In this document: in pieces, positions 1 through 64,000 of the stretch
Layout: each line of letters opens with the position of its first letter
Numbering within the stretch: the stretch's first letter is position 1
Translations under genes and position numbers: made by a program
The notes under the pieces: generated by a model
The model's database searches: none
Told to the model about the DNA's origin: nothing
What the model saw: the letters and a program-made list of their open reading frames with translations, nothing else
From: Flectonema sp. DT1601
Lineage: Eukaryota
Length of the DNA: 64,000 nt
Reading direction: 5' to 3'
Assembly (NCBI GenBank): GCA_964019425.1
Contig: OZ025804.1
Location: 1 to 64,000 of the forward strand

Positions 1-3000
1 GGTTTGCGGGTTTGCGGGTTTGCGGGTTTGCGGGTTTGCGGGTTTGCGGGTTTGCGGGTTTGCGGGTTTGCGGGTTTGCGGGTTTGCGGGTTTGCGGGTT
101 TGCGGGTTTGCGGGTTTGCGGGTTTGCGGGTTTGCGGGTTTGCGGGTTTGCGGGTTTGCGGGTTTGCGGGTTTGCGGGTTTGCGGGTTTGCGGGTTTGCG
201 GGTTTGCGGGTTTGCGGGTTTGCGGGTTTGCGGGTTTGCGGGTTTGCGGGTTTGCGGGTTTGCGGGTTTGCGGGTTTGCGGGTTTGCGGGTTTGCGGGTT
301 TGCGGGTTTGCGGGTTTGCGGGTTTGCGGGTTTGCGGGTTTGCGGGTTTGCGGGTTTGCGGGTTTGCGGGTTTGCGGGTTTGCGGGTTTGCGGGTTTGCG
401 GGTTTGCGGGTTTGCGGGTTTGCGGGTTTGCGGGTTTGCGGGTTTGCGGGTTTGCGGGTTTGCGGGTTTGCGGGTTTGCGGGTTTGCGGGTTTGCGGGTT
501 TGCGGGTTTGCGGGTTTGCGGGTTTGCGGGTTTGCGGGTTTGCGGGTTTGCGGGTTTGCGGGTTTGCGGGTTTGCGGGTTTGCGGGTTTGCGGGTTTGCG
601 GGTTTGCGGGTTTGCGGGTTTGCGGGTTTGCGGGTTTGCGGGTTTGCGGGTTTGCGGGTTTGCGGGTTTGCGGGTTTGCGGGTTTGCGGGTTTGCGGGTT
701 TGCGGGTTTGCGGGTTTGCGGGTTTGCGGGTTTGCGGGTTTGCGGGTTTGCGGGTTTGCGGGTTTGCGGGTTTGCGGGTTTGCGGGTTTGCGGGTTTGCG
801 GGTTTGCGGGTTTGCGGGTTTGCGGGTTTGCGGGTTTGCGGGTTTGCGGGTTTGCGGGTTTGCGGGTTTGCGGGTTTGCGGGTTTGCGGGTTTGCGGGTT
901 TGCGGGTTTGCGGGTTTGCGGGTTTGCGGGTTTGCGGGTTTGCGGGTTTGCGGGTTTGCGGGTTTGCGGGTTTGCGGGTTTGCGGGTTTGCGGGTTTGCG
1001 GGTTTGCGGGTTTGCGGGTTTGCGGGTTTGCGGGTTTGCGGGTTTGCGGGTTTGCGGGTTTGCGGGTTTGCGGGTTTGCGGGTTTGCGGGTTTGCGGGTT
1101 TGCGGGTTTGCGGGTTTGCGGGTTTGCGGGTTTGCGGGTTTGCGGGTTTGCGGGTTTGCGGGTTTGCGGGTTTGCGGGTTTGCGGGTTTGCGGGTTTGCG
1201 GGTTTGCGGGTTTGCGGGTTTGCGGGTTTGCGGGTTTGCGGGTTTGCGGGTTTGCGGGTTTGCGGGTTTGCGGGTTTGCGGGTTTGCGGGTTTGCGGGTT
1301 TGCGGGTTTGCGGGTTTGCGGGTTTGCGGGTTTGCGGGTTTGCGGGTTTGCGGGTTTGCGGGTTTGCGGGTTTGCGGGTTTGCGGGTTTGCGGGTTTGCG
1401 GGTTTGCGGGTTTGCGGGTTTGCGGGTTTGCGGGTTTGCGGGTTTGCGGGTTTGCGGGTTTGCGGGTTTGCGGGTTTGCGGGTTTGCGGGTTTGCGGGTT
1501 TGCGGGTTTGCGGGTTTGCGGGTTTGCGGGTTTGCGGGTTTGCGGGTTTGCGGGTTTGCGGGTTTGCGGGTTTGCGGCGGTTTGCGGGTTTGCGGGTTTG
1601 CGGGTTTGCGGGTTTGCGGGTTTGCGGGTTTGCGGGTTTGCGGGTTTGCGGGTTTGCGGGTTTGCGGGTTTGCGGGTTTGCGGGTTTGCGGGTTTGCGGG
1701 TTTGCGGGTTTGCGGGTTTGCGGGTTTGCGGGTTTGCGGGTTTGCGGGTTTGCGGGTTTGCGGGTTTGCGGGTTTGCGGGTTTGCGGGTTTGCGGGTTTG
1801 CGGGTTTGCGGGTTTGCGGGTTTGCGGGTTTGCGGGTTTGCGGGTTTGCGGGTTTGCGGGTTTGCGGGTTTGCGGGTTTGCGGGTTTGCGGGTTTGCGGG
1901 TTTGCGGGTTTGCGGGTTTGCGGGTTTGCGGGTTTGCGGGTTTGCGGGTTTGCGGGTTTGCGGGTTTGCGGGTTTGCGGGTTTGCGGGTTTGCGGGTTTG
2001 CGGGTTTGCGGGTTTGCGGGTTTGCGGGTTTGCGGGTTTGCGGGTTTGCGGGTTTGCGGGTTTGCGGGTTTGCGGGTTTGCGGGTTTGCGGGTTTGCGGG
2101 TTTGCGGGTTTGCGGGTTTGCGGGTTTGCGGGTTTGCGGGTTTGCGGGTTTGCGGGTTTGCGGGTTTGCGGGTTTGCGGGTTTGCGGGTTTGCGGGTTTG
2201 CGGGTTTGCGGGTTTGCGGGTTTGCGGGTTTGCGGGTTTGCGGGTTTGCGGGTTTGCGGGTTTGCGGGTTTGCGGGTTTGCGGGTTTGCGGGTTTGCGGG
2301 TTTGCGGGTTTGCGGGTTTGCGGGTTTGCGGGTTTGCGGGTTTGCGGGTTTGCGGGTTTGCGGGTTTGCGGGTTTGCGGGTTTGCGGGTTTGCGGGTTTG
2401 CGGGTTTGCGGGTTTGCGGGTTTGCGGGTTTGCGGGTTTGCGGGTTTGCGGGTTTGCGGGTTTGCGGGTTTGCGGGTTTGCGGGTTTGCGGGTTTGCGGG
2501 TTTGCGGGTTTGCGGGTTTGCGGGTTTGCGGGTTTGCGGGTTTGCGGGTTTGCGGGTTTGCGGGTTTGCGGGTTTGCGGGTTTGCGGGTTTGCGGGTTTG
2601 CGGGTTTGCGGGTTTGCGGGTTTGCGGGTTTGCGGGTTTGCGGGTTTGCGGGTTTGCGGGTTTGCGGGTTTGCGGGTTTGCGGGTTTGCGGGTTTGCGGG
2701 TTTGCGGGTTTGCGGGTTTGCGGGTTTGCGGGTTTGCGGGTTTGCGGGTTTGCGGGTTTGCGGGTTTGCGGGTTTGCGGGTTTGCGGGTTTGCGGGTTTG
2801 CGGGTTTGCGGGTTTGCGGGTTTGCGGGTTTGCGGGTTTGCGGGTTTGCGGGTTTGCGGGTTTGCGGGTTTGCGGGTTTGCGGGTTTGCGGGTTTGCGGG
2901 TTTGCGGGTTTGCGGGTTTGCGGGTTTGCGGGTTTGCGGGTTTGCGGGTTTGCGGGTTTGCGGGTTTGCGGGTTTGCGGGTTTGCGGGTTTGCGGGTTTG

Positions 3001-6000
3001 CGGGTTTGCGGGTTTGCGGGTTTGCGGGTTTGCGGGTTTGCGGGTTTGCGGGTTTGCGGGTTTGCGGGTTTGCGGGTTTGCGGGTTTGCGGGTTTGCGGG
3101 TTTGCGGGTTTGCGGGTTTGCGGGTTTGCGGGTTTGCGGGTTTGCGGGTTTGCGGGTTTGCGGGTTTGCGGGTTTGCGGGTTTGCGGGTTTGCGGGTTTG
3201 CGGGTTTGCGGGTTTGCGGGTTTGCGGGTTTGCGGGTTTGCGGGTTTGCGGGTTTGCGGGTTTGCGGGTTTGCGGGTTTGCGGGTTTGCGGGTTTGCGGG
3301 TTTGCGGGTTTGCGGGTTTGCGGGTTTGCGGGTTTGCGGGTTTGCGGGTTTGCGGGTTTGCGGGTTTGCGGGTTTGCGGGTTTGCGGGTTTGCGGGTTTG
3401 CGGGTTTGCGGGTTTGCGGGTTTGCGGGTTTGCGGGTTTGCGGGTTTGCGGGTTTGCGGGTTTGCGGGTTTGCGGGTTTGCGGGTTTGCGGGTTTGCGGG
3501 TTTGCGGGTTTGCGGGTTTGCGGGTTTGCGGGTTTGCGGGTTTGCGGGTTTGCGGGTTTGCGGGTTTGCGGGTTTGCGGGTTTGCGGGTTTGCGGGTTTG
3601 CGGGTTTGCGGGTTTGCGGGTTTGCGGGTTTGCGGGTTTGCGGGTTTGCGGGTTTGCGGGTTTGCGGGTTTGCGGGTTTGCGGGTTTGCGGGTTTGCGGG
3701 TTTGCGGGTTTGCGGGTTTGCGGGTTTGCGGGTTTGCGGGTTTGCGGGTTTGCGGGTTTGCGGGTTTGCGGGTTTGCGGGTTTGCGGGTTTGCGGGTTTG
3801 CGGGTTTGCGGGTTTGCGGGTTTGCGGGTTTGCGGGTTTGCGGGTTTGCGGGTTTGCGGGTTTGCGGGTTTGCGGGTTTGCGGGTTTGCGGGTTTGCGGG
3901 TTTGCGGGTTTGCGGGTTTGCGGGTTTGCGGGTTTGCGGGTTTGCGGGTTTGCGGGTTTGCGGGTTTGCGGGTTTGCGGGTTTGCGGGTTTGCGGGTTTG
4001 CGGGTTTGCGGGTTTGCGGGTTTGCGGGTTTGCGGGTTTGCGGGTTTGCGGGTTTGCGGGTTTGCGGGTTTGCGGGTTTGCGGGTTTGCGGGTTTGCGGG
4101 TTTGCGGGTTTGCGGGTTTGCGGGTTTGCGGGTTTGCGGGTTTGCGGGTTTGCGGGTTTGCGGGTTTGCGGGTTTGCGGGTTTGCGGGTTTGCGGGTTTG
4201 CGGGTTTGCGGGTTTGCGGGTTTGCGGGTTTGCGGGTTTGCGGGTTTGCGGGTTTGCGGGTTTGCGGGTTTGCGGGTTTGCGGGTTTGCGGGTTTGCGGG
4301 TTTGCGGGTTTGCGGGTTTGCGGGTTTGCGGGTTTGCGGGTTTGCGGGTTTGCGGGTTTGCGGGTTTGCGGGTTTGCGGGTTTGCGGGTTTGCGGGTTTG
4401 CGGGTTTGCGGGTTTGCGGGTTTGCGGGTTTGCGGGTTTGCGGGTTTGCGGGTTTGCGGGTTTGCGGGTTTGCGGGTTTGCGGGTTTGCGGGTTTGCGGG
4501 TTTGCGGGTTTGCGGGTTTGCGGGTTTGCGGGTTTGCGGGTTTGCGGGTTTGCGGGTTTGCGGGTTTGCGGGTTTGCGGGTTTGCGGGTTTGCGGGTTTG
4601 CGGGTTTGCGGGTTTGCGGGTTTGCGGGTTTGCGGGTTTGCGGGTTTGCGGGTTTGCGGGTTTGCGGGTTTGCGGGTTTGCGGGTTTGCGGGTTTGCGGG
4701 TTTGCGGGTTTGCGGGTTTGCGGGTTTGCGGGTTTGCGGGTTTGCGGGTTTGCGGGTTTGCGGGTTTGCGGGTTTGCGGGTTTGCGGGTTTGCGGGTTTG
4801 CGGGTTTGCGGGTTTGCGGGTTTGCGGGTTTGCGGGTTTGCGGGTTTGCGGGTTTGCGGGTTTGCGGGTTTGCGGGTTTGCGGGTTTGCGGGTTTGCGGG
4901 TTTGCGGGTTTGCGGGTTTGCGGGTTTGCGGGTTTGCGGGTTTGCGGGTTTGCGGGTTTGCGGGTTTGCGGGTTTGCGGGTTTGCGGGTTTGCGGGTTTG
5001 CGGGTTTGCGGGTTTGCGGGTTTGCGGGTTTGCGGGTTTGCGGGTTTGCGGGTTTGCGGGTTTGCGGGTTTGCGGGTTTGCGGGTTTGCGGGTTTGCGGG
5101 TTTGCGGGTTTGCGGGTTTGCGGGTTTGCGGGTTTGCGGGTTTGCGGGTTTGCGGGTTTGCGGGTTTGCGGGTTTGCGGGTTTGCGGGTTTGCGGGTTTG
5201 CGGGTTTGCGGGTTTGCGGGTTTGCGGGTTTGCGGGTTTGCGGGTTTGCGGGTTTGCGGGTTTGCGGGTTTGCGGGTTTGCGGGTTTGCGGGTTTGCGGG
5301 TTTGCGGGTTTGCGGGTTTGCGGGTTTGCGGGTTTGCGGGTTTGCGGGTTTGCGGGTTTGCGGGTTTGCGGGTTTGCGGGTTTGCGGGTTTGCGGGTTTG
5401 CGGGTTTGCGGGTTTGCGGGTTTGCGGGTTTGCGGGTTTGCGGGTTTGCGGGTTTGCGGGTTTGCGGGTTTGCGGGTTTGCGGGTTTGCGGGTTTGCGGG
5501 TTTGCGGGTTTGCGGGTTTGCGGGTTTGCGGGTTTGCGGGTTTGCGGGTTTGCGGGTTTGCGGGTTTGCGGGTTTGCGGGTTTGCGGGTTTGCGGGTTTG
5601 CGGGTTTGCGGGTTTGCGGGTTTGCGGGTTTGCGGGTTTGCGGGTTTGCGGGTTTGCGGGTTTGCGGGTTTGCGGGTTTGCGGGTTTGCGGGTTTGCGGG
5701 TTTGCGGGTTTGCGGGTTTGCGGGTTTGCGGGTTTGCGGGTTTGCGGGTTTGCGGGTTTGCGGGTTTGCGGGTTTGCGGGTTTGCGGGTTTGCGGGTTTG
5801 CGGGTTTGCGGGTTTGCGGGTTTGCGGGTTTGCGGGTTTGCGGGTTTGCGGGTTTGCGGGTTTGCGGGTTTGCGGGTTTGCGGGTTTGCGGGTTTGCGGG
5901 TTTGCGGGTTTGCGGGTTTGCGGGTTTGCGGGTTTGCGGGTTTGCGGGTTTGCGGGTTTGCGGGTTTGCGGGTTTGCGGGTTTGCGGGTTTGCGGGTTTG

Positions 6001-7754
6001 CGGGTTTGCGGGTTTGCGGGTTTGCGGGTTTGCGGGTTTGCGGGTTTGCGGGTTTGCGGGTTTGCGGGTTTGCGGGTTTGCGGGTTTGCGGGTTTGCGGG
6101 TTTGCGGGTTTGCGGGTTTGCGGGTTTGCGGGTTTGCGGGTTTGCGGGTTTGCGGGTTTGCGGGTTTGCGGGTTTGCGGGTTTGCGGGTTTGCGGGTTTG
6201 CGGGTTTGCGGGTTTGCGGGTTTGCGGGTTTGCGGGTTTGCGGGTTTGCGGGTTTGCGGGTTTGCGGGTTTGCGGGTTTGCGGGTTTGCGGGTTTGCGGG
6301 TTTGCGGGTTTGCGGGTTTGCGGGTTTGCGGGTTTGCGGGTTTGCGGGTTTGCGGGTTTGCGGGTTTGCGGGTTTGCGGGTTTGCGGGTTTGCGGGTTTG
6401 CGGGTTTGCGGGTTTGCGGGTTTGCGGGTTTGCGGGTTTGCGGGTTTGCGGGTTTGCGGGTTTGCGGGTTTGCGGGTTTGCGGGTTTGCGGGTTTGCGGG
6501 TTTGCGGGTTTGCGGGTTTGCGGGTTTGCGGGTTTGCGGGTTTGCGGGTTTGCGGGTTTGCGGGTTTGCGGGTTTGCGGGTTTGCGGGTTTGCGGGTTTG
6601 CGGGTTTGCGGGTTTGCGGGTTTGCGGGTTTGCGGGTTTGCGGGTTTGCGGGTTTGCGGGTTTGCGGGTTTGCGGGTTTGCGGGTTTGCGGGTTTGCGGG
6701 TTTGCGGGTTTGCGGGTTTGCGGGTTTGCGGGTTTGCGGGTTTGCGGGTTTGCGGGTTTGCGGGTTTGCGGGTTTGCGGGTTTGCGGGTTTGCGGGTTTG
6801 CGGGTTTGCGGGTTTGCGGGTTTGCGGGTTTGCGGGTTTGCGGGTTTGCGGGTTTGCGGGTTTGCGGGTTTGCGGGTTTGCGGGTTTGCGGGTTTGCGGG
6901 TTTGCGGGTTTGCGGGTTTGCGGGTTTGCGGGTTTGCGGGTTTGCGGGTTTGCGGGTTTGCGGGTTTGCGGGTTTGCGGGTTTGCGGGTTTGCGGGTTTG
7001 CGGGTTTGCGGGTTTGCGGGTTTGCGGGTTTGCGGGTTTGCGGGTTTGCGGGTTTGCGGGTTTGCGGGTTTGCGGGTTTGCGGGTTTGCGGGTTTGCGGG
7101 TTTGCGGGTTTGCGGGTTTGCGGGTTTGCGGGTTTGCGGGTTTGCGGGTTTGCGGGTTTGCGGGTTTGCGGGTTTGCGGGTTTGCGGGTTTGCGGGTTTG
7201 CGGGTTTGCGGGTTTGCGGGTTTGCGGGTTTGCGGGTTTGCGGGTTTGCGGGTTTGCGGGTTTGCGGGTTTGCGGGTTTGTGGGTTTGCGGGTTTGCGGG
7301 TTTGCGGGTTTGCGGGTTTGCGGGTTTGCGGGTTTGCGGGTTTGCGGGTTTGCGGGTTTGCGGGTTTGCGGGTTTGCGGGTTTGCGGGTTTGCGGGTTTG
7401 CGGGTTTGCGGGTTTGCGGGTTTGCGGGTTTGCGGGTTTGCGGGTTTGCGGGTTTGCGGGTTTGCGGGTTTGCGGGTTTGCGGGTTTGCGGGTTTGCGGG
7501 TTTGCGGGTTTGCGGGTTTGCGGGTTTGCGGGTTTGCGGGTTTGCGGGTTTGCGGGTTTGCGGGTTTGCGGGTTTGCGGGTTTGCGGGTTTGCGGGTTTG
7601 CGGGTTTGCGGGTTTGCGGGTTTGCGGGTTTGCGGGTTTGCGGGTTTGCGGGTTTGCGGGTTTGCGGGTTTGCGGGTTTGCGGGTTTGCGGGTTTGCGGG
7701 TTTGCGGGTTTGCGGGTTTGCGGGTTTGCGGGTTTGCGGGTTTGCGGGTTTGCG
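1..7754 (+). repeat. Tandem array of the 8-mer TTTGCGGG (~969 units), telomere-like; extends to or beyond the window start
   Basis: Direct reading. Only two irregularities seen: gcggcgg near 1575-1580 and a C>T at 7281. The array ends ...TTTGCG|AGTTATC. Confidence 0.99.
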
Positions 7755-7777
7755 AGTTATCAGCGGCACCGACGGTG

Positions 7778-8770
7778 ATGTCCGAGACGGAGTTGGCAAG
7801 GCAGTGTGTGGCCTTGGTGAATCAGTTAGTGGTGTTTGAGGCGCGAACGAAGACGGACACAGATGCGCCGTACCTGTTGTACGCAGGGATGTTAGTGGAG
7901 TTCGAAGACTCATATGCGATAAATTTTTCGTCGGCCTTTAATTATTTAGAAGGCATAAGCACATAGAGTGGGGAAGAGAAAAAATCAGCATTTCTACCTC
8001 CAATGATGGCTGTACAACGTTTGGTAAGTGCTTCAGTCTTTCAAACTGAGCGAGCGAAGGATTTGTTGGGCCGGAAGGACGCGCAGCTGCGTGCACAAAG
8101 GGAGAAGGTGAGTGAGCTGGAAAACAATGTGAAGGGATTGCAAGAAATGGTACAGCAGCTGCTAAACAAGCCGGATGAAGAAATGTTAAATCATCAATCG
8201 TCTTCTCAACTGAGGTATCAGCATCAAGTTTTAAACTCAACTGTGTCAAGTCAAAACCAACCAATGTACCATCATCAGAATCAGAACCAGGAATTTGACT
8301 ACACTCAAATAGGAAGGGAAGCGACAGATGCTTACAGCATCACGGAGAAGTGTTTCCGGGACGCAGTCACACAGAGAGGCCCGCTCGAAGTTGCCAGGGA
8401 TTTTGAGATAGTAATGGTGGCCGGATATGAGCAGAGATACGGGGGGAATGATCTCCGTAAGTGTTTTGTAGCTTTTAGACGATGGTTAGCCTCAGCATGC
8501 TCAGTACAGGACTGGAACACAAACCCGGAGCTAGTGGCACTTGGAGATCATCTGCTGAAGGAACTAAAGTTGAAGCACACAGCAGTCAGAAGAGGAGTTG
8601 GACAGTATACCTTACAACAGCAGATGATGGCACAATCAGAGGATCCTTATGAGAAGGCAGCGATAGCTATCGAGAGGAGGAACGCAACGAGCAGAAAAGG
8701 CAAAGGAAGGAAAGGCGGTTTTAAGGGAGGATACAAGGGTCAGGGAAATGGACAGACCGGGAGGCAGTGA
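7778..8770 (+). pseudogene. Gag-like ORF1 of the YR element (coiled coil, basic Gly/Lys/Arg-rich C-terminus), with one in-frame TAG at 7964-7966
   Basis: The MSETELARQ... frame continues in frame through the TAG into the 8003-8770 ORF. It lies immediately upstream of YR. Confidence 0.65.
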
Positions 8771-8797
8771 CTGGCACCTTCTAGTCAAAGAGTAAGT

Positions 8798-10156
8798 ATG
8801 CCAGTAGCGACAATGTACGAAGCTTTCAAGAGACAACAACAGTCAGTCGGTTCAACAAGCGTCGCAATTTCAACTCATCGATTCACCCCGTACAACGCAC
8901 AATCAATAGAACGCACGACTATACTCGACAACTCAGGAATGACAATTTTAAATTCAAACACGATGCAAGTTGCAACACGAACAACCAGCCTGGCGATATC
9001 AAGTCCAACTCACGTTTCTATTCCGAATCACATTCGAAGGCCAACTCCAAACATGTCACCTCATCGAAAAAGTATCGACGATCCAGATTCGGACCCAAGA
9101 CCTCTGCCGTGCAGCGCAGCTGTCCAGGCGTCACATTCGGGCAACGAGAATTTTCTACTGGATGGCGAAGCCGAGCTTCAGACCGCAGAAACATCAACCC
9201 TAGGAACGCTGGAAGGAGATGTAATAAAAAGAGCAGTCTTAAATATTTTGCAACAGAGTGTCAAGAAAAAGAAGCAATCGGAGGACGAAGTGGACCCGGA
9301 CGAGGCCGAGGAGAGGATTCAAGGCCTGGTCGAGAAGACTTGGGCGAAGCCAACAACGGTTGCAAGAAGAGCACTGTGGGACAGGTTGAACAGGTGGATC
9401 CAATTGAACGACCTTCCCTTGAACGCAAACTCGGCAGTTCTGTTTGTGGCGGCAACAGGAGCGGCCCCATCTGCCCTCCTTACGTATTCAAAGCACCTGT
9501 CAGCGATGATGGGGAAGCTGGGAATGGAGACAAGCCCGTTATCAATAATGGGTACTTCGTTGAGAGCCGCTGGTGCCGAGATTCCAAGCAGGCAGGCAGA
9601 ACCGATGGCGAAGGAAGATTTGGTGAAGTGGGCCAAGACACAAAAAGTGAATGTCCGGTTGGCACTCATGATCTGCTGGAAGACCGCGTCCCGGTGGGGA
9701 GAGGTGGCGACCCTGTCAAGCGAGCAGGTGAATGTGATAAGCAGAAACGAGGTGATTGTCGACTGGGCAACGAACCCCAAGGGCAGAAAGCGGAATCCGT
9801 TCTACCCTGGAAGGTGGGCAGTTATCGTGGGAGACCTGGTGGAGGAGATCGCGTCCGACAACATCCAGTTAGGAAAGTACGAAAGACTGACGGAGTGGGA
9901 CACAGCAAAGTTGGTGCAGGAATGGAGAAGGGAGAAGTACATGAAGAAGTACTCGGCGCACTCCATCAAGCGAGGGGCGATAAGTCGCCTGTTCGAACAG
10001 TTGGCGAGCGGAGAGGATATCAGGGAGGAATTAATAAGCCGCCTCGCGAAGCACAGCACAACCGCCGCCCTCTCGAACACAACGACCCGGTACGGAGGAA
10101 ACCCAGTGGCATTGGCCCGGGCATTGCGAACATCGGAGGTGACGATTCACCTCTGA
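8798..10156 (+). CDS. Tyrosine recombinase of the retroelement
   Basis: Catalytic R (ASRWGEV), HxxR (HSIKRGA), H (LAKH) and Y (TTRY) in the correct order. Confidence 0.88.
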   Translation: MPVATMYEAFKRQQQSVGSTSVAISTHRFTPYNAQSIERTTILDNSGMTILNSNTMQVATRTTSLAISSPTHVSIPNHIRRPTPNMSPHRKSIDDPDSDPRPLPCSAAVQASHSGNENFLLDGEAELQTAETSTLGTLEGDVIKRAVLNILQQSVKKKKQSEDEVDPDEAEERIQGLVEKTWAKPTTVARRALWDRLNRWIQLNDLPLNANSAVLFVAATGAAPSALLTYSKHLSAMMGKLGMETSPLSIMGTSLRAAGAEIPSRQAEPMAKEDLVKWAKTQKVNVRLALMICWKTASRWGEVATLSSEQVNVISRNEVIVDWATNPKGRKRNPFYPGRWAVIVGDLVEEIASDNIQLGKYERLTEWDTAKLVQEWRREKYMKKYSAHSIKRGAISRLFEQLASGEDIREELISRLAKHSTTAALSNTTTRYGGNPVALARALRTSEVTIHL

Positions 10157-10170
10157 CCTGTATTAGGAAA

Positions 10171-11760
10171 ATGAGGGCGCAGTTTACTCACAGAGGAAAG
10201 AGTACTCGTCTGCCTTCAACAGTTGAGGAGAGGGGCGCGCTGTTGCATGTCTCGAAGATACCGGAGATGAATCTCAGACATGTCAGGTCACGAATGCTAC
10301 CTTCGATAAGGAAGCGTTTTGAACATGTATGGTCACTCACATTTAATTATATCAACAAACAGGAAAAAGAAAGTAGAAAGAAGAAATCAAGGTTTTCAGC
10401 AGACCATGCTAAGAAGCTGGCTGAGTGTCATATTGCCGTTCCTTTTAATTTATCTGAGTCAAGGGCGCATAATGTGCCATTTACTGTTTTCGAAGAAAGA
10501 GAGTCTGGAAATAGACAGAGGTTTATTTTGTGGACAAAAGAAGAGAACGAAAGAATCACAGGGGAGGGGTATGTTCCTTTTGTCCCGTTGAAACACATTT
10601 CGGAATACCTGGGTGCAGTTGACTCAGAGGTTGCATCTCTGAGAGACTTCAAAACTGGTTTTTACCAGGTTGCAATCCCAGAAGAGGCAAGAGGCCTGTT
10701 TGCGTTTCAGGATTCCGAGGGTGCTTCGTATGCCTTGACCAGACTGCCCATGGGGCATGTTTGTGCACCGGAAATAATGAACACCGTGGCTGCTGTGGTA
10801 GCAGGTGACCCGCTTTTTGTCAAGGACAGGTATGCGGAGAAGGATGTTGGGATCCATTGGTGGATCGACAATATCAGGTATTTCGGTGGAAGGGAGAAGG
10901 TGCACAGTGCAACAGAAAGATTGGATAAACTAGCATCTGAATGCAACATTTCTTGGAAACCACAGGATACAGTTAACTGTGGTGGATCTTATGATTTTCT
11001 TGGTGTTTCTTTTTTACATAATGCAAAGGAAGTGGGCTTAGGTGCCAAGATTAGAAGAGGTATTTTCAAGTGTGATTTAAATCGTATGACTGCCTCGAGT
11101 ATCGAGTCAGGGGGAGACTTCTACATGCAAGTGCAATTTCAGGTGTTCCACCTGGGCGTTACTGGTTTGCTTTAAAGTTTCTGAGAAGAGTAACAAACAA
11201 GCTCAACAAGGGCCCTTTACATGTTGAACAGGAAGTGGTTATTCCCCCCTCTGTGAAAAGAGAGTTTTTCAATTGGTGTAAGTCGGTCCAGAAGAAAAGG
11301 ATCATTAAGTTGAATGGGACAAAGAAAAAGAAAGCTGAGGTATTTGTTGATGCCTCGCTCCAAGGGTGGGGCGGGGTTATTGTTTGGGAATCTGGAGAAT
11401 TGGAAATCCTGGGAGGGGCATGGCCATATGGTGAGAGTCGCCACATTAACATTCTTGAAGCTGATGCTCTGGCCAGGACTCTGGATGGAATCAGCCATGC
11501 TGACCACCTGGGACATCTGGGTAGACAATACCTCGGTATGTGGAGCATTCAGGAAGAGAATGTGTGTGTAAGAACGCATGATTTGAACTTTTTTGTTATA
11601 AAAGCAGTGGAGAGAATTTTGTTTTTTAAGTGTTCTTTTTCTTTAAAATGGGTGAGTACGAAGTACAACCCAGCAGATATTCCATCTAGGGAAGCAATAT
11701 CTTCGGCTACCAGGCAGAAGGTGGAACTTGCGCTGGGGGAATTCTTTAACTCGCGGCGGG
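10171..11760 (+). pseudogene. Reverse transcriptase + RNase H, frameshifted near 11110 and twice near 11490-11570
   Basis: RT motifs DFKTGFYQ, RLPMG, WIDN, FLG. RNase H motifs FVDAS..GWG, HINILEA, VDNTS (in another frame), NPADIPSR. Confidence 0.88.
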
Positions 11761-12200
11761 GTGGTGGAGCCGGCAACCCAACAAACAGAACTGGGACCGG
11801 CAGCGGCGTCCAGCCCATCCATGGCGGACCCACCACTGGTGGACCATTGTTTAGTTTATTGATATCACCGAGTGATTTGTTTCTCATGTTTCCTTTCTTC
11901 CAAACAGGTGCCCAAAGGATGCAAGATAATTACTTCACTTTTCTTTCAGTTATTTGCCACTTTGTTACATCTCACAAAAAGCAATCTTTGATTCATTTTT
12001 TTTTGGGTAAAGGGGTCTTTCCTACACAAATAGTTTCAGAACTAACCATTCATTACAAAATCCAAAATGGCTGTAAACTGCCAAGTTCGATCCTGGGCGT
12101 TTTCTTTTTTTCTTGATTTTTTTTTCAGGCTGGACTTTGTACAGGGGAGGTTGGCTTTTATTAGGGGCCCCCCCTGCAGGTTTGCGAAAAAAAAAAGAAA

Positions 12201-12280
12201 TTGCGATATCCCAGGGGTAGTGGTATAACTCTCGCCCCGGGGCTGGGTGATCGCTGGTTCGATCCCCTGCCACTGCAATA
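12201..12280 (+). other. Degenerate tRNA-derived (SINE-head-like) sequence
   Basis: TAGTGGTATAA D-arm-like segment and GGTTCGATCCC B-box/T-loop. Stems pair poorly. Confidence 0.3.
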
Positions 12281-12482
12281 ACCCATCGCGCCCGTACACG
12301 TAATTAGTTCAAATCCCGCACCCGAAGGGCGCAGAAAAATTAGTAAGAAGAAAACAGCAAGGAAAAGGGTACAATTTTGTACCCTGGACGGGTACCTAGC
12401 CAGACACCGGGAATAAAAACAGACATGACTTGGTTGTAAAAATAAGGTTTGTTCAGAAAGATTTAAAAAAAAAAAATTGTGT

Positions 12483-12541
12483 GCGAGCAACGCGAGCCTG
12501 GAAGGGGTATCTTTAGTGCGGGTTTGCGGGTTTGCGGGTTT
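12483..12541 (+). repeat. Hairpin + GTATCT(C/T)TAG + octamer-seed motif, copy A
   Basis: gcgagcaacgcgagc...gtatctttag|tgcgggtttgcgggtttgcgggttt. Confidence 0.85.
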
Positions 12542-12915
12542 CACTCGGATTTAATAAAATTTTCTTTATAGTAACTCAATCAAAGCCAGCCAAACCTGAA
12601 AGTAGAAAGAACAATATTCACCAGAGAATAACAGTGGAATAAAATAAGGTTTTTCTATATTATTACGAGGGCTTTTCCATATGTTTACAGGTATTGGGGA
12701 TTTTTTGGGTTCCAGGAAATTGGGCTACTGTGGGCTTTTTTATATTTTTCAGGAAATAATAACGGAGGTGACTTGGTTGTTAAATAAAGGTTGTTGAGAA
12801 AGCTAAAAATTGGTAACTTGCAATATGCCCCATACCCGCAAAACTGCAACACTATAACCTTGCCATCGCAAAGTAAAAACAAGTTTAAATAGAAAAACAA
12901 AAAATAAACAAGTTC

Positions 12916-12968
12916 GCACGAGCGAAGCGAGGCTGGGCGGGTATCTCTAGTGCGGGTTTGCGGGTTTG
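12916..12968 (+). repeat. Hairpin + GTATCTCTAG + octamer-seed motif, copy B
   Basis: cgagcgaagcgagg...gtatctctag|tgcgggtttgcgggtttg. Shares upstream tgacttggttgt..aaataa.ggtt with copy A. Confidence 0.85.
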
Positions 12969-13219
12969 AAGGATTTTTTTTCACAGGGAGGTTCCCCTGC
13001 TATTTATTTTTTTTTTTTGTTTGTTATTATTATTATTATTTTTATTTTTTTTTAAGAAAAACACTTTATTCCTTGCCTCATTACCATCACTTCACTTCCT
13101 TCTTTATCCTGTACTAGAAAAACGAGGATAAACAGTTTTTAGCATGTACAAGACTTAAAGAATCCCTTTACCATACAATATCTTCGATGGTAAGCTTTGC
13201 TGTTTAGGTTTTTAATCTA

Positions 13220-14422
13220 CTAATTAGGAAGGTAGCTACTGAAGTTTTCGTTCTCACTAATATTCCTGTTGTGTCGTGCATTCAAGTATCCGTGGAGTTC
13301 TTGAGGTTCAGGGTGCTGGATTTGAACAGTATAGTGATTGGTGCTCTTGTAAGTTGCATTGCGAAGGCTTCCTGAGAAATACGCTGCATTGGCATTGGCA
13401 TACAAAACGTGTAAGGTAGTCTGTTCTCTTGTGTTGTGATCACTATCATCCATAAAGAATGTAACACCACAGACATTCCCTCCCCCGCGAGCATCATACA
13501 TCTGATGGTGAATTGGATCCAAAATCAATCGATTGCTTGTATCTGCGCCTTCTTGGTGGGTGCAATTATCCTTAGACCATTCCTTAATATGCGCCCATTC
13601 TGCTCTGGCTACACCTTCTCCGAACATTTTCGGATTTATTGGTGTTTCTTTTTCGATTTCTTCGATGGTAAGCCTCGATGTACCTTCGGCAGTTGTATCA
13701 GAAGGCTCCGGTTCTATTACATCATTCCAGCTTGCACGGGAGAGAGGCTGCTCATAGCGGCTTGCAAAAACTTGAGAGCCAAGCTTTTTAGATGAACTTC
13801 GAACCTCAAAGTTTAATGGAAGGTCAGCTCTGTGCGATCTTTCTAGCATGTTCCTTGTATCGACTAACATCCTGCTTGCTTTCCCCTCAGTCCTAAAATG
13901 CAACATCACTCGCATAGATGTGCTCTTCGTAATTGCCTCGTTCTGTTCTGTTTGGTAACTAATGTCCAATGGTTCTGTAGCCAAATGACTTTCGGCAAGC
14001 CTAAGCATCGATTTACGCAAACCAATCATGGATGCCCCGTTTGGAATCAAGAAGTCAACTTTCCAGCCAACACGATCCCAGCCAGGCGATGCTGACATTT
14101 TCACATCGTTATTCGGGAGCTCTCCTTCTGCAAATCGCTTTCGACTTCCAGACGAGCTGAGATGAAGTCCTTCCAATTGTGCCGACACTGTACTCCCCTG
14201 TGTCAAAGTGGCCAGTCGTGCCCTGGCGTCTGCGATGTTCTCCATTAGTTGATCAATACGCAGCGCCTGTCTTGCATCTGAGATGCCTTGGTATGTTCCA
14301 TCCTTCAATTGGACATCAATGAGTTCCACCTGCCACTTCTCAATCTCCTCCTCGATTCTCAACTTCCCCTTCTCCGCAATTCCCTCGAACCCCCTAACAA
14401 GCTTCAATTCATCGTCTGACAT
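13220..14422 (-). CDS. Coiled-coil + HNH-type nuclease protein (Crinkler/RHS-effector-like), copy 1
   Basis: 400-aa ORF with AHI...NRLILDPIHHQMYD, matching the HNH_2-type AHI..N.L.L...H..FD pattern. Confidence 0.7.
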   Translation of the reverse strand: MSDDELKLVRGFEGIAEKGKLRIEEEIEKWQVELIDVQLKDGTYQGISDARQALRIDQLMENIADARARLATLTQGSTVSAQLEGLHLSSSGSRKRFAEGELPNNDVKMSASPGWDRVGWKVDFLIPNGASMIGLRKSMLRLAESHLATEPLDISYQTEQNEAITKSTSMRVMLHFRTEGKASRMLVDTRNMLERSHRADLPLNFEVRSSSKKLGSQVFASRYEQPLSRASWNDVIEPEPSDTTAEGTSRLTIEEIEKETPINPKMFGEGVARAEWAHIKEWSKDNCTHQEGADTSNRLILDPIHHQMYDARGGGNVCGVTFFMDDSDHNTREQTTLHVLYANANAAYFSGSLRNATYKSTNHYTVQIQHPEPQELHGYLNARHNRNISENENFSSYLPN

Positions 14423-15359
14423 GTTGTTCGGCTGGAAGAGGAAAAAATAGTGGATCGCGGATTAAGCATTTCTCATTAAACAACAAGGCATCATTCATAT
14501 TCCTTCATCCCATCTCTCTGGAATGCACTCGGGATTATCAGCACTAACAGCACAACGCAATTGTGTTCTCAAGGTCCGATTCAGCAGGAGAAATTGCCAT
14601 TGGTATTCTCAAGAATGCCTGCCACTCTTAACAAGTGCAACTCTTAAAGAAACCCTTCACCATACACATCGCTTTACACATGACATCTGCTTTCGTTGGA
14701 GCACCATTCGTTATTTTCACATTCGTACCTGTTATGACATTGTTAGAATTTATACTGGGTGTCGGCCTTTATATAAGAACATCTAATCTCCGATGTTTGT
14801 AATTGCTGTTGCTAAAGAAATAAGACTAAGAAAGGAAGTACTTAAGAAGGGGTGAGGGTGACCAAGTAATGGCGGTCGGCGACGGCCCGGCTACCATTTA
14901 AAAGAAATTTATTTAAAGGATGCAAAATTGCCTGGATAAAGGCAGATAGGCATAACGAATCAATCGCACAGCACTATATAAAATGATAAGACGGTAAACA
15001 TGATAAGATAGTAAACTGCGGCCGATCCCGGGAGATTCCCATATTGGTGTTAGGGTTTGCAGGTTTGCGGGTTTTTTTTGATTAGTGGGGAAGTGGAACC
15101 CCTTTTTTTATTTTTTTTTATTTTCTTGAAGATTACACAGGGAGTTTCCCCCATGTTACTTACTTTATTTTTATTTTTTTTTAAGATAACGTGTAAACAC
15201 TTTATTCCTTGCCTCATTGCCATCACTTCACTTCTTTCTTTATCCTGTACTCGAAAAGAGAAAAACGAGGATAAACTGTTTTTAGCATGTACAAGACTTA
15301 AAGAATCCCTTTACCATACAATATCTTCGATGGTAAGCTTTGCTGTTTAGGTTTTTAAT

Positions 15360-16568
15360 CTACAAATTAGGAAGGTAGCTACTGAAGTTTTCGTTCTCAC
15401 TAATATTCCTGTTGTGTCGTGCATTCAAGTATCCGTGGAGTTCTTGAGGTTCAGGGTGCTGGATTTGAACAGTATAGTGATTGGTGCTCTTGTAAGTTGC
15501 ATTGCGAAGGCTTCCTGAGAAATACGCTGCATTGGCATTGGCATACAAAACGTGTAAGGTAGTCTGTTCTCTTGTGTTGTGATCACTATCATCCATAAAG
15601 AATGTAACACCACAGACATTCCCTCCCCCGCGAGCATCATACATCTGATGGTGAATTGGATCCAAAATCAATCGATTGCTTGGATCTGCGCCTTCTTGGT
15701 GGGTGCAATTATCCTTAGACCATTCCTTAATATGCGCCCATTCTGCTCTGGCTACACCTTCTCCGAACATTTTCGGATTTATTGGTGTTTCTTTTTCGAT
15801 TTCTTCGATGGTAAGCCTCGATGTACCTTCGGCAGTTGTATCAGAAGGCTCCGGTTCTATTACATCATTCCAGCTTGCACGGGAGAGAGGCTGCTCATAG
15901 CGGCTTGCAAAAACTTGAGAGCCAAGCTTTTTAGATGAACTTCGAACCTCAAAGTTTAATGGAAGGTCAGCTCTGTACGATCTTTCTAGCATGTTCCTTG
16001 TATCAACTAACATCCTGCTTGCTTCAGCCCGATCTGTGAAATGCAACATCACTCGCATAGATGTGCTCTTCGTAATTGCCTCGTTCTGTTTTGTTTGGTA
16101 ACTAATGTCCAATGGTTCTGTAGCCAAATGACTTTCGGCAAGCCTAAACATCGATTTCCGCAAACCAATCATGGATGCCCCGTTTGGAATCAAGAAGTCA
16201 ATTTTCCAGCCATCACGATCCCGGCCAGGCGATGCTGACATTTTCACATCGTTATTCGGGAGCTCTCCTTCTGCAAATCGCTTTCGACTTCCAGGCGAGC
16301 TGAGATGAAGTCCTTCCAATTGTGCCGACACTGTACTCCCCTGTGTCAAAGTGACCAGTCGTGCCCTGGCGTCTGCGATGTTCTCCTTGCACTGGTTCAT
16401 GCGATATTCTTGCTTTTCATCAGATATCCCAGCATGGTCGCCCTCCTTGAATGCGATCTTCTCCAGTTCCCCCTGCCACTCCTTGATCTCCTGCTTCAAC
16501 ACCGACTTCTCCTTCTCCGCAACAGCCTGGACAAGCTCCATAACAAGCTTCAATTCATCGCTTGACAT
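15360..16568 (-). CDS. Coiled-coil + HNH-type nuclease protein, copy 2 (tandem duplicate)
   Basis: 402-aa ORF, near-identical to copy 1 after about residue 70. Flanks 14423-14786 and 16569-16934 are also duplicated. Confidence 0.7.
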   Translation of the reverse strand: MSSDELKLVMELVQAVAEKEKSVLKQEIKEWQGELEKIAFKEGDHAGISDEKQEYRMNQCKENIADARARLVTLTQGSTVSAQLEGLHLSSPGSRKRFAEGELPNNDVKMSASPGRDRDGWKIDFLIPNGASMIGLRKSMFRLAESHLATEPLDISYQTKQNEAITKSTSMRVMLHFTDRAEASRMLVDTRNMLERSYRADLPLNFEVRSSSKKLGSQVFASRYEQPLSRASWNDVIEPEPSDTTAEGTSRLTIEEIEKETPINPKMFGEGVARAEWAHIKEWSKDNCTHQEGADPSNRLILDPIHHQMYDARGGGNVCGVTFFMDDSDHNTREQTTLHVLYANANAAYFSGSLRNATYKSTNHYTVQIQHPEPQELHGYLNARHNRNISENENFSSYLPNL

Positions 16569-16949
16569 GTTGTTCGGCTGGAAGAGGAAAAAATAGTGGA
16601 TCGCGGATTAAGCATTTCTCATTAAACAACAAGGCATCATTCATATTCCTTCATTCCATCTCTCTCTGTAATGCACTCGGGATTATCAGCACTAACAGCA
16701 CAACGCAATTGTGTTCTCAAGGTCCGATTCAGAAGGAGAAATTGCCATTGGTATTCTCAAGAATGCCTGCCACTCTTAACAAGTGCAACTCTTAAAGAAA
16801 CCCTTCACCATACACATCGCTTTACACATTACATCTGCTTTCGTTGGAGCACCATTCGTTATTTTCACATTCGTACCTGTTATGACATTGTTAGAATTTA
16901 TGCTGGGTGTCGGCCTTTATATAAGAACATCTAACTTAATTTAACAAAA

Positions 16950-17260
16950 TTATCTTCCAAGCTTACGATAAAGCCAAACGGTGTATCTTTCAAGCGGCTG
17001 AACATCTCGTTGAACTGCGACTTCTGCAGATCCTATCCAACACTTCTGAACAATTGTGTACGCTCCTTGTGAGTTTACATTAAATAATATTAGTACAGAT
17101 ATGTTGTCGCGAATAGTTTTCGTTATCCTGAAATAGCTCTGTGCGATGTAGAACACTGGTATTAAAATGCCTCCCCCTGGAGAAGAGATTCACGAACTTC
17201 GACTGCGACTTCTCCAACATGATGTCATCCGGGAAAGCCCCTTTATTTCCGCTTTATTTA
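16950..17260 (-). pseudogene. Fragment of an A32/FtsK-HerA-type packaging ATPase (Polinton/virophage/PLV-like)
   Basis: Minus strand reads DDIMLEKSQSKFVNLFSRGRHFNTSV, then after a frameshift FYIAQSYFRITKTIRDNISVLILF. This gives Walker B, the RGRH arginine motif and the QSY..IR.N motif. Walker A was not found. Confidence 0.7.
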
Positions 17261-17921
17261 TTAAATCCCAAGGCACCCACCACGCTGCGTCATCCTAAGC
17301 CGGAAAGGAAAATTACTCGAAAGTCGGGGCAGTTCGAACGTCAGCATTCACATCAGCAAGCAGGTTTGGTAGTCCTGAGTACTTAAAGAACCCAACCATT
17401 ACGTGCATCAGTCATAGTCACACTTAGTATAGCGTTAGTACAGAGGACACGGATCTGCTATGCAGGGAAGTGACTTGAACTTGTTCAACAAATTGATGTG
17501 CGTAAATATAAGCGCCGCGAATTGACGGGTCTGAAGTTATGCTTTCCACCACCCACGCGAGTGTTATTTTGACGTTTCATTTAACTGAACCTGTAGAAAG
17601 AATACAATAATCTGAACAACATCAACAAACGTTTTGAGGCACATCAATTATTAGGGAAGTGGAACCCTTTTTTTGTATTTTTTTTTTATTTTTTTTCACA
17701 GGGAGGTCCCCCTGCTATTTATTTTTTTTTTGTTTGTTATTATTATTATTATTTTTATTTTTGGTGAAATAAGTAACCGACTGGAGACACTGGAGGGACT
17801 GTTAGCTGGGAAGGGGTCACATGGCACAGCTTATTGTTTTTTTTTTTACTTTTTTGTTTTTTTTTTTTTTTTTTTCGCCGAAGCGAAGTTTAATTCAGAA
17901 AAACAAAAAATAAAGAACTTT

Positions 17922-17968
17922 GCGTGAGCGAAGCCAGCCTAGACAGTATCAAGTGCGGGTTTGCGGGT
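17922..17968 (+). repeat. Hairpin + GTATC..AG + octamer-seed motif, copy C
   Basis: gcgtgagcgaagccagcc...gtatcaag|tgcgggtttgcgggt. Confidence 0.8.
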
Positions 17969-18309
17969 AATTGTCCTTCCATACTTTGCACCTGCCTGAT
18001 TCAAGGGTAAGTGAAGTCCAATTTCGTAAGACTGGAGTGAGGAGGGTGGGCTTCGAAAACGTGAGTGTGAGAGAAAGAGTGATCGAGCTGTATAAAGAAT
18101 TTCTTTAAAAATAGAAAGCTAAAGAAAATATAAAAATGTCTCTGTTGTTTTGTTCATTTTTCCAACTTTGGAATCATACACTTTCCTGCCTGATACCTTT
18201 GATTCTTTCTCTGCAGTGTCTACTCTAAGTTTGGTGGAAAATTACCTCCGGATTTTTTAATTTAAAACCTGGCATATTAATACATTCAGAGAAATAAAAA
18301 GAAAAATAA

Positions 18310-18356
18310 CGTGAGCGAAGCGAGCCGACAGGTATCTCTAGTGCAGGTTTGCAGGT
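18310..18356 (+). repeat. Hairpin + GTATCTCTAG + octamer-seed motif, copy D
   Basis: cgtgagcgaagcgagcc...gtatctctag|tgcaggtttgcaggt. Confidence 0.8.
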
Positions 18357-18856
18357 ATAACAAAGTATTCATAAAGGTTACTCTCTCACCACAGTGGTGC
18401 TGAATTCTTTCCAAAACAAAGACGTTTACATGACCGTCCTACAGTCAAACTTATGTCTGCAATGTGTGTGACAATTCTACCTGGGATGGGAATAAGTATT
18501 AATAAGGTTATCGTTCATTTTTTAGTTTGTTCATTATCACTTTCTTCTATTCAGCAGAGTGGAAATGTGGCTTGCCCCTTCTGTTTCACTGCCTCGCCTG
18601 CGATGTTTCAGGCCTTTGCCTTCAAAAAGTACGTTTCTATTTTTTTCTTTTTCTTCTTCTTTATGTGGCAGTAGTAAATGAACTCTGAGTTCAGAAGGTG
18701 GAAGTTGTTTTGAATGTGGTAAGGTAGAAATGTGGAATGCTGTTGGGATCTAGTCGGGGGGATAACTTGATACTAATATTAAATGGAAAGCAACTTGAAA
18801 CTGGCAAAAACGAGAATAGGGTTCGGCCAAACCTGGTTGCAATATAAGAAATCAAC

Positions 18857-18929
18857 AGCTGTCGAATATGGGGATTCGGGGGCCACTACTACAGGTTGAG
18901 CGCCCCATGCCCTGTAGCCCGTTACAGCT
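18857..18929 (-). ncRNA. Putative structured RNA motif (pseudoknot), copy 1
   Basis: AGCUGU/ACAGCU closing stem, CUACAGG/CCUGUAG stem, loop GGGGC pairing with downstream GCCCC, CGAAU/AUUCG hairpin. Confidence 0.6.
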
Positions 18930-19172
18930 TAAAATAGTATTCCTTCACACTTCAAAGGTAAATAAATATTAAAGGAAAATTAAAAAAAGGGAAAACTATT
19001 TTTGCAAAAATAATAAAGGAAATAAAGAATAAAAATAAAATATAAATGATTTCTGGTTCGTAGCACTACCAGTGGATCTCGCAATACTTTGCTGCGAGTG
19101 ATAATTAACTACGTTTGCTTTGCTCTCGAAAGACTGTGCAGTGAGTTTTGGTGTGATCTTAAGCCTTGTAAA

Positions 19173-19571
19173 TTAAATTCTTCCAGCCTGAGATTCCGTG
19201 GCACCACACGCAGTGCAAACGAATAATCCCAAACAACTTAAACAAACATCATAATCACAGTCTTTTTGTCTACATTGGAATGCAAGATTATAAGTGGTTT
19301 GCGGCATGTTGCGGTCACAGATGTTACAGTACATATTACTACTTACCTTCGCAAATTTCAGGTTGTGCCTTGCTGGACATAAGTGAAGCTCTTCTCTAAA
19401 AATTAGAATGTCTGAATCTTCTAATAAATTAATAAGTACATCCACAACTAACTCTTCATCAATTGTATTAGAACTTGAGGAAGTAGTTGAGGAAGATGAA
19501 TCGGACGAGGTCACAGATACGGTTTCTGAGGTTAAATCTGAGCAACTTGACATTGTTGTAGCTGCTTTCAT
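19173..19571 (-). CDS. Small Ser-rich protein with ZZ/C1-like zinc finger (possibly a fragment)
   Basis: CPARH...CNIC...C...CDYDVCLSC pattern. Confidence 0.5.
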   Translation of the reverse strand: MKAATTMSSCSDLTSETVSVTSSDSSSSTTSSSSNTIDEELVVDVLINLLEDSDILIFREELHLCPARHNLKFAKVSSNMYCNICDRNMPQTTYNLAFQCRQKDCDYDVCLSCLGLFVCTACGATESQAGRI

Positions 19572-20326
19572 TTTGATCTCATCGAAGTACCAGTTAATTA
19601 TGATGTTTACATATAGTGCTCAGAAGTAGTATGGTACGCCATTACACCGAGCGTACCCCAAAAATATGTATCTTGTGTACTGGCTGGGGAAATCCATCGT
19701 AAACTTTTTTCCTGCACGCTATTAATAGTGATTAGTATTAAAGAACAACCCATTTCATCTAAGAAAGCTTTAAAATACAACAATGACCAAAACATATGAG
19801 AGCCATCCCTTGCAGACAAAGTCATAAGTTTTGCAGGCAGAACAGACAAACCATACAGGTTGGCACTAGCGTGGTTTTATTATAAAAAGCAATTCAGCCA
19901 CATAGGATGAAAGCAGTTAGACGGATTATCATAAAAACCAGTCCAATCACACAGGCTGGCCAGGCTAGAAAAACACCAGAAACGTTCTGAGCTATAAGGG
20001 GTAGTGGGTGGAATAATTAAGTGGTTTCTTTTAGTCGCAGTATTAAACCTGAGAATACACTCTGTCTGTGCTTCCAGACTCTTTGTTTTTTTTGTTCTCT
20101 TCACTTCTATGTTTGTCTTTCTTTTATACATTCTTTTAACTTAAGTCTGACAATTAAAAAAAAAAGTTGCATCGCAATTTTTTTATTTATTATTTATTGT
20201 GTGTTGCTATCTTAGGATGAAAATAAGGGTTATCGTGCATTAGCTTTTTCCGTCCCGCTCAGTGTTCCAAAAACGAAAATGTGAGAGAATAACTTCCGTA
20301 TGTGCGGGTTTGCGGGTGACTGTTGT

Positions 20327-22252
20327 CTACTTCGGCCTCTTGATGAGCTGGGATTCTTCGTGGGATGCTTTCCGCTTCATTGCAGCTGGCGGCTTCAGTT
20401 CACTCCTCGGCCAGAAAGCAGCGAACGGTCCGAAGTAATCATTGAAATTCGAACGATGCACAAGTCCAACGAGTTTCCCTTTTAATAAAGATTTCCAGCT
20501 ACTGGGAAACTCAGCCTGGGTGGAGAATATCAGAACATCGTTATCCCCCACTGCTTTATGTATCTCCGACTTAGCAAAATCCAGAAATGTTTCGTCCGAC
20601 TTAGGAAAAACGGTCTTCAAATACAACTTCTGCTGATAGACTTCAGTGAAGATTTCACCCTGCGAGCTGGTCAGAGGGATAAAGCTGTCGCCTGCAGATG
20701 CAGCTTTTGCATTGATCACAATGGACTTTCCATCTTTGATGTCAACTTCCTTGCTCTCGAGTTTGATATTCCAACTACCGGCCTGGGACTCCTTTTTGAT
20801 TTCCTCAGCCTTCGATTCGCTCTTCGTTGAGATTTTGAATTTACTTTGTAGAACACGCGTGACTAGAACATTATTGAACGTCGGTGGGTTGGAGTCGTCA
20901 GCCCAAAGCATCCCTTTGTGGAAGTCCTTGAGGCTCATAGTCTCACCACCATTCTTATGTACCCTCGACAGAAACATTCGGAACCATGCCCCGAACTGCT
21001 CCCACTGTACTTCACTAACTGGTGTCGCCCCTTGCCAACCTTGCAGAATGTGCCCGTTTTTCTGCTTTTTATTCATGAGTAACCAGATCGGTGCAATTAT
21101 CAGTTTCTGGTTCTCAATTCTGAGAAGCCCATGCTGAGTGAAGGTACTCACATGAAGCTGCTTGTCCTCCCCAACTGGAATGTTAGCATCGTCTCGTCCT
21201 GGGATAAGCGTATCTCTCAGGAAGCAGGCCTTTAATAAGGCGGTCACATGATCAGACTCGAATCCCCCGAATCCCGATTTATTCGAACTCAGCTGTTCAG
21301 CAACTTCACTGTAGAGTTGGATATCAGTCATAGATTGCTCCGTATTGTTCGCAATGATATTCATCAAAACCTCCACGGCCCTGCCATGTCCCCCCATGAC
21401 GCTGAGCTGTTCCTGGGTGATTCGGATTTGTTTCCCGTTTACCAATGGGACAGTAATTAGCTTTGGCAGAGGAATCCATGCTTTCTCGGTGCTGGATTGC
21501 TTTAGAGCTTCGATAGCCGTAATACTTGCAGTGCAGGAACACAGCGGGAAGATGAAATGCCTCCGACGTTGGCACAAAATGTAATCGCCGCTCACAACGT
21601 TGCAAAGAAATATGCGGAGAGGGTCGTCTTCAGGTAGTTTCATGGGTTTCCCAGCCAAGTTATGCACGCCATCAATCATCAGTAACACAGCTGATGGCTT
21701 GTCGTTGTCTTTTGCCAGGTAATCCAGTACATCACCAAGGGTCAGCCCTTGATTTCCATTAGCGATCTCGAATTGACTATAACTGATAGTCTGATCAGAA
21801 AGGTAGTAAAGGATCCGCAGCGGGACTTGCTCACGAGTATTCAATTTCTTGTCCACCGGTGTGCTATTCTCAAAGGTTACTTGGAACACCAACACTTGGC
21901 TGAATGTCTTGGAATCTTCCGCCAGTTTCTTCAGCATCTTCGGCGCTTCCTGAAGCGCCCGACTCTTGCCCTCGCCAATGCCACAAACAAGAAGGGGTAC
22001 AGGACTGCTATTCTTATCTAAATTCTCCTTGCTGTTAAACTTATTTAGGTTGTTACCGAATGTCTTACAAAGCTCTTTTTTGAATCCCCCATTCTCTTGA
22101 TAGTCCCATTTCGATCCAGTTGAAGAAACAAGAACATGAGGGTTCGATAATTTCTTCCGCAAGTCTTCTTCACTAACTTTGTTCAAAATATCCGCAACGA
22201 TTTCACGGGGTTTTTTCTGTGTGTGGATTGGTTTTTTTATTGAACGAAGGGC
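20327..22252 (-). CDS. Crinkler/RHS-type P-loop NTPase + restriction-endonuclease-fold protein; upstream exon(s) apparently lost
   Basis: Walker A GIGEGKS, VTFENST, Walker B LLMIDG, GGHGRA helix, C-terminal N..A.AGD...Q.K REase pattern. The ORF-track N-terminus (22253-22468) runs through an intron-like tract and a dispersed repeat. Confidence 0.75.
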   Translation of the reverse strand, partial: ALRSIKKPIHTQKKPREIVADILNKVSEEDLRKKLSNPHVLVSSTGSKWDYQENGGFKKELCKTFGNNLNKFNSKENLDKNSSPVPLLVCGIGEGKSRALQEAPKMLKKLAEDSKTFSQVLVFQVTFENSTPVDKKLNTREQVPLRILYYLSDQTISYSQFEIANGNQGLTLGDVLDYLAKDNDKPSAVLLMIDGVHNLAGKPMKLPEDDPLRIFLCNVVSGDYILCQRRRHFIFPLCSCTASITAIEALKQSSTEKAWIPLPKLITVPLVNGKQIRITQEQLSVMGGHGRAVEVLMNIIANNTEQSMTDIQLYSEVAEQLSSNKSGFGGFESDHVTALLKACFLRDTLIPGRDDANIPVGEDKQLHVSTFTQHGLLRIENQKLIIAPIWLLMNKKQKNGHILQGWQGATPVSEVQWEQFGAWFRMFLSRVHKNGGETMSLKDFHKGMLWADDSNPPTFNNVLVTRVLQSKFKISTKSESKAEEIKKESQAGSWNIKLESKEVDIKDGKSIVINAKAASAGDSFIPLTSSQGEIFTEVYQQKLYLKTVFPKSDETFLDFAKSEIHKAVGDNDVLIFSTQAEFPSSWKSLLKGKLVGLVHRSNFNDYFGPFAAFWPRSELKPPAAMKRKASHEESQLIKRPK

Positions 22253-22385
22253 TGTCGGTGACCAATACAAAAAAAGGTCGGACCGATCAGGCAGGTTTAC
22301 CCCGAAACAAATTAGACATGAATCATTATAACTGGATCCTGTACACAAAATCGCATGCTTTAAATAAACTACCAGAGAAAGAAAT

Positions 22386-22459
22386 GCTGTCAAGTCAAAT
22401 TGACCCAGGGACCACGCACTACAGGTTGAGCATCCCATGCCCTGCAGGTCGTTACAGCT
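22386..22459 (-). ncRNA. Putative structured RNA motif, copy 2
   Basis: Same fold as copy 1 with GGGAU/GUCCC pseudoknot pairing. Flank 22310-22385 is shared with 40855-40922. Confidence 0.6.
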
Positions 22460-22569
22460 TGAAAACATTAATGCATTAATGGGAAACCAATAAAAATTAT
22501 CTGGGTGGGTAGTAACGGGATGAGAAAAAAAGAAAAGAAAAATACATTACAAGAATTTGGGAGGGGGTG

Positions 22570-23968
22570 AGACTTTGACAATGTAAAAACAGTGACAACT
22601 TTAGGAAAAAGAGAAAACTATATTTTTTGTATGTAAGTATGACCAGAAGACGTTGTCAAATCTGGTAATTCGGGACCACGTACTAACAGGTTGAGTGTCC
22701 TATGCCCTGTGGTCCGTAGACGTTTCGATTCACTTCTTGTTGAAGCTGGAGCTGGGCCTTGGCATACCACATCTGAGGTTGCTTCATTTTCATCCACCTT
22801 CGGAATAGTTCTCCTTAGTCTTCGTTGTTAAGGCTTATGGAGTTTTGGTGGTGGAAGTGTAGTTGAATTGCCTCTAGTTGTGCTCTGACTATCTCTGAGT
22901 GATTTCATAATCTCATCAGTTTGTCGTATATTCCAACCTTTGATTGCAGTTGGTGGTGGCAGTACAGGTTCCGGAGTAGGAGTCGGAATCCTGTAATCTG
23001 TATTCATGGTGTTGATGGCAACTGACTTGGCTCTGGAGGGTGCACCTTGAGTTTTAAGAATAGTCTTCGGATTTTTAACTGTTTTCGTCACCTGTTTTTC
23101 TGGTGTACGAGGCGTTAGGTGTTTTGATCCTCGGTGACTGTTAGGGTCTCATCATTGGACATGTACTGATTCAGGATAGTACTAATTTCCTCAAGTATTT
23201 CCTTGTGCGGTAAATTAGTGTACATGTCACTAAAGTCAAAGGACTTAACATTTCTATAGCTGAGACAAGTGTCGTTAGCTTTAATATATTTAGCTACCTC
23301 ATCAACATTGTCAACTATGAAATATTTCTGTATTCCGGTTTTCCTTTCTTCCTCTTTTTCTATCGTTTTAATTCTAAACAATAGCGTTTTTAAGATGCCT
23401 GACAGTTCTTTTGACATCTCTGTGGTTGCAGTGAGAGGTTTGCCTGTAAACAAACAGTTGTCACCTTCCTTTTGAATATCGAAGTTTGTTTTTGAGGAAG
23501 AACCAGCTATGAAACGAAACTTCATCGGTTTCTTGTGAAACTTCGGACTACCATAAAGATATGGTAAGTTGTTTGTGTGTCTGAAGCCGTGTTTTTCTCT
23601 TAGGTTTAGCCACATGATTCTTTTTCAAGTTGACTTTATCTTCGTTGGGTTCATTGGTGACATTCTTTAAAGAAATATTCGAATTATCCATCGTAACCTT
23701 TTTATTCCCATTTAAAAATTTATCCTTCCATGAAATACTCGGGTTAACTTGAGCTTTCTTAAAGGGGTCCTTGTTCTTTTGTGGATCAATCTGATAATGT
23801 TTGATCTTTTGAGAGGCGTTAAAGCATGCCTTGCTTCCATTGGTCTTGTGCTCAAAGTCTATGGTTTTTTCCATGATTTTGGAGCCATCTTTAATGAAAT
23901 GCCTTTTCGGTATCTTATTAATGTTGTTAGAGTCATACACCTGACATATAAAACCTAACTCGGATAGA
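22570..23968 (-). mobile_element. Penelope-like element (PLE) deletion derivative A
   Basis: LPYLYGSPKFHKKPMKFRFIAG and SFDFSDMYTNLPH RT motifs, joined directly to the C-terminal tail with motifs B/C missing. Near-identical to 24550-25730. Confidence 0.8.
22650..22723 (-). ncRNA. Putative structured RNA motif, copy 3 (3' region of PLE A)
   Basis: GGAC/GUCC pseudoknot pairing and CGAAU/AUUUG hairpin. Confidence 0.6.
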
Positions 23969-24500
23969 TCAAAGGACCAGGGAGATTTTATTGATCCAGT
24001 CTTCAATATCTTGGATTTTCTGTGTATTTGGGATATCAAGCGACCGTAAGCGGCGGCATCGTGCCAGGTGAGAGTGTAAAGCACATCTGTGAGGACGTGA
24101 CGTAAGTTCAACAAGATTTCCATGACGGGTGGGTCCACCGCCAATTACTTTCCATTCAGCATCTCTACAATGCAAAAAGCCCATCTCCTTTCGATCAAAT
24201 CGTTTATGACAAGTGTCTTCAGCTGAGTCACGTGTCCCACACAGTATCAGAAAGTTGGAAAAGGTGTCATCAACCCACCGCACATTAGCTTCGTCACAAA
24301 AGTCTGGATTTCTGAAGATATGTGCAACTGTACCGCCATTTCTGCCACACACCATACATTTTTTACCAAGGGTTAAACTCACAGCTAACTTCAGGTCTGA
24401 TGGCTTTCCCCCTGATGAACTAAGCTTTTTTGTTGATCCGTATTGTGTAAACTCTGGATCGAAGAAGTTCTCAAATGGTGCGGCTGCCGCCTGTTAGTGT
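23969..24500 (-). pseudogene. Crinkler-type HNH nuclease domain fragment
   Basis: CMVCG...VAHIF...NFLILCGT.....TCHKRFD. Confidence 0.7.
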
Positions 24501-24549
24501 TTAAATGAGTTGCTTTTCAGGTTGTTGTGGGTTACAGGGCCCCCCGTGA

Positions 24550-26005
24550 AACTTTGACAATGTAAAAACAGTAACAACTTTAGGGTATTAAAAACATAAT
24601 TAATATCAAGTACTTGACTGGTAAATATTTGTAGTTGTTAATCAAAGAAAATTACGTTTAGAAAAAAGAAAACATAAAAAGAGAAAACTATATTTTATGT
24701 CTTACTGACCAGAAGACGTTGTCGAATCTGGTAATTCGGGGGACACGTTCTAACAGGTTGAGCGTCCTATGCCCTGTAGTCCGTAGACGTTTCGATTCAC
24801 TTCTTGTTGAAGCTGGAGCTGGGCCACATCTGAGGTTGCTTCATTTTCATCCACCTTAGGAATAGTTCTCCTTAGTCTTCGTTGTTAAGGCTTATGGAGT
24901 TTTGGTGGTGGAAGTGTAGTTGAATTGCCTCTAGTTGTGCTCTGACTATCTCTGAGTGATTTCATAATCTCATCAGTTTGTCGTATATTCCAACCTTTGA
25001 TTGCAGTTGGTGGCAGTACAGGTGGCAGTACAGGTGGCAGTACAGGTTCCGGAGTAGGAGTCGGAAACCTGTAATCTGTATTCATGGTGTTGATGGCAAC
25101 TGACTTAGCTCTGGCGGGTGCACCTTGAGTTTTAAGAATACTCTTCGGATTTTCAAATGTTTTCGTCACCTATTTTTCTGGTGTACGAGGCGTTAGGTGT
25201 TTGATCCTCGGTGACTCCATGGGTTGCGGTTCATCTGTCTTTTGCATCTTCGTTATTTGAAAATGCGAAACCATTCCCTGGCATCATTGGACATGTACTG
25301 ATTCAGGATAGTACTAATTTCCTCAAGTACTTCCTTGTGCGGTAAATTAGTGTACATGTCACTAAAGTCAAAGGACTTAACATTTCTATAGCTGAGACAA
25401 GTGTCGTTAGCTTTAATATATTTAGCTACCTCATCAACATTGTCAACTATGAAATATTTCTGTATTCCGGTTTTCCTTTCTTCTTCTTTTTCTATCGTTT
25501 TAATTCTAAACAATAGCGTTTTTAAGATGCCTGACAGTTCTTTTGACATCTTGGCGGTTGTAGTGAGAGGTTTGCCTCTAAACAAACAGTTGTCACCTTC
25601 CTTTTGAATATCGAAGTTTGTTTTTGAGGAAGAACCAGCTATGAAACGAAACTTCATCGGTTTCTTGTGAAACTTCGGACTACCATAAAGATATGGTAAG
25701 TTGTTTGTGTGTCTGAAGCCGTGTTTTTTGTTAAGTTTTTCTAACCTAATCATTTCCTCCTTGGTCTCTTCAATGTTGTATTCTTTGTAGACATTACAAC
25801 CGTTGATTTGGTTGTTGAGGGTTTGTTGGTACAAATGTCTACAACACAGAGCTAGGTCGTGTGTTGTCTTGTCAATCTGGAGAAAATCCATGTGTTCTTT
25901 GATTTTAGTAATCTCTTTTTGTACCGTTTGTAGTTCATTATTGTTTTGTAATGGTGGCATATTACTGATGTAACCTCTCAGGTAGTTTTTAGAAAAATCG
26001 CAAGA
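24550..26005 (-). mobile_element. Penelope-like element deletion derivative B
   Basis: IDKT..DLALCC, LYGSPKFHK, FDFSDMYTNLPH. The catalytic DD motif is absent. Confidence 0.8.
24716..24790 (-). ncRNA. Putative structured RNA motif, copy 4 (3' region of PLE B)
   Basis: GGAC/GUCC pairing and perfect CGAAU/AUUCG hairpin. Confidence 0.6.
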
Positions 26006-27620
26006 TTAGTAAACTTGATGTGGTGTGGCACTGTTGAGCGGCTTTGTGAGAACTGCAGCGAGGTGGTCCTCAACAAATGAAATGTGAAGCGTTTGAAACA
26101 TGCATGCTCTATAAAGTCCACTAGCTATGCGTGAAGCAAGACCAGCTGTACCAAAACACTTTCCGTCATTAATCACTCCGGGGAGACTCACAATCGCACG
26201 GGGATTACCAGCACACATATTCAATGACCACTCAGTTACCAGATCCCCTGCCCCTTTAAGCCCGTCACTTAATAGATTCAGGGCATTTTCATGAGTTAGG
26301 TTTGTTAATACGATTTTACGACAACTACCTACAGACTCGGTCACTTCGTTATCAAACAACTCGGTGAGTGACGTCCAGACAAATCGTATCTCGGGTAACT
26401 TGTTATTGGTGCATCTGTCCTGATAGGCCATCAGGGCAGTTCTCAGCGCTTTGCATCGATCTGTTGCACGACTCTTGAGATTTGATTCATCCACACTTTG
26501 TTTCCGAAGCACCATAATGTGATGTTCACGCAATTTAATAAGTTCATCAACACAGACAATCAAAGGGATCTCATCAGATAGCTCAAGCTTCTGTCGAAAG
26601 GCTGTGATCACCCCATGTAAGTCTACAATACAATGCGGTTTAAATCCACATCTCGTCTGGTGTTTGACAGGACAAGCTGACGAGCTAAGGCAACAAGCCG
26701 ACCCATCTTCCCATCATCGATAATCTGTGTATCTTCATAAAAGGTCATCATAATAGCTCGCTCGGGATACCATTCATGCATGATCCCTTTACGCAACAAA
26801 AAGGTCTTTCCTGAACCTGGGATTCCTACAGTTGTTATGACACTCCACCTTTCATTTTCACGTTCTGAATCCAATGCCTTGCAAAGTGCTGTGTGTGCAT
26901 CGTCCCTTTCAAGGAGCGGCTTATCCGCATAATCCTTTCTCATTTTTGAAAGGTCAAAAATCCTCACTAAATCATCTGCTGTGTAAGGAACAACAAGCAT
27001 CTTCTGCGTGGGTGATAGGTTTTTTAGTGAACAAGTATAGCAGCAACAATCAATCCTAGGGCTGTAATGTGACCAAAAATACAGGGAAAAGGGGTAGGGA
27101 TACCTTAGGTGCCTTTGCACCTAAGGTATCCCTACCCCTTTTCCCCGTTTACTCTTTTTTCAAAAGAAGTCAAAAAACCGGTTTTTACCCCCGCCCGTAA
27201 TGGGTTAAAGAAAATGTAAAAAAATATACCTCAGCTCCATTGAAAACAATCAGCCCGAAGGGCTGTACTGTGACCAATACAAAAAAAGGTTGGACCTGTT
27301 CAGACAGGTTTCCCCCGAAATGCGTTACAAAGAAAAAGTAAAAGGTATACCTCAGAAGACTTCTCCAACAACCCGATGTATCTAATCTTCTCTGCCTCCA
27401 GTTTCTGTAACCGAGCGAACTTCTTCTTCGCAAGCTCTTGTCTTTTTGTTAAAGAGGTTGCTGTTTCCAATAGTTGTTCGAATTCGTCAACATCGGGTAC
27501 TTCTTCTTCTTCAGCAATCTTCTTTATTTCACTCTTTTTTACATCAATCTCCGCTACGGTCGCCTTCCATTGTTTTCTATAATCCTGGTCACCCTGCAGG
27601 TCACTTGGTGGAGATGTCAT
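26006..27620 (-). pseudogene. Crinkler/RHS-type coiled-coil + P-loop NTPase gene; probably two introns, frameshifted near 26620 and truncated by PLE B
   Basis: GIPGSGKT, LIVCVDEL, AGNPRAI motifs. GAG|GTAT donors near 27349 and 27229. Confidence 0.65.
27084..27145. repeat. Perfect inverted repeat, 29-bp arms with 4-nt loop
   Basis: gggaaaaggggtagggataccttaggtgc-cttt-gcacctaaggtatccctaccccttttccc. Confidence 0.95.
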
Positions 27621-28839
27621 GGTTTTTGTTTTGCTTTTGGGTGTTGTTGTTGTTTTTTGAGGAGGGTATCCTGTGGGAAATAGATCGTTAAACCTGGGTT
27701 ACCTGTATTAAATCTCCTGCATGAGACTGCTTCCTTGCATCAGCATAATTAACTGATTTCTTTTTCGAGCTTTGCCAACAATCTCTTTGTCCTCTCCATG
27801 TTTCCCTCTGACCAGTCTAAATGTATGTAGATCTAAAGGTGAAACTGTGGATGAAATGATTTTCTATCTGTTCAGCACTACCCAAAAGTATAGAAGGAGA
27901 TGTGCCTGTCACAGCACTACTCAAAGTAGAAATAATCGCAATGCCTGTCATAGCACTATTCGAAGTAGAAAGAGATATATGCCTGTTACAGCACTGCTCT
28001 GTTGTTAGATACTAAAGAAAAAAAACAGAACGAGTATCCAAGCCTTGGACGAAGTACACACCTACCACCCAAGAAGCCGATCGCAGACCTTCTTTAGGGG
28101 TAGGGCATACCAATAAGTCCAACAGAATGGCCACAAAAGGAAGTCGAGAAAAACGGAATTGGTTTCTTTTTTGTTTTGCATCCGCTTTTTTCTTGTTTGG
28201 AATGTTAATCTTTTTTCGACTTGTAAAAATATGGGAGGTAATAAATAATTAGCGGATCGATATTGGTATTGGTAAAATGGATGAATCATAACTACTAGTC
28301 AGATTCTTCGGATTCCTCGAATTCTTCTGAGTAGCTGTCGTCTTCAGTAGGGACTGATCTAGTAGAGTCCTGACTGTCCAGACTACAATCCGAATCATCG
28401 TCACTCTCGGATTCGAGCAAGTCCTTACTCTTCGCACCTTTTTGTTTTTAGTTGCGATATGTTGCGATATCAGATAGCATCTCCTGTTTTCGAAATGAAT
28501 GAATAAATACAGCACAACTTGGTTTGTGAATCCTGTTAAAGAGTTAAAAATGCTAACTCGAATTTTACAAGTTTAGGAACCTATCACTCAACCCAAAATA
28601 CAGGGAATCATCGGTGTACCATAGTTTGTGTGTATGCACTGCTGGATCAAATGTGTAACCGCTTCCCACATGCGATAAACCTGTTAATGTACCACGAAAG
28701 TCATCTTTCTCAACTGGAATACCCACGACATCACCTGAAACAAAGAAACGTAGATCGGACGAATATGTGTGTGTGATTGAAGTAATCCAACCTACTTTGC
28801 CTGTACTGTAAATGTATGTGATCTCAATTGATTCGCCCT

Positions 28840-29166
28840 TGATACCAAGAGGCATTACCACCCATGATCCCTTTTGTTTGACGGTAGCATTGATGACTAC
28901 CAATCGGTTGGATTAAAGAATAGTCGATACACATGTCAATTAGTTTACCAATCATTTCAGAAGCGTATTCCTTTGTGTTTGCATCAACTCCGTCTGTGAA
29001 AAAGAAAGTCTTGGACTCTCCACGCGCTCTGCTATTTCGTGCAATATGTTTCTTAACGGAAAATCTAAAAGCTTCATCTACTGTTTCTTTGCAATTTCGT
29101 TTAAGTACCTCATGCTTCAGGTTGCTGTACATGGTGGTGAAGTCATAAGTTTTGGGTTCGGCGTAG
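28840..29166 (-). mobile_element. Penelope-like RT fragment (motifs A-B), diverged from derivatives A and B
   Basis: KTYDFTTMYSNLKH and YRQTKGIMGGNAS. Confidence 0.75.
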
Positions 29167-29683
29167 CTCTCCACCACATCACTTGTGACATGTCCTTCCT
29201 GATAACAAAAAGAAGAAAGAATGATTGCAAACAAACTAACAGAACAAACAACAAATTAATAACCTAAAGTCAGCGGCAAAACCTTTCCCCCCCGACCCCG
29301 ACACGCAAGGCGTATTTGTTTGTGCGTTCAGGGGAATCACCACACGGAAGGAATGCCATTCGCTAGACTTTAAAAGAAAGGTACGAAATCAACGAAAAGA
29401 AAGTGTTTATAAAAATTATTTAAAAAAAAGAAAATAAAGAAATGTTGCGCCGGGAAGGTCATTTGGGGAATTGAAATGTGAAAGTGAACTGATTACATTG
29501 CAAAACAATCGCGTTATTACAATACAGTACCTATACAAAAGTACAATATTATCATTATCATTGTTAGTTTTATAATTATTATTTCTCACCAGGGGGGCGT
29601 GACTCCTGCGTGAAGAAGGAATCACACAACCCCCCACTCCTGAAGACTTGTAACTGCCGTGAGGCCGTCATCACAACGACAAC
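29167..29683. repeat. ~517-bp direct repeat, copy 1
   Basis: Near-identical to 35328-35844. Confidence 0.95.
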
Positions 29684-30582
29684 GACAACGACAACGACGG
29701 CAGGCACGAAAAAAAAGAAGAAAAAAGACAAGACAACAACAACCCACATGGGTGACGAATGAAAGCAGTACTGATCACAGGATTTTACTTTTTCTAAATC
29801 GAAAATGTCACAGAGAGAGAGACGATAAGTATATTGCTGCAAAAGATTGAATTTCATTTACCAAAATTAGAGATTTAACCGCACACCACCACCACCCCCA
29901 CCATCATCATCATCATCATCATGATCATGATCATGATCTCAGATGGTGGCTCCTTCCTCAGTAATATGAACACGTCCTGAACATCAAAAACAGTTCACAG
30001 AGCAAGAAAACACTGCTTAGCAAAAATACCAATCAAATCACAGCAGCAGCAGCTGGCTCACTCGCATACATATTGCCATTCTCTCTCGTGCGTCTCCTCC
30101 TCTCTTCATTCACTTCCCCCATTTACCTGCCAACCTCCAATCCCGAGTAGCCTCCCACGACAAGTTTTGCCACAAGCGTTGCTATGTTGGGAAACCTAGC
30201 TCTCTGTGCGAGAAACCAGGAAATCCGCTGATAACTACACTCCGATGACCAACTGAGTGGGCGCTCAACTCGGATCATTGAGGCTGGTTCCGTCTCGGCG
30301 AGGAACTGCAGCTGCTGCGTGAGTCGAGTTGGTCAGCTTTTGCTAAAACTCACCAAGGAACAGGAAGTGAGAATCGAGTTGGTAAATGTTGTTGCTGTTG
30401 TTGTTGTTGTTGTTGTTTTTGTTGTGGCAGTTTTTACGGGATACTCGGCAACTGCCGCAAGAGTATCCCTATGATCGAGGAGCAGCACAAACAAAATCAG
30501 GGTGAAATTGTTTTTTTTTTTTTTTTTTTTTTTTTCCTCTCTCTCTCTCTCAATACGTAAAAGGTCAGTTTTGTTTTCTTTG

Positions 30583-30872
<290 letters not shown>

Positions 30873-31533
30873 CCGTCTCTCTCGCAGTAAAAACAAAAAA
30901 AAGGGGGAAAATCAGCAAAACTGGTTTTCCTTTTTCCCAGCCTCTCAAAAGACCAGAGCAGTGAGAGAAAAGAGAAGGGGGCAAAAAAACTAAAAGGAAG
31001 ACAGCAGACTGGACCATCACATCCACAACATCAACGAGAACAACATTGGAGCGGGGGGATCGGCAGCGTGTGCCTTCCCTCCCGCGGAAACAAATAAAGA
31101 AAGGTATACAAAAAAAAAGTAAAGAAAGGTATACAAAACAAAGTTAAGAAAGGTTTACAAAACAAAATTAAGAAAGGTATACAATCTCCTCATGGGTGAA
31201 TGCCAGAGAGAGAGCCTTTGCAGGTCGTCTCTCCAGACGTGCACTGCCAAGAGAAAATAAACGTTTTTTCCGCGACTGGTACCGAGGGATGGGATCTTTT
31301 TTTGTTTTTTAAATTTTTTAAGGTTTTTTTATTTTAATTTTTTGTTAAATTGAAAAGAAGAAATGAAAAATTGGACACAAAAACTCCACAATCTCAAAGC
31401 AAATCAAGAAAATAATAATATTCTCTCTTTTCAGCCTTTTGTTGTTCGTCGAAGTGAAGAGCCAGAGCATCGGAGTTGCAACTTCCGGGTTCCGGTTTTC
31501 CTTCTTTCAGTGCGTTTATTAGTTTTCGTGTGC

Positions 31534-31568
<35 letters not shown>

Positions 31569-33470
31569 GACACAATTCTCCAAAAGACCATTCACATCTC
31601 GTCCCGTGTTGTTAAAGAAAATTTCTTGTTGTTGGTTATGATAAAAATGAAAATGAAACGAATGTTTTTTATGTTTTTTATTATTATTTTATTTTTAGTT
31701 TCAGAAGTCCAATACAACTGAATACTTCTCAAAAATGATTAGTATCCGATTCTTACTTCCTATTTATATATTTATTCATTTATTTAATCTCATCTATCGG
31801 CCGAGAGAGTAGTTGTACTCTCTCGCTCGACGACAAGACAACAACAACAACAACAACAACAACGACAACAACTTAATAACCCAAATGTGAATGGCCCGTA
31901 CTTTCTACTACTTGTCGGGGGAGAAAAAAAGAAAAGAAGTTCGTGTAAAGGAAATCCATCTCACCTACCTTAATTCACAAAAGCAACAATGAAATTGCAG
32001 CTGTCAGAAATGAAGAAGCGGAATCTAAAAACTAGAAAACAACTTTTAAAAAAAAGACAGAACCATTTTTCTTTGAACTTCAAACGAAAAAAAAACATGG
32101 TTCTCTCTCTCTCACGGCAGAGCTAGTTAATTTTCTTCAAAGTTTTATACGGTATTTCTTCACAACAGGAAGGAAAACAGGTAGGATGAATGAAAAAAAA
32201 GAAAAGTGTGCGGTAAATTTTGATATTTCTTTTTTTTTTTTTTTTTTTTTTTTTTGTTGGTGTCGATCGTTTTGTTTCTTTTTTTTTTTTGAATAAAAAT
32301 ACGCACATATTAATTGGGTTAAAGGGAAGTTGGTACAAAGGTCGCTTATTTTTTGTTTTTTTGTTTTTTTGTTTTTTTCCAGCACAAACACAACAATACA
32401 AGTCCGCAAACTCGTATTTAAAGAAAGTGATCTATGTGGGGTCAATGGGGTACAGGGGAAACAACAAGGATAAACATGAATTGGAATAAAGGGGACAAAT
32501 GAAGAAACCGTCTTCAGGCCAGCATGACAAGGACTTGGACTGCGTGGAGCTCACCACTAACTACCAAAGTCCAAACAGCAGTAATACGGTACATTTACTT
32601 TCTTACTACCGGGCACACAGCACACACACAACACTCTCCGTTCTTCACAGAAAAGTGATCCCCAACACAACACAACGCGAAAGTGGTGAAGGACCGCACG
32701 AAGAACCGAAGACACGACGACGGCAACACGACACGAAAGGAAAACAAAAAAAGAAAAAGAGACTTCAGATTATCAGCCACATGCTGCTGCTACTACTGCC
32801 ATTCTGTTAGGACATGAAACAGAAGGCATTCACAACGCATCACACCGAAAAACAAAAGAATGAGAGAAGAGACATAACACTCGATGATTCCGTCACATGC
32901 CGCTGCGGATGCTTCAAATCTGCTCGCACATGAAACAGAGAAGGGAAGCACAGACGACATCACACTGAAATAAATGAATGAATGAAAAGAAGGAAGGAAG
33001 GAATAAGACGTAACTCTTTTCTTCAAGTCACATGCTGCTGAAACTACCATGTGTTCCGGACATGAGAAACAACAGGACTCGCACAGCGCATCACACCAAA
33101 AGAAAGAAACCAGGCAGTTAATTCTTAAAAAAAAAAAGGGGAGGGATGAAATATCTACGGCGTGCTGTGAAAAGTGAAGTGACACACAACACGGGAATAT
33201 GGGAAGGGACGTGAAAGGGAAGAGAAGACATAATAATACAAGCCTACAAAGAAACTCGTATTTAAAGAAAGTTTTTAGTTGTGTTTGTGAAAAGTTTTTT
33301 TTTATAATTTTTTTTTTTTTTTAATTCCTTTTTATTGATAAATTGAAACGAAGAGAACCAAAACAAAAGAGTGTAAAAAAAAAAGAACGGCGCAACATAA
33401 AAGAAAAGCAGTGGAAAAAAAAATAGCAACAGAACAACAAACGTGGGGGATACAGGAAGACGAGGGAGGG

Positions 33471-33506
<36 letters not shown>

Positions 33507-33534
33507 TTTAGTTTTTTTTTGCTCGAAGACGTCT

Positions 33535-34389
33535 CTACAACAGCAGTCTTCCACGGAACCTTCTGCAGAAAACTGCAGCCAGCCAGCAGATCAAATTGAA
33601 GATCTGGCACAAGGACTGGCGAACGGTTCTTGCAAACAACAGAACGAAGCTCGTTGCTCGGAACCTGTTGTTGCCACCGTGACCCGGAACTCGGGCGACC
33701 TGCTTCTCCCAGAACCACATGAAAGCGGTTGAAAAGAGAACGTAGCCGCAGAAAATGTTCGTCAGGCGCGGGGCGCAGCCATGGATCTGAGTGAAAAAGA
33801 TCCACACCAAGTCACTACCGTACAGAACCGCGAAGTAAAGGGCAGACAATAACCAATTTTTGAACTTTTCTGCAACAATAGAGAGGTTGTCGTAGCAGTC
33901 GACATAGATGCTTTCGGCGTGGCAGTAGTAATCATCAACCGCACAGGTGCAGGTGTAGTCTCCCCTCGAATTCCCTGCAGTGTCTGCGTCAACACACAGC
34001 TGGCTGGGGTTGCAGGGGTCGAAGCTGCACTCGTCGACGGTGGTGAACGACAGGGCGAAGGAATAGAGCTGCTGTATTCCTTCAACCGAGCTGCCGTGAA
34101 CGAGCTTCCCGAATTCGATAATTGAATTTTTGACGACACAGTCGTATGAATGTAATTCACAACGACATATGACGTCACCGAGGGAAGTTGGGCTCGTATT
34201 CGGGTCGCGGCAGGTTTGCCCAGGTCCGCAAGGATCCTCCAGGCATTCGTCACGCACAACTTCATCAACCGACACGAAAACCGAAACAGAGCGGCGCACC
34301 CCATCTTCTACATCGAAGGCTGTGAAGCACGCAACAGCAAAAAACACGGAAAACAAGGAGATGATCCACATGTTCATGTTCATGTTCAT
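33535..34389 (-). CDS. Putative secreted/membrane protein with two EGF-like repeats (possibly a fragment)
   Basis: Hydrophobic N-terminus; DECLEDPCGPGQTC..GDVICRC and DECSFDPCNPSQLC..GDYTCTC. Confidence 0.5.
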   Translation of the reverse strand: MNMNMNMWIISLFSVFFAVACFTAFDVEDGVRRSVSVFVSVDEVVRDECLEDPCGPGQTCRDPNTSPTSLGDVICRCELHSYDCVVKNSIIEFGKLVHGSSVEGIQQLYSFALSFTTVDECSFDPCNPSQLCVDADTAGNSRGDYTCTCAVDDYYCHAESIYVDCYDNLSIVAEKFKNWLLSALYFAVLYGSDLVWIFFTQIHGCAPRLTNIFCGYVLFSTAFMWFWEKQVARVPGHGGNNRFRATSFVLLFARTVRQSLCQIFNLICWLAAVFCRRFRGRLLL

Positions 34390-35327
34390 TTTATTTTATT
34401 TTTTTTTGAATACGTTTATGAAGTATTTCTGAGGGAAACATTGCGATAATCAATTAATATACTCCTCCCTTTTCCTACTCCCACAGAATAAGACAAATCG
34501 ATTACAACGCACCAATGAAGTCAAGTAAAGTGAAGACAGACGCAACATTCTAAAATGAGAATTGACCAAACAAGTGACGGCAAATAAATCAAAACAATTC
34601 AATAAATTATTTTCCTCTTCTTAAACATTCCCACCAAACAACACAACACAACTTCCCCGCAAATCACAACACGAAGCAAGTTCAGTTCAATCAAGGAAAG
34701 GTGTAAAATCTTAAAAAGCAGATTTATGGTTAACAATCAATAAGAAATAGTTCCACACACACATCAAACATCCCCACCCCCCGGGACACGCGACACACAC
34801 AAACACAAACCAATGGGCACTCAAAAACGAAACACGTGCAAAAATCACGAGCACTCAAACCACAATAAGAACTCATCAGAGTTAAACAACACGACACTTA
34901 ATTCCAACACAAACACAACACAACTTCACCACAAATCACAACACGAAGAACAAGTTCAGTAAAAGCAAAAGAAATAGTTTCACAGAAACATCTGACACAG
35001 ACGCACGAGCACTCAAACTACAAATATGAACACACAACACACACACAAAGGGTAATGAGAACTCGTCAGAGTTTCAACAAACAATACACAACACACAACA
35101 CATACATGCATACACACACACCGAGAGGAGGTTTAGTGAAGCTTCTGCTCACCTCATCATAAGTTCAGCTCCTGTTAAAAAAAATTGAAAAATATACAAA
35201 AGTTACAAAAGCAAACACCCTCTCATGTCACCATCACCGCAAAGCCCTCTCAACGATCCCTCCTTCCATCACACGGCAAGTGGTACCATTTTCCACTTAA
35301 CTTACTCTCCCCCCCCCCCCCCACTTC

Positions 35328-35844
35328 CTCTCCACCACATCATTTGTGACATGTCCTTCCTGATAACAAAAAGAAGAAAGAATGATTGCAAACAAACTAA
35401 CAGAACAAACAACAAATTAATAACCTAAAGTCAGCGGCAAAACCTTTCCCCCCCGATCCCGACACGCAAGGCGTATTTGTTTGTGCGTTCAGGGGAATCA
35501 CCACACGGAAGGAATGCCATTCGCTAGACTTTAAAAGAAAGGTACGAAATCAACGAAAAGAAAGTGTTTATAAAAATTATTTAAAAAAAAGAAAATAAAG
35601 AAATGTTGCGTCGGGAAGGTCATTTGGGGAATTGAAATGTGAAAGTGAACTGATTACATTGCAAAACAATCGCGTTATTACAATACAGTACCTATACAAA
35701 AGTACAATATTATCATTATCATTGTTAGTTTTATAATTATTATTTCTCACCAGGGGGGCGTGACTCCTGCGTGAAGAAGGAATCACACAACCCCCCACTC
35801 CTGAAGACTTGTAACTGCCGTGAGGCCGTCATCACAACGACAAC
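35328..35844. repeat. ~517-bp direct repeat, copy 2
   Basis: Near-identical to 29167-29683. Confidence 0.95.
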
Positions 35845-38330
35845 CGAGAACGAAAAGCAATTTGCTACGTCTTGTTTCTTAAAACCTCTTTTCCACATTC
35901 TGTAAAGTACAAATTCAAACTCAACAAAAAGATCAGGTAAATTATTACAAATCATTGCTGCCCTAAACATAGCACCTTTAACCACACCTTTTGGTATAGA
36001 CACCGGCATAGTTGAATTACGATGTACATATTGCAAAGGGCGAAAAGACCAATCCTTTCGGTTTATAGATAACCTGATAAAACTTTCTCTTTTCCGTTGT
36101 TTAAATTCTGATTCTTGCTCCCAAAAAGACTACGTGGTCTTCACTAATCGTAGTGTCTTTGTATCTTATAGATGCTTGGGGTGGCAAATTGTATACAATA
36201 TTTTATGTAAAGCTCTTTGAGTATTGTTTTTAGAACACCAACTACTTCCAACTGTACATCCGTCATTATATTTGACAAACCTCTAGCAGGTAGAGCTGCT
36301 ATTGTCTCTACTTTTGAATCTTTCAAACGGTTGTCTTTTTCCAAAACTTCATTTGATTCATTACTTTTTCTTTTTTCTTTTTATCTTTTTCTGACGTATA
36401 AACTTCACACTTGGTTGACGTGCCAGCAATCCAACGTAGTCGCATGTCCGGTAATTTGTGCAATTTCAAATTACCATAAAGGCAGGGCACAGACCCTGAA
36501 AGTTTACTAAAAATTTTAATTTCTTTTTTGTCGCTTCCAAGTTTTCAAACATGTCCTTTTCTGCTAAGGAATAGGACGAAATTTCTTTTCTGAGTAATTG
36601 TAAATAAAGGGTTTTACACATTACGCCAACATCAGGCGGGCTTTATCAATTGGTAAAAACACAAAATTTTCCTTTAAAATAGCTAATTCCTGCCGTATGC
36701 GATAAACAGTATTGTCTGCGGGCAGGGGTTGTAATAACAATAAATGAGATAACTTATTTTTAAGCCAGGAGTTGAGGTACCGTTCATTTTGGTTCTGTTC
36801 CTCCACCGACTCTCCCTTAAGGCTTCGTCTTACTTTGTCCGTAAAAGTATCGAAAGACAAATACAATTCTTCTAAAATTTCCGTCTGCGGAGCATGCAAG
36901 CGAAACCATAAACCCAACTCAAATAGTTTTCGTAAATCGCCACTACAATTGAGGTTTGTCCAATGACCCACTAAATGTTCCTAAGATGATTTTTGGCCCT
37001 GTGTGGATCTCATCTCGTTACATTTGCAAATATCATCGGATATGTGTTCCTCATCAAGTTCGGTAACAGAACTCATATTTAGAACAACAGATCCAACAGT
37101 TCTGCCTAAGGAAAAAGACACTTTAACAATCAAGAGAATTGAAAAAGTTTTTGAATAGTGCGTGTTTAAATACTGAACCAAAATTTAAATTCTTAAGAGA
37201 AGGGTGAACCATTCTAAGACAGAACCAATGACATGGGTTTGCTTTTTTCTTTTTCGCACGTAAGGACCTTAGAATTCCCGTGAATATTTCAAACAACTCT
37301 TGTGTTTGGGGGTGTTCTTTGACTTTCTCACCTGCGAAACGTGCTAACCAATTAAACAAGCGTTTAATTCTGGTAAACGACCAACCTTCAAATTTATTCT
37401 CTTCTATCCTATTCAGATCAAAAAGAGACTGTAACTGGTTTCTTATACCATAAAATAACCTGTACGAAGGAGGTTCACACACATCAGCAATGACAACTTT
37501 GTTCGGTGGCTGTATTTCAGCCCAAGTTGTGATTTTCTTTGCATTTAGTTTCTTTTTTCTGCTCTTTCTGTTCCTAATTACTTCGTTACTTTCTTTTTTT
37601 CTTGTTGAATGCTTGAAAACTTGAGACTTTCTTTTTAACATAAAATTTTTAGATGGATTAAAATGTAAAATCCAGAACCTTTCTGGACCATCTGCCAAAT
37701 TTCGAAAAAGAAACCTATTTTCTTTTCAGAGATAAAGGCTCATTAATAACTTCTAAAGTAACGGGAAATAAAGGATAATTTCTTTTTCTTAAATAAATAT
37801 ATAAAGGCTGTCTAAATTTGTCTGCTGAAGATCTATTACCCCAGTGACCTAATTCTCGAATCTCGGCTGTTTGATACGTCTGACCGACATATCGAATGAT
37901 GCCGCGTTCGTCTAATAAACCATAAATAACTCCTTCCTCATCCTGAGGTGGAACCTCAAGTGCTTGCCAACCCTTTCTGAGTTTGTGCTTATAAATATCT
38001 AAAGAAATTTTGGATAGCTATTTCCTTTTTACTATCATATTGATCGTCTCTACGGCTGTATTTTGGTATCTCCTTACGATCTTTTAATACGAATTCATGG
38101 AAAGTGGTATCCATAATACGCATAGCAGTTTTAGGTATCTCATCCACCATTTGAACAGATACTTTAGGACTACTAGATGTAAAAACAGGTTTGCAGTTTT
38201 TTGACGTGTCTGCACACGTGCAGAAAGTCATGAAAAAATGATTTAATTTAGCATCCTCAGTCGGGAAAAAGTTCGTACCGAACCGTTGTATTTCTTTAAA
38301 ATAAAATCGACCCTAAAATAATATTGATAA
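35845..38330 (-). mobile_element. Heavily decayed Penelope-like element; upstream boundary approximate
   Basis: GHWTNL...LFELGLWFR and LKENFVFLPIDKA (PLE N-terminal RT region). YVHRNSTMP...GVVKGAMFRAAMICN...RGF (thumb). Many stops and frameshifts; no GIY-YIG seen. Confidence 0.7.
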
Positions 38331-39210
38331 GTAACTATACTACTGAAAGAAACAACAACAGTACAGTTAAGATAAGAAAAGGCTGGGGGGACCTTTGATA
38401 CGATAAGTTCTAGGGACTTCATTCCAGTTAATTAATAGATCGGATCCATCAATTGGTCTATTTCAAAAGAACTGATTTCAAAGTGTTCATTAGTTAGAAT
38501 ATGAGTTTGTTATAAAAAAGTGCACTAAAATAAAATATAAAAAAGAAAAGTTATAAAAACACATTGTTCTGCTGTTCCATAATACACTGTGGAATACGTA
38601 GTTTCAGGAGCCTTAATCTTATACTACTTGTCCCTCTTAAGCCTTCATCAGTAAGTTCTAGGGACTTCATTCCAGAACTGATTTCAAAGTGTTCATTAGT
38701 TAGTTATGGAGAATCACAGCAGGTAGAGGAACCCAGAAACGTCAATCAAAAAAAAGGTTCACAAAAGAGAAGATTTATTTCGGTAATAAGCTTTCCATCA
38801 CTGTTTGCACCTGAGAAGGAAATATGATAAGAGAATAAGGCATTAACTAAACAAGCTGAGATCAACACAAAGAAGTATCTACACCGTGGATGGGTGCAGA
38901 TTACTTCCACTCGAGCAGGGATTGTGTCAGGCCCGTTTCGATTCGATCGGACACTGGCGGGGGAAAGGGCAGGTGGGGAATACCAAATGGGGTTGGGAGT
39001 CTGATACAATATGACCCAGTCAAGGGAATAAGAACACTGCAATGCAATCAAATATTCAATTCCAACTAACAAACACTTGTTAAGAGTGTGTGAGCGAACA
39101 CACATCTTCTTTTCTGAAAACACCATCAAATAAAAGATAAATTAAATACTTTGAAATAAAACAAAGGGAACAACGCATGCACACTAAAAACAACACTTAT
39201 GTGATTTATG

Positions 39211-40459
39211 TCATTTCAAATTCTTTATGCTCGTATGCAGTTCGTCTCTGTTAATGGATGAACAACCTTTTAGGAAATTACTTCCAACGGATTCCACATT
39301 CACGAGGGTTAAATCCAAGGAAGTAAGTGATGAACAATTACTTAGAAAATAGTCTCCTACAACTGAAACATTGCTGAGACTTGATAAGTTACCAGATGTG
39401 AGCGATGAACAATTAAATAAAAAACTGTCTCCAACAACTGAAATATTGCTGAGACTTGATAAGTTAACAGATGTCAGGGATGAACAATTTCTTAGGAAAG
39501 TGTGTCCAACAGCTGCAATATTACTGAGACTTGATAAGTCCAGAGATATGAGGGATGAACAATTATATAGAAAACCATCCCCAACAGCTAAAATATTGCT
39601 GAGACTTGATAAGTTAAGAGATGTGAGGGATGAACAATTATATAGAAAATATTTTCCAACATCTGAAACATTGCTGAGACTTGATAAGTTAACAGATGTG
39701 AGGGATGAACAATTACTTAGAAAAAAGTCTCCGACAGCTGAAATATTGCTGAGACTTGATAAGTTAAGAGATGTGAGGGATGAACAATTTCTTAGAAAAG
39801 AGTCTCCAACAGCTGAAACATTGCTGAGACTTGATAAGTTAACAGATGTGAGGGATGAAGAATCACTAAGAAAATAGTCACCAACAACTGAAACATTGCT
39901 GAGACTTGATAAGTCTACAGATGACAGTGAATTGCAATCTCTGAGGAAATTATTACCAACAGATGTGACGTATTGAAGACCAGGAAGGCTGACCTTTATA
40001 ACCTTACGAGATGAGGATAAGAAATCATCCGAAACGGTCGTGACTGAGGGTTCAGAGTTGCTGAATGAGATGTTCGTAACATCATCCGAGAACCACTCAC
40101 TGTTACTAAACTGAAGACAGCCATCCACAGCGAATGTGGGAGTATCAAGGCAGAAAAACCCGTCCTGATCCCGTTCTCCTCGTAGGAATGCCTTCGCTCT
40201 CTTTGCAGCATCTGTCAACCATTCCAATCCAAACAAGCGCACCACAGATGCATCCAACAGCGAGCCGTCCTCCACCCCGTACGACACCAGTCGACTACCT
40301 GCTCGAAGCAGCGATCCTGCGAGTGAAAGCTCAAGAAAGTCAGCATCGGTATCCCACTCATCAGCTGCAACCTGCAATGCATCCTTCACGAGCGACTCTC
40401 CAGAAGCTGTGAAAACAACGCCAGGAAACCCTGTCTGGGAACGTAACCGAGAGTTGCAT
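39211..40459 (-). pseudogene. Ubiquitin-like N-terminus + 22-aa leucine-rich-repeat (BspA-like) protein, apparent frameshift near the start
   Basis: About 11 LSSLSNVSxVGDxFLxNCSSLTS repeats. ATG at 40459 (MQLSVTFPD) aligns with the paralog start MQVFISRSD but is out of frame with the body. Confidence 0.7.
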
Positions 40460-40922
40460 TTCAACTCGCCTGAGTAATCTACGAAAAGATTAAAGAACGT
40501 GTAAAAACATATTTCTTCAAACAGACTTTCTTTTTTTTTTTGTTGCACAATATGGTCCCAACCTATTGAGATTAAATGCCACTGGGGGTTCTGATAATGT
40601 CATCTTCGCTGTTAAGTAAAAAGTGATAATTAAGTTTCGCTTTAAAAGAAGAAACAGACGAATCAAAAACAAACAGTGGCTGACTTCAGCTAAACAACAC
40701 AGTGATTGCGGTGACAAGTTCCATATCAGTTTCTGAGTCGACTCGGAACGACATCGCACATGTTTGCATTCAAGGATAGTACTCACAGGATCAACATCCC
40801 GATATTGGAGTCCCGAAGGGACTTGGATAAATAAATCAAAGTTAACACGCAACAAATTAGACATGAATCATTTTAATTGGATTCCGTCCACACAAAATCA
40901 ATGCTATAAATAAACTACAAAT

Positions 40923-40994
40923 GCTGTCAACTCAAATTGACCCGGGGACCACGCACTACAGGTTGAGCATCCCATGCCCTGCAGGTCATTACGG
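40923..40994 (-). ncRNA. Putative structured RNA motif, copy 5
   Basis: Core nearly identical to copy 2. Confidence 0.55.
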
Positions 40995-41143
40995 AGGAGC
41001 CCCCAGAATTAATGTATTCACACGACACAATTAATCGAGTTCTACGATACCAACTCTAAGAGGTAGTTAGGAGTCTAACGAATGTCTTCTTTAACTTCCC
41101 TCCGTAAGTCCTCTCCTTGTAGGAGATGATACGTTCTAAAGAA

Positions 41144-42550
41144 CTAATTCTTTTTTTTCATTTCATTCAGGACAAATTTATCTTTCAGCTGCCCAGAGAG
41201 ATCTTCCATCTCATCCTTCAGGAACTTCAGGTTATTAATAAAATGAGAGGTGTTGTCAGATGTACTCTTCAACACTTCCTTCAGCTGTTCTAATTCTGAG
41301 CCACAACGCCGCTGGATGAAGTGATCAATAATTTGGTCACGAGTCCTCAGAGAATCACAACCCAAGAGGAACGTGTCCGTGAAATCGCAATCGTCAGGGA
41401 GGGATGTCAAGTCAACTGCTGTGAGTTGGGTGCAACCCGCAAGACCATATTTTCCCATTTTCCTTAAACTACTGAGCCCATCAAAGCTTACAGTCGTAAG
41501 TTTTGAACAATCCGCAAGAAATGACTCCCCAACATCCGTAAGTGACGTCATCTTGCTGAGGTCGACCTCTTCCAATGAGACGCAGTCGCTGAGAAAATCA
41601 TTCCCCAAGGAAGTTGTGTTGGTCAGACCAGACAAGTTAATGAACTTCAGGGATGTGCATCCACTCAAAAAGCCACTAGCAATTGACTCGATGGTTACCA
41701 TCATCGATAAGTCTAGTTCTGTTAGTGTCACATATTTAAATAAGAAATTTATTCCAATTGTTCGAATACTTCTCAAACCTGAAAGGTCAATTCTCACAAG
41801 CGAATTATTTAATCCGCAGGGAATATATAAAAAGTAATTTGGTATATTTTCAAGACGAGGAAGATTCATATTAACTGACTTGATATTGATGCAACTCTCA
41901 AACGCACGTGTTCCCAGGTGTCGCAGATTGACTAGCGGTGATAAATCAATCGTCGTGAGTGAGCAGCAGCATTTAAAGAACTCCTTCCCAATCGATTCCA
42001 CTTCAGACAATCCCGACAAGTCGATGTTAGTAAGTGACTGACAGTTCCCAGAGAAAGAGTCACCAATAGACTTCACGTTTCGTAAACCTGGAAACCTGAC
42101 CTTTCTTACATGTGTTAGGAACTGCATGAGGGAACCAGGGCAATCAATAATCTCACGACCATTGACAAAGGACAGGCATGTCAGGCGAGTATTGGAATTG
42201 TTGTACAACTGATTACAATTTTCGATAATCGCTTGAGTGTTGACGGACAAGAAACCCTCTTCATCACAGGACTGTAGCAGTTCCATAGTCTTTTCTGATC
42301 CTCCTCTCATGTCCCCGAAATTATACCCCAATTCCAACACTTCCAACTGTGTACCTCCTTCTATCCCATGTGATACCAACGTAGACAACTCTGGAAGCAC
42401 GACACCCGCACACGACAATTCGCTGTTCTGAAAGCCAACACCCCACTCATCGACCGCTGCCCCTACTGCGTCCCTGATCAGCGTGTCCGCCGTCACTGTA
42501 AACGGAACAGTTGGGAATTCTCCATCCGAACGGGAAATGAAAACCTGCAT
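41144..42550 (-). CDS. Ubiquitin-like domain + LRR (BspA-like) protein with C-terminal coiled coil
   Basis: 468-aa intact ORF with IDLSGLxxxxSIGxxFLxxCxSL repeats. Confidence 0.85.
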   Translation of the reverse strand: MQVFISRSDGEFPTVPFTVTADTLIRDAVGAAVDEWGVGFQNSELSCAGVVLPELSTLVSHGIEGGTQLEVLELGYNFGDMRGGSEKTMELLQSCDEEGFLSVNTQAIIENCNQLYNNSNTRLTCLSFVNGREIIDCPGSLMQFLTHVRKVRFPGLRNVKSIGDSFSGNCQSLTNIDLSGLSEVESIGKEFFKCCCSLTTIDLSPLVNLRHLGTRAFESCINIKSVNMNLPRLENIPNYFLYIPCGLNNSLVRIDLSGLRSIRTIGINFLFKYVTLTELDLSMMVTIESIASGFLSGCTSLKFINLSGLTNTTSLGNDFLSDCVSLEEVDLSKMTSLTDVGESFLADCSKLTTVSFDGLSSLRKMGKYGLAGCTQLTAVDLTSLPDDCDFTDTFLLGCDSLRTRDQIIDHFIQRRCGSELEQLKEVLKSTSDNTSHFINNLKFLKDEMEDLSGQLKDKFVLNEMKKKN

Positions 42551-43096
42551 GTTGCCTAGGAATGGAGTGAAAGGTTGACAGTAAAACTGTTGTTGATGAA
42601 GGAAACTTCAAGTTGGAAAGGAAATCCGCTTACCAGGAGATCATTCCTCACAATAATTGTTCAGGTTCAGTACTCTATTTTCTATAAGTGAACACACAAT
42701 GAACTAAACTGAATAATGAACTAAAAGAGGATATAATTGAAATGGTAGAATTAACTGATCTCTCGATTACTACGCGTGTCTCTTACTCGACTCACCCGAC
42801 GGAGTACTAAAAGGAAAGGAGAGTAAGTCTCCAACTCAAACAGAACTCTTGAATACAACAGATGATTATTTTTTATAGACCCTTCCTGTAAAGAGAATAG
42901 AACAATTAAACACAATAAATAAATAAATGTTACCCATCCTATTTCTACCATAACAAATTGTATTGGTGGGGAACACTTATTGGGAACACATTGAGCCTAA
43001 AGACTCAGTTCTAATAATCATCTAATGTTGGTAAGTAAATATTACTACTTAAGTTAGTGTGAGAAATTCACAAACGACAACTACACATTTGATTGG

Positions 43097-44956
43097 TCAA
43101 CTCTGTCTTCGCTTTCTATAAAATCCATTGAAATCAAGTCTTCTGATGAGATGTTGAATTAATTGTCCGCCAGGCTTCTCGCTGTCCTCTTGTAAGGAAG
43201 CGAACAGTTCCTGAAATCGCTCGGAAAATTGTTTTTCAAAACGAGCGACCATCAGAGATTCGAGATCGTATTGAGCTGCTTCAGAAAACAATCGAATACT
43301 AAGAAAGACTTTATCTAATTGTTTTAAATAAACTTCATTATGTGCTAAAGAGTGAAGGAGACATTGATCAATAAACGTTTCATGAGATTGAACTAACTCC
43401 TCAACTGTGTTGGTTGTCTTTACAATCTCAACCAAACGTTGGTATTGTGGTTCCACCACTTCAAAAGCGAGATATGTTTCTAAAGAATGCAACAGGGATA
43501 GCATTGCATATAATAATATCGATGATGCTTTGGAAAGAGCAAACCTCCGACGGCGACATTTTCCCAAATCGTGTTTTAGACTCTTCACTCTGAAGAAGAG
43601 TCGAAACATGAAATTATACTTCGCAGAACATTGTGGTTTAAAAATTAAATTTGAAGGCCATCCAACGTCTAATCGGAGCTGCAATGAAACCAACAGCGGG
43701 AGTGATGTGTTTGCGAATGTTGAACGTCCTCGTAAACATCTAAACAACTGAGATTGAGCGACCTCCAAACTGAGTTCAAAAGAAGCATCTTTTGGTGGTA
43801 TCGCTGAGTCAAGAAGTTGATGAAGTTCAACCCAATTAACATCTTTACTAGTTCTCGTTAAAGAACAGTTTCTCTTATTACTACAACCGTCAAGGAAAGA
43901 TAGCAACCAGCTGCTCTCACCACATAAAAAGTATCTTTGGTAAAAATTAATAAGTCTGAGAAGTTGATAGTCATCTCTTAACATTTCTAAGGTTGCATTA
44001 TTTGCCTGAATCCACGAGTCTTCTATTACACGAGAGAGGTCATCAGAATCAGTTGTTAATTTCATTTTGACAGGTTGGTATTCACGACCTGATTTAATAA
44101 TAACTTTCACTAGCTGACCACTTTGAAGAACTTTAGAAGCGCAGCTCCTAATAAAGAGTGGCGTCTGTTCTAAATTGAACTCCCAAGTCATGAAATCCGA
44201 TTCGGAAGGTTTGACGATCGGTAGTTCCGCAGATGCGAAATTTGATAATTCTCCTTTGTAGATCCAATCAGAAATCATTTCTAAGAACGGGACTGCTGTT
44301 TGATTATAAATTGCTTTGCAAAGTTGTTCTCCGTTTGGATATTTCAAAGCCATCGACTGACAAGTTGTTTCTAACACACAAAGTAGTTTAGTTCCGAATA
44401 GCTGTTGAGTTCCTGATTCAGTCTGTTCAACTGTCTGATCAACAACACTTGAGACTAATGACATAAGTGGTTTATAAGGAATAATCTCATGTAATAATAA
44501 AGGAAGAGGATCATGAACTGGAATCATATCCCAAACTGTACAAACTAATTCATGAATACCAAGACAGATATCAAGGAGAGCATAACCAAAAGATTGATTC
44601 ATTAATCCGTACTCAAATGAAGTCGTTAGTTTCTTTGCTGTGGCCCAAACCTTTCCCCTGTCAGCAGCCATTCCCAGTAGCGGTTGTAAGAACTCAACCG
44701 ACTCGCTGTCGATGTTGTCTGACGCTACAAATTTTAATTCTCCGTTGGTATCAACGATGCTGTATATCATAGCTCCACTAGTCCCTCTCAGTGCTAACAA
44801 CATGGCTTCCGCTACGTGAACATGTTGCATGCTTGCATACCAATTTCGAAATCCTTTTTCCTTCTCCGTCGCTTGCGGGGGTTGTCCTATCCAAAGATGC
44901 TGTCCTGCACAGACTTCTCCAACCTCCTGTTTGATGTCAAAGTCCCTGGAGATCAT
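43097..44956 (-). CDS. GCP2: Gamma-tubulin complex component (Spc97/Spc98 family), most like GCP2
   Basis: RYFL, KYNFMFR, YLAFEVVEP, HETFIDQCL and terminal RLDFNGFY motifs. Confidence 0.8.
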   Translation of the reverse strand: MISRDFDIKQEVGEVCAGQHLWIGQPPQATEKEKGFRNWYASMQHVHVAEAMLLALRGTSGAMIYSIVDTNGELKFVASDNIDSESVEFLQPLLGMAADRGKVWATAKKLTTSFEYGLMNQSFGYALLDICLGIHELVCTVWDMIPVHDPLPLLLHEIIPYKPLMSLVSSVVDQTVEQTESGTQQLFGTKLLCVLETTCQSMALKYPNGEQLCKAIYNQTAVPFLEMISDWIYKGELSNFASAELPIVKPSESDFMTWEFNLEQTPLFIRSCASKVLQSGQLVKVIIKSGREYQPVKMKLTTDSDDLSRVIEDSWIQANNATLEMLRDDYQLLRLINFYQRYFLCGESSWLLSFLDGCSNKRNCSLTRTSKDVNWVELHQLLDSAIPPKDASFELSLEVAQSQLFRCLRGRSTFANTSLPLLVSLQLRLDVGWPSNLIFKPQCSAKYNFMFRLFFRVKSLKHDLGKCRRRRFALSKASSILLYAMLSLLHSLETYLAFEVVEPQYQRLVEIVKTTNTVEELVQSHETFIDQCLLHSLAHNEVYLKQLDKVFLSIRLFSEAAQYDLESLMVARFEKQFSERFQELFASLQEDSEKPGGQLIQHLIRRLDFNGFYRKRRQS

Positions 44957-45128
44957 CCTTTGTGTGCATCCTGTGAGTGTAACAAATGAAAACAATGGAA
45001 TAGAAGAATGCAGGTCTGACAAAACAAATATTCATCTGATCACTGGAGTACTGGAGTACTGTTAAGTGTCGTATTCTTGTTGTTGTTTTCCTGAAAGAAA
45101 TTGTTTTGCAGCTTATCAAACTCATAAA

Positions 45129-45161
<33 letters not shown>

Positions 45162-45350
45162 GAAATACCAAAAAGTAAATAAACAAATCATGCGGCAGTT
45201 TGCACCGTCCATAATAACCAGAAATAATAAAATTAACAAAAACGACGAAATTAATAATAAAACAGACCCTTAAAACGACGAAATTAATAATAAAACAGAC
45301 CCTTTCCTCGACTAATAGCATCTCTTATGAGGGAAGACAAATAAACTATT

Positions 45351-46457
45351 TTAGAGTCCTTCAGGGAGAGGATCAAGATAGTACTCTGCCAAGTTGGTCA
45401 CTGGACGACTCCTAACTTTTCCAAGAGACTGGGGGATGCATCCGTCAAACAAACCAGAACAGTAATTCCGATGAATAATTTGCTTTTTATCATTCCAAGT
45501 GTCTTGAGAAGTCGGAGGAGGCAACGCAACCGATGCAACAATCGCATCAGCAACTTCAGTAACGCACTTCACATACGAGGCTGGTGAAGGAGATTCACAC
45601 CAATTATCAGCTACTTCAAGTAATGATATTGTAAAGTCACCGTAAGTTAAACCAGTTCCACTTGTTGAGCTGCTGTCTGTGTGCCAATCAGCTTCTCCAC
45701 TTGAAGTTATTATATTAAATAATTCAGTACTGTGGTTGGAATACTTCCCAATAAATAATCTCCACATCTGACAGTTGATATCGATGTAGGTACTTTGAGA
45801 CATGTTAACTTGTTTTGGAAGTACCAAAGCAGACCAAATCCTATCAACTTGACGACAAAATAACGAATTCGATAAAATAGCTGCTCGTCGATTGAGGAGT
45901 TCGTCTTCGAGAGCGATGACGTCGAACAGGTGGGATATTTCTACCCATTTCCTCTCTTCAGATTGTACAAGTTGACTACTGCGTGGCTTTAATCGATTCA
46001 AGAGAGATATTTGACCACTCGATTCTATTCGAGGAATAGTTTTCCCTCTCCTCGTTATTGTGTTTCCAATTAAACAATTAGGAGATCCTTGACTTGTTAA
46101 CTGTTGAGAGTATTCCATAACTGAATGTCTTACAAAAGGATGTCTTATAGAAAGTAACGGTCTGTGTGAGAAAGGAAAGATTCTCTGATGAGTATTAAAA
46201 ACTCTGTCGAGAGCTGGATCGTTCTCCGGTAGCTTTAGAGTGGCGTTTACAACAGCTGTCTGACCAGATGATACTTTTCTGTTGTACATCCATCCACCTG
46301 CTGTAGTAGTCTCCTTCCTACTACCAAGACCTGTCACAGATGATGGACTTTCTACCAGACTTGTAGTCCTTCTGGAACTTGTCCTCATCACTTCTGTTGA
46401 TTGTCTCCTCCTAGACGACGTCTTTTTATCAGATGGAGGTCTTGGTGTTCCCGACAT
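45351..46457 (-). CDS. Hypothetical protein
   Basis: Long ORF; likely start MSGTPRPPS. Confidence 0.65.
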   Translation of the reverse strand: MSGTPRPPSDKKTSSRRRQSTEVMRTSSRRTTSLVESPSSVTGLGSRKETTTAGGWMYNRKVSSGQTAVVNATLKLPENDPALDRVFNTHQRIFPFSHRPLLSIRHPFVRHSVMEYSQQLTSQGSPNCLIGNTITRRGKTIPRIESSGQISLLNRLKPRSSQLVQSEERKWVEISHLFDVIALEDELLNRRAAILSNSLFCRQVDRIWSALVLPKQVNMSQSTYIDINCQMWRLFIGKYSNHSTELFNIITSSGEADWHTDSSSTSGTGLTYGDFTISLLEVADNWCESPSPASYVKCVTEVADAIVASVALPPPTSQDTWNDKKQIIHRNYCSGLFDGCIPQSLGKVRSRPVTNLAEYYLDPLPEGL

Positions 46458-47198
46458 GTTGAAGGGGGGGTACTGATGGAAGAAGTTCAGCAGACAATCA
46501 ACACACATAACACACATCATAACACACATGGCAATATTATACCTGTCTGAATAAAGAAAGAATAACAAAACCCAATCACTCTATTTTGAGAGAATAAAAT
46601 AAATACTTCACCCGACAAACGGGTTGCGTGTTCTGGGGACGTTTAGCGCGTAATTCTTTCTTTTTTTTTTTTTTTTTAAAAGTTAAGCGAGTCCTCCAGT
46701 CGTGTGTTTTAACCAAAAGGCCGACTACCGCTTACCAAGATATTTAATAACATCACTTGGAATGCCTTCCGCGTAGTACACGAAGACAGTCAGAAGTGTT
46801 GTTTGTTACTTGTTGAAGAAGGATATCTAAACGGAGGGAAGAAGCCAGAAAAATTGAAGGGAAAAAAAAGACAGCCGCCTCCCGCTGGCTGGCTCGATAA
46901 TTAAAAGAATAAGCGTGCGATTAGTTGGTTCACTCTTTCACATAAAATAGTCATCTCTTAAACGACAACTTGAAGAGTCTCCGGGTTTTTTTATACAAAA
47001 AAAAAAAAAAAAAAATTATTATTATTTCCCACTCAAACAATATTAAAAAGAGAAGTTTGCAAAAAATTGCCGCTACTTACGCAGAAAATGAATCAACTCA
47101 TCACCTGCGATCAGAAAACTCTAAAAAGAGTTGACTATCGTGATATGTGAATAGTTGAAAGACAGAAGGAGAGGAAGAGAACTCTTTCATGAGTATTC

Positions 47199-47432
47199 TT
47201 AATGCTCTCGATCATCTCTGTTTTGTAATTCTGATAGCAGCCAGGATGCGGCTCTCTCAGCTTGATCTCTTTGTTGTTTAGCCGCAGCAAGTTGATGGTG
47301 AGTATCTGTTTCATTCTTAGTAATATTTCCATTTATGGCAGTCAGTCCAATGATACCAACAACCATTAAACACCAGAGGGCTACAGCACTTCTGGTGTTT
47401 GTTTCCTCAACCCATCCTCTGAAATCATTCAT
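47199..47432 (-). CDS. Small single-TM + coiled-coil protein
   Basis: 77-aa ORF with a hydrophobic segment, co-oriented with its neighbours. Confidence 0.45.
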   Translation of the reverse strand: MNDFRGWVEETNTRSAVALWCLMVVGIIGLTAINGNITKNETDTHHQLAAAKQQRDQAERAASWLLSELQNRDDREH

Positions 47433-47724
47433 AATGTGTACTGACTTAGAAAGAATAAAATATGATGGTGACGGTGACGGTTATAACAATCTGATGGTGA
47501 CTCTCTCTCTCTCTCTTATTCTCACACATTGATGTTAGCATTGTTGGTTGGAGGGGGTGAATTGTTTTAATATTTATTTTCCCTTTTTAAATAATCAAAT
47601 GAACCACAGCCGTGTAAATGGATTGGAATTAGAGCAGCAGAAGCAGCAACAAAACAAAAACAATAAGAAAAAACTGAACATAAAAAAAAATTAAAAAAAA
47701 AAAGATTTCAAAAAGAAGGGATCG

Positions 47725-49598
47725 TTATTTTCGAGCTTTCGCAATTCTTCCCTTCAACTTTGATATTAAAACTATAGGACCGAGACGTGCTGACAGTCGT
47801 GGCTTTTCAGGAGTCGCATCCAACTCCGTCTGAGTAGAGTCTGACTGCTGACAACAACAGATTAAGAAGTGCTGAGGCATCCCCCGAAGTAGCACATCTC
47901 TCGGAATTTGATCAACTCCAGCCAGAGATGACACCCCAAGACATATTGCGACATATTTATAAATCGAAGGAGTGGAAATCGTCGGGTCCAGGAATTGAAC
48001 TTCATCGATTATCTGACCCAGAGAAGGATATGGATGTAATTGTGACCACCCTCTGTGTAACTCTGATATGAATGTCCTAGTGTACTTTATATATTCTGTA
48101 CACAACAAGTAGAAGACCAATTGGGGTACTTCTTCTGGGCAGGATATCACTCCTGTGATGTTGGTGTCGAGTTCGGTACCAAAAACTCTCCTTTGTAAGA
48201 CTACTGCAAGTGGTGGTGTCAACCATAAAACATTCCTCGCAATTAGAGTGAAGAACTCGGAGATGTAAACAGGAAACTCAGACAGGCTTTCGTTTAGAAA
48301 CTTTTTCAATCCGATCCTCAGAGAGATGAGATGCTCACAAATAGTTTCCGGAAGTCTCCCTCTGATCACATCTCTGAGAGTTAATAAAAAGAAATCAACA
48401 TCTGATAAATTACTACCAGATTTTGAAACTACAGCAGACGCCAGTTTTTCCATCTCAAGACAAGCGTACTCAATGCTGTAGGCAACTGAAGTTGATTGTT
48501 CTTCAGTTCTATTCTCTAAAATCCAATCTGAGTAAACCTCACTGAAGGTAAGTAATGGAAGACGAGTACTGTAGCTGTCATTGATAATCGCTCCCTTGTA
48601 AGTAATACGACGCTCATTCAGAATACCCTGTAGTGTTGTCAACACTCCTACGAGACTTTCATTATCAAGTCGATGAGTGTAAGTAAGAGTAGTTCGTAGC
48701 CACGGGTCGGTATGTTTACAGTTCGGCAGCAGACAAACAATAAATAAATTATCCGAAGTCACCAATTTGACAGGAGAAGTTACTCGAAGCTGTTGCTGTT
48801 GTTGTTGTTGTTGTTGTGGAATAAGTAAATCTCTTTTGGACAATTTCTCAGTCAAGTCGGATATCTTCGCCTTCGTATCAGACACCTGAGTTCGAAGCCG
48901 GGTATTGGATCTTTTGTACTCATCCAGCTGACAGGTAACTTCCAATAGCTCTCCTTGAAATAAAGCTGTAGACTTGTTCTTTTCAGCATAACGTGCCTCC
49001 TCACTTTGTTTTAATTCGTTACTAAGTTGTAATATTTGAGCTTCACCGCCTTGGAGGAGAACTGATTGTCGTTTGTATTCATGTACGCTGCTGAGAGCGT
49101 TGTCGACTTCTTCCTTTCTTGTAATTGTTGTATTGGATAACTCCTCAAGACCTGTTGAGATGGATAACAGAACTCTTTCAAATGAAGTAAAAGACTTCGC
49201 CAAAGTTCTAATAATTTCACTGTAGCATTGAAGTCTAAGTAGCCAAGTCTCGTCATCTGAAACACGTGCCTGGGTTGTGATTGATGAGAAGAAGTAATTC
49301 ATCAAAACTTTTATAATAAAACAAAACATACCAAAGAAATAGAGTTCAACGACTTCTTTAATTTCATTTCCAGCTGTTCGGATAAAATATATTCACGAGG
49401 GACTGTCGGAGGAGAAGGAACTGGCTGGCCATCAATTATTTTTCGTTTCCTCCTTCGAAACTTTGGAGATGATATCGATGGCCAGTTCGTAACCTTCGGA
49501 GGTATTCCACTAATCCCGAGTGCGCTAAACCCCCCCTGGATTCTACTACAGCGAGCACTAGTACTGTTTGAGTGTTGATATTGTGAAATCCATTTCAT
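47725..49598 (-). CDS. Hypothetical coiled-coil protein, two exons (intron 49270-49331)
   Basis: A GTATGT...CCCAG phase-0 intron joins the 49311-49598 and 47725-49329 ORFs. Confidence 0.65.
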
Positions 49599-50195
49599 TA
49601 CTTCAAATTGTCAAACAGTTGATGTTTTCAAAACAAAGACTGAAGGGGGTGAAATACTAAAGTTGATTGTAATAGAAATACAAAAAGAAAACAAAAAACC
49701 AGTACACTGATGAGAAGTAGATAGAGAGAGAGGAGAAGTTGTGAATTATTTTGCCACGAAAACAGATGGCAGCCACACACTGAAATCTAACATTCCTTCC
49801 TCTCTCTCTCACTCTTTTATTTTATTCCGTAGTATCTTCTCCTTTCTACAGAAAAAAAAAATAAACCTTTTTTTTTTTTTTTTTTTTGCGAAATGAATTT
49901 ATATACGTATTGTGCTGAAAGATTTCCTTTTTTTTTTTTTTTTTTTTTTGATGATTTTACAAAAGAAGCAATCAGGCAATCTGCCCAAACTGCTAGTTCG
50001 GAACTACTTATCACCAAGCGGAAGGAACATTATAATAAAAAAGACTACTGTTGAGAGATAACTAATTGTCATCATGACAGTGAATGGTAAAGAGGATAAT
50101 CAGATCAAAGCTGACCCTCAGTACTGGTCTGGTCTTCTAATAAGGATATCACCAGCTGTCTTATTGAAACAAACGACATTAAGAAATTAATTTCA

Positions 50196-51451
50196 TCATT
50201 TCTTTGACTTACTGCTGGGAGTGAATCTCCAATCAGGATCTACTCCCTTTGCCCAAATGAATTTACTGACTAATGATTTGCTGTAGATTTGACTCAGACG
50301 AACGTCTTCTCTCTTCGCCCATGCGATGATGACTCGAGGATCAATATAGTTAGTTTTTGAAGTACCAAGACTGACTTCCTTAGTACCATCTTTGATTGAC
50401 ATGTTAGCCTCCTGTGTGTTGACACGCTGTTCGAGAGTTTCAAGTTTCTTCTCAAGGGCTTCCATATTCGATGGAAAACGATTCTTTGTTGGTTTGCTTG
50501 GAGGTTTTCTCGATAGCTTTTCCTCTTCAATCATACGAAGACGTTCGGCTTCAGCAGCGCTGTGTGTTGTGTGTTTTATTTATTGTTAATTCTGAGTAAT
50601 AGAATGCACCTGGTTAACCAATTGAAGTATAATAAAGTACAATAATTACATACTCTGATAAATCAAGTTCATCACCAAGTTTTAGTGCGATACGAGACAG
50701 AGTTACCAGATCAGAGTCATATGGCACTTCAGCTACTTTCTCAGACTCTGAAGAGGATGATGGACTACGTCTTCTCTTAGTACGAGGGGAAGTTGCGCGT
50801 TTTGCTGCTGGTTTGCGAGTTGCTTTGGAGGGTTTCTTCGCCGCTTTCTTTACTTTCTTTGATGACGCTGAAGAAGAAGAGTCGCTGTCAGAGGAACTGT
50901 CACTCGAACTACTTTCCGCTGCCGCGATAATCTTTCGTTTTATAATTTTCTTTGGAGATTCCTTCTTTGGAGACGCTGCTTTCTTAGGCGATGCTGACGG
51001 AGGTTTCACAGCACGTGATTTGGATTTCTCAACAGCCTGCTGGATTAGTGTGTCGTATGATGTAGTGTCTAGTTCATCCATCTGTTTTGAGTAGTAAATA
51101 TAAAATATTTTATTTGGTTAGTAAAACACTTCGTGAAAAGAAATATAAAATATGAATACCTTGCCATCTGCGCGCTTTAAATACTTCTTTCCATTTGGAA
51201 GTTGAGAGACCACAACATCAGTTACTAATTTACATTGGATAGCTCCATTCTTGTTAATGAGAGACACTGTTCCGTCTTTGTACGTAATCTGTGCTAATCC
51301 CTTCGGGTTAACTTTCGCGGTAGAAATTTTACCATGGATGGCCTGATTGTGTTTATAATAAAAAGACAACAGAATGAAACCACAAGATACGATCACTACA
51401 TACCTCTCCTTTATCAGCCAATGATTTCTGCAATGGCTCCATTTCAGCCAT
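50196..51451 (-). CDS. TOP1S: DNA topoisomerase IB small (catalytic Tyr) subunit, 4 exons, ~340 aa
   Basis: KEVSLGTSKTNYIDPR motif and Ser/Lys-rich middle. Exons 51451-51404, 51342-51160, 51081-50654 and 50559-50196 splice in frame via GT-AG introns. Confidence 0.85.
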
Positions 51452-52028
51452 ATTGATTAAGGTATCCTTTGAGATGGTAAATAATGAAGTAAACTTCAAT
51501 AAGTAAAACTACTCAAATAACTCAACAGAATCCAACAATGAAGATAGCTCGAAACTATTTATTTAATACAATACAGGAACTGATTACTTCATTAACTGAC
51601 AATGATGGACAAGTCTTTTGTTATCCACATAGTTCTGAATGATGAATTCTATTCTTTTTTTAAAGACAACACGCAAACCTCGAGTACAAAACTAAAATGA
51701 GATTATACCAGATTGATGGCAGGGAATGAGAAATGTAAAAACAAACAAAACTACAAAATTGTTAAATTCAAATAAAGTTCTGGAGATTGGTACAAACAAA
51801 CAGAAGGCTGGTTAGCCACATTTAAAAGAAAGAAAAAAAAATGAGGAGAAAACCGATTCTATTCTTCAGCCACAGCCTTCGTAAGGTACAATAAAACGGC
51901 GGCTGTATAATAAAAAATGAAATTGAAGCCTCTTCAACAATGAAGAGCTTTGGATCGAATAAACTGAAAGTTGCAGAAAGAAGAGCTGCTGCTCTGACGT
52001 GTGTTACGTAAAATAAAATAAAAAGAGT

Positions 52029-53675
52029 TCAGAGAGGAATAATAGCTAACCTCCCTTCAGGAAGATTTTGTTTTAATTTTACGATAAGAGTTCTGTAAAC
52101 AGTTGTGTCATCAGTCTCAAAGATAACAGAATCAGATCTGTCAGTCACGTGAAGTTCAATTCGTCTGTTTTGTGAAGCAGTCGCCTGTCGGACATCAGAA
52201 AAGCTGACCTTCAAAGACGTGTCTCCGTCAACAATAATATTAATCATCGATCCATCCGAACTACACCAACAAAACGCTTGACGAGGGATCCCAATCACAT
52301 CAAGTTGAACTCGAAAACCGTCAGGTAGATCGCCAGGTTCTAATTGTTGTTCTCGCGGAGGAGAAGTATACCTCCCGGATAGCATTTCATCTGGACTTGG
52401 ATTGGGAATTGGAATTTGAGACGGGCCTGGACCTGGACTCACCCCCCGAGGTGATTGCAATACTTTAACAGGAGCAATCTCCTGAACAGAAGGTATCGAA
52501 ACAAACGGTAACGGTGAGCTACTCGCTGAATAAAAACTAATTCTACCTCCTCCTTCTCCAGATGGAGCTGATGGTGGAGCCGGCGACATCCGACGAGTCC
52601 TGCTGGAAGTATTGCCAAGTCCTGTTGGTGTTCTAACAACAGTTCTCGGTGACATTGGCATAAACATCCCACCTGACTTCTCTCTAAATCGAGGAGACTG
52701 AGTGAATCTACTTCTAGTGATTGACATGTCTGGCGCTGGTGTTGATATTTTTGCCAAAGCCGCCTGGAAATTTGGATCCAATCGCAAGGCCATAATAGAA
52801 TCAGAAGCAGACATTCTTTTCTTATCATTTCTTTGATAAGATTTCAAAGAGAGTTCTTCATTAACTCTCGGTGATGGAATCTCAACCGTAGAATGAATAC
52901 TCGATACCAACGACCTGTGATGATTCGTTAAAGGTGACGACGGATGTCTTAAAGAACTGTTGCGGCGATACGGTGAACCAAAAGTCGGATCAGGTCTAAA
53001 AGCAGTTCGTAAAGGAGATTGAGGAGTTGGAGACACCCTCCCAACGATGGGTGTGAATGCAGCTGTTGAACGAGGTGGCATCACATCAACTGGAGATGAT
53101 CCTCTCGGGTCTGGAATGGTCGATGGTTTTGGAGGAGGTGCACAACTCCGCTGTTTAAAAAGAACTTCACTCATAGAGTGAGAGGTTGAGTAGTTTTTTT
53201 CTAAACTTGTTGACATCTGTGAAGAACTTCGCAGAGGTCTGGCTGGTGAATTTGTCGGTTTGATCGACGGCCTTTCCAAGTCAGGAGCGACAACAAGAAC
53301 TTCCCGACCAGCCTGCTGCTTACCAGTGGGATGTCTACTTGGAGACACGGCTGCACTTGCCCAGTCTTTTAAAGCAGCAGGTTGTTCACTTGCACACTGT
53401 GCCCAGGTTTCTAAGGTCGCATTGTGTAGTGGATCGCTGGATGCTTTCGCCCATCTACTCATCGGACTATTTTTAAAAGTATCTTCAGTAGTCGATAATA
53501 ATCTCTTTATCTTCATTCTTAATCCAGGACTCTTTACTATCGATGTGAACAGTCTGGTGTCAGATGCCAGAGTTTTTAAATCGATCAAATCATCATAGCC
53601 AGCCTCCCTCAGTGGTGGTTGTAACTCTTCGAGACCATATTCCTGAAGCCATCTGGTTACCTCGCTGCCACCCAT
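52029..53675 (-). CDS. SAM-domain protein with Pro/Ser-rich linker and PH-like C-terminus
   Basis: VTRWLQEYGLEE...GYDDLIDL...PGLRMKI SAM pattern. Confidence 0.75.
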   Translation of the reverse strand: MGGSEVTRWLQEYGLEELQPPLREAGYDDLIDLKTLASDTRLFTSIVKSPGLRMKIKRLLSTTEDTFKNSPMSRWAKASSDPLHNATLETWAQCASEQPAALKDWASAAVSPSRHPTGKQQAGREVLVVAPDLERPSIKPTNSPARPLRSSSQMSTSLEKNYSTSHSMSEVLFKQRSCAPPPKPSTIPDPRGSSPVDVMPPRSTAAFTPIVGRVSPTPQSPLRTAFRPDPTFGSPYRRNSSLRHPSSPLTNHHRSLVSSIHSTVEIPSPRVNEELSLKSYQRNDKKRMSASDSIMALRLDPNFQAALAKISTPAPDMSITRSRFTQSPRFREKSGGMFMPMSPRTVVRTPTGLGNTSSRTRRMSPAPPSAPSGEGGGRISFYSASSSPLPFVSIPSVQEIAPVKVLQSPRGVSPGPGPSQIPIPNPSPDEMLSGRYTSPPREQQLEPGDLPDGFRVQLDVIGIPRQAFCWCSSDGSMINIIVDGDTSLKVSFSDVRQATASQNRRIELHVTDRSDSVIFETDDTTVYRTLIVKLKQNLPEGRLAIIPL

Positions 53676-54345
53676 GACTTAGTAGTGGCTGTTATGAAAT
53701 ATAATTATAATTATTACTTGTGATTTAATTCACTCTCCGAGAAAGTAAAAAAGCATCGTTTGAATAGCTGAAGTTCACCATCTTCTGATTTTACATTTCT
53801 TTCTTGAGAAGGAGATGATTAAATTCATTCAACAGAATACAACATTTAAAGAAAGCACTCGTGTGAAAAAATAAAAACATTTATTGAAGTCACTCAAACT
53901 GCAAGCCGCGGGGGAGAGCAGCTGCAGTTGAGAACTACAAAGTACAGCATGATGGCTATGGTTAAAGTATCCCACACTTGATACATTTCAAGGGACTACT
54001 TTAATAAAGATGACGACACCGCCTGACACAAGAGACCTACGATTGTTCCTTCAAAAAGAGACGACTACGTCATCTGACGAGGATGTGTCGTCAACATTAT
54101 AAATAAACGTTTTTGTATTGGATTGGATTGGTTTGGTTTGTTGTTTTAAATTTATTCGAGGAAAATATTTCGATTTTTTTTTTTTTTTTTTTCTAACTCG
54201 GGGTCAGTGTATCAGAATTCCGACTACCAGCTCCACGCACTTCTCCAGATTAGATAAGACATCCATCAGAGTATTCGTTTATTACAACATCTTAAAGCTT
54301 TGCGATAATTACTTTAAAGAAGAAGATTATTACATCTGTCTAAAC

Positions 54346-54910
54346 AGTCTGTCCTTACAAGTCTGTCCTTACAAGTCTGTCCTTACAAGTCTGTCCTTAC
54401 AAGTCTGTCCTTACAAGTCTGTCCTTACAAGTCTGTCCTTACAAGTCTTTCCTTACAAGTCTGTCCTTACAAGTCTGTCCTTACAAGTCTGTCCTTACAA
54501 GTCTGTCCTTACAAGTCTTTCCTTACAAGTCTGTCCTTACAAGTCTGTCCTTACAAGTCTGTCCTTACAAGTCTGTCCTTACAAGTCTGTCCTTACAAGT
54601 CTGTCCTTACAAGTCTGTCCTTACAAGTCTGTCCTTACAAGTCTGTCCTTACAAGTCTGTCCTTACAAGTCTTTCCTTACAAGTCTGTCCTTACAAGTCT
54701 GTCCTTACAAGTCTGTCCTTACAAGTCTTTCCTTACAAGTCTGTCCTTACAAGTCTGTCCTTACAAGTCTGTCCTTACAAGTCTGTCCTTACAAGTCTGT
54801 CCTTACAAGTCTGTCCTTACAAGTCTGTCCTTACAAGTCTTTCCTTACAAGTCTGTCCTTACAAGTCTGTCCTTACAAGTCTGTCCTTACAAGTCTGTCC
54901 TTACAAGTCT
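54346..54910. repeat. 14-bp tandem repeat (AAGTCTGTCCTTAC) x ~40
   Basis: Direct reading, with occasional TTTCC variant units. Confidence 0.98.
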
Positions 54911-57867
54911 CTCATTAGTATTTTAAAGGTTCTGACATCCATCGGGTTCATTACGATATCAGACGGGTTTATTTTATTATCACTCGAAGTACCCCACGAC
55001 CTTCTATGAACTGATGAAAGAGGTACCATTCCTGAGGCTGTCATTTCAGTGATTTGTAAAACCTTCTTTCCAAAAGCTGCGAAGTACGGGACCACATCCA
55101 AAGAAACAGATTGAGAAAGAACAGAATCCTCACCTTTTGAGAACGTGTGCATGAATCTAATAATTGATGTGTTGGTACCATTCGAATCACGTCTGATCGA
55201 TTGAAGATGAATTTGTTTCGGAAATTCCGGAAACTCAACAGACGTTGTGGCCACAGTTGTTGTTGTTGGTAAGAAGAATGATTTTATTGGATGCGCCATT
55301 CGGAGTTTCATTTGATGACGAAGTCTGTTGCTGTCAACGATCGGTCCTAAACCAATCCAAACAGATGAAGAGACTCTGTTCACGTCATCATTAACAACTG
55401 AGTGAGAATGGTACTTTTGAGACCTTCGATGTAATAGCAGCTCCACTTGACCGTTTTTAAGAGAACCGACAGCTCTTGAACGATCAATTGCGAGAGAAAA
55501 CTGATTCACATCATCTTTTATAAAACAAGACATCTGCGATGGGAAGAAGTTGGCTGCGATTGCAAGACCGGTGTCATGGAGTCTGTTGTCTGGTTGACGT
55601 TTTATAACTTCATAACCGTTACTTTCAGAGTGAAAGACTCTGTTGTTTTGAATTTGAGTTGTAAACCTCGCAGATAAATCAGTGTTTTGATCTATCACTC
55701 CTGTTCGGTAACCAACTTCAAGTCTGCTTGCGATGTTTGGATCGGATGACTGCCACAGTTTATAAAATATTTTATGCTGTCCGGTTATTTCCATTCTAAT
55801 TTCAGATACAATCTTTCCATCATTAACTGAAACAGCTTCAGCTCCAGTAATTGGTAACACCGGTTGTGCTTCACCCGTTGGTTGAAAGTAGTAAGCATTC
55901 CCAACTCCATTATACAACATCAACTCGTGAGTGAATGGATGGCTGATTTCTCTAATTTTATCAATTAACTGGACTGGACCTGTCGTAACGTTGACAACTA
56001 ATTTTAAAAAGGAATTCTCAATGTGGATTAAACCTGGTACTTGACGCTCTTCATCATCACACTTCGATCTGATTCTATTAACCAGTTCAACATCTCCGCT
56101 GTCAATAAAACTGAGAGCTGGACAACTATTAGTCTTAGTATTGTGATGAATAAAACTTTTTGGAATATTCGAAACCGAATGAGAAGTAGCATAACAAGGA
56201 TTTGATGTTCTCTCAGGTCCAGGAGTGTTACACATCGCAGCAGCAACACACGGATTGATGTTGAAGGCTTTGGTTTCGTATGCTTTCATTGAAATAATTA
56301 AATGAAGAGTAAAATAATAATTCGATCCATCAGAGACTGTCAAATCGACCGTCACTTGCGACACAACAGATTCTCCAGAATTTTGATTTGTTACAGCGAC
56401 TGCGCAGAATGGAACTTTAACAGAAACCGTTTCAGTTCGAGTTCCTGGAATCGGATTGTGGACGACTAGAGTAGCGTTTTGACCATCGACGAGTCGGTTT
56501 ATAAAATTTAAATGAGATTTTGGATTTGAAGAATCAGTCAATCCCAGTTCCAAAGACATCACTTCTTCAGTCATCTGAATAGAATCAGTACACATCTGTT
56601 GATAGTTTTCAAGTACATCATGTTCTCCTGTTGCCTGATCTGATACACAACCTTCAGCAGCACTACAAGGAGATCCTGTAATCGCATCGTGGTGTTGAAC
56701 TATTCCTAACTTACGTCTGACGGTCGTTAGTTTGGTGTTGTTCATAATTGGGTTCTTTGAGAAGACGTCTAAACGATCAGCGATGTACATCTCACTGTGA
56801 GCCTTCCTCGACAATCTCTTTAAAATACTCCTCGAAGTGAAATAACCTGACCAAGCACCAACACTATCAAGTGGTATATACGGAAAGAAATCTCCGTTTG
56901 TAGAAATATCGGATTTAGAAGCGTCTGGATACGTTCTAGCGACAGGCCATGATGAGTTTTTAACATCATGAACAGCCTTGAAATACTCTGATGGAGTTCC
57001 GTATCTAATACTAACACCAGAAATAGAAGTGTTCTGATTTACTAATTTCATTATCTTTTCTGAAGGTCTGTAAACTTGACTAGCCTCTTGATACATATAA
57101 TCACAACCCCACGGGATTAGAACGTTGTTTGTAGCGAACCACGGTGCTCTTGTTAGTGATATTTCAGTTAATTCCTTAGCGAGTTTCACTACTTCGGAAT
57201 CATTTGGTTGAAGATTTCCCATATTAAATCGAAAATCAACTGGAGAGCAGTAATACGATTCTAAAACATGAGCGAAAATGGAACTTTGATTTGGAGAGAG
57301 AGATGATGAAGCCTGCCAATTGAATTCTAAAGATTGGTTCAATTTCATCGAGTCGACAGTGTGCTTTGATAAACGAGTAAAAACATACGAATCCATTCCC
57401 ATTAATGAATAAAAGATTGCCTGAGTTGATGAAATACCGAAGGGATCTAAAGACCAACCAGTTCTTGGGACTACATTTAATGGAGAGAAGGTGTCTCTAA
57501 GAAACTGATGACCAACTCCCATGTTGTTTAGCATCCCATCGTAATCTGTACATCCCATGTCTTGTTGTGACCATCCTCCGTCAACGAATTCCAGTTGTCC
57601 GTTTGCAATTAGTTTTTTAAATATAGTTTTAGTTGTAGAGTTCTGTCTATTCCACCAGTATTCTAAGAAAGCTACTTCACTCCATGCAAACCTCCTCTCT
57701 GGATTCTCGTTTAAATTAACAGTGACCGTATCAAGGATTCTAGAGACATTTAACCTCGCCAGATCATCAAACGTCTGCAGCCAACCAACATCACAATGCG
57801 CATGAGGGAGGAGCCAAACGTTTACTTGGCTGGAAATCACCAACACACTCAACAATGATGATATCAT
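54901..57867 (-). CDS. GH38 lysosomal-type alpha-mannosidase
   Basis: Signal peptide; HAHCDVGW, GWSLDPFG, WSGYFTSR and QHHDAITG motifs. Confidence 0.95.
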   Translation of the reverse strand: MISSLLSVLVISSQVNVWLLPHAHCDVGWLQTFDDLARLNVSRILDTVTVNLNENPERRFAWSEVAFLEYWWNRQNSTTKTIFKKLIANGQLEFVDGGWSQQDMGCTDYDGMLNNMGVGHQFLRDTFSPLNVVPRTGWSLDPFGISSTQAIFYSLMGMDSYVFTRLSKHTVDSMKLNQSLEFNWQASSSLSPNQSSIFAHVLESYYCSPVDFRFNMGNLQPNDSEVVKLAKELTEISLTRAPWFATNNVLIPWGCDYMYQEASQVYRPSEKIMKLVNQNTSISGVSIRYGTPSEYFKAVHDVKNSSWPVARTYPDASKSDISTNGDFFPYIPLDSVGAWSGYFTSRSILKRLSRKAHSEMYIADRLDVFSKNPIMNNTKLTTVRRKLGIVQHHDAITGSPCSAAEGCVSDQATGEHDVLENYQQMCTDSIQMTEEVMSLELGLTDSSNPKSHLNFINRLVDGQNATLVVHNPIPGTRTETVSVKVPFCAVAVTNQNSGESVVSQVTVDLTVSDGSNYYFTLHLIISMKAYETKAFNINPCVAAAMCNTPGPERTSNPCYATSHSVSNIPKSFIHHNTKTNSCPALSFIDSGDVELVNRIRSKCDDEERQVPGLIHIENSFLKLVVNVTTGPVQLIDKIREISHPFTHELMLYNGVGNAYYFQPTGEAQPVLPITGAEAVSVNDGKIVSEIRMEITGQHKIFYKLWQSSDPNIASRLEVGYRTGVIDQNTDLSARFTTQIQNNRVFHSESNGYEVIKRQPDNRLHDTGLAIAANFFPSQMSCFIKDDVNQFSLAIDRSRAVGSLKNGQVELLLHRRSQKYHSHSVVNDDVNRVSSSVWIGLGPIVDSNRLRHQMKLRMAHPIKSFFLPTTTTVATTSVEFPEFPKQIHLQSIRRDSNGTNTSIIRFMHTFSKGEDSVLSQSVSLDVVPYFAAFGKKVLQITEMTASGMVPLSSVHRRSWGTSSDNKINPSDIVMNPMDVRTFKILMRDL

Positions 57868-58102
57868 TTTATTTGTGATGAGAGATGCTTTTTTTTTTTT
57901 TAAATTTAGAAGAACATATTTTTGACAACAACACAACTACGACACCACAACAACATATTCAAAAAGGATACGACAGGAGGGAGATGACGAATTCCAACTC
58001 ATCATATCAAACAGCTCGTCAGATTACCAACTTGTGGTACCTGCGATAGATACTTGAGATCTTTAAAAAGAAAACTAAAATAGTAAAATAAAATAGTTAA
58101 TT

Positions 58103-58973
58103 GTCAGGGAGGGATGTCAAGTCAACTGCTGTGAGCGACCTGCAACCTGTAAGACCATCTTTCCAATTTTTGTTAAATTGCAGCAACACAGAAATTCATC
58201 TCCCAAAGAAGTTACGTAAGTCAGACCAGACAAGTTAATACTTTTCAGACTCAAACAACAACAACAAGCTATCACCAATTGACTCGACGCTAACCAACAT
58301 TGATAAGTCGAGTTCAGTGAGATTCATAAAGTACGTCAAAAAGTAATTGCCAATCGTTCGAACCCTTCACAGACCAGAAAGGTCAACACTCTGGAGTGAA
58401 TAATTAATGAAGCCTGTTTCTTCATTGCTTTGACGAAAAGATAAAAACCTGTTTGCAATATTATCAAGACGAGGAAGACTACTTCGATACTACAACAGAA
58501 CCCAATTGCATAGATGGTTCTTACATTCCGCCGACGGATCTCACATTCCGCAAACCTGGAAACCTGACCCGTTGCACATGCCGCATGCCTCGCATGAGGG
58601 AATCAGGGCAATCAATAATCTCACAACCATTGACAAAGGACAGGCATGTCAGGCGAGGACAAGAAACCCTCTTCATCACAGGACTGCAGCAGTTCCTCAA
58701 TCTTTCCTGATCCTTCTTTCATGTCCTCGAAACTACACCCCAGCACCCCATCCAACACTTCCAACTGTGTACCTCCTTCTATCCCATGTGATACCAACGT
58801 AGACAACTCTGGAAGCACGACACCCGCACACGACAATTCGCTGTTCTGAAAGCCAACACCCCACTCATCGACCGCTGCCTCTACTGCGTCCCTGACCAGC
58901 GTGTCCGCCGTCATTGTAAATAGAACGGAACAGTTGGGAATTTTCCATCTGAACAGGAAATGAAAATCCGCAT
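58103..58973 (-). pseudogene. Deleted/frameshifted paralog of the Ubl-LRR gene at 41144-42550
   Basis: Near-identical Ubl coding segment (DEWGVGFQNSELSCAGVVLPELSTLVSHG) followed by collapsed LRR fragments. Confidence 0.85.
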
Positions 58974-60407
58974 GTCGCCTGTCAGTCCTGTAATGAAAAC
59001 AGTAATAACTAAATAACGCGTAAGCAGTAAGCAATGATGAAGTCTCTTTCATCAATTCAAGTAACGAGTTAGGGATCCTAACTTATAGATTCAGGCGCAA
59101 AAAAGTGAAATACTTAGGGGTCCCTCAGGTAAATAAGCAGGTCCTGCACGTTGTTCGCAGTCTGTTAACAGTCAAGTTCGATCCCCGATGAATCTACGTA
59201 TTCGAGTGTAGTGCAAGGGAAATCATAACTTGACGTGTTCTGTTAGGAAAGAAGGGTCTTATAACTGACTTGAGCGCACAACATCCTAAGCAACAGCAGA
59301 AATTACCCGGATTCTTGCCTGGAAAAAGATTTCTGAAAAAAAAAGAAGAAAAAAAAAAAGAAAAAAAGAGGAAAAAAAAGGATTCTAACGAGAAGTAAAA
59401 CACAATTACAACACCGGCAACGAGTAACAAACTTATTCTTAATTTTTGCTGTAGCGTCCTAGCGTTCCCCCCCCTACTAACCAGCCTCTTTAAATAAGCC
59501 ACTGAGATTTGGGAAAGAAATAATGATACGTGACAGGCGCATAGCTCCATTCTGTCAGTATTGCGTTACGGAATAAAAATTAAGTTATACGTTCTTGTTA
59601 GACTTAACAATATGAAATTAGTAGAGCAAACAAGACAAAAGAAGAGGGAAAAGAAAAGGACCACATGCGATTCAGATAAACAGCAATCTCATGTAACTTC
59701 GAAACATCACATCCAATCACATCGACTTTAAAGTAGTTTGTGGAAGCTTCCTATCACAAACGAGGCTATACTTCTTCTAAATTTAATAAGCAAAAAGGGG
59801 GTATATTTATATTATTTTTTGAAGCTCCGGGGGGAGAATACATCTATACGGGCTCCTTTGAATGGCATAAGGGCACTTCTAAAAGAATCAAGAGTACATA
59901 TTGAGCATATTGCTTTTTATGGTCGCTATAACAATGTTTTAATTTATTTTATCTTTTTTATTTCTTTTATATTCGATATGGTGAGTATCCGTGCCGACTT
60001 GTTTGTGTTGTTTGTTTTTTTTTTATTTTTGAATAATGAGTTTATAGAAATATTTAAAAAAAATGAAAAAATAAAAAATATATAATAAAGTAAACATTGA
60101 TATCACTCGTGATGAACAACAACAATAAAAGATCTGGAGGAAAAAAAAAAAAAAAAAAGAAAAAAAAAGAAGAAGAATTTTTTTAAAAAAAAATTCGTGA
60201 TTTAAAAAAACCAATAACTAAAAGAGGGTCTCAGTCAAAAAGAAATCGTAAGGACAACAATAATCGGTTGGTTTCGGGCTAAAAATTTAGATAATTTTCT
60301 TTGGACTATTTCCCTTACCTCACTACGGTGGATAATGTATCCAACAAGCTGCTGTAAAAAAAGAGACAACTCACAGAGAGAGAGTACGTTGTTGGATTTT
60401 GTTACTC

Positions 60408-60443
<36 letters not shown>

Positions 60444-62356
60444 GAAAGGAAAGGAAACGAAAGGAAAGGACAGGAAAGGTAAAAAAGAATAAATAAATTA
60501 AAAATAAAAATGCTACACAATATAAATATTTATCAGACATTGGAAAGCTTGTTCCCCCTTCCAATTGAATCAAAAAGGTTCTCAAAGTTGATCATCGCCA
60601 AAGAAGAGAGTTTTCCTCTTGTCTTCACAATAGGAATTCAAGGAACAGAAAAGCTCCGTGAGAAGGATTAGATTTCCTCACAGAAAAAAAGAATTAACGC
60701 AAATAAAAAGAGATGATAATATTCATCCGAGTTTTTTTTTTTTTTTTTTTTTTTAAAAACCAGCAAAAGATTTCTTCTTTCTGGCACTCAAGGAACGAAT
60801 ATTAGAAAACCTTGAAGGGGATACTGTATCGTGAGGATGGATTACTGAGAGTAAGACTCAGTTATTTGTATTGTGCATGTGGTAGTGTAACACTCCGTAT
60901 TTCCAAAAGTCAGCGGGTTGAGTTCCAGGATCAAAGTCCATATTTCCACTATCAGCTCGACTTTTATTTTTATCTTCCGAATCCTTACAAATATTTTTAT
61001 TAAACGACGCAATTCGTCTCCTGGGAGGCGATGGAGGATTTGGTTTCCGAAACGAAAGCCCTCCTTCCCTGAGAACCGCCGCACTGGGTCGACGAGGATC
61101 CTGCTGCTGGTAAACAACACCGCGGGGCTGTTGAGGTTTCTGTTGCTGTGCAGTCTTCTCTGCAGCCTGTCTTCGCTTTAGTTTTTTACGGTTTTTCATA
61201 TCTTGAGGAGTCAGCTGTTTTTTTATTTTTGTTTGTTTTGTAAGAGCAATAGATCCGATGTTGTTTGTTTTTTTTTTTCGAAGTGCTGAGTGATTGAAAA
61301 TGCAAACCTTATTATGCTGTTCCCACTGACTACAAATTTTATTCCAACCATCGACAGTTTGATAATAAGCGACGTCATCACACTTCACCATCACATCCAT
61401 CCCATCCTTTCTTGTGGGTGATAAAACTCTTGATACGCGATCCCAAAATTCACGTGATGCGTGAAATATCTGATCACCTGTTTTGTATTACATTCGATGG
61501 TTTACTTCTCAGATGGGACGGACAGTTCAAATGGGTTTTGTTAATAATAAAAAGACACTCAGTTAGGCAGAAAATATTTTATTTCCAAAAAACACCGTTT
61601 TGAGTTAATAAAGTGACAAAATGACAAACCATTAGGACCAGATATCGAAACAATGTGAGGATTGCTCTGTTCCCAACCTCTCATGTAAGCAGTTAAGAAT
61701 TGACAATTTACAGCGAGAGTATCAGTGGTATGAGAAGCAGTGACTGCGAGAACTGGTTTCCTTTGAGAATACTCTGGCGCTATCGCTACTTCAGTAGTAA
61801 AGTCATCCCAAAATTGCATGTCAGCTGGAAATTCAAAATCCTGCGGATCCCCACTCTCACCTCCCATCGCTGCTTCCACCGCTCGCAATCCCTCAGCAGC
61901 ATTAAAATCAAGTGGCGGCATTCGAGGAATTTGGGTATCCGGTGGTCCCCCGACAGGTGGTCCCCCGACAGGTTGTCCCCCGACATTATCCATCTTGCAA
62001 TTCTGTGATTAAATAAAATAACTTAACTTGATTAGTTGTTAGTTGGTAATTATCAGGTTATTATTTGTTACTTTTACTGAGCTTGTTCTTACGACACTTA
62101 ACCACTTATTTAAAAGTGGTCGTACAAGCAAAGCATATTCATAACAACCATTCAGATTATTTCACTGATACATTTTTTCTATAAATAGCAGTACAGGATA
62201 CACAAGGAGATAGCTTAATAAACAGTACCTCAAAGAAAAGAACGGAACAGAACAATAAAAGATAGACAAGGAGAGGTTGAGGGGAGGTCAACTCCTCGAT
62301 AAGTACTCTTCACTTCATTAATTAACTGGATGGTTACTTTTAACTGTTGTACTCAA

Positions 62357-64000
62357 TTAGTTAGTGTTGACTTCAATATATTCCAACTTCTCAACCCAAC
62401 CTAACGATGCCCACTTGTCTCTACCACCAGCTGCGTCAACTGCAAGTCTTCTCGCCTCTGGTGAGTATGTCAGCGCCTGCTGTCTCGCAGCTTCTTCAAT
62501 CTCCTCTTGTTCGACATCCAGAGCACTGCTGGAGTCGTAAGGACAGGCGTTGCCCTTTTCAGTGAGCGCATCTCCACAGGATTTGTGGTAGTGCTCTCCG
62601 CAATCACCGCAGAGAGAGAGCGTTCCAGCCCATATCACTTTCTTACATACAGAACAACGTGTAGGTCGGAGAGAAGAAAAAGCTTTCAGTCTGTGACGTA
62701 CACAAGTACAATCTGACCACCTCCAAGTGAGGAATCCTTGACGGAACTGCAGCAGAACGTATTCCGTGTCTTCAGCTACGATGATCTTCTTTACGATTGC
62801 TTTGTGACCAGCTTTAGATCGTTGATTTTGAGTGTAAGGAATTAGAGGCGTTAATTTAGTTCTGACTCTCAGGTTTTCTCTCGGCTTCCAAGTTGGCTCA
62901 TCCTTTGTCGCTACTGGGATGTCATCAGGTGTGTCAGTCGATTTAGGGTTCTCATCATTCTCTCTGTTGTTCTGAGTGAGTCCCATTAGCGTTCTGAAAC
63001 TTGTCTTCCTTTGCTCTGACACTGCTAATGAAGACACACAACTCTCTTCATCACTATCTAACATGTAAGGAAGAATTGATTCTTTAGCAGCATCTATCTC
63101 AATACGACCAGCGTGTACTGGTGATGTGTTTCTTGGAGAACTAACATCAAAGATTTCAGGGTTTTGAAATAATCCCCTCTCAGGTGGTAGTGGGACATCA
63201 TCAGAGTCTCTCCAATTATCAACAAAACCACTCTTTTCAGGTGGTGGTCGAACCATTGACATGTACCCATCACCAATCATTAATAGTTTCTTGTTTCGAG
63301 ACTTACTTCTAACATCACGAGGGGCTGCAATGATTTGAATTTGAAATCGATCAGCTGCTAGTCTCGCTCTAGTTAAAGCTGATCGGAGGTCAGTTAGAGA
63401 CTTTATTGGAGCTCCAGCAACGCTCTTGATGACACAACCGCGGGTAAGACCTGCTCGATCGAAGACAGATCCGGCAATAGGATCAGTCGCTAGTCGCAGT
63501 ATTTTATTATTATTTTCTTCATCTTCTGGATCAGGTAACTCCTCAACAACATAACCCATATTATCATCATCTGATTGGTTATGTCTAATATACAATGTTT
63601 GCAGCACAGGTACTGTTGGATCCGGTAACGTTGGGTCAGCATACTCAACACACAAAGTCACAAGTTTATTTTGATGAACTCTTCCATACATAACTTCTTC
63701 ATTAAAATCTTTAATCGTTTTTATCGGTTTTGAATTAATAGAATGCAGCGTCACGTTGTTTGGTATTCGATTAGCTCCAGCTGGACTATTCTTTTCTATT
63801 GATGAGATCTGAAGACCTTTTTCAGTTTCAATACATTCAATTCCCCATCTGTCAAGATGGTCATTCAGTCTTAAATGATAAGTTATAAAATTATCTTTTA
63901 TGATTGCCGTTGGTTTTATTCTTATCGTGTACACTGGGGACATCTGAATCCTAGAAAAGTCCTCAGAGTAAGTCATAGGAATATCGTTAACAGATGTTAG
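62357..64000 (-). CDS. PDZ-domain protein with C1-type zinc finger; 5' part probably outside the window
   Basis: Two PDZ-like units (ISSIEKNSPA..LHSINSKPI; GSVFDRAGL..IKSVAGAPI) and H...CSVC...CGDC...HKSC...C. Confidence 0.8.
   Translation of the reverse strand, partial: LTSVNDIPMTYSEDFSRIQMSPVYTIRIKPTAIIKDNFITYHLRLNDHLDRWGIECIETEKGLQISSIEKNSPAGANRIPNNVTLHSINSKPIKTIKDFNEEVMYGRVHQNKLVTLCVEYADPTLPDPTVPVLQTLYIRHNQSDDDNMGYVVEELPDPEDEENNNKILRLATDPIAGSVFDRAGLTRGCVIKSVAGAPIKSLTDLRSALTRARLAADRFQIQIIAAPRDVRSKSRNKKLLMIGDGYMSMVRPPPEKSGFVDNWRDSDDVPLPPERGLFQNPEIFDVSSPRNTSPVHAGRIEIDAAKESILPYMLDSDEESCVSSLAVSEQRKTSFRTLMGLTQNNRENDENPKSTDTPDDIPVATKDEPTWKPRENLRVRTKLTPLIPYTQNQRSKAGHKAIVKKIIVAEDTEYVLLQFRQGFLTWRWSDCTCVRHRLKAFSSLRPTRCSVCKKVIWAGTLSLCGDCGEHYHKSCGDALTEKGNACPYDSSSALDVEQEEIEEAARQQALTYSPEARRLAVDAAGGRDKWASLGWVEKLEYIEVNTN

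What the first reader, a model, noticed from the sequence alone, without database searches (positions are those of the whole stretch)
12483..20317. Conserved hairpin-GTATCTCTAG motif always followed by ~2-3 units of the same octamer as the 7.7-kb array
Seen: four diverged copies (12483, 12916, 17922, 18310) of GAGCGAAGCGAG-like hairpin + 4-9 nt + GTATC(TCT)AG. Each is followed in the same register by TGCGGGTTTGCGGG (TGCAGG variant in D). Seeds without the hairpin occur at 15053 and 20303. All are G-rich on +, like the array, and none was seen after 20.4 kb. Established: a GC hairpin about 10 nt before CTAG|T is the Helitron 3'-end signature, and telomerase templates hold about 1.5 repeat units. 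Inference, three alternatives: (a) a Helitron-like family that targets or carries this octamer; (b) a breakage/healing signal where repeats are added de novo; (c) a minus-strand RNA with CCCGCAAACCCGCA that acts as a reiterative template for the TERT-related PLE RT and generates the array.
Basis: partly seen in the sequence, partly recalled or inferred. Interest (0 to 1): 0.8.

Follow-up and report, generated by a model that had tools for sequence, protein, structure and literature searches.

The report
Transposon end relics beside octamer array
In a marine protist (likely a diplonemid), four worn copies of a roughly 90-base sequence each end in two to three units of the 8-base repeat that forms a 7.7-kb array nearby; they are likely leftover right-hand ends of a jumping element that lands in that repeat, a layout known from Paramecium and fungal chromosome ends.

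Summary
The pattern is real. Four diverged ~90-nt modules (A-D, 12.4-18.4 kb) find each other without the octamer (E 5e-6 to 4e-10), and 4 of 4 end in 1.9-3.1 octamer units in one register. Corrections: CTAG is intact in 2 of 4, the hairpin is weak, and one inverted octamer pair was missed. The host is likely a diplonemid. The array directly abuts a defective TATE/VIPER-like tyrosine-recombinase retroelement and cuts its first ORF. Similarity among A-D stops sharply at the tail, so the module is a right-hand (3') end. Best reading (0.4): relic Helitron-type right ends that inserted into the octamer, as Paramecium Helitrons do in telomeres, later spread by local duplication. Close rival (0.3): 3' tails of a repeat-targeting retroposon or SINE, like MoTeR relics or CR1 tails. 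No transposase, shared left end or A^T site was found, so Helitron membership is not shown. Healing-signal and RNA-template models are unlikely; the array's polarity is opposite to that of a left telomere. No whole genome was available, so the genome-wide test remains open.

The parts
1..7758 (+). (GGTTTGCG)n array, 969.5 units, G-rich on +; left end not visible; one 2-nt insertion and two variant units
7754..8770 (+). ORF1 (gag-like position) of a TATE/VIPER-like element; cut by the array 8 codons before a conserved Met (5 homologues have 40-52 residues there); one in-frame stop
8771..10156 (+). tyrosine recombinase ORF (weak Phage_integrase match; 44-50% identical to D. papillatum proteins among the best hits; a 99% identical protein on another 410-kb contig)
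10189..12116 (+). RT/RNase H region overlapping the recombinase ORF upstream, frameshifted in this copy
12175..12186 (+). 1.5-unit octamer seed (TGCAGG variant) at the left of the unit that ends in A
12218..12266 (+). A-box-like and B-box-like motifs, the only B-box match outside the array; no tRNA call at standard thresholds
12443..12541 (+). module A: A-rich lead, head with AAC loop, end TTAG, tail 3.12 units
12879..12968 (+). module B: head with GAA loop, end CTAG, tail 2.25 units
12973..13049 (+). repeat X (short GC stem and T-run) right of B; relatives at 15081-15183 and 17647-17762
13036..14786 (-). first copy of a duplicated unit with a 413-aa ORF (weak HNH_2 match)
15053..15074 (+). 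seed E, head-less, 2107 nt from B's tail and followed by the same repeat X; probably B's tail copied with the 2.1-kb duplication
15165..16934 (-). second copy of the duplicated unit (94% identical)
17884..17968 (+). module C: end CAAG, tail 1.88 units
18271..18356 (+). module D: end CTAG, tail 1.88 units, both TGCAGG
20282..20317 (+). seed F, tail 1.88 units; the sequence upstream resembles a decayed head by eye only (profile E 0.71)

Best explanation
Four diverged ~90-nt modules each end in 1.9-3.1 units of the octamer that forms the neighbouring array, and they are likely relic right-hand ends of non-autonomous Helitron-type elements that inserted into that repeat at one register. Inferred mechanism: a Rep/helicase encoded elsewhere in the genome would join the element's CTAG end to the T of TGCGGG on the G-rich strand, so every right end points away from the array and is followed by a short remnant of the target. 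Later breakage, further insertions and segmental duplication would have removed the bodies and copied some junctions (E is probably B's tail). Shown: the module, its sharp right boundary, one register and one orientation. Inferred: mobility, the enzyme, and that the tail is target rather than element.
For: Similarity among A-D is above background for 40 nt left of the head (0.58-0.80 against a 95th percentile of 0.53) and at background for 30 nt right of the tail (0.38-0.45 against a mean of 0.44) in 6 of 6 pairs, which makes it a right end. The end is CTAG in 2 of 4 and one base away in the other two, and is followed by T in 4 of 4; the head lies 16-20 nt upstream. Canonical Helitrons end in a hairpin and CTRR (PMC5148889; PMC11417382). 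The same 12-mer caps longer palindromes in unrelated metagenome contigs: stems of 7 bp or more in 4 of 58 distinct contexts against 0.6 for permuted arms, p=0.004. Paramecium Helitrons show the same geometry: long array at the left end, right ends inward, always followed by short repeats of the same polarity (PMC13085455). The tail is better conserved than the head (2 of 60 against 18 of 128 minority cells, P about 0.007), as expected if it came from a homogenised target. D. papillatum has Helitron-like ORFs (PMC10161547). The alternation of GAA and AAC loops matches my recall of Helitron hairpins; this comes from no call.
Against: No Rep/helicase motif in any ORF of 70 aa or more and no such Pfam match among 57 ORFs scanned. 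No shared left end: TC follows the repeat in 1 of 7 short seeds (A only) and not at the array. The site would be T^T, not A^T. The bodies between modules are unrelated. The Watson-Crick hairpin is not supported. Tail lengths are narrow (1.88-3.12 units, and C, D and F stop at the same base), whereas Paramecium remnants vary widely; this favours a built-in tail. Copies are not all independent of duplication. No second genomic copy of the module was seen.
Confidence: 0.4

Rival explanations
1. The modules are 3' ends of a non-LTR retroposon or SINE family, heavily 5'-truncated. The 2-3 octamer units are a built-in slippage tail (CR1/L2 type) or a target remnant (MoTeR-relic type), and target-primed reverse transcription places them at octamer repeats.
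For: Sharp right boundary and narrow tail length; both units changed alike in D. CR1 3' ends have a hairpin and an octamer microsatellite and are heavily truncated (PMC4316615); UnaL2 tails act in template slippage (PMC3747384). MoTeR relics are very short 5'-truncated ends with vestigial repeats, without target duplications and tied to segmental duplications (PMC8381367). The unit 12187-12541 has A/B-box-like motifs upstream of A and an octamer seed on each side. B and C can fold a 5-6 bp RNA stem. Non-LTR ORFs far outnumber Helitron ORFs in D. papillatum. An unchecked note reports a diplonemid retrotransposon likely targeting an 8-base repeat (e1-10630253).
Against: No plus-strand ORF of 300 aa or more right of 12.2 kb, and no translated match of 11.9-20.4 kb to the window's RT pieces. 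The left boundary is near -40 in A, B and C rather than spread. Pol III boxes precede only 1 of 4 modules, and one B box is about chance level. CR1 is described as Metazoa-specific. The CTAG-T end must then be coincidence.
Confidence: 0.3
2. The module is a non-mobile, conserved junction element beside octamer repeats, like the 100-bp LCTAS of Leishmania, with GCRGGT half-sites as protein-binding sites, copied by subtelomeric duplication.
For: Defined length of about 90 nt with boundaries on both sides. The tail is more conserved than the head. B and D have a third half-site before the CTAG that matches their own tail variant. There are many local duplications. LCTAS is described in PMC8621916. 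The modules sit where a minus-strand gene cluster (11 of 11 ORFs of 300 aa or more) meets the plus-strand element.
Against: Flanks are unrelated for most pairs, which duplication alone does not predict. The visible array junction has no module. The half-site match fails in C.
Confidence: 0.15
3. The module is a Helitron2-type left end or a subterminal inverted repeat, with the two units built in.
For: Fusarium Helitron2 5' hairpins have GAA loops (PMC5148889). An inverted pair lies at 12834-12848. TT lies 4-6 nt before the 12-mer in A, B and C. An unchecked note describes hairpin head, motif and exactly two repeats in dinoflagellate Helitron left ends (e1-7695446).
Against: The sequence right of the tail is at background identity in 6 of 6 pairs while the left side is shared. 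Only one inverted copy exists for four modules. No intact repeats lie left of the heads.
Confidence: 0.07
4. One reading: a breakage or healing signal at which repeats are added de novo.
For: One register in 4 of 4. The array caps a cut ORF, which looks like a healed break.
Against: The tails run towards the interior and the sequence continues. The array's visible junction has no module, and its polarity is opposite to telomerase healing of a left end (established knowledge; PMC13085455).
Confidence: 0.05
5. One reading: a minus-strand RNA templates the array through a PLE reverse transcriptase.
For: Two units would suffice as a template, and PLE-like RT pieces exist in the window (by recalled motifs; no family match).
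Against: Minus-strand folds are at shuffle level (z -1.0 to +0.6). The PLE-like pieces are broken and 2.8-17 kb from any seed. The array has no TGCAGG unit.
Confidence: 0.03

Closest known systems
Telomere-inserting Helitrons of Paramecium aurelia (PMC13085455; sections 14 and 18 part 1, and passages, read)
   Same: Long array on the left, right ends pointing inward, each followed by a short stretch of the same repeat in the same polarity; stem-loop near the end.
   Different: There the flanking strand is C-rich, remnants vary widely, and ORFs and left ends are known. Here the strand is G-rich, tails are 1.9-3.1 units, and neither transposase nor left end was found.
MoTeR relics of Pyricularia (PMC8381367; passages)
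   Same: Very short 5'-truncated ends with vestigial repeats, no target duplication, associated duplications.
   Different: MoTeRs target TTAGGG telomeres and full-length partners are known; no RT partner ends in this module in the window.
CR1/L2-type LINE and SINE 3' tails (PMC4316615, PMC3747384; passages)
   Same: Hairpin followed by a few short repeat units (an octamer in CR1), with heavy 5' truncation.
   Different: CR1 is described as animal-specific, and no matching long array is described in the passages read; no LINE body is present here.
TATE/VIPER of kinetoplastids (PMC6681497, PMC12278014; passages), for the element at 7754-12116
   Same: ORF1, recombinase and overlapping RT/RH order; lies in contact with a G-rich simple repeat.
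   Different: This copy is cut inside ORF1 by the array, is frameshifted and shows no split direct repeats; TATE versus VIPER was not resolved.
LCTAS of Leishmania (PMC8621916; passages)
   Same: About 100-nt conserved block associated with terminal-type repeats in a euglenozoan.
   Different: No sequence comparison was possible; the repeat here is not TTAGGG and the visible array junction lacks the module.

Membership tests
Helitron (HLE1) | 3' CTRR end | tested here: inconclusive
   CTAG in B and D; TTAG in A; CAAG in C
Helitron (HLE1) | 16-20-nt palindrome about 10-12 nt from the 3' end | tested here: not met
   Only a GC-loop-GC tip and a 2-bp outer stem; folds at shuffle level. Sheared G-A pairs are not modelled by the tool.
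Helitron (HLE1) | 5' TC end shared among copies | tested here: not met
   TC follows the repeat in 1 of 7 short seeds; no shared sequence right of the tails
Helitron (HLE1) | insertion between A and T | tested here: not met
   T follows in 4 of 4, but the octamer has no AT; an in-register site is T^T
Helitron (HLE1 or HLE2) | Rep/helicase partner with the same end | not testable with these tools
   None in the window; no genome held
Helitron2/Helentron (HLE2) | 12-15-bp subterminal inverted repeats and hairpins at the ends | tested here: inconclusive
   One inverted pair (12834-12848) for four modules
non-LTR retroposon or SINE 3' end | RT ORF or pol III head upstream on the same strand | tested here: inconclusive
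   No plus-strand ORF; A/B-box-like motifs before A only; no tRNA call
non-LTR retroposon or SINE 3' end | target-site duplication | tested here: inconclusive
   No unique duplication of 7 nt or more in 4 of 4; A is bracketed by octamer seeds, which cannot be told apart from target
non-LTR retroposon or SINE 3' end | variable 5' truncation | tested here: inconclusive
   Left extent 29-54 nt in 4 of 6 pairs, longer or unreliable in A-B and A-D
telomerase-made telomere (the array) | G-rich strand runs towards the chromosome end | tested here: inconclusive
   G-rich on + at the window's left, the wrong polarity if this is a left end; what lies left of base 1 is unknown
TATE/VIPER (element at 7754-12116) | ORF1, recombinase, overlapping RT/RH | tested here: met
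TATE/VIPER (element at 7754-12116) | split direct repeats A1...B1 A2 B2 | tested here: not met
   No repeat pair in 7751-13100 other than modules A and B; the 5' part is lost

The most novel reading that the evidence does not exclude
The octamer array is this diplonemid's chromosome end, a non-TTAGGG repeat whose C-rich strand runs towards the end (opposite to telomerase-made telomeres). It caps a broken retroelement and is fed or targeted by a dedicated family of rolling-circle or retro elements whose ends carry the repeat.
Probability: 0.1. Interest if true: 0.85.

Novelty: new variant of a known kind. Interest (0 to 1): 0.45.

Why it matters
If the best reading holds, repeat-homing Helitron-type elements, published for Paramecium in the papers I read, also occur in euglenozoans and use the G-rich strand of an octamer that I did not find described. 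I found no statement of a diplonemid telomere repeat. The module gives a precise probe for finding the autonomous partner and for asking whether this array is a telomere, a subtelomeric satellite or a centromere. As it stands, the evidence is four decayed copies in one patch.

Tried and rejected
No whole genome was held, so the genome-wide tabulation could not be done. Sequencing runs: one low-share holder, X1, and no RNA holder listed. Its contigs covered pieces of the retroelement and of the spacers, some with unrelated flanks, but no listed piece spanned a head or tail (6 pieces were not shown); a hole proves nothing. The metagenome scan for the head gave 78 loci, 0 of 78 followed by the octamer, which look like prokaryotic or chance matches. 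Viral scans gave 0 for the head, 0 for three units and 0 recombinase relatives. The prokaryote scan gave 2 chance-like hits without a head. A recalled Helitron-end pattern against a control in viral contigs gave 24 and 43 hits, which is uninformative. Rfam and ARAGORN found nothing at the modules; relaxed ARAGORN gave noise. The Atlas was unavailable. Earlier-findings look-ups by place and by sequence were blank. Literature: octamer strings with 'telomer', 217 papers, 20 listed, none on such a repeat by title; Helitron hairpin strings, nothing relevant. Additional file 1 of PMC10161547 (repeat section) was too large to read and may bear on diplonemid telomeres and Helitrons. Three look-ups (two for one MoTeR paper, one for the LCTAS paper) were not held; one search fetched an unrelated paper. 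Rejected: A and B as the B1/B2 repeats of the TATE-like copy (about 80% alike while the element's proteins are 99-100% identical to other copies, and C and D lie far away); a G-quadruplex role (four G-tracts in A and B only); a TA-flanked MITE (TA after 2 of 6 tails); CpG decay as the sole cause of TGCAGG (CpG o/e 0.78 against GpC 0.85).
Full report
Setting. The window opens with 969.5 units of GGTTTGCG, G-rich on +. The host is likely a diplonemid: the gamma-tubulin complex protein at 43100-45031 has its only close homologue in Flectonema neradi (69%), and the recombinase ORF matches many Diplonema papillatum proteins. The contig is 435 kb; D. japonicum has 118 chromosomes in 62.3 Mb (PMC13598402, passages), so this could be a whole chromosome. 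No genome was held. Right of 12.2 kb, 11 of 11 ORFs of 300 aa or more lie on the minus strand, and gene content shifts from duplicated HNH-like and PLE-like pieces to housekeeping genes.

Observation. The four modules are real. A profile of the ~75 nt before the tail finds the left-out copy at E 4.9e-6, 2.8e-8, 4e-10 and 3.4e-6, and no fifth copy at a significant E-value. 4 of 4 are followed by TGCRGGTTTGCRGGT in one register. That 15-mer occurs at 7 loci outside the array against 0.011 expected, all within 12.5-20.3 kb. Tails are 3.12, 2.25, 1.88 and 1.88 units; seeds E and F have 2.12 and 1.88. CTAG is intact in B and D only. An inverted pair at 12834-12848 and a 1.5-unit seed at 12175 were missed. 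The hairpin is weak by folding, although the same 12-mer caps long palindromes in 4 of 58 unrelated metagenome contexts (p=0.004).

Anatomy. Pairwise identity is 0.58-0.80 in the 40 nt left of the head, 0.75-1.0 in the head, 0.58-0.75 in the spacer, 0.87-1.0 in the tail and 0.38-0.45 (background) to the right. The unit is therefore about 90 nt and ends with the tail. The tail varies less than the head (2 of 60 against 18 of 128 minority cells, P about 0.007). The stretches between modules are not alike, and pieces of them recur in run X1 with other flanks, so the region is a mosaic of short repeats. E lies 2107 nt from B's tail, about the offset of the duplicated HNH-like unit, and is followed by the same repeat X, so it is probably a copy of B's tail and not an independent empty site.

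The array junction. The array touches an element with ORF1, a tyrosine recombinase and an overlapping RT/RNase H region, the layout of TATE and VIPER (PMC12278014, passages). TATE sits in telomeric hexamers in Leishmania braziliensis (PMC6681497, passages). Here the array cuts ORF1 eight codons before a conserved Met, where 5 homologues have 40-52 residues; the copy is frameshifted and has no split direct repeats. The junction is thus not an intact element end and carries no module. It looks like a capped break, but a telomerase-healed left end would be C-rich on + (established knowledge; PMC13085455).

Mechanism. Shared left side, sharp right boundary, one orientation and one register are what right ends of a repeat-homing element give. 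Two published systems have this geometry: Paramecium Helitrons, whose right ends are always followed by short telomeric stretches (PMC13085455, sections 14 and 18 part 1), and MoTeR relics, very short truncated ends with vestigial repeats (PMC8381367, passages). I put the Helitron-type reading first (0.4) because of the CTAG-T end with a hairpin tip 16-20 nt upstream, and because D. papillatum has Helitron-like ORFs (PMC10161547, passages). Against it: no Rep/helicase, no shared TC start, no A^T site, and narrow tail lengths, whereas the Paramecium authors used wide variation to call their repeats target. These points keep a retroposon tail close (0.3). CR1 ends have a hairpin and an octamer (PMC4316615, passages), such tails slip during reverse transcription (PMC3747384, passages), D has both units changed alike, and A has pol III-box-like motifs 230 nt upstream. 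A non-mobile LCTAS-like block (PMC8621916, passages) gets 0.15, and a Helitron2 left end (PMC5148889 and PMC4067079, passages) 0.07.

Membership. It works like a Helitron right end but is not filed as a Helitron: three defining features were not met and the partner could not be tested. Helitron definitions were taken from passages of PMC11417382, PMC13404089 and PMC5148889. PMC1874636 (passages) gave nothing on diplonemid telomeres.

Earlier notes. Three unchecked notes are leads only: telomere-associated Helitrons in a dinoflagellate (e1-7695446, e1-7695247) and a diplonemid retrotransposon likely targeting an 8-base repeat (e1-10630253), whose repeat I could not see.

Novelty. The kind is known. 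The host group, the octamer and the strand were not found described in searches, of which I saw only the listed rows; Additional file 1 of PMC10161547 could not be read. No relative of module plus tail was found in metagenome, viral or prokaryote collections. Interest 0.45: a real pattern with known analogues, resting on four decayed and partly duplicated copies, with one open oddity, the identity and polarity of the array.

Noticed in passing
window 7754-7800: The array cuts ORF1 of the recombinase retroelement; the array and the seed at 12175 both stop after TGCG and are followed by A.
   Followed up: partly
window 12200-12285: tRNA-like stretch with A-box-like and B-box-like motifs; no tRNA or Rfam call; possible SINE head or pseudogene.
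   Followed up: partly
window 18860-18922, 22408-22464, 22654-22717, 24720-24784, 40943-40992: A ~60-nt repeat in five copies (80-87% alike) near NTPase-like, PLE-like and LRR ORFs; folds not above shuffles for the two copies tested; no Rfam match for the four copies inside 7.7-30 kb.
   Followed up: partly
window 27081-27148: A 68-nt near-perfect palindrome (91%) just outside a P-loop ORF.
   Followed up: no
window 13223-16607, 20330-22546, 26009-27120: HNH-like and NTPase-like ORFs that recall Crinkler/RHS-type proteins (label recalled; only a weak HNH_2 match).
   Followed up: no
window 22606-25738, 28827-29694, 35328-38017: Broken PLE-like RT pieces, two duplications (89% and 99%), and a GIY-YIG-like motif at 37718-38017 (labels recalled; no family match).
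   Followed up: partly
window 54346-54910: A 14-bp array of 40 copies touching the 3' end of an alpha-mannosidase ORF.
   Followed up: no
window 50196-51456: Topoisomerase IB C-terminal piece with a basic low-complexity ORF upstream; possibly split or intron-containing.
   Followed up: no
window 18247 (run X1, record 5): A diverged copy of the C-D spacer leaves the window's sequence and the contig ends in CTAG; single low-depth contig.
   Followed up: no
L083 301-326: One viral-collection locus resembles a hairpin-CTAG Helitron end.
   Followed up: no
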